Positions 1-64,000 of a stretch of DNA of 64,000 nucleotides are shown one piece after another. The stretch lies in contig NC_135250.1 in assembly GCF_964204865.1 (NCBI RefSeq), positions 20,336,001 through 20,400,000 on the forward strand, read 5' to 3'. Each line of letters starts with the position of its first letter. Positions within the stretch are counted from its first letter, which is position 1. The notes below the pieces were generated by a model, which saw only the letters and a list, made by a program, of their open reading frames with translations, did no database searches and was not told the DNA's origin. This DNA comes from Styela clava (Eukaryota). Both the position numbers and the translations under genes were made by a program.

Positions 1-570
1 GAAGGGAAGGTCCTAGTAATCTCTCTGCCTTGGTGAGCTTAAGGTGATGCTTGAGAAGGACATCACGCTCTTCCAAGACAGAGTTGAAGTCGCAAAAAAT
101 TATTATAGGATCCTAGGAAACAAGAGTCTGGAATACACCGCACATCTTCTCTATGAAGTTGTCTGGGTTATGCCTCGGACCGACGGGACGTAAGCATCAA
201 TTAGACAAAAAATACTATTATTATACACCAGTCCAGTCGGTAAAGTATATGAGGAATTAGAACCTTGTACGTTACAACCGTACAATCAGTAATTTATTTT
301 TTCACCATGTTGAAAGTGCACACTTACAAATTGTAATAAATTATACATGAAAAAATAGCATTACAGGGTGAAAGGACACACGGGAAACCAAAAAATGGTT
401 ATCGAGCAGTGGTACCTAAAAAAAGTCTAACAGAACACGAGAAGAAAGAATCGAACAATAGGTAATAAAAAAACACTAAACACGACTAAGCCATCAGGTG
501 TATCGAGCAGTCGCGCGTTTCCACAGAATGAAAACGACTCCTAGCACTGTCGATTAAGGTAACCATGAAG

Positions 571-925
571 ATGAAAAATCACGACAATTATAGCATTGTG
601 AGGGTGTCGTAGGTTACATAGTTAGGGTGGAACCATGATAGCTGTGAAGTCATCGATAGTGCAACTAACTTCCAGGATTGCGAAAAAACTACTGGTTGTT
701 GTACATACACACAGCTGGACTAATAAAACAAATAATCAAATCTTCGATGGTATGGTGGAAATAGGATATAGACGTGTTACGGTACCAAACTTGGTACCGG
801 TACCGTACTGCTGTACTGTAGTCAGTTGCATCGGTGCTGGAGTCCTTGTTTTACATACAGAATTAACGAAATTGGAAAAAATAGGAATAATTGAATTAAT
901 CGACAACAGTCATACAAAAACATGA
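571..925 (+). pseudogene. Possible ancient LINE apurinic-endonuclease fragment
   Basis: Reads HDNYSIVR...GGTMIAVKSSI across frameshifts and stops, resembling the Y-x-x-x-R...GGGV-x-I-x-V motif of LINE APE domains. No other motif is confidently seen. Confidence 0.25.
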
Positions 926-1168
926 AGGTACATGGCTGAACTGGCCACTTCATAGGCTATAAGTAATAAGATAAACAAGGGTGGATTGATAAAATACAGG
1001 GATAGGAAAAAATCGTATATCATAGACGTTACATTAACGTTCTTAATGGAGTAGGTAACAACCTGCAATTGTTTTTAATAAATTTATGATTGCTGGAAAG
1101 TCAAACACATGATTATAGTGGAGGTCAAATAAGTGCCAACTATTTTAAATCACAATGAATATACAAAT

Positions 1169-1383
1169 TGTAATGAAATTGAATTAGCGCCACCTAATGT
1201 GGCCAACGTGGCACCATCGTTAATAGTCTCGTGGCAATGCGAAGGTTTTATTTGGTTAGCGTGCGTCAGGATTGCTACATTTTGTAACTTGTTCTTTTTC
1301 TTGTTTTAGTATAGTAGTATCTTTAAGATATTAAAAGACTAGATAACTGTCTAAATGAGTTTTCCTCGAATGGTTTCACTACA
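1169..1383 (+). repeat. 5' LTR of gypsy element
   Basis: TGTAATGAAATT...TTTCACTACA; direct repeat of 7038-7251, roughly 90% identical by eye. Confidence 0.95.
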
Positions 1384-1991
1384 ATTTTATTAAAGGTGGG
1401 TTATCACGCAAACATTTTTGTGGAAAATTTGATGCTATATATTTTTTTAAGATTTTTAACGTTTACCGCTTGCATAAAATGGACTTAGTTTTCTACTTAC
1501 GAATTTTCAAAAACCGCTTCAACGAAAATCGACCCAGGTTCGGAAACGGCCTTTGATGACGTAGTAGTGAGAACGCATTCCAGAAATTAGCTCTCCCGCC
1601 AGTGGCGAGTAAGGTGTTCAACCTCTGTTTTTGGCGTTTAAATCTAGTTTCTCGTCGCTTAGTTTAATAAAGATTGAAACACTGATGTATTGTTAAGCAT
1701 AAATGCTAATGCATAAGAAGTTCTGAATGTGAGGGGATCAAGCCACGGCGTTTTATGTAATGATCGTACCGGTACGTCAGGAGGCTTTGAAGAACTAATT
1801 CTAGAGTAAGTATTTACCACTTTATTTCGTTTATCGACTGTTTGATAAAATATTTAGTCAAAGCATGATGATACCCAGTCACACTTTTGTATGAACCAAA
1901 TACAAATCGCCAATTTGTACATTTACCAAAAGGGTGATAGTCTACTACCGGTACCAGATAAACGTAGAATCCCAATAATGGGTCATTTTTT

Positions 1992-2474
1992 TAATGGACA
2001 CGTTTAGTGGACATAACGATCGTTTCAATATTATGTTGTTATTGGACACGTAATGGACATAGCGATCGTTTCAATATTATGTTGATGTTGTTCTTAGTGT
2101 CCTTGTTCTTTGGCACGTTTTGAAGAAATCGCTTTTCTCTTCGAATACTGGACCAATTGCTTTGAAATTTTCAGCGGTTGAAGATAAAAATTTTCTCCAG
2201 AAGGCTATTACTTTTTTTTTTCGCTATGACTTCATCAAAATTATTCCCACTGGGTGGCGCTACGTGTTCATATATTTAAGCATAGCTCTTTTGTTGTTAT
2301 TTGTCTCCATCATTTTCTCTCCGAATACTGGACCAATTGCTTCGAAATTTTCAGTGGTTAAAGATAAAATTTTTCTCCAGAAGGCTATTACTTTTTTTCT
2401 CTCGCTATGACGTCATCAAAATTATTGCTATTGGGTGGCGCTACGTGTCCATATATTTGAGCATAGCTCTCTTG
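1992..2474 (-). mobile_element. Helentron-associated (HINE-like) element, family 2, with internal tandem duplication
   Basis: Inverted homolog of 32776-33132 and 62627-62960 (TGGACACG subterminal motif, GCTCTCTTG end). Inserted in a T-run without TSD (empty site in Kolobok copy 2 near 18075-18095). ~190 bp internal duplication 2120-2300 / 2312-2480. Confidence 0.7.
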
Positions 2475-2997
2475 TATTCATTATTATGCAACAAAACACT
2501 GTTATATGTTGAACCTTACTAAACTGTCTGGTGATATTATCCTGATCTTTTATTTATGTCAGTTCTATCAATTTAACTTGTTTCAGAATACTTCGTTTTC
2601 CAGTGCACTCTGCTATTATCAACACAGTCAAGCTCTTATCGATCAACTAATGGAGATTCGTGACAACACATTTATTGGCATGAATGAATTACATATGATG
2701 AAAACTTGTAATAAAATGTCTAAAATAAATAAAAACTGATTTGAATAACTGCGTGAAGTATTGTTGTTTTGGGCTGTGGGTAAAAGTTTGCATGGATTCC
2801 AACATAATTTTAAGGCTGAAACGATCTTTCGACTTAGAGGTCTTCTTTTAGTTCCATGGAGAGACATCAGAAAAGGTTACTTGCGAAAATTTTATAGTTT
2901 TTTCCTCTTTTCTGCTTCAAGACAGATCCATCCCTGTGAAATCTGCTGTAACCACCAACTACACATTCCATACGTTACGGTAGTGTTTGCGCATATA

Positions 2998-3931
2998 GAG
3001 GACTTGCATGGGTCACGTGACTTTGTTTACTGGACGGCAAAAAAACAAAAACGTCCATTTGGCTCCTGTCAGTTGCAAGTCGGATTATACATTTCCGTTT
3101 TGTTTGACTGTTGAAAATGGTTATTTGGTATTGTTCCGTTGGCTGTACGTATAGTACAAGTACGAAATGGATCTTCAGTTATATTCCACTGTTTTCAAAA
3201 GATACGGAACGTCGCGCCGTGTGGATATCATCTATGGCAGGACTGCTTGGTGTCAAGTCCAGAAGTCATATCGCTTGTGTTTCACTGTTTGCAGACAGCA
3301 CTTCGTTGATGGTGAATGAGAATGTGCCGTTATCAATTTCTTTAAATATTTATAAGCTCCCTCATTTCAATGGAAAGCAGATAATAAACTACTGTTATTG
3401 GTAGGCCTAGGTGTATGCCTACTTGCAGACTTGACTTGTGTAAGGTATTAATCATCAATTGCCATAAGATATTGTTTCCATAGTTAGCAGGTAATCTATT
3501 AGTAAGTGTGAAAAGAATAGATAACTAAAGTTTACCGCCAGTGCTCATGCAAAAAATAACCAGAATTCAATTGAATTCGCCATCTAGGAATACCCTCGCC
3601 ACTGCATTTCTGATCACCCTGGTAGTTTCACAGGTTCCAATACCATGCTGGAATAGTTATGTGCGAGAGGATTGCAGCTCTCCTCCCACTGAGGGTGGTT
3701 CGCACGACCGCCGGCGACGTTCCGGATTTTTTGAAAACAGTGGAATATACGTGAGAATCCATTTCGTTGTCTATACTATACGTACAGCCAACGGAACAAT
3801 ATGAAATAACCATTTTCAACAGCCAAACAAAACGGAAACGTATAATCCGACTTGCAACTGACAGGAGCCAAATGGACGTTTTTGTTTCTTTGCCGTCCAG
3901 TAAACAAAGTCACGTGACCGTGCAGGTCCTC
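2998..3931. mobile_element. Foldback DNA element with ~220 bp TIRs carrying a degenerate THAP domain
   Basis: GAGGACTTGCATGGGTCACGTGAC... / ...GTCACGTGACCGTGCAGGTCCTC flanked by TATA on both sides. THAP motifs CSVGC, FSKDTERRAVW and VCRQHF at 3117-3311, with the first half mirrored on the minus strand at ~3710-3813. Confidence 0.85.
3584..3720 (+). mobile_element. tRNA-derived SINE fragment
   Basis: Matches the head and body of the SINE at 60061-60402 (AGGAATACCCTCGCC...CACAGGTTCC...GTGCGAGAGGATTGC). Confidence 0.6.
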
Positions 3932-4590
3932 TATACCGGTACAGTCAGTTAGTTTATATATATCGAAAATATAATAAAAAGACTAGTTATAGGATCAGAT
4001 AAGCAGAGTAAACACACATGAATTATAAAATCTAGATCATTTGAGACAAAAAATGGCCTGGTATGCACTTTTGACCTAGGAAATATATTGCAGCAAAAGG
4101 TCTGGCACAGAACTCGAGTACGTCTTGACCTCGACTAGTTGAGTTTACTGCAATTTCTCATAATGCAATAATATTATTTAAAGATATTGGTATTGATTTA
4201 AATCACAAAAGCTTCCCCCAAATGCGCCGCCCAATAGAACTAGCACACGGTTCAAAATGTGTACACAGAATGCTATAATTGCCTTTGACCTAATGCAAAG
4301 TTTCGCCGAGGAGCTCTCACCACTACGTCATCAACGGGACATACTAGTTTGTGTTCGATTTCGGCAGGGTCGACTTTTAAAAATACGAGTCTCGCAAACG
4401 AAGTCCATTTTATGCAAACGGTAAACGCCAAAAATCTTAATAAATCATATAGAATCAAATTTGCTACAAAAATGTTTGCGTGATAACCCACCTTTAACTT
4501 AAAAATTAGCTTCGATTTTACCACTGCATAGCGTGGCTCAACAATTGGACAACTGCAAAAGTTTATCCGTCTTGGATAAACTTACCAGTC

Positions 4591-5260
4591 TTGGACACAC
4601 CGCCGAATTTGCCATATGCTCAAAAGGTTTTCAGTCATTGGGAACGCATGATCAAGAGCTTTTTAAATTCTGCAGAAACTGCTAGAGCTTCATCTTTGTC
4701 GCCGGCGACAACAACATTGCCTGTGATTGACAAATTGGCAATTATTGTGGGCTATATGTCTCCTAATGTGTTTGTACATATTGAAGAAATAACAGCATAT
4801 GACACTGCTATTGCCAAATTAGAGAAGTTGTACAAGAAAAAGAAAAATGACGTTTTCGCCAGGCATAAATTGGCGACGAATAAGCAAAGAAGTGGCGAAT
4901 GCGTAACAGAATTTTTCCAACAATTGTCTTCGTTAGCTAAAGACTGCAACTTCGAAGCCGTATCTGCTGATATGTTTAAAGAAGAAGCTATAAGAGATGC
5001 TTTCATAACTGGATTGTAATCCTCCGAAATTCGTCAACGGTTGTTAGAACACGAAGTATTAACACTTGACAAAGCTCTTCAGATTGCAGCTTCATTAGAG
5101 AGCGCCGAAAAGTTTGCTAACTCCTATCAAGAATGTGCGAATGACCAATTAATGACCACATTGTCAGAAAAAGAAGCATCTGAAGCTGTATCAGACACAG
5201 AGAAAAGAAGTGATGATTTCAAATCCATAGCAGTGATATCGAGAACTTCACACTTTGATT
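4591..5260 (+). pseudogene. gag: gag remnant of gypsy element
   Basis: SHWERMIK..., KKNDVFARHKLATNKQRSGECVTEFFQQLSSLAKDCNF...IRDAFITGL, followed by an in-frame stop and LTLDKALQIA. Confidence 0.9.
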
Positions 5261-5264
5261 TTGC

Positions 5265-6800
5265 TGTCAAAGTGACGATGAACGACTGAAAGCATTTCTC
5301 TCTGCTGCCAAAGCTTGGGAGTTAACTTTAAACCAAGATAAATCTTTTTATTCTGCTACTGAACTATCCCTGTTGGGGCATCTAGTATCACATAACACTA
5401 TTAAACCGGATCCTCAGCATTTCAAACCGTTGCTCGACATGAAGCCTCCTCGTGATTCTAAGTGTTTAAAGCGTTGCCTTGGAATGTTTGCTTACTATTC
5501 CAAATGGATTTCTAAATTTTCTGATAAAATAAATTCCTTTACTCGAAATTCGGGGTTTCTACTTTCAAACAATGCTATGAGATGTTTTGAAATTTTGAAC
5601 AGCGAACTACTAAATGCCTGCCTCGGGAGTATAGACGAAAGCAAGACTTTCACCATTAAATGTGATGCGTCTAATAACGCAATAGTTGCTATCTTAAATC
5701 AGTGTTGTCGTCCGGTAGCTTTTACTTCCCGTACACTATCTAAAAATGAAATAAAGTACCCTTCAATTGAGAAAGAAAATGGAGTTATTTGTTACATGGA
5801 AGAAAGTTTTGCTTAATTACAGATCAACTGGCCCTGTCTTTCATTTTCCAAAAAAAAACATAAAAGCAAAATTTTAAAAACACTAAATTGTCATTGTAAA
5901 AATCGGAACTTAGTTTCTACAATTATATTGTTGTTCATCGAGCCGGGATTGATAATGTAGCCCCTGATACAATGTCTCGAATAAGTTGCCTTTTTGGCAA
6001 TCTTGATTTTGACCTCAAAAGTATTCATGAACAACTTGGTCACCCGGGTGTTAGGAGATTGTCACATTTCATCAGATCTAAGAATCTGCCTTTCTTTACT
6101 GAAGATGTAAAACACATTTGCTCCAACTGTCAAGGGTCCCGTTTGCGGTAAAAAGCAGTATATTTTGATAATTGTTGACGAATACAGTCGTTTTCCATTT
6201 GCCTATCCTTGTAAAGATATGACTTATACAACTGTAATACATTGCCTTTTTCCTTATTTTCACTGGTGGGATTACCTGAATACGTACATAGCGATAGAGT
6301 CCGGTCATTCTAATCAAGAGATGTTACGGAGTTTCTTGCAAAAAGGGGCGTTGCTAACAGCAATTCCACTCCGTACCATCCAACAGAAAATGCTCAGTGT
6401 GAAAGGATCAATCAAACGTTATGGAACACTATAAAGCTACTTCTGGCTTCTCGTAAAAAATTACCAGAGGCCGCCTGGGAAATTGTCCTACCTGATGCCT
6501 TGCATAATGTAAGATCTTTATTATGTACGTCTACTAACTCGACTCCACATGAACGGATGTTTGGTTTTCAACGACGATCGATGCTGGGCCAATCGCTCCC
6601 CGATTGGCTACTTTCAAGGGGTAGTGTGTTGCTTCGAAAATTCGTTCGGACAAAGACCGAAGCTCTCTGCGACGTGGTGGATCTATTGGATGCCAATTCC
6701 AAATATGCACTAGTACGCCACTCAGATGGAAGACAAACTACAGTTTCTGTGAAAGACTTGGCGCCATGTCCGGACCAATCTAAAGCTAAACCAACCGAGA
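5265..6800 (+). pseudogene. pol: pol remnant (RT C-terminus, RNase H, integrase); protease and most of RT deleted
   Basis: LGHLVS, CLGMFAYYSKWI, CDAS...RPVAFTSRTL...YPSIEKE, HEQLGHPG..CSNC, IVDEYSRFPFAYPCK, TNSTPHERMF; several frameshifts. Confidence 0.92.
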
Positions 6801-7037
6801 CTCAAAATAATTTGACGCTGATTTGCCAGAAGCTCAGGATGAATTAAATTCTACTTCGGTTGAAAATTCGGAAACTCCCGTAAAAAATACTGAAAACCCT
6901 CAACTTCGTCGCTCTGGTAGAAGACGTAAGAGCCCGGATTGGTACGGAGATAGAATCTCTTAGCTTTATTTGTAATTTTCTTGCATACTTTATATTCTGT
7001 TATATATACATGATCTTTCTGGAGGGGGGGGGGGGAT

Positions 7038-7251
7038 TGTGATGAAATTGAACTAGCGCCACCTAATGTGGCCAACGTGGCACCATCGTTAATAGGCCCG
7101 TGGCAATGCAAAGGTTTTATTTGGTTAGCGTGCGTCAAAATTGCTACATCTTGTAACTTTTTTTTTCTTGTTTTAGTATAGTGGTAATCTATAAGTTAAT
7201 AAAAGCCTAGAAAACTGTCTAAATGAGTTTTCCTCGAATGGTTTGACTACA
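7038..7251 (+). repeat. 3' LTR of gypsy element
   Basis: TGTGATGAAATT...TTTGACTACA, preceded by the polypurine tract and followed by TSD CAAAT. Confidence 0.95.
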
Positions 7252-7559
7252 CAAATCAAATTATTTTTTTGCATAATAAAATATGCTACCAAAAGATTCA
7301 TAATAATGGGGCGACTATGAAATAATTAATTCACAGTTTAATAAGGGGTAAAAACTTTGACACGGTGTGTATCGAGACAATAAAGGAAACAAAAAATTGA
7401 TGAATTAGTTCAATATTTAAATGACTTTGCCCTCATTTCATGATATGTAAAGTACTGTTGTAAGGAAGTGTCAATCAAATGTACTATTAGGACATGCATA
7501 AAAAATGATTCAGTTAATTTCACATAACTAATACATTCAAAAAATGTTTATTTTAGGTA

Positions 7560-9370
7560 GTGTGGATCAATTCAGCTGAGCTGACAATGGCGGGAAAAAT
7601 GTGGAATTCATATCAACCGAATGGGACAACAGTGGGATGGCAAAAAAAAGCATAAATTTTTTATATATATTTTTGAAAGTGTCATACGATGAGAGACGTA
7701 GGTTTTCAAGAATAGTATTCCAAATTATAACACCTTTATATTTTATGGAGTTTTGGGGGTACTAACAAACTGGACTTAGTCAAAGAGCGGGTACTATGGT
7801 CATCCACGTTTTTGAGTGCAACGAAATAGTCGGTGAAAGCCGCGGGCAATTTGTTGTTGTAAAACTGGTGCATGACCTTAGAAATCTCTAATTTATAGAT
7901 ATCAGACCATTTTAGCACCCTGGTCTTAAGGTATAGGGCGTTTAAGTTAGAACGAACAGGTGATCTAGGGAGAATTCTGACAGCCCTATTTTGTAAGATC
8001 TCTAGTTTATGCAATGTTGTTTGAGTGGCAGAGTTCCATGCAGCTATGGCATACTGGATAAAATATGGGTCGCAAGGTAGTGTCCTGTACGTAGTGCCTG
8101 AGCTTCCCAAACAAACTTATGTATTTTATTCGTATGTGAGTTCCAATTTAATTTAATATCTATATGAAGCCCAAGATACTTATATGAATTGACGATTTCA
8201 AGCGTGACACCGTTAATTTTAATCGAGATGTTTGCATGTTTAGCCGAAGTTTTACAGCCAAATAAAATGCCTTTAGATTTTCCTACATTAACTGTTAGTT
8301 TATTGCAAGTCATCCAATCATAAACATTATTTAATTCAGAGTTCACCTTGTCTTGAAGTGTACTCAATTTTTTTGCACTGAGGAGCAATCAAGCATCATC
8401 GGCGAATAATTTGCTCAAGAAATTAGAACAGTTCGAAAGATCGTTTATAAAAATTAAGAAACCAAGGAGACCTAAAACACTTCCTTGTGGGATTTCATAA
8501 AAGATGGGCAACATCGGAGTTTTGTGAGAATCCATCTCCACGTATTGGTATCGACCATGAGGGTAGTCACTTATTAATTTGCCCGCAACACCACGAAAGC
8601 CATATTGTCTCAATTTTTGGGAAAGAATACTATGATTGACAGTGTCGAAGGCATTTTTTAAGTCAAGAAAAATGCATCAAACAACTTCGCCTTTATCAAG
8701 ATGTCGTAAATATATGATATTAGATCTAGGATAGCATGGCTGGTGGAATGATTTGTTTGAAATCCGAATTGACATTTGTTGATTTGGTTAAATTTAGTAC
8801 AAAAATTAGACATTCTCATGTATAATAATTTTTCTAAGACGATGCCAATGGAGGGTAGGATGGAAATAGGTCGGTAGTTTGGAGGATCATTTTTCTTACC
8901 ATTTTTGAAGATTAGTTTCACTCTAGCAATTTTCAGTCAGGAGGGGAAAAAGCCTAATCTAAAAGATAAATTAAAAAAATGACTATGTACTGGGGATAAG
9001 ATATCAGCAACTATTTTTAAGAAGTGAGGTGGAATACCATCTGGTCCAACTGCTTTCCCCTTTTTCAGATTCGTTATCAATTGGGAGATCTCCGTAGAAG
9101 TCGTTAGTCGAGTCGAGTCAGCGAACGATGTTGAACTATGGGCAATTTTATCTGCAAGTTTTTCACCTACTGTTGAGAAGAATTTATTGAATTCACTGGT
9201 CACCATGACGGGGTTAGTCACTGTGGTACCATTTTCGAGTTTCAATTCTGGGATCGGGGTGTCATTTCTGGACCTTATCTTAATAATCTCATTAATAGTT
9301 TTCCAAGTGTGTTTTACACCCCCTCCGTTGATTTTGAGGATATTATGGTAGCGCAGATGTTTTGTTTTCT
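7560..9370 (-). pseudogene. Non-LTR retrotransposon (CR1/L2-like) ORF2 reverse transcriptase remnant
   Basis: KAVGPDGIP, NYRPISILP, QFGFQTNHST, KAFDTVNH, IPQGSVLG, LFADD, YKYLGLHID, LQNRAVR; stops and frameshifts; endonuclease missing. Confidence 0.93.
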
Positions 9371-9389
9371 CTGCAGATGACTTATGATT

Positions 9390-10930
9390 GTCGAGTCTAG
9401 ATCGCCTTTCTTGTTACTCCAGTTTTTCAGTGGCATAATACAGATCTTCTCCAACATCAAATACTAAATCTTCAAGTTCGCGTATTCTTTTACCGTATGA
9501 TGTTAGTTTATCATCCATTGATTTTGTTTCGCAGATAAATCATCGTACATGTTTGAATGAAAACTCTAGGATTTCTTAATTGAAGCTATGTCAAGTTTTA
9601 TCTCTCTCAAGAACTGCATTTGCTATTCCATGCATTCTTTGACATCAGGGCTCAATGGTATATAATCCGAAGTGAGGTTAGCCGGGTTGAAGTTGTCTTC
9701 TAGACACATGGCAATCAAAGCTGGAAGCTGGATCTCTATTTGTCTCGGATGATTCAATGTCGTCCTTTCTACAACGATGGTTTCGTTAAAACCCGAAATT
9801 TACTAGGGGGAGAGTAGAAGAGACGTCTGACAACGAACTCTCTCGTTCCCTCTTATCATCTCTGAAGACAGGGGTTTTGTATTTCAGATTAGCCCAGTTC
9901 GGACCCGGCTCCTTGGTTTTTCGGTGGCTGCGTAGTTTCGTACGTAACGACGCGTGGTTTTCATCAGGACTCTTTGAAAGCTTTGCGATGTCAGGGACAC
10001 CAGCTTCCAGAGTGCCCTCGTCATCATCATTTTCATGGTTTTCCGAGTCTTTTCTTGAACTATTACTAGTATTTTCCACCTCATTTTGTTTTTCTACCAA
10101 GTGCTCCGACTCTCAAATATTACTCGGGATGGGATGGATGTCCACTGTGACTCGACTGATAAAGTTACTACGATTTTTGGAAGTGTATTCTTTATTATTA
10201 TTTTCCTCTACCTGTACTAGCTTTGGTGAAGTGCTAGTTTGTATTTTCGAAAAACTATACCGAGCAGCTTTCACCAAGGCCTTGGATGTAGAATCAACAG
10301 GATTATCGCTCGGAATTACGGATTTGCATGGTACTTCACATTTTTGAGTCACCCCAGATGTTATGGTCAGTGCAATCCCTCTACAAGTGCCCAGAATTTT
10401 TGCTCAATCGGCATGAGGGTGGATCAGTGCACTCACGGGCCAAATATTCGGACTTGAAACAATTCAGACATGTTCCAACGTACATGTCGTCAAGTAAGTA
10501 CGTTTTACAACAGATGCCGCCAACGTTGGTGAAATCAGGAAAACAAGCCTGATCGAAGTCATCAACGATGGCCTGGACATAACCGTTGTATACTTTCGTA
10601 TTTTAAAAAAAATTTTTATAGACCTGCCGGATTTTACCAAATTCAAGCGAGTTTAGCATGTGGGAAATAAGCTCAACTTTCGCTTCTGTAGGAATGACCC
10701 GCACGCTGATACGCGTGCCAGGGCCTCGCAGGAGATAAAATTTTATCGGGCCAGATGATAAATTGATCTGGTTTGCTAGAGTAGACAAAAACCTATCCTG
10801 ATTCACGTCATCTGCAGTCTTGAAAGTAATGTTCCAAAGTCCTCGTCTGATGGGGGGAAACTCCTTCAACCAGGTGTTTAATTAAACGGACGTAGCTTTT
10901 CGACCGATGTAAAAAGGTCGTAGAAAGCTG
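9390..10930 (-). pseudogene. LINE ORF1-like remnant (RRM-like region, two degenerate CCHC knuckles, coiled coil)
   Basis: GLWNITFKT...ISVRVIP; CLNCFKSEYLAREC and CRLSKNSGHL*RDC at ~10370-10475; RIRELEDLV...QERRSRLDN at ~9390-9490. Confidence 0.65.
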
Positions 10931-10974
10931 ACACCGTGGGAATGTCCTGTGAATTTGTTGCGCCCTCCTACTCC

Positions 10975-11700
10975 CCACTGCATTACCTAACTGCCAAAAA
11001 CATAATAATTGCCAAATGTGTTAACGTACTTAATCACTACTCGTTACGTAATCGTCAAATGTTTTAACTTAATTAATCGCCACTACTTTAATTAATTACC
11101 CAAAACATATTCAATTGCTAAATGCTTAAACGTACTAAATCGCCACTTCTTACCTAATCGACAAAAAGCATATTTAATCGGTAAATGCCTCAACCTAATT
11201 AAATTCCAAATGCGGTAACTTACTTAATCGTTACTCCTTACTTAATCGCAAAATGCCTTAACTTACTTAATTGCCACTGCATTACTTAATCGCCAAAGAC
11301 ATATTTAATAGCTAAATGCCTTAACTTACTTGATTGCCAAAAAGCATATTTATTCGCTAAATGCCTTAACTTACTTAATTTCAAAAAAGCATTTTCATCG
11401 CTTAATACCTTGATTTACTTAATCGCCACTGCCTTAATGAATCGTCAAGAAGAATGGTTAATCGTTAAATGCCTTAACTGACTTTATCGCCACTGCCTTA
11501 CCTAATTGTCAAAAACATATTCAATTGCTGAAGCCTAAACATACTTATTCGCCACTGTCTAACTTTGCCAAAAATCCTATTTAATCGCTGAATGTCTTAA
11601 CTTATTCAATCACCACTACCTTACTTAAATGGCCAAAAAGCATACTTATTCGCTAAATGACTTATTAAATCGCCCAAAACATATTTACCTTATTAAATCG
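10975..11700. repeat. Complex minisatellite of 19-26 bp units with TAATCGC core
   Basis: Degenerate units TAATCGCTAAATGCCTTAACTTACT, TAATCGCCACTGCCTTACT and TAATCGCCAAAAACATATT. Second array at 56715-57375. Confidence 0.9.
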
Positions 11701-11985
11701 TCACAAAATGATTTCAGGGGGGCGCGAGAGGTCACAAAATAGAATCGGAAATTTCCATGCAACGGCTTCTAAAAACGGTATCCGCGTTGTGATAAAAATG
11801 CCGACTTTTTCACATCATACTAAATTTTTCTGTCTCGTAATATTCAATCTATGACAACTACAAGAATTCAAAATGTCTCTCTATTTTAATTCATTTGTGT
11901 CCAAGGTAACTTGCGGTGGCGTCGACGGCAAAAAACTCATTACTGATCTAAAATGACACGCCAATATGCGGACACAATAATGTGA
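11700..11985. repeat. Dispersed repeat, unclassified
   Basis: Inverted homolog at ~55545-55850, e.g. AATATTCAATCTATGACAACTAC versus GTAGTTGTCATGAATTGAATATT. Confidence 0.55.
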
Positions 11986-11986
11986 T

Positions 11987-12383
11987 AACGAGAATATCGG
12001 TTGGAAACCGAAGACTTATCGATCAATAGTTAGGGGATCCCCCAAAACAGAAACTGCAGTTTCGATTCATCCGCTCTTGTAACTTGCGCACTGCGCATCG
12101 CACACACACACTCGGCGGGTTTCAAAATTCTCTCGCTTTACAAAAATCTAGATCACTATATCAATAATTGATTGATAACTCGCTAATTATACGACATAAT
12201 TCGCCCAAAATCAATAGGCTTCTGGTCCGAGATAAGATGAATGCACATGCAAAATCTGGAGCAGATTCAATCTCGCTTTCGTGAGATATCGCGTGCATCT
12301 AACAGACAGACACACGGACAGACAGACATACATACATACAAATACCTATCAATATACTTACCGATCTTAAGATCGATAAGTAA
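11987..12383. mobile_element. Helentron-associated (HINE/DINE-1-like) element, family 1
   Basis: Hairpin TCGGTTGGAAACCGA, subterminal inverted repeats ACTTATCGATC / GATCGATAAGT, (GACA)n(CATA)n microsatellite, no TSD. Confidence 0.8.
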
Positions 12384-13516
12384 TGATAATAATGAATCAA
12401 TCAGTAATAATCAATTGCTCGAATATATTTAGTTTTGATATATATTGCGCTCATGCGAATTCGTTATCGTCGTTAGAAAGATCTGGTGTAAATCCCAGAA
12501 AGTATATTTAATTTAGTACAATGAGAATACATGTAAAGTTTATTAGTAAATCAAAATATATATTTATCTCCCCGAAATTCCGCGATACAGCTCCTGGGTC
12601 AGTCGTTGAGATTACGCCACTCGTTAGAAGAGACGACGTTTTCAACGGATATGTAATGGTTTTGGTGATGGTTGAGTAAAATATTAGATCCATGACCGAC
12701 ATACATATTTAAAATTGTTTGTTTTTCTTTTTTATTTAATTGTGAATAATTAACTTGCGATTGCTTTGATAAAATAAAAGCACCCCTACCGCAAAATACC
12801 ACGGCAATCCGCGGACACAAAAATGTGTTGTAAACTGCCAGATTACATTTTGCTTTGCTTCAAATTCTTGCAAATTAGACAAATATGAGTTTTCGCTGCA
12901 ACTCTGACTCCACGCCATTGCAATGCTGCCACTCAATTAATTTTTATATATCATTGTTAAAGAAATTCCCAAGTCTGCGATAAAATCCCATGAAGAAAAA
13001 TTTATTCCAAGTCGGTAGATTTAGAACACTACAGGTGCGCCACAGGCACAAGAAATTTATGAAGTTTGCAACGTATAAGAAAGTGTTTTTAATCTTTTGC
13101 AGCTGACGAAAAGAATCGGATATTTAAACAAAATGCAATCGCAAACGCCATGCTACTTTATTTTTCAGCGGTCAAGGTCGGGGAATCGACCACATGCATG
13201 ATAACTTTTAGAAAAAGGACTTCTTTTCTTTTTGCTAAAAAAGTACATAAATTCATTTACACTTCTCCATTTTGTAAACTGTATTTTCGAACCTGATGTT
13301 TCTCCAAGGATATTGGTGATGAATTTTTGGGACGTTAGGCAAGAGGTTATTATGGTGTGCTTTTAACACACAGTAGATAGTTTTTGCATTGCTCAATATT
13401 GATGAAGTAAACATTTGATTGAAATCTTACGTGTCTTAATAAGTGAACGTTCAAGCAGAAAATACATACGCACGTACGCATACGTTTGTTGCGTGCTTAG
13501 TTTCACTTGAAACTTC

Positions 13517-14277
13517 TTACGTATCGATCTGAAAATCGGTAAATATGTTGATAGATAGGTATTTGTCTGTTAGATGTACGCGATATCTCACGAAAGCGAG
13601 GTTGAATCTGATCCAAATTGCATGTGCATTCGTCATAGCTCGGATCAGAAGCCTATTGATTTTGGATGAATTATATCGTATAATTAGCAAGTTATCAATT
13701 AATTAGTGATGAAAAGATCTGGATTTTTGTAAATAAAGAGAACGATTTTTGCAAAGCGAAGGATTTTTGAGACGCGCTGAGTGTGTGTGTGTGCGATGTG
13801 CAAGTTTTCACGCTAGTGAGTCAGAGCGAAGGATACAAACCGCTAGATCGTATCTCGTGATTAATCTTCAAGTATTGTCCATATCCCTCTTGTAACTTTG
13901 ACGTCGTCGCGATGCGCAAGTTTCCTTCGAGAAATTTTCCACGCTATTGAGTCAGAGCAAAGGATACACGCCGCGAGATCGTATCATCGTGCATTTGACA
14001 TCGTCGCGATGCGCAGGTGTCCTTGGAGAAATTTTCCACGCTAATGAGTCAGAGCGAAGAATACACGCCGCGAGATCGTATTTCGTTACTTATAATTACT
14101 CTTTAATCAATGTCCATATCCCTCTATCAGGTTCGGGGTCGCAGAATTCCGCACCAAAATATCGCTAGGCTGTGTTTGAATACACACGGTGTCGCTATGG
14201 AGTAAGAGCGGGTGAATCGAAACCGCACTTTCTGTTTTGGGGGATCCCCTAACCGACTCCGACCGATATACTCGGTT
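13517..14277. mobile_element. HINE family 1 copy, opposite orientation, with ~110 bp internal tandem repeats
   Basis: Reverse complement of 11987-12383; three repeats containing GAGTCAGAGCGAAGGATACA at 13790-14130. Confidence 0.8.
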
Positions 14278-14984
14278 TAACTTTACCAGGTATTGCGAAC
14301 TGAGCGGAAAACGGATAATGTATGATGACCACTATTTGGGTATGGCTTTATGCATACGACAGTGTATGGCGAAGTTGTACTCCGATGCGTTTTATCCCTA
14401 AACAATCAGAGCAATGACGCTATGAGACCAACACTCTTATAGCGCCATATTAATTTAAAGCAACCAGCATATCACAAAAGCAGTTTTTCAAAGAAAAAAG
14501 GGGGAGGCGCGAAGTTTGTGAAATTTTTCAAAGGGAGGCTCGACTCAAAAAGTTCAAGAACCACTGATCTAGATCAAAAAATTTAATAGCAAATGTTTTC
14601 AAAACAATTTAGAGCGCCACAATCTGAGGTCTTAAATTGCAATAGCGATTCATAGGTTATATCTAATTCACACGACTAAGTTACCGTTTGATGTAGCAAG
14701 ATTAGAAAAGTCATCGAATATAATGGCGTTCGTTAAAGGGGGGTTATCACGCAAACCTTTTTGTAGCAAATCTGATTCTATAGGAATTTTGTCGTTTACC
14801 GTTTGCATAAAGTGGACTTCGTTCGCGAGACTCAAATTTTTAAAAGTCAACCCTGCCGAAATCGAACGCAAATTAGAATGTCCCGTTGATAATGCAGTAG
14901 TGAAAACTCGTCGGCGAAATTTTGCATTGTGTCAAAGGCTAAAGTTTTATAGGGCGGTGCATTTGTAAAACGCCCCAGTGGATT

Positions 14985-17329
14985 TATAGCAACTAACCCC
15001 CAAATGTACCCCATATCATGTTGAAATCATTAAAACAAAGTTAATTTTTCCCAAAATTCGAACAAAGACTTTCGTAGGAATCAAATTACACCAGGTTTAA
15101 GAACATAACAGGGTCCATCCAGTCATTATCAAATTAAAATCTATATTCTCAAGACCTTTGGCACTGATTGAAATAATTATCTCTAAGTTCCCATCCGTAC
15201 GATGTACATAATTACCCTTATTGAGATAATAGGAGTTTCTGTTTATAACGTGAATCACGAGCTCACGTTTACAGCATTTAATTGGATTTATGATCAACGT
15301 ATAAATACGACTCCGATATCTTTCGATAGGGAGGGAAGACGATGTAAACCATTCAAAGCGAGTGTGGATAAATGTTTCAAGATTTGTATTCTGTGTATCG
15401 TGGAAATCTGAGAATAAAATTAAACAGAATTTACCCATTATTTATGCTATAAATGGTGACAAAACCGACTTGAATTAACCTTCTGAAACGGACCAGATCA
15501 ACGGACAACAACCAGGACAAGCAACAATTGGACGGAATCAACCAAAAAGCTGACCAAGCGAAAGTTTTCAACAATTGCCGAAAACCGTCTCTACAAAACG
15601 TGCGAACTTACGAACGTCGGGGAGATTCAAATTGCCTGGAACAACGATTGAAGTAGCAAATTGCTGACAAGTCGAAATAATCAAAAACATTATGAAAAGA
15701 CAATAATTTCAATTGAAAACAGTTGAACTATGGTAACGGACTCTGGAAACGTTAAAATCATGAATATGGACTGTATTGAACATCGATCGAAATGAACTCT
15801 TTTAGAACATGATATATGTTCGAGGTGAAAAACCTAATCAAAAACGAACTGTTGAAAACAAAGAACTATATGGACTGTTTTACGGTAAATTACGCGCTCT
15901 ATTCCGAATAATAGAGAGAGGAATTGTCGCGCGTACCTAATGGATATACAGATCAGGAGCATGTCATTCTACAATTTGTTTCATGATTTGCAGGTTTTTC
16001 TTATCATTGAGACAGACATTTTTCATTCTTTCACTAATACTAAGGTAAAGTACTTCTTTTTCTTCTTATATATACATGGCGTTTCATTCGACTTTTAATT
16101 TTATAAATTAATTGATGGTAACAACTTTGAATATTCCGATTTCAAAACCTTTCAAGAGATTTATATTATTGAATATTTGTGGTTAGCATTCCTTTTCGAT
16201 TAAATAGATTTCGTTTGAATTAAAATGCTTTCTAAAAGTAGATTCGAGCGAGTCATACTTTCAATTATTTACAAAGCCGTCATATAGAACGGTGAAATAA
16301 TAAGCTCGTTAAACAAAAATTGTATCAAAAGCGTTATTTTTTCAAAAAAGCCCTGAGATGGCATAAACTTAAAAATGCGTTTTTTCATCCCGACATGGGA
16401 CAAATATATAGACCAACTAGGTCTCAACGCGTTTTTTTCTTCCCGACATGGGACAAGCATATATTGACCAACTAGGTCGCAACGCGTTTTTTCTTCCCGA
16501 CATGGGACAAGCATATATTGACCAACTAGGTCTACAAAATCGTAACAATGCGATAAACGAATATAAGTATTTTAACTTGGCGAAATACATCAAATTGAAA
16601 ATATGTTTTAACCGTCCAAACCAAAATTTTTAAAATAAAAATACGCCATCCTTCTGTAATTCTACTTTAAAATCTTTACTCTTTCTATAAACTCTTCTTT
16701 ATTCCAATGTCTTGTCTCATTGTAGATCATATACATGTAAATATTTTTTTGACCTATATATATCATTAATTTTAGCATTGTGTATTGTATTTTTCTATAT
16801 ATTTTCAATTTATTAGAGGGTGCCAAATCTTTAAACTTCCAGTTAGTAAGATGGGGAGATAATATAGCAACTAACCCCCAAATGTACCCCATATCATGTT
16901 GAAATCATCAAAACAAAGTTAATTTTTCCCAAAATTCGAACAAAGACTTTCGTAGGAATCAAATTACACCAGGTTTAAGAACATAACAGGTTCCATCCAG
17001 TCATTATCAAATTAAAATCTATATTCTCAAGACCTTTGGCACTGATTGAAATAATTATCTCTAAGTTCCCATCCGTACGATGTACATAATTACCCTTATT
17101 GAGATAATAGGAGTTTCTGTTTATAACGTGAATCACGAGCTCACGTTTACAGCATTTAATTGGATTTATGATCAACGTATAAATACGACTCCGATATCTT
17201 TCGATAGGGAGGGAAGACGATGTAAACCATTCAAAGCGAGTGTGGATAAATGTTTTAAGATTTGTATTCTGTGTATCGTGGAAATCTGAGAATAAAATCA
17301 AACAGAATTTACCCATTATTTATGCTATA
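14985..17329 (+). mobile_element. Young non-autonomous LTR retroelement (TRIM/LARD-like) with TATAGC...GCTATA LTR ends
   Basis: 467 bp direct repeats 14985-15451 and 16863-17329 with about 4 mismatches; 4-bp TSD GATT; PBS-like TGGTGACA at 15454; polypurine tract AAGATGGGGAGA before the 3' LTR; AATAAA near the LTR end; 1.4 kb non-coding interior. Confidence 0.9.
16377..16533. repeat. Three tandem copies of a ~52-54 bp unit inside the LTR element
   Basis: GCGTTTTTTCTTCCCGACATGGGACAAGCATATATTGACCAACTAGGTC repeated three times. Confidence 0.9.
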
Positions 17330-19075
17330 GATTAAATACATACCAATATCTTCGAATATTAACTTTGCATTATGAGAAATCATAGTAAACTCAACTAATC
17401 GAGGTCGAAATATACTCAATGTCTGTGTCGGACCTTTTGCCGTAAGATATCTTCTAGTGAAATAACGCATACAAAGCAATTTCTTGTGTCAAATTATCCA
17501 GATTTTATAATTTATGTGGGTTTATTCTGTTTTCTGATCCTGTAACTAGTTTTTTCTGTTATATTGTCAGTATGTTTATACACTAGGCTATATTAGAATG
17601 AGCATACCGGTACATGTGCTTTTAAAACACTACCGTAGCCAATGGAATGTGTAGTTGGTGGATATAGCATAATTTACAGTGATGGGTCTGTTTTAAAGCA
17701 GGAAACTCTGGATCAAATTTTCTCAAGTAAGCTGTTCTGATGTCTCAACAGAACTAAAACGTTTAATTTGAAGGATCGTTTCAGCCTTAAAATTATGTTG
17801 GAATCCTCATGCAAACTTCTACCCACAGCCCGAATCAACAATACCTGACGTTTTCATCGTAAGTAATTAATTCATGCCAATAAATGTTTTGTCACGAATC
17901 TGCATTAGTTGATCGATGGCAATTGGCAGCTGGTCTGTGTTGTGTGTGAACTGGAAAACATAAACTATGCAAATTAAATGGATAAAACTGGCATAATAAA
18001 GATCAGGATAATATCACCAGGCAGTTTAGTAATGTTCAACATACAGCAGTGTTTTGTTGCATAATAAAGTGAAATGAATAAAAAAAACTTAAGCATTATT
18101 GGGATTCCACGTTTATCTGGTAGTAGACTAATACTCTATCAGTAAATGTACAAATTTGTATTTGGTTCATACTAAAGTGTGACTGGATATCATCATGCTT
18201 TGACTAAATATTTTACTAAACGGTCGATAAACAAAATAAAGTGGTAAATACTTACTCTAGAATCAGTTCCTCAAAGACTTTCGACGGACGGTCAGTACCG
18301 GTACGATCATTAACCAACACGCAGTCGCTTGATCCCGTTACAGTCAGAAATTCTTATGCATTAGCAAATTCCTATTTATGTTTGAAATAACATTATTGTT
18401 TCAATCAAACTACGCAATGAGAAACTAGATTCAGACGCCAAAACAGAGGATAAACAACATACTTTCCAATGGGCGACGAAGGCAAGTTCTGGAATTAGTT
18501 CTCACTACTACGTCATCAAAGGCCATTTCCGAACTGCGTTCGATTTTCGTTGAGCGGTTTTTAAAAATTCATGAGTAGAAAACTAAATCCACTTTATGCA
18601 ATCGGTAACGTCAAAAATGTTTAAAAAATATAAAGAATAAAATCTTCTACAAAAATGTTTGCGTGATTACCCATCTTTAATGTTGTCACTGGTCAATATG
18701 TTTGAACATTTGCTATTGATTGTTATTGACTTTTTCAACTGATTCCTTTCGATGACAGAATTTTTTGACATATTTATTAAAAATGAAAATGCAAGGTATG
18801 AATGTCGAACCAAGATATATCATAAAAATCTATTTCATCAAGTTTGTGGAATCGTTGCAAATTTCAAAACACCGTTACTTTGCTGACAAACCAACGGTTA
18901 TTTCACGCATTTAGCTTCGAGCAAGGTTTTGTGAAACGGCTCACTGGTATGTGAGGAGCTATTGAGAACCCGGTTTGGCATTGTCTACACAATTTATTAC
19001 AGCAGGTGGCTATGAAATTTGGAAGATTTACCCTATAGGCCACCGTGCCACCAGACTTGTATGCATCAATATATA

Positions 19076-19370
19076 AACGAGAATATCGGTCAGAGACCGA
19101 AAACTTATCGATCGAAAGTTAGGATCCCATAACAAAACAGCGCTCTTACTCCATAGTGACACATTGTGTCCCATTACTAATTAATTAATAACTCACTAAT
19201 TATACGACATAATTCGCCAAAAATCAATAGGCTTCTGGTCCAAAATATGATGAATGCACATGCAAAATCTGGAGCAGATTCAATCTCGCTTTCGTGAGAT
19301 ATCGCGTGCATCGAACAGACAGACAGACAAATACCTATCAACATACTTACCGATTAAAATCGATAAGTAA
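19076..19370. mobile_element. HINE family 1 copy
   Basis: AACGAGAATATCGGTCAGAGACCGA...ACTTACCGATTAAAATCGATAAGTAA, same as 11987-12383. Confidence 0.8.
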
Positions 19371-22300
19371 TAACTGTATGTATCAATATTATACATCAAT
19401 AACTGAAACTGACACTATATTTGGTTTTAATACTCATATTCGCAAAAAATAATATCAAAAACTGATCAGAGTCATATTTCTTGCCGACCAATTTCACTTC
19501 AACTATACATGTCTAAGGTCATGCTCAGCCACATCACCTCACAGCTTCGTGGATTCTAGCCGTTAGCTGGCAGTGTTGAGTTGAAATTATAGCATTGCTG
19601 TGTAAAAAAATATCCATTTACATATAAATATAGTCAGATGTGAGCATATGCTATTTAATTTGTTTTGAATATGATCGTGAATTGCGGTGAGGCGCTGCTG
19701 ATGATTATGATTTGATACAACGAATTTCACTGCTCTTATTCATTTTCAAAAGTATATATATTATTATGGAAGCATGTGTTTAAAGTCACAATGTAATTAA
19801 ATTAGTCTAATTTTACAATTTATGCGAGGCAATCCCTACCCAAGTCTTGGATTGTGTCGCTCAAACTCCGCGTAAATGCTATTTGATGCAAGTCATATTT
19901 CTGATTCATAACACGGAATTCATATTATCGGAATTTCGAGGACAATCAAGAAAATTATTTCGTTGCCCTTTTTAATCGACTTTGATAACAAAACCTTAAA
20001 TACTTTAATAAATACTTTTTATATCATTGTAATATATAATATTTATATTAGTATAAAAATCAGGTTTCTCATTAAAAGTATTTGCTGAATAATGGTCTAA
20101 GAAAAATCGTTTAATTAAACAACGGTGTAAAATTACTTTGTCGAAAATAAAAGCGAGTGTTCGTCTGTTTGAAGGAGTACTTAAAGTTTGCAATTTAAAA
20201 TTTCGTGGAATTAAAAGAGATTCTAAGAATAGATCTGAATCACACACTGCGTAACATCTGATAACAGCTGTAATCTGTAATCCGTTCTCGTGTATTTGGT
20301 TGAAGGAACTCGTATTAAGATTGAATGATTAAATTTGAACAATGCGAAAAGTGTTTTTATTCGCCTGATGCAAAAGTATTTCTAGTCGGACAACAATGCG
20401 GTCCATATGATCGACGTAATCAGCACCATTAACATGAAAAACAAATGACCGCAAAGTTGACAACAACTCTAATATATTCGGTTGGTGCCGTAAATTAACA
20501 TTTGAACATTGTTCTAACACAATTCAGAAAAGATTCGCTTGTTTAAAATTTATGTCTTACATAATTTGATTCACAAGTGATTGTTTGATTGCAATCATGA
20601 GTCAATACAAGTAAATCGTTTTATTTCAATCCGTACTCTCTATTCAACTTTTATTATATTTATCAATATGGCACTGCAATTAGTTTATTCTTTTGTCAGT
20701 TGTGTGCAATATTTGTTATTGACAAAATTTAATCAAATTATAACAATAATAATTAAAAATACTTTTTTTATGTAATATCTAGCTGATGATCTTGATTTTA
20801 TTCGGATCTTACGTTTCTAACATATTTTGAATAATTTCAACGAATTCCTAGCTAGATTCTAATTGACAGTAAAGACTATTATAAACCTTTTGGAGTAATT
20901 TCTATAACCATTATTTATATTTAATTGTATTTATTACTAAAAAATGCTTTTATAATACGTTTTGTTACACGGTCTTATGAAATTAATCACTTAAATTATT
21001 TTTATTATGGATATTTTGTTTACTCAAACATTTATATACGCAAACACATGATGTTATCAGAATATCTAAAATTTCACACAGTTTATTGGTGTAATCTATT
21101 CTTTTATGTCAAAACGATGTGGCCATTTTTTGTAAACAGCAAACTATGGCCTGTGATATATTATGAAATTGGACCATATGCAATTGATATAAAAACATAC
21201 TTTTTCTTCAAGCAAATCTCGTTTTATAAAAGTATATAAATTATCTAGAAGAAAGTTTGATATTGTCTCCATATTAAAATGTAATACGTCTGAGTTTGAG
21301 TATGACTGTCGTGTTTGGTATGGTGCTCCTGTGACCGTATTACTCTTGAACAAAATTCAAAAAATAATATTTTATAGATATTATATTGGACTGTGTTCTT
21401 CTGAACTGTTGGAATTTGTTCTTCCAAAATAGTTTTCAGCCGTCAAACTCGGTTGGCTGTGAGCTGTCACACACTGATTGTCAGTGTAATTACAAGATAA
21501 AAACAATTGTGCCTTTCTGTGTTCCCATATTTGGGCATATTCCCGTTTTTTCTTAAATAGTTGCTTTGTTTTCAATGGATTTTCATTTTCGTTGCTTGCT
21601 ACCCAGAAAAAATAATTTACTTAGCATAGGATTTTTTATATTTTGACGAGGTTTGATACAATCTATTCTCCACGAATCTTTCTAAATCGCATCTCAGATA
21701 TCATAAATACGCTACTGATTTGTCTTAGTATTCATCATAAAAATAAAATAATTTAGATTCATACAAAATAAACACCATTTTATAGCATAACAATGTTTTT
21801 TATTCATTATAATAAAGATAAAAATAAATATATATATATTCATTTTTGCGTTATTTCGTATTTGGCATCACATTTTTCGCACTTGCTGATTGAACTTGAA
21901 AAAAATATATATATTTATAAATATAGAATATCATGAGCATTGTAAACGCTGAGTATCTTATTTAACAATACTCCAACAAAAGTCGATAAAGAATATTCAT
22001 CATCATTGATATATTTAATATAATCAAGCTATAGATACGGCGAACCACCCGTCCTTGCCAACATTTTAAAGACATTTGACAATTTACCTTTTGACTGAGG
22101 AATCGAAAATAGAAGCGATTTTTCGTCTGTATATGAAAGAGCACCTAAAGTTCGCAATTTGAAATTTCGTGGCATTAAAAACAAAATTCTAAGAATAAAT
22201 CTGAATCACACACTGTGTTACATCTGATAACAGTTGTAATCGGTAATTCGTTCTCGTGTATTTGGTTGAAGTAGTTCGTAGTAAGATTGAATGATTAAAT

Positions 22301-22407
22301 TTGAACAATGCGAAAAGCGTTTTCAATCGCCTGATGTAAAGTATTTCTAGTCGGACAACAATGCGGTCCATATGATCGACGTAGTCACCACCATTAACAT
22401 GAAATTC

Positions 22408-22667
22408 GAGGCTTATCGATCGAAACTGCGGTTTCGATTCATTACTTCATAGTGACCCCGCGTGTCCCATCACTAATTAAATATTAACTCGCTAATTAGA
22501 CAACATAATTCATCCAAAATTAGTAGGCTTCTGGTCCGAGATATGATAAATGCACATGCAGAATTTGGAGCAGATTGAAGCCTGCCTTCATGAGATATCG
22601 CGTGCATATAACAGACAAACAGACAAATACCTATCAACATACTTACCGATCTAAAGATCGATAAGTT
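22408..22667. mobile_element. HINE family 1 copy, truncated
   Basis: Same core and GATCGATAAGT end; absent from paralogous sites at ~20435 and ~53580. Confidence 0.8.
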
Positions 22668-23825
22668 ACAAATGACCGCAAAGGTGACAACAACTTCAAT
22701 ATATTCGGTTGGTGCCGTATTATACCAACTGAACATTACAATTCAGAAAAGATTCGCTTGTTTGAAATTTACATTACACACAGGGGGGGTTGGGTCGGTA
22801 AGTTCAAGCCATGCATGTCTTTTATTTTAAATCCTTTTATGAACATGGATATATCGAGCGTTGTTGAGCGACGTTGAGCTCTTCCCGTGTTCATTCAAAG
22901 GATTCAATATTGACACCACGGCAGTTCTCTTCAGGTTTAATTTAAATAAAACTTATTCCAAAAAAGGTCTTTTATTAAGAGGTATTGAAACGTTATTTTC
23001 ACGGAGAGTCGCAACTTGATCATATTGTTCATAGGGCGAGTTTGAGAACCACTGGTGTAATCGATTCTTTTATGCCTTAACGATGTGGCCATTTTTGTAA
23101 ACAGCAAACGATGGTCAATGATATATTATGAAATTGAACCATATGCAATTGATATAGAAAAATCCTTTTTTGTAAATCAAACTCGTTTTATATAGGTATA
23201 TAAATTACCTACAAGAAAGTTTGATATTGTTTCTATATTGAAATGTAATACGTCTAGGCGTAGAGTATGGCTGTCGTGTTTGGTATGGTGCTCCTGTGAC
23301 CGTATTAAACCTCTTGAACAAAATTCGAAAAATAATATTTTAGAGATATTATATTGGACTGTGTTTTTCCTAACTGTCGGAACTTGTTCTTCCAAAGTAG
23401 TTTTCAGCCTTCAAACCCAGTTGGCTGTGAGCTGTCACACACTGATTGTCAGTGTACCTACAAGATAAAAAAAAAATTGTGTCTTTCTTTCTGTGTTCCC
23501 ATATTTGTGCATAGTCCTCTTTTTTCTTAAATAATTGCTTTGTTTTCAATGGATTCTTATCAGCGTTGCTTGCTACCCAGAAAAAATAATTTACTGAACA
23601 GAGGATTTTTTATATTTTGACACGGTTTCATGCAATCTATACTCCACGAATCTTTCCAAATCGCATTTCAGAAATCACAAATACGCTATTGATTTTTCTT
23701 AGTAATAATCATAATAATAAAATAATTTCGATTCATACAGAATAAACACCATTTTACAGCATAACAGTGTTTTATTCATCATACCAAAGACATAAATAAA
23801 TATATATATATATATACATTTTTGC

Positions 23826-25310
23826 ATTATTTCGTATTTGGCATCACATTTTTCACACTTGCTGATACGGAAAAAAATATATATCTATAAATATAGAATA
23901 TCATAAGCAATGTAAACGCTGTGTTTGATTACCTTATTTAACAATACTCCAACAAAAGTCGATAAAGAATAATCATCATCATTATTATCATTATTTAATA
24001 TAATCGAGATAAAGTTACGACGAACCACCTGAGCTTGCCAACACTTCCAAAAATTTTAAAGACATTTGACAATTTAACTTTTGACTGAGGAATCGCTAGT
24101 AAAACTACCGAGGTGCTTGTTATTGAATCTAGAACATTTGTAACATACTAAAATATGACTCATCAGCCGACTTCGCTGTTTTCTTGAAGCAACGATCTAA
24201 CTGAATAAAAAATATAAAGTTATTGTGAAAGAGTGAAAAGTAATTAAACAAAATGTCGCTTTTGCGTAGACTGGAAGTCTCATTTTCGAAAAAAAAAAAC
24301 AGCATTAGCTGATAATTTAGCTGTTATATAATTAGCTGAAAATCCAGTAGAAATAAATATTGTAACAGATTTTGGAAACGTAAATTTCAGAGTTTGATAA
24401 AAATTCGTTTTCGGCGCTGATATGCTTAAAATTGATGATTCGCAAATACTCCGAAATACTAACATCGCAAATACTACATCAGATTAATATCTAAAGTTGC
24501 CTATAACCACATACTAAACATATCAAAATGTTTTATTTCTAGAAAATAGATAATATTCAGCTAAGTTTATGATTGAAGGTCGACCAAATGATGGTAGAGC
24601 GGCGCTTGGTTAATTGCTTTCAAATATTCTGTATGGAAAGTGTGTATCAAGTAATTCTATTTTTAATCAAAATATTACAATATATTTGATTTTGGGGCGC
24701 TTCGGAATATGGAGATAATTAATTTTGTTCGCCTTCTTTACAACAAGTTGTGGAAACGGACCGAAGCCCTTTGGTAAGGGGGTGAATTCAATTGGCTAAG
24801 ACGGACAGTCCCCGAACTCGTAATAGAACTAAAATATGGTTAAATCGGAATCGAATTAGGGCCTAATCCTCACCTGGTACACACACTAAGGAAGTACCAA
24901 TTTTATTATGACGCACAAATACCACATACTTATTTAGCTTAACACTTTCAGTCGGGGTTACGCGAAACTAACTTTCCTTGCTTCATTCCTTGCGCAAATG
25001 GATCAGTGTGCTTGTAATACAGAGATGCCTTAGCAAGAATAAAGATGACTACTCAAGAATCTTGAATCAACTGAATGCTGATTTATATTAAATTGTGGAT
25101 CGACCAAACCTTTGAACAATATTTCATTCATATGTGCGTGAACAGTAAAGACAACATAATTTAAAATTACATTGTAATATGGACTATGTTATTTAAGTAA
25201 TCAGCTGGCGTTTTATTACCATAGGCTTATACGTAAAATAATTTATATAACACGTTGCATAACGGAGATTCATTTTAATATATCACTTACTTATTTTGTC
25301 CGAAAATTGC
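23826..25310 (-). pseudogene. Partial copy of gene B 3' exons (stalk, cytoplasmic, terminal); Ig and TM exons deleted
   Basis: Stalk exon homolog at ~24560-24630 with mutated donor; deletion junction at ~25300 removes the Ig exon; junction at ~24465 removes the TM exon. Confidence 0.75.
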
Positions 25311-25899
25311 TCAGAAACGCACGCCCAAAACAGAGGCAGGAATTAAGACTAATTGTAGATCAAATATTCACAGAGAAGCACATCACAGGAAATATAACCG
25401 AGAGTCAAATTTTGTTCTGCTATTCGCTCAGAAAATGGAGCATATACAAATTAATTAGTTAATTAAATTAATCAAATTATAAATTCACGGCATCCATTCA
25501 GACAACGTCGGATTTCTTTGTCTCATTTCCGCAGTGAATATATATTATATTTGATAACGGTAAGATGATACTTTTGACAATTACAAAATGAACTTCTAGT
25601 TTCCACTCCGTGTAGAACGGCTGTAGATCATAAATAAAAATCAATGAAAGCCCGTGTCTATTATAGTAATAAATAATAATTCAATCATATGACATTTCTT
25701 GTACGATTCATTTGACAATAATATCATTCCGTACCCAATTAACACTTCAATAAACAAACTTTTAAAGGAAAATTTGAATTAAATAGTTTTGAATTTTACT
25801 AAGAAACCAGTTTTCTATAAATAAATGAACATTTACAGAATCAAAGTATAATCAGTGCAATTTACATGCTATTGTGTTTCCGTTGAATGCAAAATTTTC

Positions 25900-28800
25900 T
25901 TCGCTGTAGAATTTTAACGCGAAATTATTTGGTTAACATATATTTAATCGATATTATTCCTATAAATGTTGTTTCCACATTGCCCGAGCTACAACCTGGA
26001 TGACTCGTATTATTTTACTCATAAATTTTTTATTTAATATATTTTCATTCATATCTATATACGCTTGAGTTAATAAATTATACGTAAATACAGGTTGTTT
26101 TTTTTGTATACGCATAGTGATCTACCTAAACGATACTGCCATTTTGTAAACAGTGAAGTATTACCCATAATATATTATTAAAGTCAGACATATACAATTG
26201 AGATAAAAACATAAAAATAATGTTTCTTTTTGGTTCTTTCAATCAAATCTCGTTTTGTATAAAAGTATACTTATTACACACAAGAAAGTTAGATATTACC
26301 CCTAAATTGAAATGTAGAGTATGGCTGTCATGTTTCGGATGGTGCTTCTGTGATCGTACTAAAACTCTTAGACAAGAGTTAAAAAGAATATCAAACACGC
26401 AACCTCTCTTTCATCGCCGAAATGTTCCGTCGCTGTGTTTATTTTACAGATATTGTAAACGAATGTGTTCTTTTGAACTGTAGGAACTTGTTCCTCCGGA
26501 TTAGTTTTGAGTCATGAAACTCGGTTAACTGTGAACTCGCATTCGTTTACTGTCAGTGTATCTACAATATTAAAACAATTATTTCACAATGTTTTTTCCA
26601 AGAACTTCAGTTATGTGGAATTCACTAACTCATAGCTGTTTTTCTGGTCACATTGACTTTTTTTAAGTATGGCGTCAATCGATACTTACTAACGCATAAT
26701 GCCGCACTTGTTTATTTATAGTCTTAGTAGCTTATGGCAATTTTAGTGGTCGTCCGTAACTGCGCTCAGACATGAATTTCTTCTATTTCTTAGTAAGGAG
26801 GCTTGATCTTGCACTGAGCAAATTTCTAAAGTGTGATTGCCAACTTATTCTTTGAATATTCATTTGGTTATTGAACGTGCATAGATGTTCTATAAAAAAA
26901 TAAAACCAAGACTTACAGTCCATTACATACATTTATTGTCATCATACCATTGTAACATGCCTTAACTGGCATCCAAACTTAATTGACATTTTTTGTTTAC
27001 TTTCATTATGGGCAGTCATGCCTAATGTTGTATTTGTTTACTGTTTAAAATATTTCAGAAACAGTAAACCAGGTCAATTGTTTTTATCTTTTTTGACTCA
27101 TTGATTAACTTAATTTTTGTTCAAATTTTTCTAGTCTAATCTATGTTTTATATGAAGGGGCTAATTCAGAATAATATTTATTACTCACTTTATTCTGTTG
27201 TATATATATTGCTGAATATTTCAATGTATATTATTGTCTTAACGATTATAGTCTACAATTCCCGTATGTCAATTCTATGACTCCAGCATCAAAACACTTG
27301 TTAGTACAGGGACAACATGTTAGCTTTAACACTACAAGTTTCTTCCTGACATAGATTGTCAATATTTTGTTATTTGTTTCCTTGATTGGTATTCTATACT
27401 ATTACAATTTGTGTACTTTTGACATTCAGTTTTAACTTCATCTTGGCACTCATATGCTCACAATCGAACGTTTATTGCACTTTACTATAGCCTACCTATT
27501 TACCTGCCCTGACAACCCTGCAAGTCCGTTTGGTTCGACTTAATAATTTCCATATGGTTACCCAGAGAGTATGGAGTCTAGACTGTGGTGCATAGAGACG
27601 ATTTTCTTTTTCGCTTGGTATTCATTTACCAGGCCGCCTTGACGTATCTATGCGTTTATTTATTTATTTATCAAGTAATATATTTTGTTCGATTTAATTA
27701 TATTTATCCCGTTTCTGTTAGACTGGACGAGGGTGCCGCCGCTCGATAACCAGAATTGGTATTCGGCGTCACCTTTCATTCTGGAATGCGATTTTTCATA
27801 TTTCCTTTAATTTATGTATGTATAGCTCGTACTGTCAGCTTGGTGGAGAAAAAATTACTGATTACTGAAATCTAAACCTTCGTCTGAATCGAATTCCTCG
27901 TATAGTTCGTTCTGGTTGTCACTTTTCACCAGTGGAAACATCAAACTGTTTTCGGCATCTCTTGTTTTGTTTTATACGGGTACCACAGTATAGGATATTT
28001 CTATCGCAACGCCTGGCCCACTTGATGAGCTACATCCTATATCCCAGTTTGTAGCCACTACAAGGTGTTACCGAAATTAGTAAGGAATTACCGCTTGATT
28101 CATAGCACTTATTTAGTTCATTCAATGACTTCAAACACTATAATGTACAATGTAATCTATCCCACACTATATGGAATTATAAATAGAAGCCTCTGAGTAA
28201 TATAATTTGGAATGAATATTAATTAAATCATCTTTAGCTAAACCTATATGCAAAGATAAAAGTCACTCAGTAAATTTATAATATTAAAACCGTAAATAGA
28301 AACGGGAAGAAATAAAACAAAATGGCGCGTAAAAAAGGGGGCGACAACACCATCTTATATTAGGATATAGATATATTAAATAACTATGAAATGAAAAGGT
28401 ATTATTGGGTGCCATTATGGTATCATTAAAGCAGGTTGGAATGTTAAATGAAAGATTTCCTAAAGTTGTGTAGTGTTCAGCATATAATATAGTCAATAAT
28501 AAATAGTTTTTGATTTTGTATTTACTATGTTTGAATTCAAACTTTTCAATTATCATACTATTTTCTCTGTTCTAAGCCCATTTTTAAATTGAATGTCATC
28601 GAAATGATAAATAAAATTATTCTTTCATTTTTATTACAAACAGGTTTAGTATTCTGGAATATAGTAAACATATAAATATAATCATTGGATTCGTTGTTAA
28701 TTAGATAATATAGCTATTATTATTATTTTGAAAGGGGGAAATTATAAGGTAAGATTAAATGGCATATTTTCTTCAAATTCAGGCAAACTTATTTGTTTAC

Positions 28801-31800
28801 TCATATTTAAATTTTTAACTTCTTTAACGGAAAATATGTGGAAAAAGAATAATTATCCCGAATAAGAATGGAACAAATTTCAAATTTAAAAAATTTTGAA
28901 CCGATTAAATTCTGGAACACTCGTATAAATTGAAAACAGGTAAGGGTAAGTGAATGTCGCGGTTTTTATGGAGTTTGAGGTCCTATGCTCCAAACTACCA
29001 AGTTTATAGGTAATCCGGACCTGACTTTGCCCCACCCAAGGTGTAATATATTGTATATAGTCAATGTTGAGAGTTGTCATTCAAGATATCTACTAACCTA
29101 ACGTATACCAATGGGCGTTTATAATGGTTTTTATTCAACCAAAGCCGTGAAAACGTCATATGACAAATTCGTCTAGTCTTGTGCAAAATTTCAATAGTAA
29201 GGCAAAAACAAACTCGAGTTCAATTTATCTTTTAGGATATTATCTTACATATATTCATCAGATGACTGAATTTAAAGAAACTAAAAACAATATATTACAG
29301 ACTTTCATGGCAACTACAACGTTTTGTATTGACTAGGTTTTTCATACAATGATCAATGTAACTGTTGAAAAAAAAATTGTGAGTAAATATATGTACACAA
29401 TTTTAAGATTTTGGTCGTCCTGGAATTTGTGAAGTTTGAACGGAATTGAGCATTTCCAACCATCATGAATAAACTTTCCAGCCCTGCACGTACTATAAAT
29501 TATATACAATATATACCTATATGTCTCATTTCAATTTATTCAAACATGAAATAATAACTCAGAATGAAATACTATTATAAAATAGTATTGAATTTATCGC
29601 ATCCATTCAGACACGTCAGTTTTCTTTGTCTCTTTTCCTCAGTAAATATATATTATTTTTGATAACCGTGAGATGATACTATTGACAATTACAAAATGAA
29701 CTTCTAGTTTCCACTCTAAGTAGAACGGCTGTAGATCACAAATAAAATCAATGAAAGTCTCCGCTAATTATAGTAATAAATAATAATTCAATCATAGAAC
29801 ATTTTGTCTATGATTCATTTGACATTAGTATCATTCCGTACCCAATTAATACTTCAATAAAGAAACTTTAAATGAAAGGTTGAAAGTAAGTTTAGTGCAA
29901 TTTACTTTCTATTGTGTTTTCGTCAAATGCACGTTTTGCACATTATTCAGATTCACAGTCAGTTTAGATATCTTTGATTATTATAGATAGTACCATAATA
30001 TGATTTAATATCATTAATTTGGAATTAATTTTGAACTATGTAATATACCTTATATTATTTATAATTATGTTGATATACCTTTCATGAAATAGGAAAACCA
30101 ATCATATGAACCATAAAACTGCCAACACAATTCCTACTGAAAGAACCCATGACTTGTTGCATTCCATATCGAAAAATCAAAACCATTAAACACGTGAGCT
30201 AAAAAGGGAAAATTAAACTTCTATAATTTACCTATTTGATTATATTAAGCTTGAACTCTATGATTTAAATATTCGCATTTTACACTTAGAGATTCTAGCC
30301 ATGCTATGAAACATATTTTATGATATTGATCCCACAGGTACAATTAGTATTTCTATATTGCATGTTAGCTTAACCAAATCAGATCTCTGAAATGTACTCT
30401 GTGTACATGAACATTTGAATCATTATAAAAGTAATAAATTTTCTTGTTGTTGTTGTTGTTCTTGTTAAAGAATGCTATATTCTACAATTGATCGATAATA
30501 AAATTTAATTTACGTAAACTTGGTTCTGGTTTGTGTCCAAAATACATTGCCGTCTTTGGTCTCGATAACTTTGCAATGCGTAAAATCCTTGTTGTCCCCC
30601 ATAAATCGCCACGTCCGATAGCGAAGTCAAATCAAACTCTTTGTCGTAAACTAAAATAAAAGTCGTTCTAATTTGATAAAAATAATAAATATTTACGTTT
30701 GTTTTGGATCTTAGGACAAAAATGTCTCGGTTTGATTTATTGTTCAAAACTTTGTTCTCAAATACAATACATCTTTATCACATATTACATATTTTTTTTT
30801 ATATTCAACTCATTTCACTGGAATGTGGGATATCTGTACAATAGTTATACTGAATCTATACAAACCTTCGAATATTGTAAAACTTCTTGCAGAACGTGTC
30901 ACGTTATTTGAAGCAAAGCATTGATATTTACTTGAATTTTCTATTTTTGCGTTTTTGATAAACAAAACAGACGTTCCGGCAGATTTTCGATATACTCGTT
31001 CACTGACTTCTTCTTTGACTTCTACGGCATCACGGTACCAACTAAGATTCGGAACAGGAAAACCTGAAGCAGTGCATTCAATTTCCAAATTGTTCTTTCT
31101 GGGATTGTCGTCAAAAACTTTACTTTTCATGGAAAAACTGTAACGAGGTAAAATGGGAGAATTTACAAGAAAAATATTGCTTTTATTTTTTATCAAATTT
31201 TGACCGAATCCTACGAGACCAGATATTTTATCCACATTGCTTACTCGGTGCATTAGGGTATTTTACTATTGGTAACTATCAGAGATTACCAAAGTAATAA
31301 TTGAAAAATTCTGTTGTTATATTGTTTCAACTTACTTTTTTCACATGCAAATTCTAGTTTTTCTTGACAATCGCAGTTTTCCCATCCACTGTGTGTCAAT
31401 TCGACACATTAACCTGTTCGAGGATTTTCGACATCAAACCCAACATTTCTTTCTCGGTTCCCTAAAAATGGGCATAAAGAGTTGTCGGTTATGAATTGCG
31501 TATATTTTTCCGAACAGCATTGAAAAGCTATGTGAACTATTTAGGTAATCGATAAATGATCTGGATATTACATAATTGCTGCGATTAGTTTCTAAATTGT
31601 TAGCCGAAAAGATGGAGGAAATTTTAATTTAGCATGGTCAAAAGATATTAAACAATAAATTTTTATCATAAATATCATTGGAATTATTGATTCTTGCTTT
31701 TTCAATTCACGTCGTATTTTTTCATGAACCCTTTCGTTTTCAATTCTGACAAGTCGACTTCCTTGATTTTCACAAGGCTATTCAAATGTCAATGCTGTTG

Positions 31801-32590
31801 ATGCGCTCGACGAAAAACTGAGTGTTAAATCCGAATAATACGAAGCCGAAATATCGGAAGTATCTGTAAATGAAGTAGTAAGATTAGAATCTTTAAAATC
31901 AAAATTTTTTTTAATTTTTTTTGCGGATTAAGAAGTTTGATAATCCGCATAATAGCCCCGAAGATCGATATAAAAGTTATAATACAAAAGTAAATATGGT
32001 ATCTAGCTTCAATTTACCTATCTGACAAATGTAACCAAAATAATCATCTTAATGTTTGTCGTTTCATGTATGATTTCAATGAGTCAAGCAAGATAGGCAA
32101 AACGTAGAGGTTGACCCGGCTCCCTGAAAACACAAATAAGTTTTATCCGCTTGAGATGTAGATGTGTGTGTGCAAAATGACGACACAATCCTAATTTTCG
32201 GAATCAAAGTATTTTTTACAAAGATAGACTAAAAAACTGCAAAGTTACAAATACTATTGGGGAAAATTATTTATTCAAGGTAGTCGATTACAATAAAAAC
32301 AAATAAAATCTAACCAAATAATAAGATTGATTCGTTCCATCTCACATTAAAATTAATAATATAATCATGAAAATATATGTGATTTGTGAAAATTAATTCA
32401 TTGGCTCCAGGCGGAAAATCTCAACATTTTCTATTATTGATAAACAATCACCAGTTTCTAAATCCAGTATATACGAGTGTTCCATCATCCCATACCCAGA
32501 TGCCTTCATTGTTGAAGCCACTTGCTCCTATCCACACATTTGGGTAACCCCTAATGTTGCAAAACATGTATCAAATTGGTTTATTACAAA
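25900..32590 (-). repeat. Left arm of large imperfect palindrome (inverted copy of ~36597-42170)
   Basis: Colinear reverse-complement similarity through introns and exons; extra blocks at ~26900-27870 and ~28900-29400 are present only in this arm. Confidence 0.9.
30078..32550 (-). pseudogene. 5'-truncated pseudogene of CTLD-CTLD-Ig-TM gene A (exon 3 to TM exon)
   Basis: Exon 3 GYPNVWIGASGFNNEGIWVWDDGT is intact. Exons 4 and 5 are frameshifted with stops, the Ig exon (30866-31138) has TGG>TGA, and the TM exon has an in-frame TGA. No homolog of exons 1-2. Confidence 0.9.
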
Positions 32591-32775
32591 ATTGGTTCAT
32601 TCCACCATGAGTATTACTTCAATTTCTTGTATAGCTGAAAGAAAGCGTTGGCTATTCATGATGATAATATGAATTCGGTTCTAGAGGAAAAAATAAATTC
32701 GTTTTATTTCAAAACTTATATATTATCTATATATATCGTGATATATCTTATTATATAATATTAAATGACAATAAA

Positions 32776-33132
32776 AGCAAGAGAGCAATGTTCCAATATA
32801 TGGACACGAAAGCCCAAACAAAGTAGAACGAGTATGCAATATGTCAAAGTAGCCTACCGGTAGCGTGTGAAGGCGAAACAGCCAAAAATGCACCATTTTT
32901 AATTTTGATGACGTCATCGCACAAAAAAACGAATCAAATGGAGCCCATAGAAAGATTTGGAAATAAAAAAAGTAATAGCCTTCTAGAAAATACAGTCCTA
33001 AACTACTGAAAATATTGAAGCAAATGTCCCATCAGTTATGAGAGCGATTTTTTTACAAGAAGAAAATAAATAATAACAAGAACAAAAACAACATAATAAG
33101 AAAACGATCAATATGTTCACTTCTGTCCAATA
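32776..33132. mobile_element. HINE-like element, family 2
   Basis: CAAGAGAGC...TGGACACGAA at one end and CTTCTGTCCAATAA at the other; homologous to 62627-62960. Confidence 0.65.
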
Positions 33133-35714
33133 AAATGATTTGTTTTCAAAAAGATGTTTCCGCTTCAGGCTTTGCTAGTAGTAGTCATTTGAAAGTGTTA
33201 AACAATCTGCTCAAGAAACTGTGTAGAAATCAAATAATGGATGCGAAAAATTTGAAAAAAGCTTTTCATACTTACCGTTACCGAGTTCCCAATTTACCCG
33301 ATGTTTCTGTATTTTAGCATAATTGAGTAATTAAACAGTATTTGTGGAATTTTATTCTTTATTATCATGTTTTCTATCCAACAGAATTAGTCCAAAAATA
33401 AGTTCCCAATGCGCACAATTTACGAAGGACATTAATTAGATCCTTGGTTATACAGCGGCTATATGTGGTTTTTGAAACTTTGCTTGAAAAGTTTGCATTA
33501 AAAATTTTACAACTACTTACCAGAAAAAAAGATAATTCATGATATGCGCCGGAGTTTCCCAGTAAGTGAAGATTAAGCCGACATTTGAGTTGCTTTGAGT
33601 AATTTTTAAATTCGTTCTAAATCCCGACATTGATTAAAGATAGAAATAACAAACAGAGTGAATTCAGATATAAGGAGGTTTTCCACATTTGTATTTCAGA
33701 TTGTAAGTTAATACTTGCCTGTGTATGATACATTATCATGAGATACCCCGTATTTTTCCTTCGCAATTGAATTTTCATATTGTGATTCTGCAACTTTCAA
33801 CATATGTCTCACAAATTCTTCGTTATTTGGCATTTCCCTAAGACAATTGTGTTCTGAAAAAAAAAACATAAAAATAGTAGCAAAGCAAAGAATTATATCA
33901 CATTCACTGCACCGAATATTCTTAACGAAAACGATTGACCATAAGCTGTGTGGCGTATTTCAAGAAATTCAAAAACATTTAATTATTGTATAGAAGCACT
34001 AAAGACACTGAAGTGGCAAAATTCGTTTCAAAGATTTAACCCTCCCTTCCTATTTATTGTGGCCTATGTAAACTTTTCCAGTTTTGCAATAACCTAAAAC
34101 AAAAAATAGTATTCTAAAATATTCAAAAACGCTCTTGCCTTCTATTATAAAATTTTGTTTGTATTGAGACCGATATTGATGTATGTGCCCCACCCCAGTG
34201 AATGAAAACATTGAACATAAAAAACACGTGAAACATGCCAAAATTTTTTTTTTTTTACGTAGGCAATTCAATTTGTAGAGACGGTCATGAGTTGTGAAAA
34301 AATTTGATGGACGCAAAGAAAGAAAGAATGGAAACTTTACGATGCGGAATATGATGGAAAAGATTTTCAACGCAGATATTTTGCGATCAATGATGAATCT
34401 CTACAGTAAACCTGTACTCTCAATGAGAAATATTGGTTAATATGTGATAACGAAGCAAAATCGCATTATTTTCGAAAGAGGTGGCAGACAAAGTCAAGCA
34501 TACAATGTCCGTTGTCTATAATACTATATAAATACGAAAACAAAATCCTAAAAAAGATTTTGTTGTTCTATTTCTTGTTTATGCATACTGATTCCCGTGT
34601 ATAAATACCAGCTTTACCCTTGATGTAATTTGCAAAGATATAAAATGTATGCTGCTGATAATAATTGCAAAAAAAATAAAAAGTATGTGACATGCATTGA
34701 AATAGCATTTTTAATATTTAGTAGGATATGGTAATACATTTGTATTATTACAGCAATACGAAGTTGCGGCATGAAATGGACAACGTAACGCAATCTCTTT
34801 AATATTCATTTTCAAATACAATAATATATTTTGTTCCACTACCTATTTCAAATATCTACACGCATTGATTCAAATCAAATCAAAAAAGGATATATCGAAA
34901 GCCAACTTTTAATGAGGTAAATGTTTTCTGTTATGTCTATTCGTATTTTAATTGAATGATTTCTATGCGAAATAGTCCTTGGGTATCGTATAGGTCGTTT
35001 ACTAATAAACGGTAATTGTAACAGAAATGTTCAAAACAATCGCTGAGTGTTTGTTTAACTCTTGTCATGAGTATAGTATGACTAATGTTTACCATTATAT
35101 AACCAACAGAGCCGAGGCTAGAATTCGAAGTATATATTATTTCACGGCAAATTTGAGTCATTAAAACCGCAAAAAATTAGAAAATATTCTTCTATGATTA
35201 TTCGCCATTCAAATGGTTTTAAAAGTGAACCCATTTTCGTGAGATGTTGACAGATAGTAAGAACACAAATGAAATCGAGTCTTTGTCGTCAGTGTTTCTA
35301 AGAATTCTGTTTTAGCCTCAAGGTATTAAACTGATTTGCAATATAAAAGCAAATAGGGCACCTCTAATTCTCAGTAATAAAATGATATTTATGTGGAAGC
35401 AAGCTACAAATTTATAAACTGCGCTAGATCAATTTATTTGCGTGTTGTTAACTATAAAAGTGCTGTAATACCTTGTAGAACATCTGCAATCATAAATCAC
35501 CAATTACCTTGGATACGCATTTCACAATAAATTTCACGATAAAAATCTGTCACATCTATCTTAAAACATGTTAATATATTTCATGAGGTATATAAAATTT
35601 TGAAATTTGCTGCCAATTTCAAATTTGCATTTCAGGTTTAGTAAAATGTTTTAAACAATCGTTTATCTGATTTTATTTTAGATTTAAATCATTGTACGCA
35701 TTTCTTTATTTAAA

Positions 35715-38700
35715 ATGTTGTACGGAACCTTCATTTTGCTCCTCGGAATGTTTTCTCAAAGCCGAGCTGGTAAGTAGTCTAGTCAACAATTTCTTTAATA
35801 GTTTATACGACTGCAAATAAGTTATTCTTGATTTATTAGCTGTGTAAAAACTTGTAAATGTAAAGTGCTTGTATATATGAATTTTCATGCTTTTAAAACC
35901 TTTTTACTTGTACCTTCCAAAATAAAGTCACTGATTGATTTGGATCATACCTAACTGTTGTAAATTTTTATTAAACAAATTTTGAAGTAGAGCAAATTGA
36001 ATTAACATACTTTTTCCTACATAAAACTCGTCTTTATCAATCAAAAACAATTTCAATTTTCATTCAAATAGTTCAACGTGAAACGGTTTATGTTCGTAAT
36101 TACGAACTTACCTTATTCACTGGCATTGATGATGCCACAAATCATGTACGTGCTCGGTTAGCGTGTACAGTTTGGAAACCTCGTTCTCACTTGGTTTATA
36201 TCAAAGACGAACAAGTTCAAAATGCCGTCGATGATTTGTTAGAAGCCTGGTAAGTAGGGTCAACTGCTTTTACAGCAATCTGAAATATTTTCTTACATTT
36301 TGGCTATAACTATTTTGTCACAGTGAAGATAATGCATCGTCTTTCTTCAACTGTCTATTATTAGATCTGTGAGGCTAATTCTTTCTTTGACTAATCTTGC
36401 TTCAGAGAGTTGAAGGATATCATTGGATATTCCCATAATGAAGAAGGTTTTATTTCAATTTTGGACTGAACACTCTGTTTTTCGTCACAGCTGTAATCAT
36501 GGAAATTTTTGGTTTCATGTTGACTTAAAATACTAATATAGTTTACATTAGAATTTGAATTTTTAGTCAACATCATTAAGTGGGCAATCGCATATTCTTT
36601 TGTAATAAACCAATTTGATACATGTTTTGCAACATTAGGGGTTACCCAAATGTGTGGATAGGAGCAAGTGACTTCAACAAAGAAGGCATCTGGGTATGGG
36701 ATGATGGAACACTCGTAGATACTGGATTTACAAACTGGTGATTGCTTTATCAATAATGGAAAAATTTGAGGTTTTCTGCCTGGAGTCAATGAATTAATTT
36801 TCACAAATCATATATATTTTCATGATTATATTATTAATTTTAATGTAAGATGGAGCGAATCAATCTTATTATTTGGTTACATGAAAATATATTGTTTTAA
36901 TTGTAATCGACTACTTTGAATAAATATATTCCTCACTAGTAATTGTACCTTTGCAGTTTTTTTAATCTATCTTTGTAAAAGTTACTTTGATTCCAGAAAT
37001 TAGGATTGTGCCGCCATTTTGCACACACACATCTACATCTCAAGCGGATAAAACTTATTTGTGTTTTTAGGGAGCCGGGTCAACCTTTTCGTGTTGCCGA
37101 TGATATGGATTGCTTGGCTCATTGGAATCATACATGGAACGATAAATATTGTCGCCATTATTATGGTTACATTTGTCAGATAGGTAAATTGAAGCGTGAT
37201 ACCATATTCCCTTTTGTATTATACCCTTTATAACGATCTTCGGGGCTATCATGTGGATTATAACTTCTTAATCCGCAAAAAAAATTAAAAAAAAAAATTA
37301 GTTTTGAAGATTTCAATCTTACTACTTCGTTTACAGATACTTCAGATATTTCAGCTTCGTTTTATTCGGATTTAACATTCAGTTTTTCGTCGAGCAAAGG
37401 TAACGCATCAACAGCATTGACATTTGATAAAGCCAAACAGCATTGTGAAAAACAAGGAAGTCGACTTGTCAAAATTGGAAACGAAAGACTGTATAAAAAA
37501 ATACAAAGTGAATTAAAAAGGCAAGAATTAACAATTTTAATGAAATTTATGATAAATATTGATTGTTTAATATCATTTTTTCACGCTCAATTAAAATTTC
37601 TTTCATTTTTTCGGCTAACAATTTAGTAACTAATCGCAGCAATTATGTGATACGCAGATCATTTATCGATTACTTGAAGAGTTCACATAGTTTATCATTG
37701 CTGTTTGGAAAAATATACGAAATTCATAACCGACAAACTTTTTATGCATGTTTTAAGTGACCCGAAAAGGAAATGTTGGGTTGATGTCGAAAACCCTCCA
37801 AAAAGGAAATGTGTCGCATTGACACACAATAGATGGGAAAGTCGCGATTGTCAAGAAAAACTAGAATTTGCATGTGAAAAAAGTAAGTTGAAACAATATA
37901 ACACAGCAATTATTTTGAAAAAATGATCTCGATAATCTCTGATAGTTACCAATAGGGGAAAACCCTAATGCACCGAGTAAGCTGATAGGATTGGCGGATA
38001 AGCAATATGAATAAAATATCTGGTCTCGTGGGAGTCGCTCAAAATTTGAGAAAAAATAAGAGCAATATTTTTCTTGTAAATTCTTTCATTTTACATATTA
38101 AATATGTGAAATCATTCCATGAGTCAATTACTTGCGAGAAATGCAAATTTTTTCAAGAATAACTAACAATCTTCCCAAAACCAACAAGAAATACCAACAA
38201 CAAAAAAATCAGCAAGGCGATTCATAAGTCCCCTTAGTGTCCAGTTATAAAATATTTAATCTTTGTTAAAGTTTTCAAAACCGTAGCTCAAGAATTCTCA
38301 CATTCAAACAAATAATAATAAGAAAATCGAGGAAAAATGATTTTTTATTCGCAAAACAGATACTTAATATCGTAAAACGATGGCTTTGAAAGTTCGTTCC
38401 ATTATTAACCGCGTACCCGTTAATTAATATCCAATACTTTGTTACAGTTTTTCCATGGAATGTAAAAGTTTCTGACGACAATCCCAGAATCACAGAAACA
38501 ACAAATTTGGAAATTGAATGCACCGCTTCAGGTTTTCCTGTTCCAAATCTTAGTTGGCACCGTGATGCCGTAGAAGTCAAAGATGAAGTTAGTGAACGAG
38601 TATATCAAACAAAATCTTCCGGAAAGTCTGTCTTGTTTATCAAAAACGCAAAATTAGAAGATTCCGGAAAATATCAATGCTTTGCTTCAAATAACATGAT

Positions 38701-39509
38701 CCGTTCTGCAAGAAGTTTCACAATAGTCGAAGGTTTCTATATTATATTCAGTATAACTATTGTGCAGATATCCCACATTCCAGTGAAATGAGTTAAACAT
38801 ATAAAAAATTATGTAATATGTGATAAAGATGTATTGTTGTATTTGAGAAGAAGGTTTTGAACAATAAATCAAACTGAAACATTTTTGTTCTAAGATCCAA
38901 GACAAACGAAAATATTTATTATTTTTATCAAACTAGAACGACTTTTATTTTAGTTTACGACAAAGAGTTTGATTTGACTTCTCTATCGGACGTGGCGATT
39001 TATGGGGGACAACAAGGATTTTACGCATTGCAAAAACAGTTATCAAGACCAAAGATGGCAATGTCTTATGCACAGAAACCCGAACCAAGTTTACGTAAAT
39101 TAAATTTTAATATCGATCAATTGTAGAATATAGCATTCTTGAAAGAAAAATTATTGCTTTCATAATAATTCAAATGTTCATGTACACAGGGTACATTTCA
39201 GAGGTCTGATTTGGTCAAGCTAACATGCAATATGGCGATACTAATTGTACCTATGGGATCAATGTCATAAAATATGTTCCATAGCAAAGATAGAATTTCT
39301 AACTGTGAAAAGCGAATATTTAAATCACAGAATTCAAACTTAATATAATCAAATAGGTAAATTATAGAAGTTTAATTCTCCCTTTTTAGCTCACATGTTG
39401 AATACCTTTGATTTTTAGATATGGAATGCAACAAATCATGGGTTCTTCCAGCAGGAATTGTGCTGGCAGTTTTATGGTTCATATTATTGGTTTTCCTATT
39501 TCATAAAAG
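35715..39509 (+). CDS. Gene A: signal peptide - C-type lectin - compact C-type lectin - I-set Ig - probable TM receptor (multi-exon)
   Basis: Exons 35715-35769 (MLYGTFILLLGMFSQSRA), 36072-36249, 36639-36737 (VWIGASD), 37071-37183 (EPGQPF..DC..WND..C..YICQ), 37337-37520 (GC donor), 37758-37882, 38448-38732 (Ig: IECTASGFPVPNLSW..DSGKYQC), 38954-39094, TM exon 39419-39509 (WVLPAGIVLAVLWFILLVFLF). Frame is open through exon 8; 3' structure uncertain, possible last exon 40076-40178. Confidence 0.8.
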
Positions 39510-42500
39510 GTATATTAACATAATTATAAATGATATAAGTTATATAACATGGTCAAAAATTTATTCTAAATTCATTCCTCTCTACAATCAAAGATAACTA
39601 AACTGACTGTGAAACTGAAAAATGTGCAAAACGCGCATTCGGCGGAAACACAACAGAAAGTAAATTGCACTGAACTGAACTTACTTTCAACTTTTCTTTC
39701 AAAGTCTGTTTATTTAAGTATTAATTGGGTAAAGAATGATACTAATGTCAAATGAATCATAGACGAAATGTTCTATGATTAAATTAATATTTATTACTAT
39801 AATAGACGGAGACTTTCATTGATTTTTATTTATGATCTACAGCCGTTCTACCCAGTGTGGAAACTAGAAGTTCATTCTGCAATTGGCAATAGTATCATCT
39901 CATCATTATCAAAAATAATATATATTCACTGAGGAAAAGAGTCAAAGAAACCCGACGTTGTCTGAATGGATGCGATGAATTCAATTTTATTTTATAATAT
40001 TTCATTCTGAGTTATTATTTCATGTTTGAATAAATTGGAATTGGATATATTGTATATAATTTATTATACGTGCAGGGCTAGAGAGTTTATTCAAGATAGT
40101 TGGAAATGTTCAATTCCGTTCAAACTTCACAAGTTCCCGGACGAACGAAATCTTAAATTTGTTGCATTTTTATTCTAGCTAATTATTTTTATCCACATAT
40201 TTTCCGTTAAGGAAGTTAAAAAATTAAGAATTGGTAAACGAATAAGTTTGACTGATTTTGAAAAAAAAGCCATTTTACCCTCATTTCTCTTTTATTAAAT
40301 ATTAATAATAGCTATATTATCTAATCATCAACGGATCCAATGATTATATTTATATTTTTACTATATTCCAGAATACTAGAACCGTTTGTAATAAAAATGA
40401 AAGGATAATTTTGGTTATCATTTCGATGACATTCAATTTAAAAATGGGCTTAGAACAGAGAAAATAGTATATTAATTCAAAGTTTTTGATTTTGAACTCA
40501 GTAAATACAAAATCAAAAAATGGTTTATTATTAACTATTTGAATGCTGAACGTTGAGAAATCGTTCATTCAGCATTCCAACCTAATTTAGTGCCACCCAA
40601 CATTACCTTTTCATTTCATACTCACTTAATATATCTATACCCGTTTCTATTTACGATTTTATTATTACAAATTTACTAAGTGACTTTTATCTTTGCATAT
40701 AGGTATAGGTTGATTTGATTATTTTTAACTCGCAATTATATTACTCAAAGGCTTTGATTTATAGTTTCCTAGAGTGTGGGATATAAAAGTGTAATCTTAC
40801 ATTATAGTGTTTGAAGTCATTGAATGAATTAAATAAGTGCTATGAATCAAGCGGACCCATGGTAACTCCTCGCTCATGTCGGCAACACCTTGTAGTGGCT
40901 ACAAACTGGGATATAGGATGTAGCTCATTAACTGGGCCAGGCGTTGCGATAGAAATATTCTACTATAGTACTCGTATAAAACAAAACAAGACATGCCAAA
41001 AACGTTTTAATGTTTCCACTGGTCAAAAATGGAAACCAGAACGACCTCTGCATGGTATTCGATTCTGACGAAAATTTAAATTTCAGCTTGGTTTTATTTT
41101 TTAAAAAGTAAACATCTACGCTTGTTTAATAACTAAATGAATGTTTATGGAATAAATTTGTAGTCACACTTAAAAAATATTTGACTAAACATATGATCAC
41201 TTATCAGACTTTATATTCCCTTGGCTGGTTTATACGTGCGCCATTGAACTCACCAAAATGTAGAAAGAACGTAGTGTTTACAAATGATTTAATGCAATTA
41301 CTGATATTTTTGAATGAAGAAATTTGCTCATTGCAAGATCACGCCTCCTTACTCAGAAATAGAAGAAATTCAAGTCTGAGCGCAGTTCCGGCCGACCACT
41401 AAAATTGCCATAAGCTACTAAGACTATTGACGTCATACTTAAAAAGCCAATGTGATCAGGAAAACAGCTATAAGGTTATGAATCCCACATAATAGCAGTT
41501 CTTGGAAAAAACTTTGGGCATGATTTTTTTTTATATAGTAGATACACTGACAGTGAACGAATGCAAGTTCACAGCTAACCGAGTTTCATGACTCAAAACT
41601 AATTTGGAGGAACAAATTTCCACATTTCAGAAGAACACATTTGTTTACAATATCTGTAAAATAAACACAGCGACGCAACATTTTGGCGATGAACGAGTGG
41701 TTGCGAATTTGATATTCTTTTTAACTATTTCCAAAGTGTTTTAATACGGTCACAGAAGTCCCATCCCAAACACGACAACCATACTCCACTCTTGGACGTA
41801 TTACATTTCCATATAGAGATAATATCCAGATTTCTTGTGTGTAATTTATATACTTATACAAAACGAGATATGATTGGAACAACAACAAAAAACAGTATAT
41901 TTATGTTTTTATGTCAATTGTATATGGCTGAATTTGACAATATATTATGGGCAATACTTTATTTGCGTATATATTATTTACTCCAGCATATATAGATGTG
42001 AATAAAAATTTGATCAATAAAAAATTTATGATTAAAATGATACGAGTGATTCAGGTTGTAGGTAGGGCAAAGTTGAAACAACTTTTATTCAAATAATATC
42101 GATTATCGATATTGAAGTAGATATGAATCAAATAATTTCGCGTTAAAATTTTACTGTGAAGAACATTTATTATACGGACGCGCAAAAAAACGTTTTGTAA
42201 AGACGGTTTTTTCTAATATATAAGCTCAGATATAATCAGTGGGTATAGAAATTACTCTGGATGGCCATCAAATTTAGAATCAAAATGCAATTCGATATGA
42301 ATATCTATATAACTATATAACACGACCAGCATCGAAGTTTTGTAGATAAATATGCCCCGAGTTAGTGTCAATTAGAATTGGCTAATAATTCGTTAAAAAT
42401 ATGTTAGAAACATAAAATTTGAATAAAATCAAGAGCCATCAGCTAGATACTGCGCAAAAAATTATCTTTAGTTATTAATGTTATAATTTGAATAATTTTT

Positions 42501-43025
42501 TCCAATAACAAATATTGCCCACAACTGTCGAAAAATTAAATTAATGGTAGTTCCATATTGATGAAAATAATGAAATATAATATAATGAATAAAACGATTT
42601 ATTTCTATTGGCTTATGATTGTAATCAAACAATCGCTTGTTAATCAAATTATGTGGAACATAAATTTTATACAAGCGAATTTTTTCTGAATTGTGTTGGA
42701 ATGATGTTCAACTTTTATAATATGGCACCAACCGAATATATTGAACTTGTTGTCAACTTTGGCAATTTGTTTTCCATGTTAATGGTGGTGACTAAGTTGA
42801 TCATATGGACTATGTTGTCGGACTAAAAATACTTTCACATCAGGCGAATAAAAACACTTTTCGCTTTGTTCACATTTAATCATTCAATCTTACTACGAAT
42901 TCCTTCAACCAAATATACACGAATATAAACGAATTACAGATTATAATCGTTATCAGATATAAGACAGTGTGTGATTCAGATTTATTCTTGGAATTTTAAA
43001 TTGCAAACTGTACGAACTGCTTCAA

Positions 43026-43387
43026 CTAGTGAAACTGTAAGTAACTATACTGCACATATGTAACAAAGTATGAAATATTCCCCGTGGTGATATCTGAATA
43101 ATAAGGCTTTTCTTTAAGTTTCGTTTCGATCAACCTGGGTATAACGGCCACACGCACAGTGACTACATTTTGATAAACTGGAGAAATTAGTTACGGCAAT
43201 ACATGGTGTATTAAATGTTAAAAAAAATTTATGAATATATATAGATAAGGATTTATCAATGATTTTTTATTTACATCTTTGTAGGAAAATTGATCGCAAG
43301 TTATACTTCGGAGACTATGAATTTACGTTTTATGAAGATGGAAAAGACAGATATTACCGCGCTCAACATGTCGTGTACACATATTTT
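43026..43387 (+). pseudogene. Inserted fragment of intron 1 and exon 2 of a gene-B-like paralog
   Basis: Homologous to 46649-46996; exon part KLYFGDYEFTFYEDGKDRYY versus B TLYVGDYELTYYNSGKDAYY; 1-nt frameshift; flanked by a ~30 bp direct repeat. Confidence 0.8.
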
Positions 43388-43719
43388 TTTAAATTGAAAC
43401 TTTACGAACTGCTTCAAACAGTCGAACACTTGCTTCTATTTTCGACAAAGTTATTTTACACCATTGTTACAACGAACGATTTTTTAGCCCATTATTCAGC
43501 AAATACTTTTGATGACAATGTTAAAAAATCAGATTTCGAATAATAATGATCAATTTTTTGTTTCTTGTGATATAAATTGATTGAAAGTTGCCGCAGTATA
43601 AATCTAAGTTTTTGTGTGAAAGTCCATTGAAAGGGGCAACGAAATAATTTTCTTGGTTGACTTCGAAATTTGATATCTTTTGTGTTATGAATCAGAAATA
43701 TGAGTTGCATCAAATAGGA

Positions 43720-45106
43720 TAGCGTTTCCCAACCTTTTTTGTTCACGGACTAATTTCTCACCGGCGAAAACCTTTGCGGACTCAAGGTACGTTTAGTGCA
43801 ACGGTACTCTGTGTAAAGAACCAATAAAACCAAACACAACAGAATTTCAACGATTTTCAAAATGGGAAATTCGCTGCAATTACGCGTTCGTTAAAAGAGC
43901 CGACTTGTTAGTGTATAATGGCCTGTTCTGTCGCACAATATTCAGTCCATGACAACGACGAGAATTTAAAATGTTTTTCTATTTTAATTTAATTGGGTTC
44001 ATGGTAACTCGCGGCTGCGTCGACTTACGGAAGATTAAAGCATTACGTCTTTAAAATACTACGACAATCTGCGGCAATCGCCCGATTATATTTAGTTTTG
44101 ATACATATATATTGTTTGCGCTCTTGCGAATTTGTTATTGCCTCAAGAACAATCCTACTATCTGCTATAAATTTCCAGAAAGTACAACTTGATTTAGTAC
44201 TTATTAAAAATATATTTAAAGTATATTAGTAAATTAAAAATACATTAATCGCCTTGCTTTATTATTAATTTAATTGTGATCATTTTAATCTGCGGTTGTG
44301 TTGACGAAATAAAAGCAATACTACTCAGAAAATATCATGACAAACCGTGGACACAAAAATGCGATTACATTTTGTTTTGATTCGTATTTTTGTGAATTCG
44401 ACAAAACTGAGTTGTTCGTACAACACTTACGGCGCTCCAGCACTGTACGTACCAATGTGAAGGCGGTAATGCAAAGAATCCTAAGGGAAAATGCCCTGGT
44501 ACGTTTACTTCGGTGGCACCCGAAATTTTGCGATTGGCAATGTCTAAAAAAGCGTCTTCAATCGGTCGCGGACAATCATAAAACAAAACTTGTGCTATTC
44601 TCCGTTTTATTTTCCGTATTTTGTATTGCCGCTTTTCAAGTAAGAAAATTTGGGTTGACACCTGGAAGGAAAAAAAAAATATTCCTTGTTGTTCGAACTC
44701 GGGGGAAACACCACTTAGGTATCTATTGAAGCGTGTGCAGACTCGTGTTTTCGTCGGAAATCCGCCAAGTGAGTTGGGAAATCCAATCGTTTGATTAAGC
44801 GACGCGCAAGTGACCTGTTGCGCCACTTGTTACCAATTTTCGAATAGTAATTGCTATTCTAATAGTAGAATATTGGAATATATGCCCAGCACTACTCAGT
44901 AACAATTAACTATTGACTCGATTAATGTTATGTGAATAAACTTGCTCTTTATGTTTTGTGTAAATTCTAACGTGAATCGTAACTTGGCTGATAGTTAAGT
45001 TTCGCAAAAACGTATGCGTCCCGCAGTGAATTTCGGGCACGTTGCGGACTCATTCAACCGCTCCGCGGACTCATCTGAGACCGCGTACTCGGGTTGGCAA
45101 ACACGG
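43720..45106. mobile_element. Non-autonomous hAT-type element
   Basis: TIRs TAGCGTTTCCCAACC / GGTTGGCAAACACGG, 8-bp TSD AAATAGGA; empty paralogous site at ~54160. Confidence 0.85.
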
Positions 45107-46457
45107 AAATAGGATTATGGCGGAGTTTGGCAACACAATTCAAAAACTGGATAGCGATTGTCTCTTATTAATTGTAAAATTAGACCAATTTGATCACATT
45201 GTAACTTTAAAAACATGCTTCCATAATAATATACTTTTTAAAATAAATAAGCGTACTTCAATTTGTTGTACCAAATCATAATCATCAAACAGCGTCATAA
45301 CGCAATTCACGATCATATTCAAAACAAAATAAATAGATTATGCTTACATCTGGTTATATCCATAGGTAGGTTGATATTTTTCGAGACTGCAATGCTAGAA
45401 TCCCAGCTCATCCCTGCCATATAACGTGTAGAATCCACGAGGATGGGGGTGAGGTAAAGAGGCTAAATATGACCTTGGACGTTGTATAGTTAAAGTGGAA
45501 TTGGTCGGCGAGAAATATGACTCTGTTCAGTTCTTGTTATTACTTTTTGCAAATATGATTATTAAAACCAAATATAATTTCAGTTATTGATGTGTACCAG
45601 ATGTATTATAGTGGAAGTGGATACTTTATGACTAAATAACGTATGTATATTTAGAATACCTTCGAAATAGCATCAAATTGCGATGTCAAAGCGACATGTA
45701 ATAATGTAAACATGTAATAATTGTTCTTTTACTTAAGATTTTTAAAATGCCTTGAGCGATATTTGTTCGCAAAAACACCAATCGCTATATAAAATCTTCT
45801 GTTCGGAAAAAGCCAGCATATCAGTGAATATAAATTTTGCGGACGCCAGAGCACGTATGGTAGGTACGGGACCTAATTGTTAAAGCGTTGGAATTACACA
45901 TCCCGGGTCCAGATCCTGTGCCCACAAATGCATTGTGTAGGTAATGCCAAACCGGTCTCCCAATAGCTTTTTGGTTTGTCAATAAAGAAACGATTCTTCA
46001 AAATTTGCAACTTGAAAAAATTGATTTTCATTATAAACTTTCGTTCTAGAGAAATACCTTGCATTTTCTTTTTTTGTTATGTGGAAAAATTTTGTTATCG
46101 AATGGAATCAGTTGAAGAAGTCAACATCAAAAAATAGAAAGAGTTTTTAAAAACATTGAAAACATTAAACGAACGCCTCCATATTCGTTACCTTCTCTAG
46201 TCTTGTTTCAAGCAAACGGTTATATATCCGTATAACTTTAGATATATGAATCACTATTGAAATTTAAGGCCTCAGTATGGTGCGCACTAATTTGGTTTGG
46301 AAACATTTGCCACTGAAATTTTTGAATCCACATACTAACTAAATTATTTTACAAAAATATTCTGTGATAACTGGGTATTGTTTCCTAATAAATACATGTA
46401 TCATTCTATTTAATATTGATAGAAGCATAAATATTTTTTTCAGATTTTTTTATAGAA

Positions 46458-49400
46458 ATGGAATTTCAGACAATGAAAATTTTAGGATTAGCATTTGTTT
46501 TCTTTATTTCGCAGAATGAAGGTAAGTAAATATAAAATCGTTGATTGTAAATAAATACAGCTGCACAGAAATACTTCAATGATTATCAATTAGAGTGGCT
46601 AAAATTTTAAAATTCTTTGATTTGTAAAATTATTCAACATCAGTTCAAAGTGAAACTGTAAGTAACTGTACTGCACATATGTAACAAATTATGAAACATT
46701 TCCCGTGGTGATATCTGAAAAAAAGTTTTTTTTTTAAGTTTCGTTTTCTTTAAATCAACCTGGATATAACGGATACACACAATGAATACATTTTGATAAA
46801 CTGGATAAATTATTTACGTCAATGCATGGTGAAATGTTACAAATTCTTATGAAAAATATAGATGAACAATTATCAAAGATATTTTATTTACATCGTTGCA
46901 GGAAAATTAATCGACACGTTGTACGTCGGAGACTATGAATTAACCTATTATAACTCTGGAAAAGATGCATATTACTCCCATCAAACTGCTATTTACGAAT
47001 GTGTTGTAAAAATGCCTGGCTCAAGATTGGTGATTACAGATAATGAAAATTTACATGAAGCAGTGAAAGAACTCTTGAAAAACAAGTGAATTTTATTGAT
47101 TTTGTCTCTCTCTGTGCGTGTGTGTTTTTTTGAGTGTTTTTTTTTTTATTTTATTTTATTAAACTGACTAAATACTGTTAGTCTAACGATGTTGGAAAGC
47201 AATAAACGTTCTGAAAGAAATACATATATTCCAGTAAAAGAATCAAACATATTTTGTGTTTCAGTACATCAGATAAAGTCTTGATTGGTGCATTCAAGAT
47301 TAGAGAAACCAAAGAATACTATTGGATGAATGGGGAAAAGCTCAAAGCCGGATTTACTAAATGGTAATACTTTTTATTACTTTTTGTGTTTAAATTGTTT
47401 CCGACCCCTTATAATATTGAATGTGTTATTTAATGTTAAAGGGCTGAGAATGAACCAACAACTGACTACCATACTACAGAGGACGTGTATGTTACATTTG
47501 CGGATTCTGATTTAAAGTGGTTTGTAGAGCCATATTTCTATGGCACTCGAACTGGATTCATATGCCAAACTAGTAAGTTAAAATTATTGGTGTGAGAAGA
47601 TTTTGTGTACATAATATATATTCAAATTTCAATGCTGTGTTCATTTTTAATTTCATGTTAATAATTTTAGGTCGTTATTGGTGTTTTTTCTTTAGTAGAA
47701 CATAAAAACTTTTATCAGAGGTTCTCACGCTGCAACGATAATCGGTTGTTTTTGTACAATTTCTGTAGCTTAGTTGTATTTTATATGTAATACGTATTTA
47801 GAAATATTTGCCGCTGTAGCAATATTCTCTGACGTGGAAATTGCCATCACAGAATGTATATTTTAGCATTATAACCTAAACACTTATACTATATTGTAAT
47901 TATGCAGGAATTGACAAACTCCAACCGTCGTACTACGCTGAACTTTCTTTCGAAGATACAAACTCTACAAACACAGGCATTGGAACTATGACCTATTGGG
48001 ATGCACAGAAGATGTGCACAAAGAATCAAAGTAGAATTGTAGACATTGTTAACGATAGGGCGTTCTTTGAGATTCGTGAAAAGTGTGCCAGGTATTTCAA
48101 CTTTTCCATAATGCTTTCTTCCCGTAGCGGACCGCTTCTATTGTTTATTAGATGACAGAGATATTCGATAGCATAATTATACAGTATGTGGTAAACTAAA
48201 CTGAATACTTTCTAAATACTTTAGCAAAATTATTATGCTTTTATCTGTATTATGAGTATGATTCTTAAAAAATGTAAATATTTTTTTTAATATTATTCGG
48301 CCTCCAATTAACAAAATTGACTTAGCCTAGTTGAGACACGAGCTGGGGTTTTTTTTAGTCCAAATTTCTTCCCTATGTGTATTCATGACAAACTTTCGCT
48401 CAAGATAGATAATTAAGATTATATTTTTCAAACACCAATTCAATAAGAAGAAAAAAGAACCATTGAAACTTTTGTACTCTTATTTAGTGACCCGACACTC
48501 AAGTATTGGATACGAAAAGATGAAAACTCTAAAAACTGTTTAATTATGGGAAGTGAAGGATGGTCACAAAATGATTGCGATGATCCGTCTATTTATCCCA
48601 TTTGTGAGAAAAGTGAGTATCAGGCACAAATTACGTTGTTTATAATATTCACAAGTTACATAGTAGATGAATCGACGATAAAAACAGAGCGTGTTGACGT
48701 TTAAGCTATTAAATAATTTGTATATGCTACATTTCCTGGGCGACTAGCAGAACAAAATTTGACTCTCGGTTATATTTCCTGTGATGTGCTTCTTTGTGAA
48801 TATCTCATCTACAAATAGTCTTAATTCCTGCCTCCGTTTTGGGCGTGCGTTTCTGAGCAATTTTACTGAAATTGTATGTGAAAATGATTTAATTTTTAGT
48901 TCCACCATGGGGCTTGAGAGTTTCCAACGAACGACCAGTTATTAAGAGAAAAGAAAGCATTACGATTGACTGTAGAGCATCAGGATATCCAATTCCAATT
49001 GTTGGTTGGCAACGAAGGGATAGAACTGTCAGCGAAGTGTTAAATCGACGAATCCATCAGATAAAATATGACGGATTTTCTCGACTTGTGATAAACAACG
49101 CCAAGCCTTTTGACTCAGGAAGATATCATTGCTTTGCCACTAATTCAATTAATTCTGTGAGAGGATACGCAGATGTCAGAGGTAACACAAGTACAGTTTG
49201 TAAAATTCGTACGGGGCTACGCCCTGACATCATTCGTGCCCAATTGTGTCAATATATCAAGTTAGATGTACTATTTATATTATTATTATTATATTCTTAG
49301 TTGATGGTATGATGCAACATAATTTTACAACATTTGAAGAGAATTTCGTACAAAATACGTAAGTGATGTATTAAAATGGATCTCCGTTATGCAACATGTT

Positions 49401-51178
49401 ATATGAATTAAATTACGTATAAGCCCATGTTATTAAAACGCCGGCTGTTTCCTAAATAACATTAGTCAATATTACAATGTTATTCTAAGCTATGTTGTCT
49501 TTACTGTTCACGCACATATGAAATGAAATATTAGCTTTTGTAGAAACATACGAAGGAATGCATCTTTGTTGAAAGGCTTGGTCGATCCACAATTTAAAAT
49601 AAATAAGTATTCAGTTGATTCAAGATTCTTGATTAGTCATCTTTATTCTCGCTAAGGCATCTCTGTATTACAAGCACACTGATCCATTTGCGCAAAAGAA
49701 TAAAGCAAGGAAAGTTAGTTTCGCGTAACCCCGACTTAAAGTATTAGGCTAAATAAGTATGTGGTATTTGTGCATTCTAATAAAATCGGTACTCCTTTAG
49801 TGTGTGTGTACCAGGTGAGGGTTAGGCTCTAATTTGATTCCGATTTCCCCTATTTTAGCTCTATTACGAGTTCGGGGACTGTCCGTCTTAGCCAATTCAA
49901 TTTACCCCCTTACCAATGGGCTTCAGTCCGTCTGCACAATTTGTTGTAAAATAGGCCAACAAAATTAATTACCACCATATTGATACACACACTTCGGGAG
50001 CGCCCTAAAATCAAATATATTGTAATATTTTGATTAAAAACAAGATTACCTGATACACACTTTTCATACAGAATATCTGAAAGCAATAAACCAAGTGCCG
50101 CTCTACCATCAATTGGTCGACCTTCAATCAACAATTTAGGTGAATATCACCTATTTTCTGGAAATATTTTGATATATTTATACGTACGATCATTGCAACC
50201 ACTTATTTTGTGTGAAAATAATTTGTTATTATTCAATATGTGGTTATAGTCAACTTTAGATATTAATCTGATGTAATACAAAAATGCATATTAACCTAAG
50301 TTAATATTTATTTTAAATAATATTATTACAAGATGAATACTTCATACTATATAAGAGAGCACTTTTTTTTTCAGAACATTCGATGTGCAGTACATTGGAG
50401 TTCTCAGTTATTGCAGGTTTTGCGTTACTCTGGTTAACTGTTATCCTGGCGTACACAATATATCTTTGGTAACGTATTTTTGTTTGTTTCAAGTTACTCA
50501 TTTTATCCAACAAAAAGCTGCTTTAAAACCTATTCCAACCCTATTCTCATAACTATCGAAGTATTTGCGAATCATCAATTCTGAGCATATCAGCGCTAAA
50601 AACGGATTTTTATCAAACTTTGAAATTTACGTTTCCACAATCTATTACAATATTTATTTCTACTGGTTAAGCTAACTATATAATAGCTAAATTATCAGCT
50701 AATGCTGTTTTTTGTAAATGAGACTTCCAGTCTACGCGAAAGCGACATTTTGTTTAAATACTTTTTACTCTTTCACAATAACTTTATATTTTTTATTTAT
50801 TTATATAGTTGCTTCAGGAAAACAGCGAAGTCGGCTGATGTGTTCACATCCAATAATCTTGATGGTAAGTTATATTTCAGTATGTTACAAATGTTCTAGA
50901 TTTAATAACAAGCACCTCGGTAGTTTTACTAGCGATTCCTCAGCCAAAAGTTAAATTGTCAAATGTCTTTAAAATTTTTGTAAGTGTTGGCAAGCGCAGG
51001 TGGTTCGTCGTATCTATATCTTTATTATATTAAATATATCAATGATGATTATTATTCTTTATCGATTTTTGTTGGAGTATTGTTAAATAAGGTACTCAAA
51101 CACAGCGTTTACATTGCTTATGATATTTTTTTTTCAGAATCAGCGAATGCGAAAAATGTGATGTCAAATACAAAATAA
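46458..51178 (+). CDS. Gene B: type I membrane receptor, signal peptide - CTLD - compact CTLD - I-set Ig - stalk - TM - short tail (~460 aa)
   Basis: Exons 46458-46521 (MEFQTMKILGLAFVFFISQNEG), 46902-47085, 47265-47363, 47442-47572, 47908-48091, 48488-48612, 48900-49181 (Ig: IDCRASGYPIPIVGW..DSGRYHC), 49301-49358, 50072-50139, 50375-50468 (TM FSVIAGFALLWLTVILAYTIYL), 50809-50864, 51138-51178. All introns are GT-AG, phases are compatible, and there is no stop. Confidence 0.85.
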
Positions 51179-52199
51179 CACAAAAATGGATATATATATC
51201 TTTAATTTTGTGTTTAGTATGATAAATAAAACATTGTTATGCTATAAACTGTTGTTTATTTTGTATGAGTCGTATTTATTTTATATTTATGATGAATACA
51301 AAGACAAATCAAGAGCGTATTTATGATATCTGAGATGCGATTTGGAAAGATTCGTGGAGAATAGATTGTAACAAACCTCGTCAAAATATAAAAATCCTCT
51401 GTCCAGTAAATTATTTTTTCTGGGTAGCAAGCAACGCTGATAAAAGTCCATTGAAAACAAAACAATTATTTAAGAAAAAAGAGGACTATGCCTTAATATG
51501 GGAACACGGAGTGCAAAATGATATATTTTATCACCAATTCACAAAGTGACCCACCGCGTTTTTTCGGTGACCCGCCAAGGCACGAATGAAATTAAAACAT
51601 ACTAACTTGTAAGTGATAAAAATTGATAAAACCGGCTTCAAACAAAGTTAACAGTAAGTAAACTACATAATGTAACGTCAGTTGGACAGCCAGACCTGCG
51701 AACGCTCAAATTCAAATTACCGGATCGGTATGGTAATTTTCGGAACTCCCAATCTTGGATGCACGTGTTCACACATGTAATACTAACATTGATAAAATAT
51801 TTGTGACCCACACTCTTCTGCTCCGTGATTAAAATATAATTTTTGACCCATTCATCGAAAAAGGTTCGCTATCCCTGGTCTAGAAAATATTGAAAAATAT
51901 TAATTCTCATTTTATGCTATAATTGTCACATTTATTATTCTTAAGTTCTTAATTTCATGTGGCAAAGTCTGGTAGAATCAGATCATGCTTGATTATATAA
52001 AAGCATATCCAGTTCAACAACAATTTGGTGTTGATAAAGGCGAAACAGTTCATTAACTCAAGCGTCGGAAAAAAACAGTGAAATTAAAGTGATATAAATA
52101 CGCTGTACATCCATTGATTGCTGTCATTGTCTGGTTTGTTTCTGTGGTTTCGCTAAATCGGCAAAATTTTACTGTTATAAATCACCATAAGTCACTCAA

Positions 52200-52504
52200 A
52201 CCGACGGTGTCTCTTTGAAGCGCGGCGTCTAAAAACACATTCTGACGTGGGTCTTCTCAGCTTAAGGAGGAGAACCAAATACCTTTACATGATACTCTAT
52301 TGTCAAAAAACATCATGGTCAAATTCATATACATAGTTAGCAAAAGGCAGGCAGACAGAATGTCTGAAACGCTTGCCGAAAAAAACACCTGCAACATAAG
52401 ATAGAGACGGAATTTTTATATGCGTATTATGCATAGAGTTTGATAAATTCCTGTAAACAACATACTAAAATCTAGGTGCGTATTATACAAGAAGAAATAC
52501 GGTA
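52200..52504. mobile_element. Tc1/pogo-like MITE end
   Basis: Ends GGTGCGTATTATACAAGAAGAAATACGG-TA; lies in a block (51510-52504) absent from paralogous flanks. The other end was not found. Confidence 0.4.
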
Positions 52505-54544
52505 CTTTGGGAGAACAAGTTCCGACAGTTCAGAAGAACACAGCCCATTAAAATATCTATAAAATATTATTTCTCGAATTTTGTTCAAGAGGTTCAATAC
52601 GGTCACAGGAGCATCATCCCAAACACGACAGCAATACTCCACGCTTAGACGTATTATATTTTAATATAGAGACAATATCGAACTTTCTTGTAGGTAATTT
52701 ATATACTTATATGAAACGAGATTTGATTGAAAAAAAAGTATGTTTTTATATCAATTGCAAATGGCTCAATTTCATAATATATCATTGGCCATCGTTTGCT
52801 GTTTACAAAAATGGCCACATCGTTTAGACATGAAAGAATAGATTACACCAATAAACTGTGTGAAATTATAGATATTCTGATAACATCATGTGTTTGCGTA
52901 TAGAAATGTTTAATTAAGTAGAATAATTATGATAAAAATAATATTACTGATTTATTTTATAACTAGGACAAAGTTGAAACAACATTCAAAAGATTAATAT
53001 CGTTTTAATACATGCGGAACCAAATAATTTTGAGTTAAAATTAATAATGCAAAGAAAATTTTATTTTACGACCGTGTAACGAAACGTTTTGTAAAGACAA
53101 TTTTTCTAATGTGTAAATTTTGATATAAATATTGGCTTTCAATTAGAATCTAGCTAAGACTTCGTTAAAAATATTTAAAATATGTTAGAAACGTAAAATC
53201 TGAATAAAACCAAGAGCCATCAGCTAGATATTACACAAAAAAGTATTTTTAGTTATTAATGTTATAATTTGATTAAATTTTATCAATACCAAATATTGCA
53301 CAACTAACGAAAAATTAAATTAATTGTAGTGACATATTGATGAATATAATGAAAAATGAACAGGAAGTACGGATTGAAATAAAAATAATATATAAATATA
53401 AAAATTTATTTGTATTGACTTATGATTGCAATCAAACAATCACTTGTGAATCAAATTATGTAAGACATAAATTTTAGACAAGCGAATCTTTTCTGAATTG
53501 TATTAGAACAATGTTCAATTGTTAATTTACGGCACCAACCGAATATATTGAAGTTGTTGTCAACTTTGCGGTCATTTGTTTTTCATGTTAATGGTGGTGA
53601 CTACGTCAATCATATGGACCGCATTGTTGTCCGACTAAAAATACTTTTACATCAGGCGACTAAAAACACTTTTCGCATTGTTCAAATTTAATCATTCATC
53701 TTCTTACGAGTTCCTTCAACCAAATACACGAGAACGGATTACAGATTACAACCGTAATCAGATGTTACAGAGCGTGTTATTCAGGTGTATTCTTAGAATC
53801 TCTTTTATTTCCACGGAATTTTAAAATGCAAACTTTACGTACTCCTTCAAACAGACAAACACTCGCTTCTTCGCAAGTAATTTTACACCATTGTTACATT
53901 AAACAATTTTTCTTAGCACATTATTCAATACTTTAATGAGAAATCAGGTTCCGAAGATTAATAATTTTTCTGTTTTTTGTTTTGCTCTGATATAAATTAT
54001 ACTGATATAAAAATTATATATTACACTGATATAAAAAGTATTTAATCAAGTTTTTGTTGTCAAAGTCCAGTGAAAACGGCAACGAAATAATTTTCTTGAT
54101 TGTCCTCGAAATTCCGATATTATGAATTCCGTGTTATGAATCAAAAATATGAGTTGCATCAAATAGCTTTTACGCGGAGTTTGGCGACACAATCCAAAAC
54201 TTGGGTAGGGATTGCCTCGCATTATTTGTAAAATTAGACTAATTTGATTACATTGTGACTTTAGACACATGCTTCCATAATAATATACTTTTAAAAATAA
54301 ATGAGCTCAGTGAAATTCGTTGTATCAAATCATAATCATCAGCAGCGTCTAACCGCAATTCACGATCATATTCAAAACAAAATAAATACCATACTGCTCA
54401 CATCTGACTATATCCATATGTATAGTGATATTTTTCTAGATAGCAATGCTATAATTTTAACTCATCACTGCCAGCTAACGTCTAGAATCCATGAGGATGT
54501 GGGGTGAGATAAAATGACCAAGTATGACCTCAGACTTGTATAGT

Positions 54545-56540
54545 CAGGGATTCCATTGATCTGGAACCCGAAATAAGGACGACTGAAAAAATTTCTGCAT
54601 TGTGAGCAGAAATGGCTGGCTTGCCTATGGGCTCCAGGTAAATGTCACAATTACAGACGTCACAGTGTGCGAAGCACTCACCCTTCAAGCTTCGTTTAAC
54701 TTTGAATTCTTTCCCGTATTTCCCGTACAATAAAACTTTGGCGACAAGACAAACAACACAAAGCTTCCTTTATGACAGGGGTGGGCAACCTATTTCGGCT
54801 CGCGTGCCAAAATCGGCTAAATTTAATGATAAAATTCTTCTGCGTGCCGATCAAAATCAAAAACAATGCTTTGCTACTTACAGAGCAAAAAATGCACAAT
54901 AATAAACCTTTTAAACTTGTACAGACAGATTCACTATTCGGGAAAATATCAGTCCGACAAACAGATTTGATTACTTTTCTTATTCAATATCAGTGAGACT
55001 TCTGCTGCTGCATTACCGCTGATAGAGATTTTACATTGGGTTTATACATTGTACCTCTCTAAGAAATACAACAAACTACTGGTTTCATCTTTCAGGCTAC
55101 TCCTAATATGAGACTTAATAAAGTTCATAACTTAGAACAAAGGTTGACACGCATATGTGGAGCGTATGGACATATGGCATAAACATGGAGAGTAATGCAG
55201 TTACTAATTTTTTTAAGACACGAAAAATTTTCTGGAATGACATCCCAATCACGCAATCGACGCAACCACAGGTTAAATTGTAGACAATTAAATTAATAAA
55301 CCAATACATTTAAATATGCCCGTATCAGCAATGGATTGATTACTTTGAACAACAGAAAAATCATTACTATCCGTTAAAAAAGTCGTCCCGCGGTGATTTC
55401 TCGGCGATTAATTTGTATTTTTGATTTACTAATATACTTTATATGTATTGAATTGTACTCAACGGGATTTTTCATATCAGATCTTGGGATTTTTCTGACG
55501 GTGTATCAAAACTAAATACAACAATAAGGCAGTTTGCCGCATATTTTTACGGCAACAGATTGACGTGACATTTTAGAGTGGTAATGTTTATGTTTTGACG
55601 CAAGAAGACTGTGAGTTTCGTTGGACACAATTAAATTAATATAAAAATAAATTACAGATTTTCGTAGTTGTCATGAATTGAATATTTTACGGGACAGAAA
55701 AGTCGGTATACGCTGAAAAACTCGACTCTCTTAACAAGCGCGTAATCACGGCGACTGTTTCATAAAAGAATGCGAATTTCCAATTTCAAAATTTTTCCTA
55801 TTTGAAAATCCTGACTGCGCGCCTGGTTACGTGAATCACTATCGATCAAATCACCGACTTCGGTACGATTAATGACCAGCAAACAAATGCATATCTCACA
55901 TTGAATAGCATCACCTTTGTTTTTGAATGTATTGTTAACATAAATTTTCTAACGCGTATAATTTATTACATAAGCTTAGTTCGTTTGTATGAGGTGGTCC
56001 CCCAAAATTTTGGTCAGGCTTTCCCCGTCCATCAACTTGAAAAAAGTTGCCGATCACTGCTCTAACCAGCATGAGTTGTACAACTTCATAAATTGGGCAG
56101 AAATGAAGAAGATGGTGGCACAAACAAAAAATATTACGTAAGAATGTAGCCAAACGCATGCTGCGCTCTTCTCGACAAAATTTCTTGAGAGCTCACTCAT
56201 TTGTTACGTCATAATATATTTCTTTGTAGTCATATGTCATGAAATAACGAAAAGAGTTAAATAAATAACGGATTGTTTACGAACCCTAATGAATAAACAA
56301 ACATCTAGTTTCATCAGATAATTCAGAGCCTTGAAACTTTTTATCTCAAGGAGAATGATCTCGTTTCCGAACCTCGCTCGCGTGCTGAATAAATGGGCTC
56401 GCGTGTCAAGTTTGGCACGCGTGCCAGGGGTTGCCCACCCCTGCTTTATGAAGTACAAAAAAGACAAAATAAGGACACGCAAGCCAAAAATAAGGACGCA
56501 AGCTAAAAATAAAATAAAAATAAGGACAAACCTTAGAAAT
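54545..56540 (-). mobile_element. Decayed DNA transposon (hAT-like) with BED-like zinc-finger remnant
   Basis: Block absent from paralogous flanks; AAATAAGGAC subterminal repeats at both ends; KRSLKGECFAHCDVCNCDIYLEPIGKPAISAH at ~54600-54700. Confidence 0.6.
54776..56443. mobile_element. Nested non-autonomous hAT element
   Basis: Perfect TIRs CAGGGGTGGGCAACC / GGTTGCCCACCCCTG and 8-bp TSD CTTTATGA. Confidence 0.92.
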
Positions 56541-56714
56541 GCAATTGAAGTGCAATTGGTCGGCGAGAAATATGACTCTGATCAGTTACTGATAAACTTT
56601 GCGTGTATATGCGTGCTTATAAAGCATTATACCGTTATGACTCGGACATGACGTATTAATGTAATACTGATCCTAGGAATATTGCACTCTGATCCGTCAA
56701 ATAAAAATAATAAA

Positions 56715-57375
56715 ATGCCAAATACATATTTAATAGCTAAATGTCTTAACTCACCTAATTGCCAAAAAGGCACATTCATCGCTAAATGGCTCAACTTACA
56801 TAATCACCACTGCCTCACCTAATAGACAAAAACATATTCAATTGGCAAATGCCTAAACTTACTTAATCATATTTAATCGCTAAATGCCTTAGCTCCCTCA
56901 ATCCCCACTGCCTTACTAAATCGTCAAAAACATATTCAATTGCTAAATGCGTTACCTTATTTAATCGCCACTGTTTCGCCTGATCGCCAAAAATACATTT
57001 AATTAACTTACTTAATCGCTACCTCTTACTTAATCGTAAATGCCTTAACCTACTTAACCACCAAAAGCACATTCAATCGCTGAAGGCCTTAAGATACTTT
57101 ATCGCCGTTTCCTCAATTATTTGTCAAAAAGTATATTCATTCACTAAATGACTTACTGAATCGCCAAAAACATATTTAGGTAATCGCTAAATGCGTTATC
57201 TTGCTCAATCTCTACTGCCTCACTTAATCGCCAAAAACAAATTCAATTGCTAAATGCCTGAACGTACTTAATCGCCACTGTCTTACCTAATAGACAAAAA
57301 GCATATTTAATCGTTAAATGACTCAATTTACTTAATTGCTAAAAATATAAATTTAATCGCTAAATGCGTTAACAA
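56715..57375. repeat. Complex minisatellite, same family as 10975-11700
   Basis: Same three unit types, same orientation. Confidence 0.9.
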
Positions 57376-57384
57376 TACTCGTAT

Positions 57385-58720
57385 AAATGTCGATTAAGAA
57401 CAATTATCATCATTTTATATTTAATATTATTAAAATATAGATATGGCGAGTCACCTGCGTTTGCCAACACTTCCGAAAATTTCAAAGGAATATGACGATT
57501 TACCCTTTGACTGAGGAATCGCTAGTGAAATTACCAATATGCTTGTTAATAATGCTAGAACATTTGTAACCTACTAAAATATAACTTACCATCAAGAGCA
57601 TTGAATGTGAACACGTCAGCCGACTTATCCGTTTTTTTGAAATAACTATACAAAGTAATACAAAATATAAAGTTATTCTCAAGGAGTAAATGGTACTTGG
57701 ACAAAAATTCGCTTTATGGTAAACTGAAATTGTATTCAATAATTAGCTGAATAACTAACAGAAATTAATTTTGTAATGGATTGTGGAATCGTAAATTTCA
57801 AAGTTTAATAAAATTGGTTTTCATCTGCTGATATGCTCTTAATTGATGATTCGCAAATATTTCGGTGGGTATGACGAGAATGAGGGTGAAATAAGCAGCT
57901 TTTTGTTAGAGAAAATACGTCGCCAGGAACAATACAAAAAACTTTACCAAATATATATTGTATACGCTAGATTAACGATTAACCCCCCGTATTGCAAGTA
58001 CTTTAATAACTAAGAACTTCCATGTACTGTACATCCAGTGTTCTTAAAATATATCAAGTACGACTTTGCAGACAGTATGAAGTATTTATCTAGTGATGTT
58101 TTTATTTGAATTAATTAACTAAGTTAACATGCATATTTGTAATACATGTGATGTGATCTTAAGTGAGTCTAAATCTAAAGTCTGAATCTATAACCACATA
58201 TTGAATAATAATAAATTATTTTCACACAAAATAATATAATACTCATATCATAATATTTTATCTCTAGAAAATATGTAATATTCACCTGAATTGTTGATTG
58301 AAGGTCGACCAAATGCTTGTATAGAGTGGCACTTGGTTTATTGCCTACAGATATTCTGTATGAAACGTGTGTATATATCAAATCATGCTCCTTTAAAACA
58401 AAATATCGCAGTATACCCAATTCATTAATAAGTATATTAGATTAAAGATGACTATTCAAGAATCTTGAATCAAATAGAATACTTATTTATCTTAGAAGTA
58501 TTTGTGGATCGACCAAACCTTTGAAAAACATACATTTATTCGAAAGAGTTTAGTGTGACTGCTGAAATGTCGACAATAAACATTTATTGTTTCTACAAAA
58601 TAAATTTATCTCATATATACGTGAATAGTAACAACACGATATCTTGGAATGACATTGTAATAAAGACCAACGTTATTTAATAAATCAGCCGGCGTTTCAA
58701 TCACATAGACATCCACGTAA
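57385..58720 (-). pseudogene. Inverted partial copy of gene B 3' region (stalk, TM, cytoplasmic exons)
   Basis: Reverse complement of ~49410-51080; the TM exon homolog at 57948-58042 carries a +1 frameshift in a G-run. Confidence 0.8.
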
Positions 58721-58784
58721 TATATATTTTTTGTTCGCGACGGTATTGAGACTGAATTCATATAACACGTTAACATCTGCTTAC

Positions 58785-61700
58785 TGACTAAATACTGTTA
58801 ATCTAACAATGCTGAAAAGCAATAAACATTCTGGGAGAAATACATGTATAACCGTAAAAGAATCAAACACATTTTGTGTTTCATTGGTTGGTGCATTTGA
58901 GAATAAATAAACCGAAGAATACTACTAGATGAATTAGAAAAAGCTTAGACCTGGATTTACTAATTGGTAATACTTTATATTACTTTTTGATTTTAAATTG
59001 TCTCCAACCCTGTTTAATATTGTGTGTGTTTTTTAACTTTGAAGGGCTGAGACTGAACCAACTGACTACCGTTATACAGTATAAGTGTATGTTACTTACG
59101 TGTATTCTGATTTGAAGTGGTTTGGTCCGCAATATCCCTACACTCCAACTGGATTCATATGTCGAACTAGTAAGTTAATATTATTGATGTAAGAAGATTT
59201 TGTGTACATAATATAAATTTTAATGTTAATGCTTTTTAATTTTCAATTTTATGTTAATAATTTTAGGTCGTTATTGGTGTTTTTTTTCTTTCATGATAGT
59301 AGGATATAAAAAACATCGATCAGAGGTTGGGATTCTTCAACGAGGATCGCTTGTTTTTGAACAATTTCAATAGCGCAGTTGAATTTTATACGTGATATTT
59401 AAAAATATTTGTCATTTGTAGCAATGTTCTCTGACTAGTAAATTACTATTACAGAGTATAGATTTTAGTACTGTAATGTAAACACTTATTCTACATTGCA
59501 ATGATGCAGTAATTGACACTTCAACCGTGGTACTACGCTGAATTTTCTTTTGGAGATACAAACTCTACAAACACAAGCGTTGAAACTATGACCTATTGGG
59601 ACGCACAGAAAATGTGAAAAAAGAATCAAAGTAGAATTGTAGACATTGTAAACGACAGGGCATTCTTTGAGATTCGTAAAAAGTGTGCCAGGTATTTCAA
59701 CTTTTCCCTAATGCTTTCTTTACGTATCGGGCAATTTCTGTTGTTTATTACATGGCGAAAATATCTGATATCATATATATTCAATATATATGTGATAAAC
59801 TATTGAATACTCCCCAAATATTTTAGAAATTTTTTATGCTTTCATCTGTATTATGGGTACGAGTATTAATAAAAACTCTTTTCAATAATAACTCGGCCTC
59901 CGATTAACAACATTGACGTAGCGTAGCTGAGATACGAGCCGCGTCTGTATTCATGGCAAATTTTCGCTCATAAAATAGATAATTAGGATTATATTTTTTA
60001 AACCCCAATTTAACAAGAATGAAAAGAAAACATTGAAACTTTTGTAACTCTCATTTAGTGATAGGATAGGATTCACATATTTATCCAGGGGGAGAGGAAA
60101 GCCGATTAGACGGCCCAACCATGTGCCGAACCACGCCGGCCTCTCGTCCGGTTACCATTTCATGTCGGGTATGTGATTAGTTAGTTATTTGTTTTCGGAA
60201 GCATGGACTTAATGGTGGAAGGAGCCCTAAACGACCAGCGGTTACGAGAACCCCATTACGGCGGCGAGAAGTTCAGCAACCCTCTCGCACTTGACCATTC
60301 ATATATGGGATTCGGAACCTGTGAACCCACACAGAGTAATCAGAGGTGCGTTGGCGAGCGTATTCCTAACGCTTTTAGCACGATGAGCCACACCGCGGCG
60401 CCACTAAAGTATTGGATACGAAAAAGTGAAAACTTCAGAGACTGTTTAATTATGAGATGGTCTATCTACGTTATGTAATCTGCAAAGGTTATATGAAGTC
60501 AGTCCTGCAAACGTTGCGAGCAAAAAATTATATTACGTAAAAGCCTATGTAATTGAAACGCCGGCTGATTTTCTAAATAACATTAGTCTATATTACAATG
60601 TCATTCTGTAAGCTATGATGTTTTCACTGTTCACGCATATTTGAAATGAATTATTGGATTTTGTATAAACAATAAATGTTGATTGACGACATTTCAGCAA
60701 TCTCATTGAACTATTACGAATGAATGCATTTGTGTTCAGAGGCTTGGTCGATCCGCAAATACTTCGAAAATGTATAAGTTTTCGATTTGATTCAAGGGTC
60801 ATGAATAGTCATCTTGCTTCTTGCTAAGGCATCGCTTTATTACAATCACACTGATTTATTTGCGCAGAGGAATAAAGCAAGGAAAGGTCGCTTAACATCG
60901 ACTGAAAGTGTTGAGCTAAATAAGTATGTGATATTTGTGCGCCATAAAAAAATCGGTACTCCCGTAGTGTATGTACCAGGTCAGAGTTAGGCCCTAATTT
61001 TATTCTGATTTTTTCTATTTTATTTCTATTACGATCTACTTCTATTACAGTCGGGGACTGTCTGTGTTAGCCCAGTGAATTCACTTGTTGCTCATAAATT
61101 TCAGTCCCCTTACACAACGTGATAACGTGATGTAAAGTAGGCGAACAAAATTAGTTACCTCCATATTGGTATATACACTTCTGGAGCGCCATAAAATCAA
61201 ATATATTGTAATATTTTGATTGAAAATAAGATTACTTGAAAAACACTTTTCATACAGAATATCTGAAAGCAATAAACCAAGTGCCGCTCTACCATCATTT
61301 GGTCGACCTTCAATCAACAATTTAGGTGAATATTACCTATTTTCTAGAAATAAATTATTTTTACATATTTATACGTACAGATCACATCACATGTAACACA
61401 GATATGAATATTAACTTAATTATTTACTTCAAATAAACTCTCTTCAAATTTTACTCTCTAGCGATAACTTTACATTTATTTATATAGTCATTTCAATAAA
61501 ACAACGAAGTCAGCTGATGTATTCACATTCATTGCTCTCGATGGTAAGTTATATTTTAGTAGGTTACAAATATTCTAGCCCAATAGCAAGCACATCGGCA
61601 GTTTCAGTAGTGATTCCTCAATCAAAGAGTAAACCGTCTAAATTCTCTAAAATTTTAGGAAGTGTTTGCAAACGCTCGTCGTATCTATCTCCATATTATT

Positions 61701-62170
61701 AAATATTTTAATGATGATAATTATTCTTCATCGACATTTGTTGGAGTATTGTTAAATAAGGTACTCAAACACAGCGTTTACATTGCTCATGATATTCTAT
61801 ATATATATATATATTTATTTCAGGAACAGCATATGCAAAAAATGTGACGCCGGATGCAAAATAATGCAAAAAAAAAGAAAATAGATTTATTTTTGTCTTC
61901 AGTATGATGAATAAAACAGTGTTGTGCTAAAAAATTGTGTTGATTTCGTATGTGTCAAAATTATTTTGTTTCTTTTATGACAAATAAAAAGAAAAATCAG
62001 TAGCGTATGTATGATATCTAAGAAGCAATTTGGAAATACTACAGAAAAATACATTGTAACAAATCTCGTCAAAATATAAAAGATCCTCTATCCAGTAAAT
62101 TTTAAAGTGACAAGCAACGCCTTAAAATCTCATTAAAAATAAATTAATTATTCAAGAAAAAGGAATTGAG
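58785..62170 (+). pseudogene. Pseudogene C: copy of gene B exons 3-6 and 3' exons; Ig and TM exons missing
   Basis: Homologous to 47163-48550 and 49410-51490; stops (TGG>TAG in exon 3, TGC>TGA in exon 5), a SINE in exon 6, and deletions. Confidence 0.88.
60061..60402 (-). mobile_element. tRNA-derived SINE inserted in pseudogene exon 6
   Basis: Minus strand begins GGCGCCGCGGTGTGGCTCATCGTGCTAAAAGCG (A-box-like), has GGTTCCGAATCCC (B-box-like) and ends in (ATCCT)n; absent from gene B exon 6. Confidence 0.8.
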
Positions 62171-62626
62171 CCAATGGATGAATTTCAGCTACAGTGTAAA
62201 GTCTTATTTAAAGCTAAATGGAAAAATGATGTTATATTTATTATATGAAATATCATATTTATTCCAAGGAGAGTAAAAGTTCATCAGTATCGATATTCAA
62301 AATTTCGCTAAAAAATATTTTATGTCTCTTCATCGCTTATACAATATTAAAAATTATATATTATATTGTATAAATATTATACAATATTATTAAAATTAGA
62401 CAAATAAAAAAAATGTGTATTTCAAAATGTTATCATTATTCGTAATGGAAAAACGTCTCCACTTCAAAATTATTGCTAATTTTATTTTTAGTCCATTTTA
62501 TTTAAATGAATTTATTCATATTAACATTGACTATATATACTAAAGTTTAAACCTAAACAATAAACAATACTAATGTTTATTAATTGGGATATTGAAATCT
62601 TAAAACCAAACCCACTTAATTCACAA

Positions 62627-62960
62627 GCACAAGAGAACCATGCTCAAATATAGGATAGACACGAAGACCGAAACAAAATAGTACGGGTATGCATTCTGTC
62701 ACAGTAGACTACCGGTAACGCCTGACTACCAGATCGCTAACGCGAAGGCGGAACCGCCACGAGGTGCGCAATTTTTGTGTTTGACGTCAACGCACACACA
62801 ATAAAGAGAATTCCTTGTAAGCCCACAGATATTTTTGAAATAAAAAAAAGGAATATTCCTCTAGAAATCTAGAGTACGCTTTTTTCCTGCCAACAATAAT
62901 TAAAAAAGAATTGTAAAACGATGACAAAACGATCTGTAAGTCCATTTCGTGTCCAATAAA
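62627..62960. mobile_element. HINE-like element, family 2
   Basis: ACAAGAGAACCATGCTCAAATAT...GACACGAAG and TTCGTGTCCAATAA subterminal inverted repeats. Confidence 0.65.
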
Positions 62961-64000
62961 CGTTTATAAAGACATATCACATCCAATATGCTAAGGTTAC
63001 ATTCATCACAAAATCGTAGTTAGAGAAAAGTCATAAGCTATTCAGGTATTAGAAGCTGCATTGGAAATAGCAATAACCGAGTATTTGCAAGCGAGAGCTG
63101 ACTAAATAAAAGCGATATATATTGTATGAGAGCAATATAAAAAAGAACGGCTGCGAGTTTGTAACAAACTTGAGTATCCCGTAAAAAGCCTGTTTTCGGC
63201 AAGCTATATTATTCTTCAAATTATTTGTACTTTTTCATTGATATTGGGATCAATTGTCAATTTTTGTTTTCTAATCACCATTGTCCATGGCATACACTTC
63301 ATAGACTTTTGATTGCAGTCAAAAAATGATTATTATTCGGTCAGTGTCGTGTACTAATAATGATCTACAATTGGTAATTTTGCGCGTGAAAATTGCCATG
63401 ACGTTATCGTATTGAATTCGATCAAGCCAAGAAATTACACGCCTTGAGTAAAGTGAGTTCGACGCCGGAAATAATTGGCGAAAGAAAAACACATCGATCG
63501 CTTTGAGATTTGCAAAAGTGCTATTTGTTATTTGAGTTTTGCGAACGAATCTTGCTCTGTATTGTGCAGTGAGTTGACGATTTAGAATGGAATCGTTGTG
63601 GAGATTTGTGATTGTTTTGAATCTGCTGGTTATCACGTGTGGAAAAGAGGTAGGATTATAACTAAAATCTTTGCCAAGACCACATTTTGGCTAGCCTTGC
63701 TAAAGTCAAATATCGTAATTAAACATATTTATTCGATTTTCCGCGAAGCCTATGAGATGAGCCATTATTGTACTTTATTTATTGCATTGACAACCTCACT
63801 GTATTATTTAATTTCACTACCGGCAACAACAGAACAGTGAAAGTGTTATTATTTCTATTGACATTGTCATGTTAAGCTAGCCTTACATAACTGAGTCATG
63901 CTCGCGCGCGAAGCTAGCAAGCAGCAAAATACGAACACTTGGGAAAGAATGACATCATTCTTACGCCATGCCATATGTTGTAAATATCTTCCCAAATCAA

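Follow-up and report, generated by a model that had tools for sequence, protein, structure and literature searches.

The window, a 64-kb stretch (64,000 nucleotides) of Styela clava DNA, contains two intact genes, A and B, and several broken copies of them, which probably make up part of a multigene family whose homologue in Botryllus schlosseri is the protein BsCLT. We regard it as highly probable that the cluster is real, is expressed, belongs to the BsCLT family, and evolves by birth and death; recognition of non-self (microbes or cells) as its biological role is a tentative proposal, to which we give somewhat less than even weight.

BsCLT (UniProt O17510; Pancer et al. 1997) is described in the literature as a lectin of the C type that carries an immunoglobulin (Ig) domain (PMC4944128, PMC5465252). 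A local blastp search aligned it with gene A over 349 residues (E value of 1e-37), and it matched gene B over 331 residues (E value of 1e-24). The secreted paralogue P0036 matched it with 31% identity (E value of 2e-52), and BsCLT joined P0036 in the tree with a support of 95/96. On these alignments, BsCLT is a true homologue of A and B, with the same succession of three ectodomain modules, and the family is therefore of a known kind. The earlier note had named BsCLT as an example of a lectin-Ig protein, but it is a homologue and not a mere example or analogy.

Two intact genes of one design

Genes A and B, which extend from the ATG of A at 35715 to the last stop codon base of B at 51178, share the domain order signal peptide, lectin-like domain (CTLD), short CTLD, I-set Ig, stalk, transmembrane (TM) helix, and short tail. 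Intron phases are 1,2,2,1,2,1,1,1,2 in A and 1,2,2,1,2,1,1,2,1,2,1 in B. Both the identity of the first seven phases (1,2,2,1,2,1,1) and the common domain order, on which the earlier note had based its description of two spliceable genes, were verified, and its by-eye estimate of about one-third amino acid identity agreed with the measured global value of 31% (128/418). Each gene has good splice sites throughout and an unbroken reading frame (431 codons in A and 461 in B), and its product is a membrane protein of type I. The predicted ectodomain comprises a long-form CTLD, a compact CTLD from which the long sugar-binding loop is missing, and a single Ig domain of the I-set type. Coordinates are given in Table 1.

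Table 1. Genes, exons, and broken family copies in the window
Feature	Position	Strand	Description	Evidence
Gene A	35715-39867	+	10 exons: 35715-35769, 36072-36249, 36639-36737, 37071-37183, 37337-37520, 37758-37882, 38448-38732, 38954-39094, 39419-39509, 39843-39867 (stop)	
Gene A exon 1	35715-35769	+	Start codon, 18-residue signal peptide	Joint 35769/36072 in X1, X3, X6
Gene A exons 2-4	36072-37183	+	Long-form CTLD1, QPF...WND instead of EPN...WND	RNA joints
Gene A exons 5-6	37337-37882	+	Ser-rich linker, then compact CTLD2 without long loop	
Gene A exon 7	38448-38732	+	Single I-set Ig domain	RNA joints on either side
Gene A exon 8	38954-39094	+	47-residue stalk	Joints 38732/38954, 39094/39419
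Gene A exon 9	39419-39509	+	TM helix (hydrophobic stretch)	Joints in X3, X6, X1
Gene A exon 10	39843-40047	+	Last 8 codons, stop 39865-39867, 3' UTR, AATAAA 40029-40034	
Gene B (LOC120348469)	46458-51178	+	12 exons: 46458-46521, 46902-47085, 47265-47363, 47442-47572, 47908-48091, 48488-48612, 48900-49181, 49301-49358, 50072-50139, 50375-50468, 50809-50864, 51138-51178	
Stalk exon (exon 9) fragment, gene B type	24562-24627	-	Isolated, with stop	tblastn, 82% over 22 residues
Large inverted repeat	25482-42112		Two arms, 25482-32591 on the left and 36598-42112 on the right	82-97% complementary
psiA	30081-32549	-	Gene A exons 3-9 in an inverted, truncated copy; exons 1-2 absent	tblastn, inverted repeat pairs
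Exon 2 fragment, gene B type	43301-43420	+	First 40 codons only	tblastn, 45% identity, E 7e-8
Tail exon (exon 11) fragment, gene B type	57591-57641	-	Isolated	tblastn, 76% over 17 residues, E 0.037 (weak)
psiB	58860-61324	+	Exons 3 to 5, part of exon 6, and exon 9, all of the gene B type; several stops	tblastn

Gene A is transcribed and spliced. Spliced contigs of the RNA-like runs X1, X3, and X6, which represent three studies, contained exact joints for all nine of its introns, and contigs of the DNA run X7 contained 0/9. This comparison with RNA, which the earlier note had proposed for its listed exons, also corrected its model of gene A, in which the stalk exon that follows the Ig exon and precedes the TM exon, along with the GC-AG intron 5 (37521-37757, GCAAGA...TTTAAG; joint 37520/37758 in X1 and X3) had been overlooked. 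The transcript starts at 35661 or further upstream, and an X3 contig terminates at 40047. One contig of run X1 read through the exon 8 donor to 39201, with a stop then at 39124-39126, which makes a soluble form of gene A possible. The spliced coding sequence of gene B, in which every intron is GT-AG, is identical at every residue to RefSeq XP_039274526.2 (P0047, Styela clava) and encodes a signal peptide, CTLD1, and the compact CTLD2, then the Ig domain, a stalk from two exons, the TM helix, and a tail of 32 residues.

The Ig exons passed Pfam on their own (Ig_3 E value of 1.5e-15 and I-set E value of 2.3e-14 for gene A exon 7; 1.7e-13 for gene B). The lectin exons of A and B matched Lectin_C in pieces at consistent profile positions (in gene A, 41-71 and 77-106 for CTLD1 and 2-38 and 71-107 for CTLD2), with E values of 1.8e-7 in gene B and 3.6e-20 in P0001, a paralogue 85% identical to gene A. 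The family has the CTLD fold (PF00059), gene B without its C2-C3 cysteine pair. CTLD2 aligned with the family CTLD1 by hhalign with a probability of 97% (E value of 1.1e-10), versus 0.5% with Ig. Fold searches with an AF2 model of gene B matched CTLD1 to CL-K1 (Z 15.7, rmsd 2.3, 125 aligned) and NKp80 (Z 15.5) and the Ig domain to NCAM2 (Z 14.4, rmsd 1.4, 93 aligned); the model also predicted a TM helix at residues 406 to 433.

Copy turnover and rates of change

Copies in the cluster arise and decay through segmental duplication, both tandem and inverted, through loss of exons, and through pseudogenization. Five broken or partial family copies lie in the window, where at least four within 45 kb had been claimed, and the pseudogenes, fragments, recent duplicates, and inverted duplication of psiA bear out the earlier suggestion of birth-and-death evolution. 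In a tblastn search that did not include the stalk exon, psiA had stops in its counterparts of exons 4, 5, 6, and 9. The 4,006-nt spacer of the inverted repeat contains exons 1 and 2 of gene A, and psiA arose by an inverted duplication. Neither exon 2 nor the Ig exon of psiB was found by tblastn, and the same exon 2 fragment of the gene B type as in the window was also detected upstream of B'.

Four further copies of the family are present up to 80 kb upstream; two of them are intact, one is altered at its 3' end, and one is broken. Over 6.5 kb that include the introns, B and B' show 95% identity. In A' there is a frameshift, and its model is truncated; open frames are kept by B, B', and the copy at C1:19.07 Mb. 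By strong exon 2 matches, the family numbers about 19 loci on five chromosomes.

Among paralogues, pN/pS was 0.60 overall, 0.78 to 0.94 in the CTLD1 exons, and 0.31 in Ig, reached 0.8 to 0.9 between B and B', and was never significantly >1. In exon 4, which encodes the loop, pN was 0.154 versus 0.063 elsewhere (Fisher P value of 1e-6; P value of 0.14 for exon 4 versus the rest by N:S counts). The lectin head, exon 4 above all, thus evolves fastest and conservation is highest in the Ig domain; on these ratios, purifying selection acts on both Ig and CTLD2. For the lectin head, values near 1 are as compatible with relaxed constraint as with diversifying selection. Gene A had nine coding single-nucleotide polymorphisms (SNPs) among individuals in contigs of a few runs, five synonymous and four replacements. 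The rapid diversification proposed in the earlier note held for amino acid change among paralogues, but pN/pS does not significantly exceed 1 and, in the contigs of these few runs, gene A does not appear hypervariable.

The conserved Ig domain is nearest to those of the neural adhesion molecules NCAM2, DSCAM, contactin, and Robo. Together with the short tails, which are frequent in adhesion molecules, and weak matches of CTLD2 to Xlink, the hyaluronan-binding link module, this would suit adhesion or matrix/tunic-binding molecules of development or tissue maintenance, whose Ig and lectin domains would serve cell-cell or cell-matrix contact and not immunity. The Xlink matches, however, are partial (on exon 5 of gene A, the E value was 0.014; P0001 reached 28.9 bits, the cutoff being 27, with zero stretches passing alone), and CTLD2 fits the family's own CTLD1 better. 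High turnover, pseudogenes, and a near-neutral lectin head are also atypical of core developmental adhesion genes, and there is no conserved single-copy orthologue, so we consider such a role unlikely.

Sugar-binding site, tails, and candidate function

In the family alignment, the calcium-sugar ligand positions read QPF, M-D-C, and WND in gene A and EPT, E-D-V, and WFV in gene B, while BsCLT (EPN...WND) and the paralogues P0042 and P0051 retain all five. The alignment suggests that the EPN/WND site was lost in A and B and kept in BsCLT and the older paralogues. Membership of A and B in the calcium-dependent carbohydrate-binding lectins, which combine EPN or QPD, WND, and a glutamate before the cysteine, was rejected. 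Ligand binding by A and B is probably calcium independent or directed at something other than glycans, as in many lectin-like receptors.

Early decay, and not a shift of ligand, could instead explain why the EPN/WND site was lost from A and B and two cysteines from B. A and B would then be transcribed remnants on the way to becoming pseudogenes, with the working family members elsewhere on C3, C4, and C10. The pN/pS between B and B', the loss of a conserved disulfide in B, the many dead copies adjoining, and the frameshifted, truncated A' would all fit. Intact frames and splice sites in both genes, the open frames in B, in B', and at C1:19.07 Mb, loss of the B cysteines as a pair, purifying selection on Ig and CTLD2, and splicing of gene A in three studies nevertheless make decay very improbable.

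Neither the 10-residue tail of A (HKSRSTQCGN) nor the tail of B contains an ITIM or ITAM, the TM cores of A and B have no charged residue, and the B tail has no tyrosine. Because the tail is nearly absent and no signaling motif is present, A and B would need a partner for any signaling, or none would occur. The proteins would most likely be binding or recognition molecules displayed on the cell surface and possibly also released. The older paralogues have longer tails with a conserved tyrosine motif, AVYxVE, which fits neither the ITIM consensus nor any other known signaling consensus.

The nearly tail-less A and B and the tyrosine-tailed older paralogues might form a paired system that recognizes non-glycan, possibly polymorphic ligands, a fast-diversifying immune or allorecognition (or gamete self-recognition) system like the natural killer (NK) complex that arose independently from a BsCLT-type lectin in a solitary tunicate. 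The clustering of paralogues with pseudogenes and recent duplicates, the concentration of amino acid change in the loop exon, the loss of the sugar site as in NK lectin-like receptors, and a share across the RNA runs of one study that ranged from 0.23 to 0.00 are compatible with this. Several observations make it doubtful: the signaling features named above are absent, AVYxVE fits no known consensus, pN/pS is not above 1, N:S counts do not set exon 4 apart from the rest, and five of the nine gene A SNPs are synonymous. Styela clava is also solitary, and allorecognition in Botryllus proceeds through Ig/Sushi proteins (PMC12582321). We therefore regard an NK-like system as improbable. The KIR/Ly49-type organization suggested in the earlier note stands for tandem gain, loss, and pseudogenes but not for ITIM, ITAM, or a charged TM residue.

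Comparison with known receptor systems

Members of the mannose receptor family (MRC1, DEC-205/LY75, and PLA2R) are the closest solved sequences for the lectin part of A and B, and the PLA2R match (query residues 28 to 201) spans CTLD1 into CTLD2. Both groups are type I membrane proteins with tandem CTLDs. In A and B, however, there are only two CTLDs, the second without the long loop, an Ig domain follows, cysteine-rich and fibronectin II domains are absent, and no endocytic tail motif was recognized.

NK complex receptors (Ly49, NKG2/CD94, and NKp80) and KIRs resemble the family in clustering, quick turnover, and pseudogenes, and the CTLD1 fold resembles that of NKp80, likewise without a calcium-sugar site. 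A and B are type I, whereas NK complex receptors are type II, and kinship is limited to common domain folds. The signaling features of the NK and KIR systems are missing from A and B.

Fester, uncle fester, and FcoR are likewise big clustered tunicate families with alternative splicing close to the membrane. Their ectodomains consist of Ig and Sushi domains with no lectin domain, in layouts with three TM helices or as Ig-Sushi-Ig-Ig-TM (PMC12582321); the statement in the earlier note that fester coreceptors combine lectin and Ig was thus mistaken. Pfam scans of A, B, and the paralogues gave zero Sushi matches, which rules out membership in the fester/FcoR family.

Crayfish PcLec3, which promotes phagocytosis (PMC4944128), and mollusc CREPs/BgSel are invertebrate lectin-Ig chimeras too. 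They differ in having Ig N-terminal to a single CTLD and in being secreted.

BsCLT is homologous over its full length, with a signal peptide, a long-form CTLD, a compact second CTLD, and one Ig domain. Botryllus and Styela belong to one ascidian family. BsCLT is secreted and stops after Ig, whereas A and B have a stalk, TM helix, and tail besides; the TM exon of A is present in spliced RNA, and a TM helix is predicted for B. One BsCLT cDNA is known, against about 19 clustered loci in Styela clava. The compact second lectin domain is not known to have been remarked on before, and the published BsCLT descriptions consulted mention no second lectin-like module. A lone lectin-plus-Ig cDNA since 1997, BsCLT is now placed in a sizeable family of a related sea squirt that includes membrane-anchored and secreted members and combines active gene gain and loss with repeated loss of the classical sugar-binding site. 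For comparative immunologists, the family is a source of candidate receptors for recognition, in a solitary tunicate that is tractable, with exact, RNA-backed exon models for gene A. The cluster represents a known kind of gene family that is expanding and not a new kind of system, an immune role being a candidate function, and among the systems compared, BsCLT is its homologue.

Gene models, transcripts, and protein products

Exon candidates for gene A, the first of two neighboring genes for lectin-Ig membrane proteins, were taken from open frames and splice signals, and contigs from four runs were then mapped to positions 35600 to 41599. The window (C1:20336001-20400000) contains no N, and G+C content is ~31% around the lectin-Ig cluster. 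All nine gene A introns were found as exact joints in contigs of the RNA-like runs X1, X3, and X6, each from a different study, in which about one-quarter of sampled words were present, equal to the exon share of the mapped region. No gene A intron joint occurred in the DNA run X7, though X7 covers every bin. At the 3′ end, an AATAAA signal lies at 40029 to 40034, and one contig stops at 40047. The earlier note was right that gene A is a genuine gene; its model missed the 141-nucleotide stalk exon.

Exons of gene A and broken or partial family copies in the window
Feature	Position	Strand	Evidence or state
Gene A exon 1	35715-35769	+	RNA joints
Gene A exon 2	36072-36249	+	RNA joints
Gene A exon 3	36639-36737	+	RNA joints
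Gene A exon 4	37071-37183	+	RNA joints
Gene A exon 5	37337-37520	+	RNA joints
Gene A exon 6	37758-37882	+	RNA joints
Gene A exon 7	38448-38732	+	RNA joints
Gene A exon 8 (141-nt stalk exon)	38954-39094	+	RNA joints
Gene A exon 9	39419-39509	+	RNA joints
Gene A exon 10	39843 onward, stop 39865-39867	+	RNA joint
psiA	30081-32549	-	Stops in four exons
psiB	58860-61324		Stops
Gene B exon fragment	43301-43420
Gene B exon fragment	24562-24627
Gene B exon fragment	57591-57641

The gene A product has 431 residues, arranged as an 18-residue signal peptide, a long-form C-type lectin domain (CTLD1), a serine-rich linker, a short second lectin domain (CTLD2), an I-set Ig domain, a 47-residue stalk, a transmembrane (TM) helix, and a 10-residue tail. 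A single X1 contig runs past the donor at 39094, up to 39201; this one contig leaves room for a possible read-through form with ten extra residues and a stop, lacking the TM helix. Among the RNA-like runs X3, X11, and X12 of one study (P2), the share of gene A exons was 0.23 in some and 0.00 in others, and transcription of gene A appears to vary with the sample or condition (run labels are coded).

Exon-2 peptides were combined into a profile, and a HMMER search of the whole protein library with it retrieved full-length family proteins. Among these, P0047 (XP_039274526.2, LOC120348469; 461 residues), is exactly reproduced by 12 window exons at 46458 to 51178, gene B. Intron phases are 1,2,2,1,2,1,1,1,2 in gene A and 1,2,2,1,2,1,1,2,1,2,1 in gene B, so that the identity of the first seven, claimed from sequence reading, holds in both gene models. 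Intron 5 of gene A (37521 to 37757) is of the GC-AG type (GCAAGA...TTTAAG), with its joint present in two RNA-like runs; gene B, all of whose introns are GT-AG, has GT at this position. Global identity between the A and B proteins is 31% (CTLD1, 33%; linker plus CTLD2, 27%; Ig, 43%).

Between the two genes, in a G+C-richer patch (0.37) at 44337 to 44826, an open frame of 130 codons overlaps one of 153 codons on the opposite strand; no significant Pfam match was obtained for either. Upstream of the cluster, a degenerate LTR retroelement is marked by open frames at 4591 to 5816, whose match to RT-RNase H is clear (E = 1.6e-13) and whose matches to retrotransposon gag are weak. Scanning the window against Rfam and for tRNA genes gave no matches.

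Domain folds, sugar site, and tails

For gene A, domains were scanned exon by exon or through database proteins of the family, and the joined translation entered the pairwise comparisons and the tree. The Ig exons of A and B pass Pfam on their own. Matches of the lectin exons to Lectin_C are piecewise and fall at consistent places along the profile, and full-length family members pass clearly. An AlphaFold2 model of gene B, built from a 14-row family alignment, had a mean pLDDT of 69, with the Ig domain above 93. When the full model was used in a fold search, CTLD1 and Ig took up all the matches: CTLD1 matched CL-K1 (Z = 15.7, rmsd 2.3, 125 aligned), with NKp80 and Dectin-1 also among its matches, and Ig matched NCAM2 (Z = 14.4, rmsd 1.4, 93 aligned).

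CTLD2 is split over two exons. In profile-profile comparison, its family columns matched those of CTLD1 with a probability of 97% (E = 1.1e-10), the alignment skipping the ~40-residue long loop, while a control comparison of CTLD2 with the Ig profile gave 0.5%. From this profile match, we infer that CTLD2 is a compact CTLD from which the calcium and sugar region is missing. A link-module reading was also considered, and the Xlink matches obtained were partial only. In a paralogue on C10, CTLD2 is longer by ~20 residues and contains a WIGG motif (positions 3188 to 3821 of the fetched stretch L017), and ~630 nucleotides lie between its exon-5-like and exon-6-like matches; coding sequence may therefore have been lost from the short CTLD2 of the other members.

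In the family alignment, EPN and WND are both retained, as is the glutamate that precedes the conserved cysteine, in the Botryllus schlosseri lectin BsCLT and in the C10 and C4 paralogues. The secreted paralogue P0036 has QPD, gene A has QPF, M-D-C, and WND, and the B lineage has EPT, E-D-V, and WFV or WFG, with both cysteines of the C2-C3 pair gone.

The analogy with KIR/Ly49-type receptors drawn in the earlier note does not extend to signaling motifs: neither the tail of A (10 residues) nor that of B (32 residues, no tyrosine) contains an ITIM or ITAM, and neither TM core contains a charged residue. Cytoplasmic tails of two older paralogues, P0042 (C10) and P0004 (C3), have AVY(A/T)VE (AVYxVE) in common, and EFTN with a following tyrosine occurs in both P0042 and P0051 (C4). 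A and B lack both motifs, and neither motif matched a known signaling consensus.

Gene copies and their divergence

One of the five broken or partial copies in the window, psiA, forms the left arm of an inverted repeat (25482 to 32591 versus 36598 to 42112; 82 to 97% complementary), and the 4-kb spacer between the arms contains exons 1 and 2 of gene A. Four further copies lie upstream on the same contig (C1), at 20.293 to 20.330 Mb: A′, B″, a broken A-type Ig and TM pair, and B′. A′ is 85% identical to A in protein and carries a frameshift; its exons 5 to 7 (CTLD2 and Ig) are tandemly duplicated internally (C1:20297132-20299908), with a stop in the second exon-6 copy, and its RefSeq model, XP_077968359.1, terminates within the duplicated exon 5. 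B′ (C1:20325594-20330121) shares 95% identity with B across 6.5 kb, introns included, and its frame is open throughout (460 codons) with intact, conserved splice sites, yet the corresponding RefSeq protein retrieved, XP_077968408.1, is just 116 residues long. The broken copies, the near-duplicates B and B′, and the inverted duplication support the description of the cluster as evolving by birth and death.

Rates were pooled over three independent sister pairs (B/B′, a copy at C1:19.07 Mb/B″, and A/A′), whose intron distances are 0.04 to 0.16. Pooled pN/pS was 0.60 for the ectodomain, 0.78 to 0.94 for CTLD1 exons, 0.43 to 0.61 for CTLD2, and 0.31 for Ig. For exon 4, which codes the predicted binding loops, pN was 0.154, compared with 0.063 in the remainder (P = 1e-6). 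Values of pS were similar, and the N:S ratio of exon 4 was not significantly different from that of the rest (P = 0.14). Positive selection was not supported: pooled values stay below 1, and the pN/pS values of 1.5 to 2.8 that single exons reached in some pairs are based on few changes. Nor was hypervariability, of the kind that the proposed immune or allorecognition role and the KIR/Ly49 analogy would suggest, apparent in gene A, where contigs of the few runs mapped differed among individuals at nine coding positions, five of them synonymous.

Divergence is uneven along the genes. Exon 3 is 100% identical between A and A′, with flanking introns only ~90% identical, and the innermost part of the palindrome, again exon 3 (32442 to 32591 versus 36598 to 36747), is 97% complementary versus 82 to 89% for the outer parts. 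Together, these patterns hint that gene conversion may have acted in the cluster.

Family size and relation to known tunicate proteins

Across the 377-Mb assembly, strong matches of the exon-2 profile in open frames numbered 19, spread over C1, C3, C4, C5, and C10, with ~12 weaker ones in addition. Some members lack an Ig exon within the stretch fetched, and one of these corresponds to P0003, a 259-residue secreted RefSeq model. In the whole library, the same profile (57 positions, of limited sensitivity) gave 41 hits, with this architecture in the solitary ascidian Styela clava and in BsCLT only; the other hits, where domains were scanned, were bacterial or multi-CTLD proteins. A word-based search with the family alignment, of low power since it recovered only two of seven own members, returned no other species, and the same method with BsCLT as the query returned BsCLT alone.

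The earlier note suggested, subject to checking, that Botryllus fester co-receptors combine lectin and Ig domains. This was mistaken: fester and uncle fester combine Ig with Sushi domains, and FcoR has the order Ig-Sushi-Ig-Ig-TM (PMC12582321). BsCLT (P0020, O17510) is itself an exon-2 profile hit; two papers (PMC4944128; PMC5465252) describe it as a CTLD and then an Ig domain, without functional analysis. BsCLT is collinear with the family over CTLD1, the short CTLD2, and Ig, and it matched P0036 (31% identity, E = 2e-52), gene A (E = 1e-37, local comparison), and gene B (E = 1e-24). In a tree, BsCLT and P0036 grouped with support of 95/96 on long branches, and the A-type, B-type, and other lineages were separate, without a resolved branching order. 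The A/B family is thus a new set of BsCLT-like lectins, a kind already known, with three variants worth noting: anchoring in the membrane, a second CTLD of compact form, and a lost sugar site.
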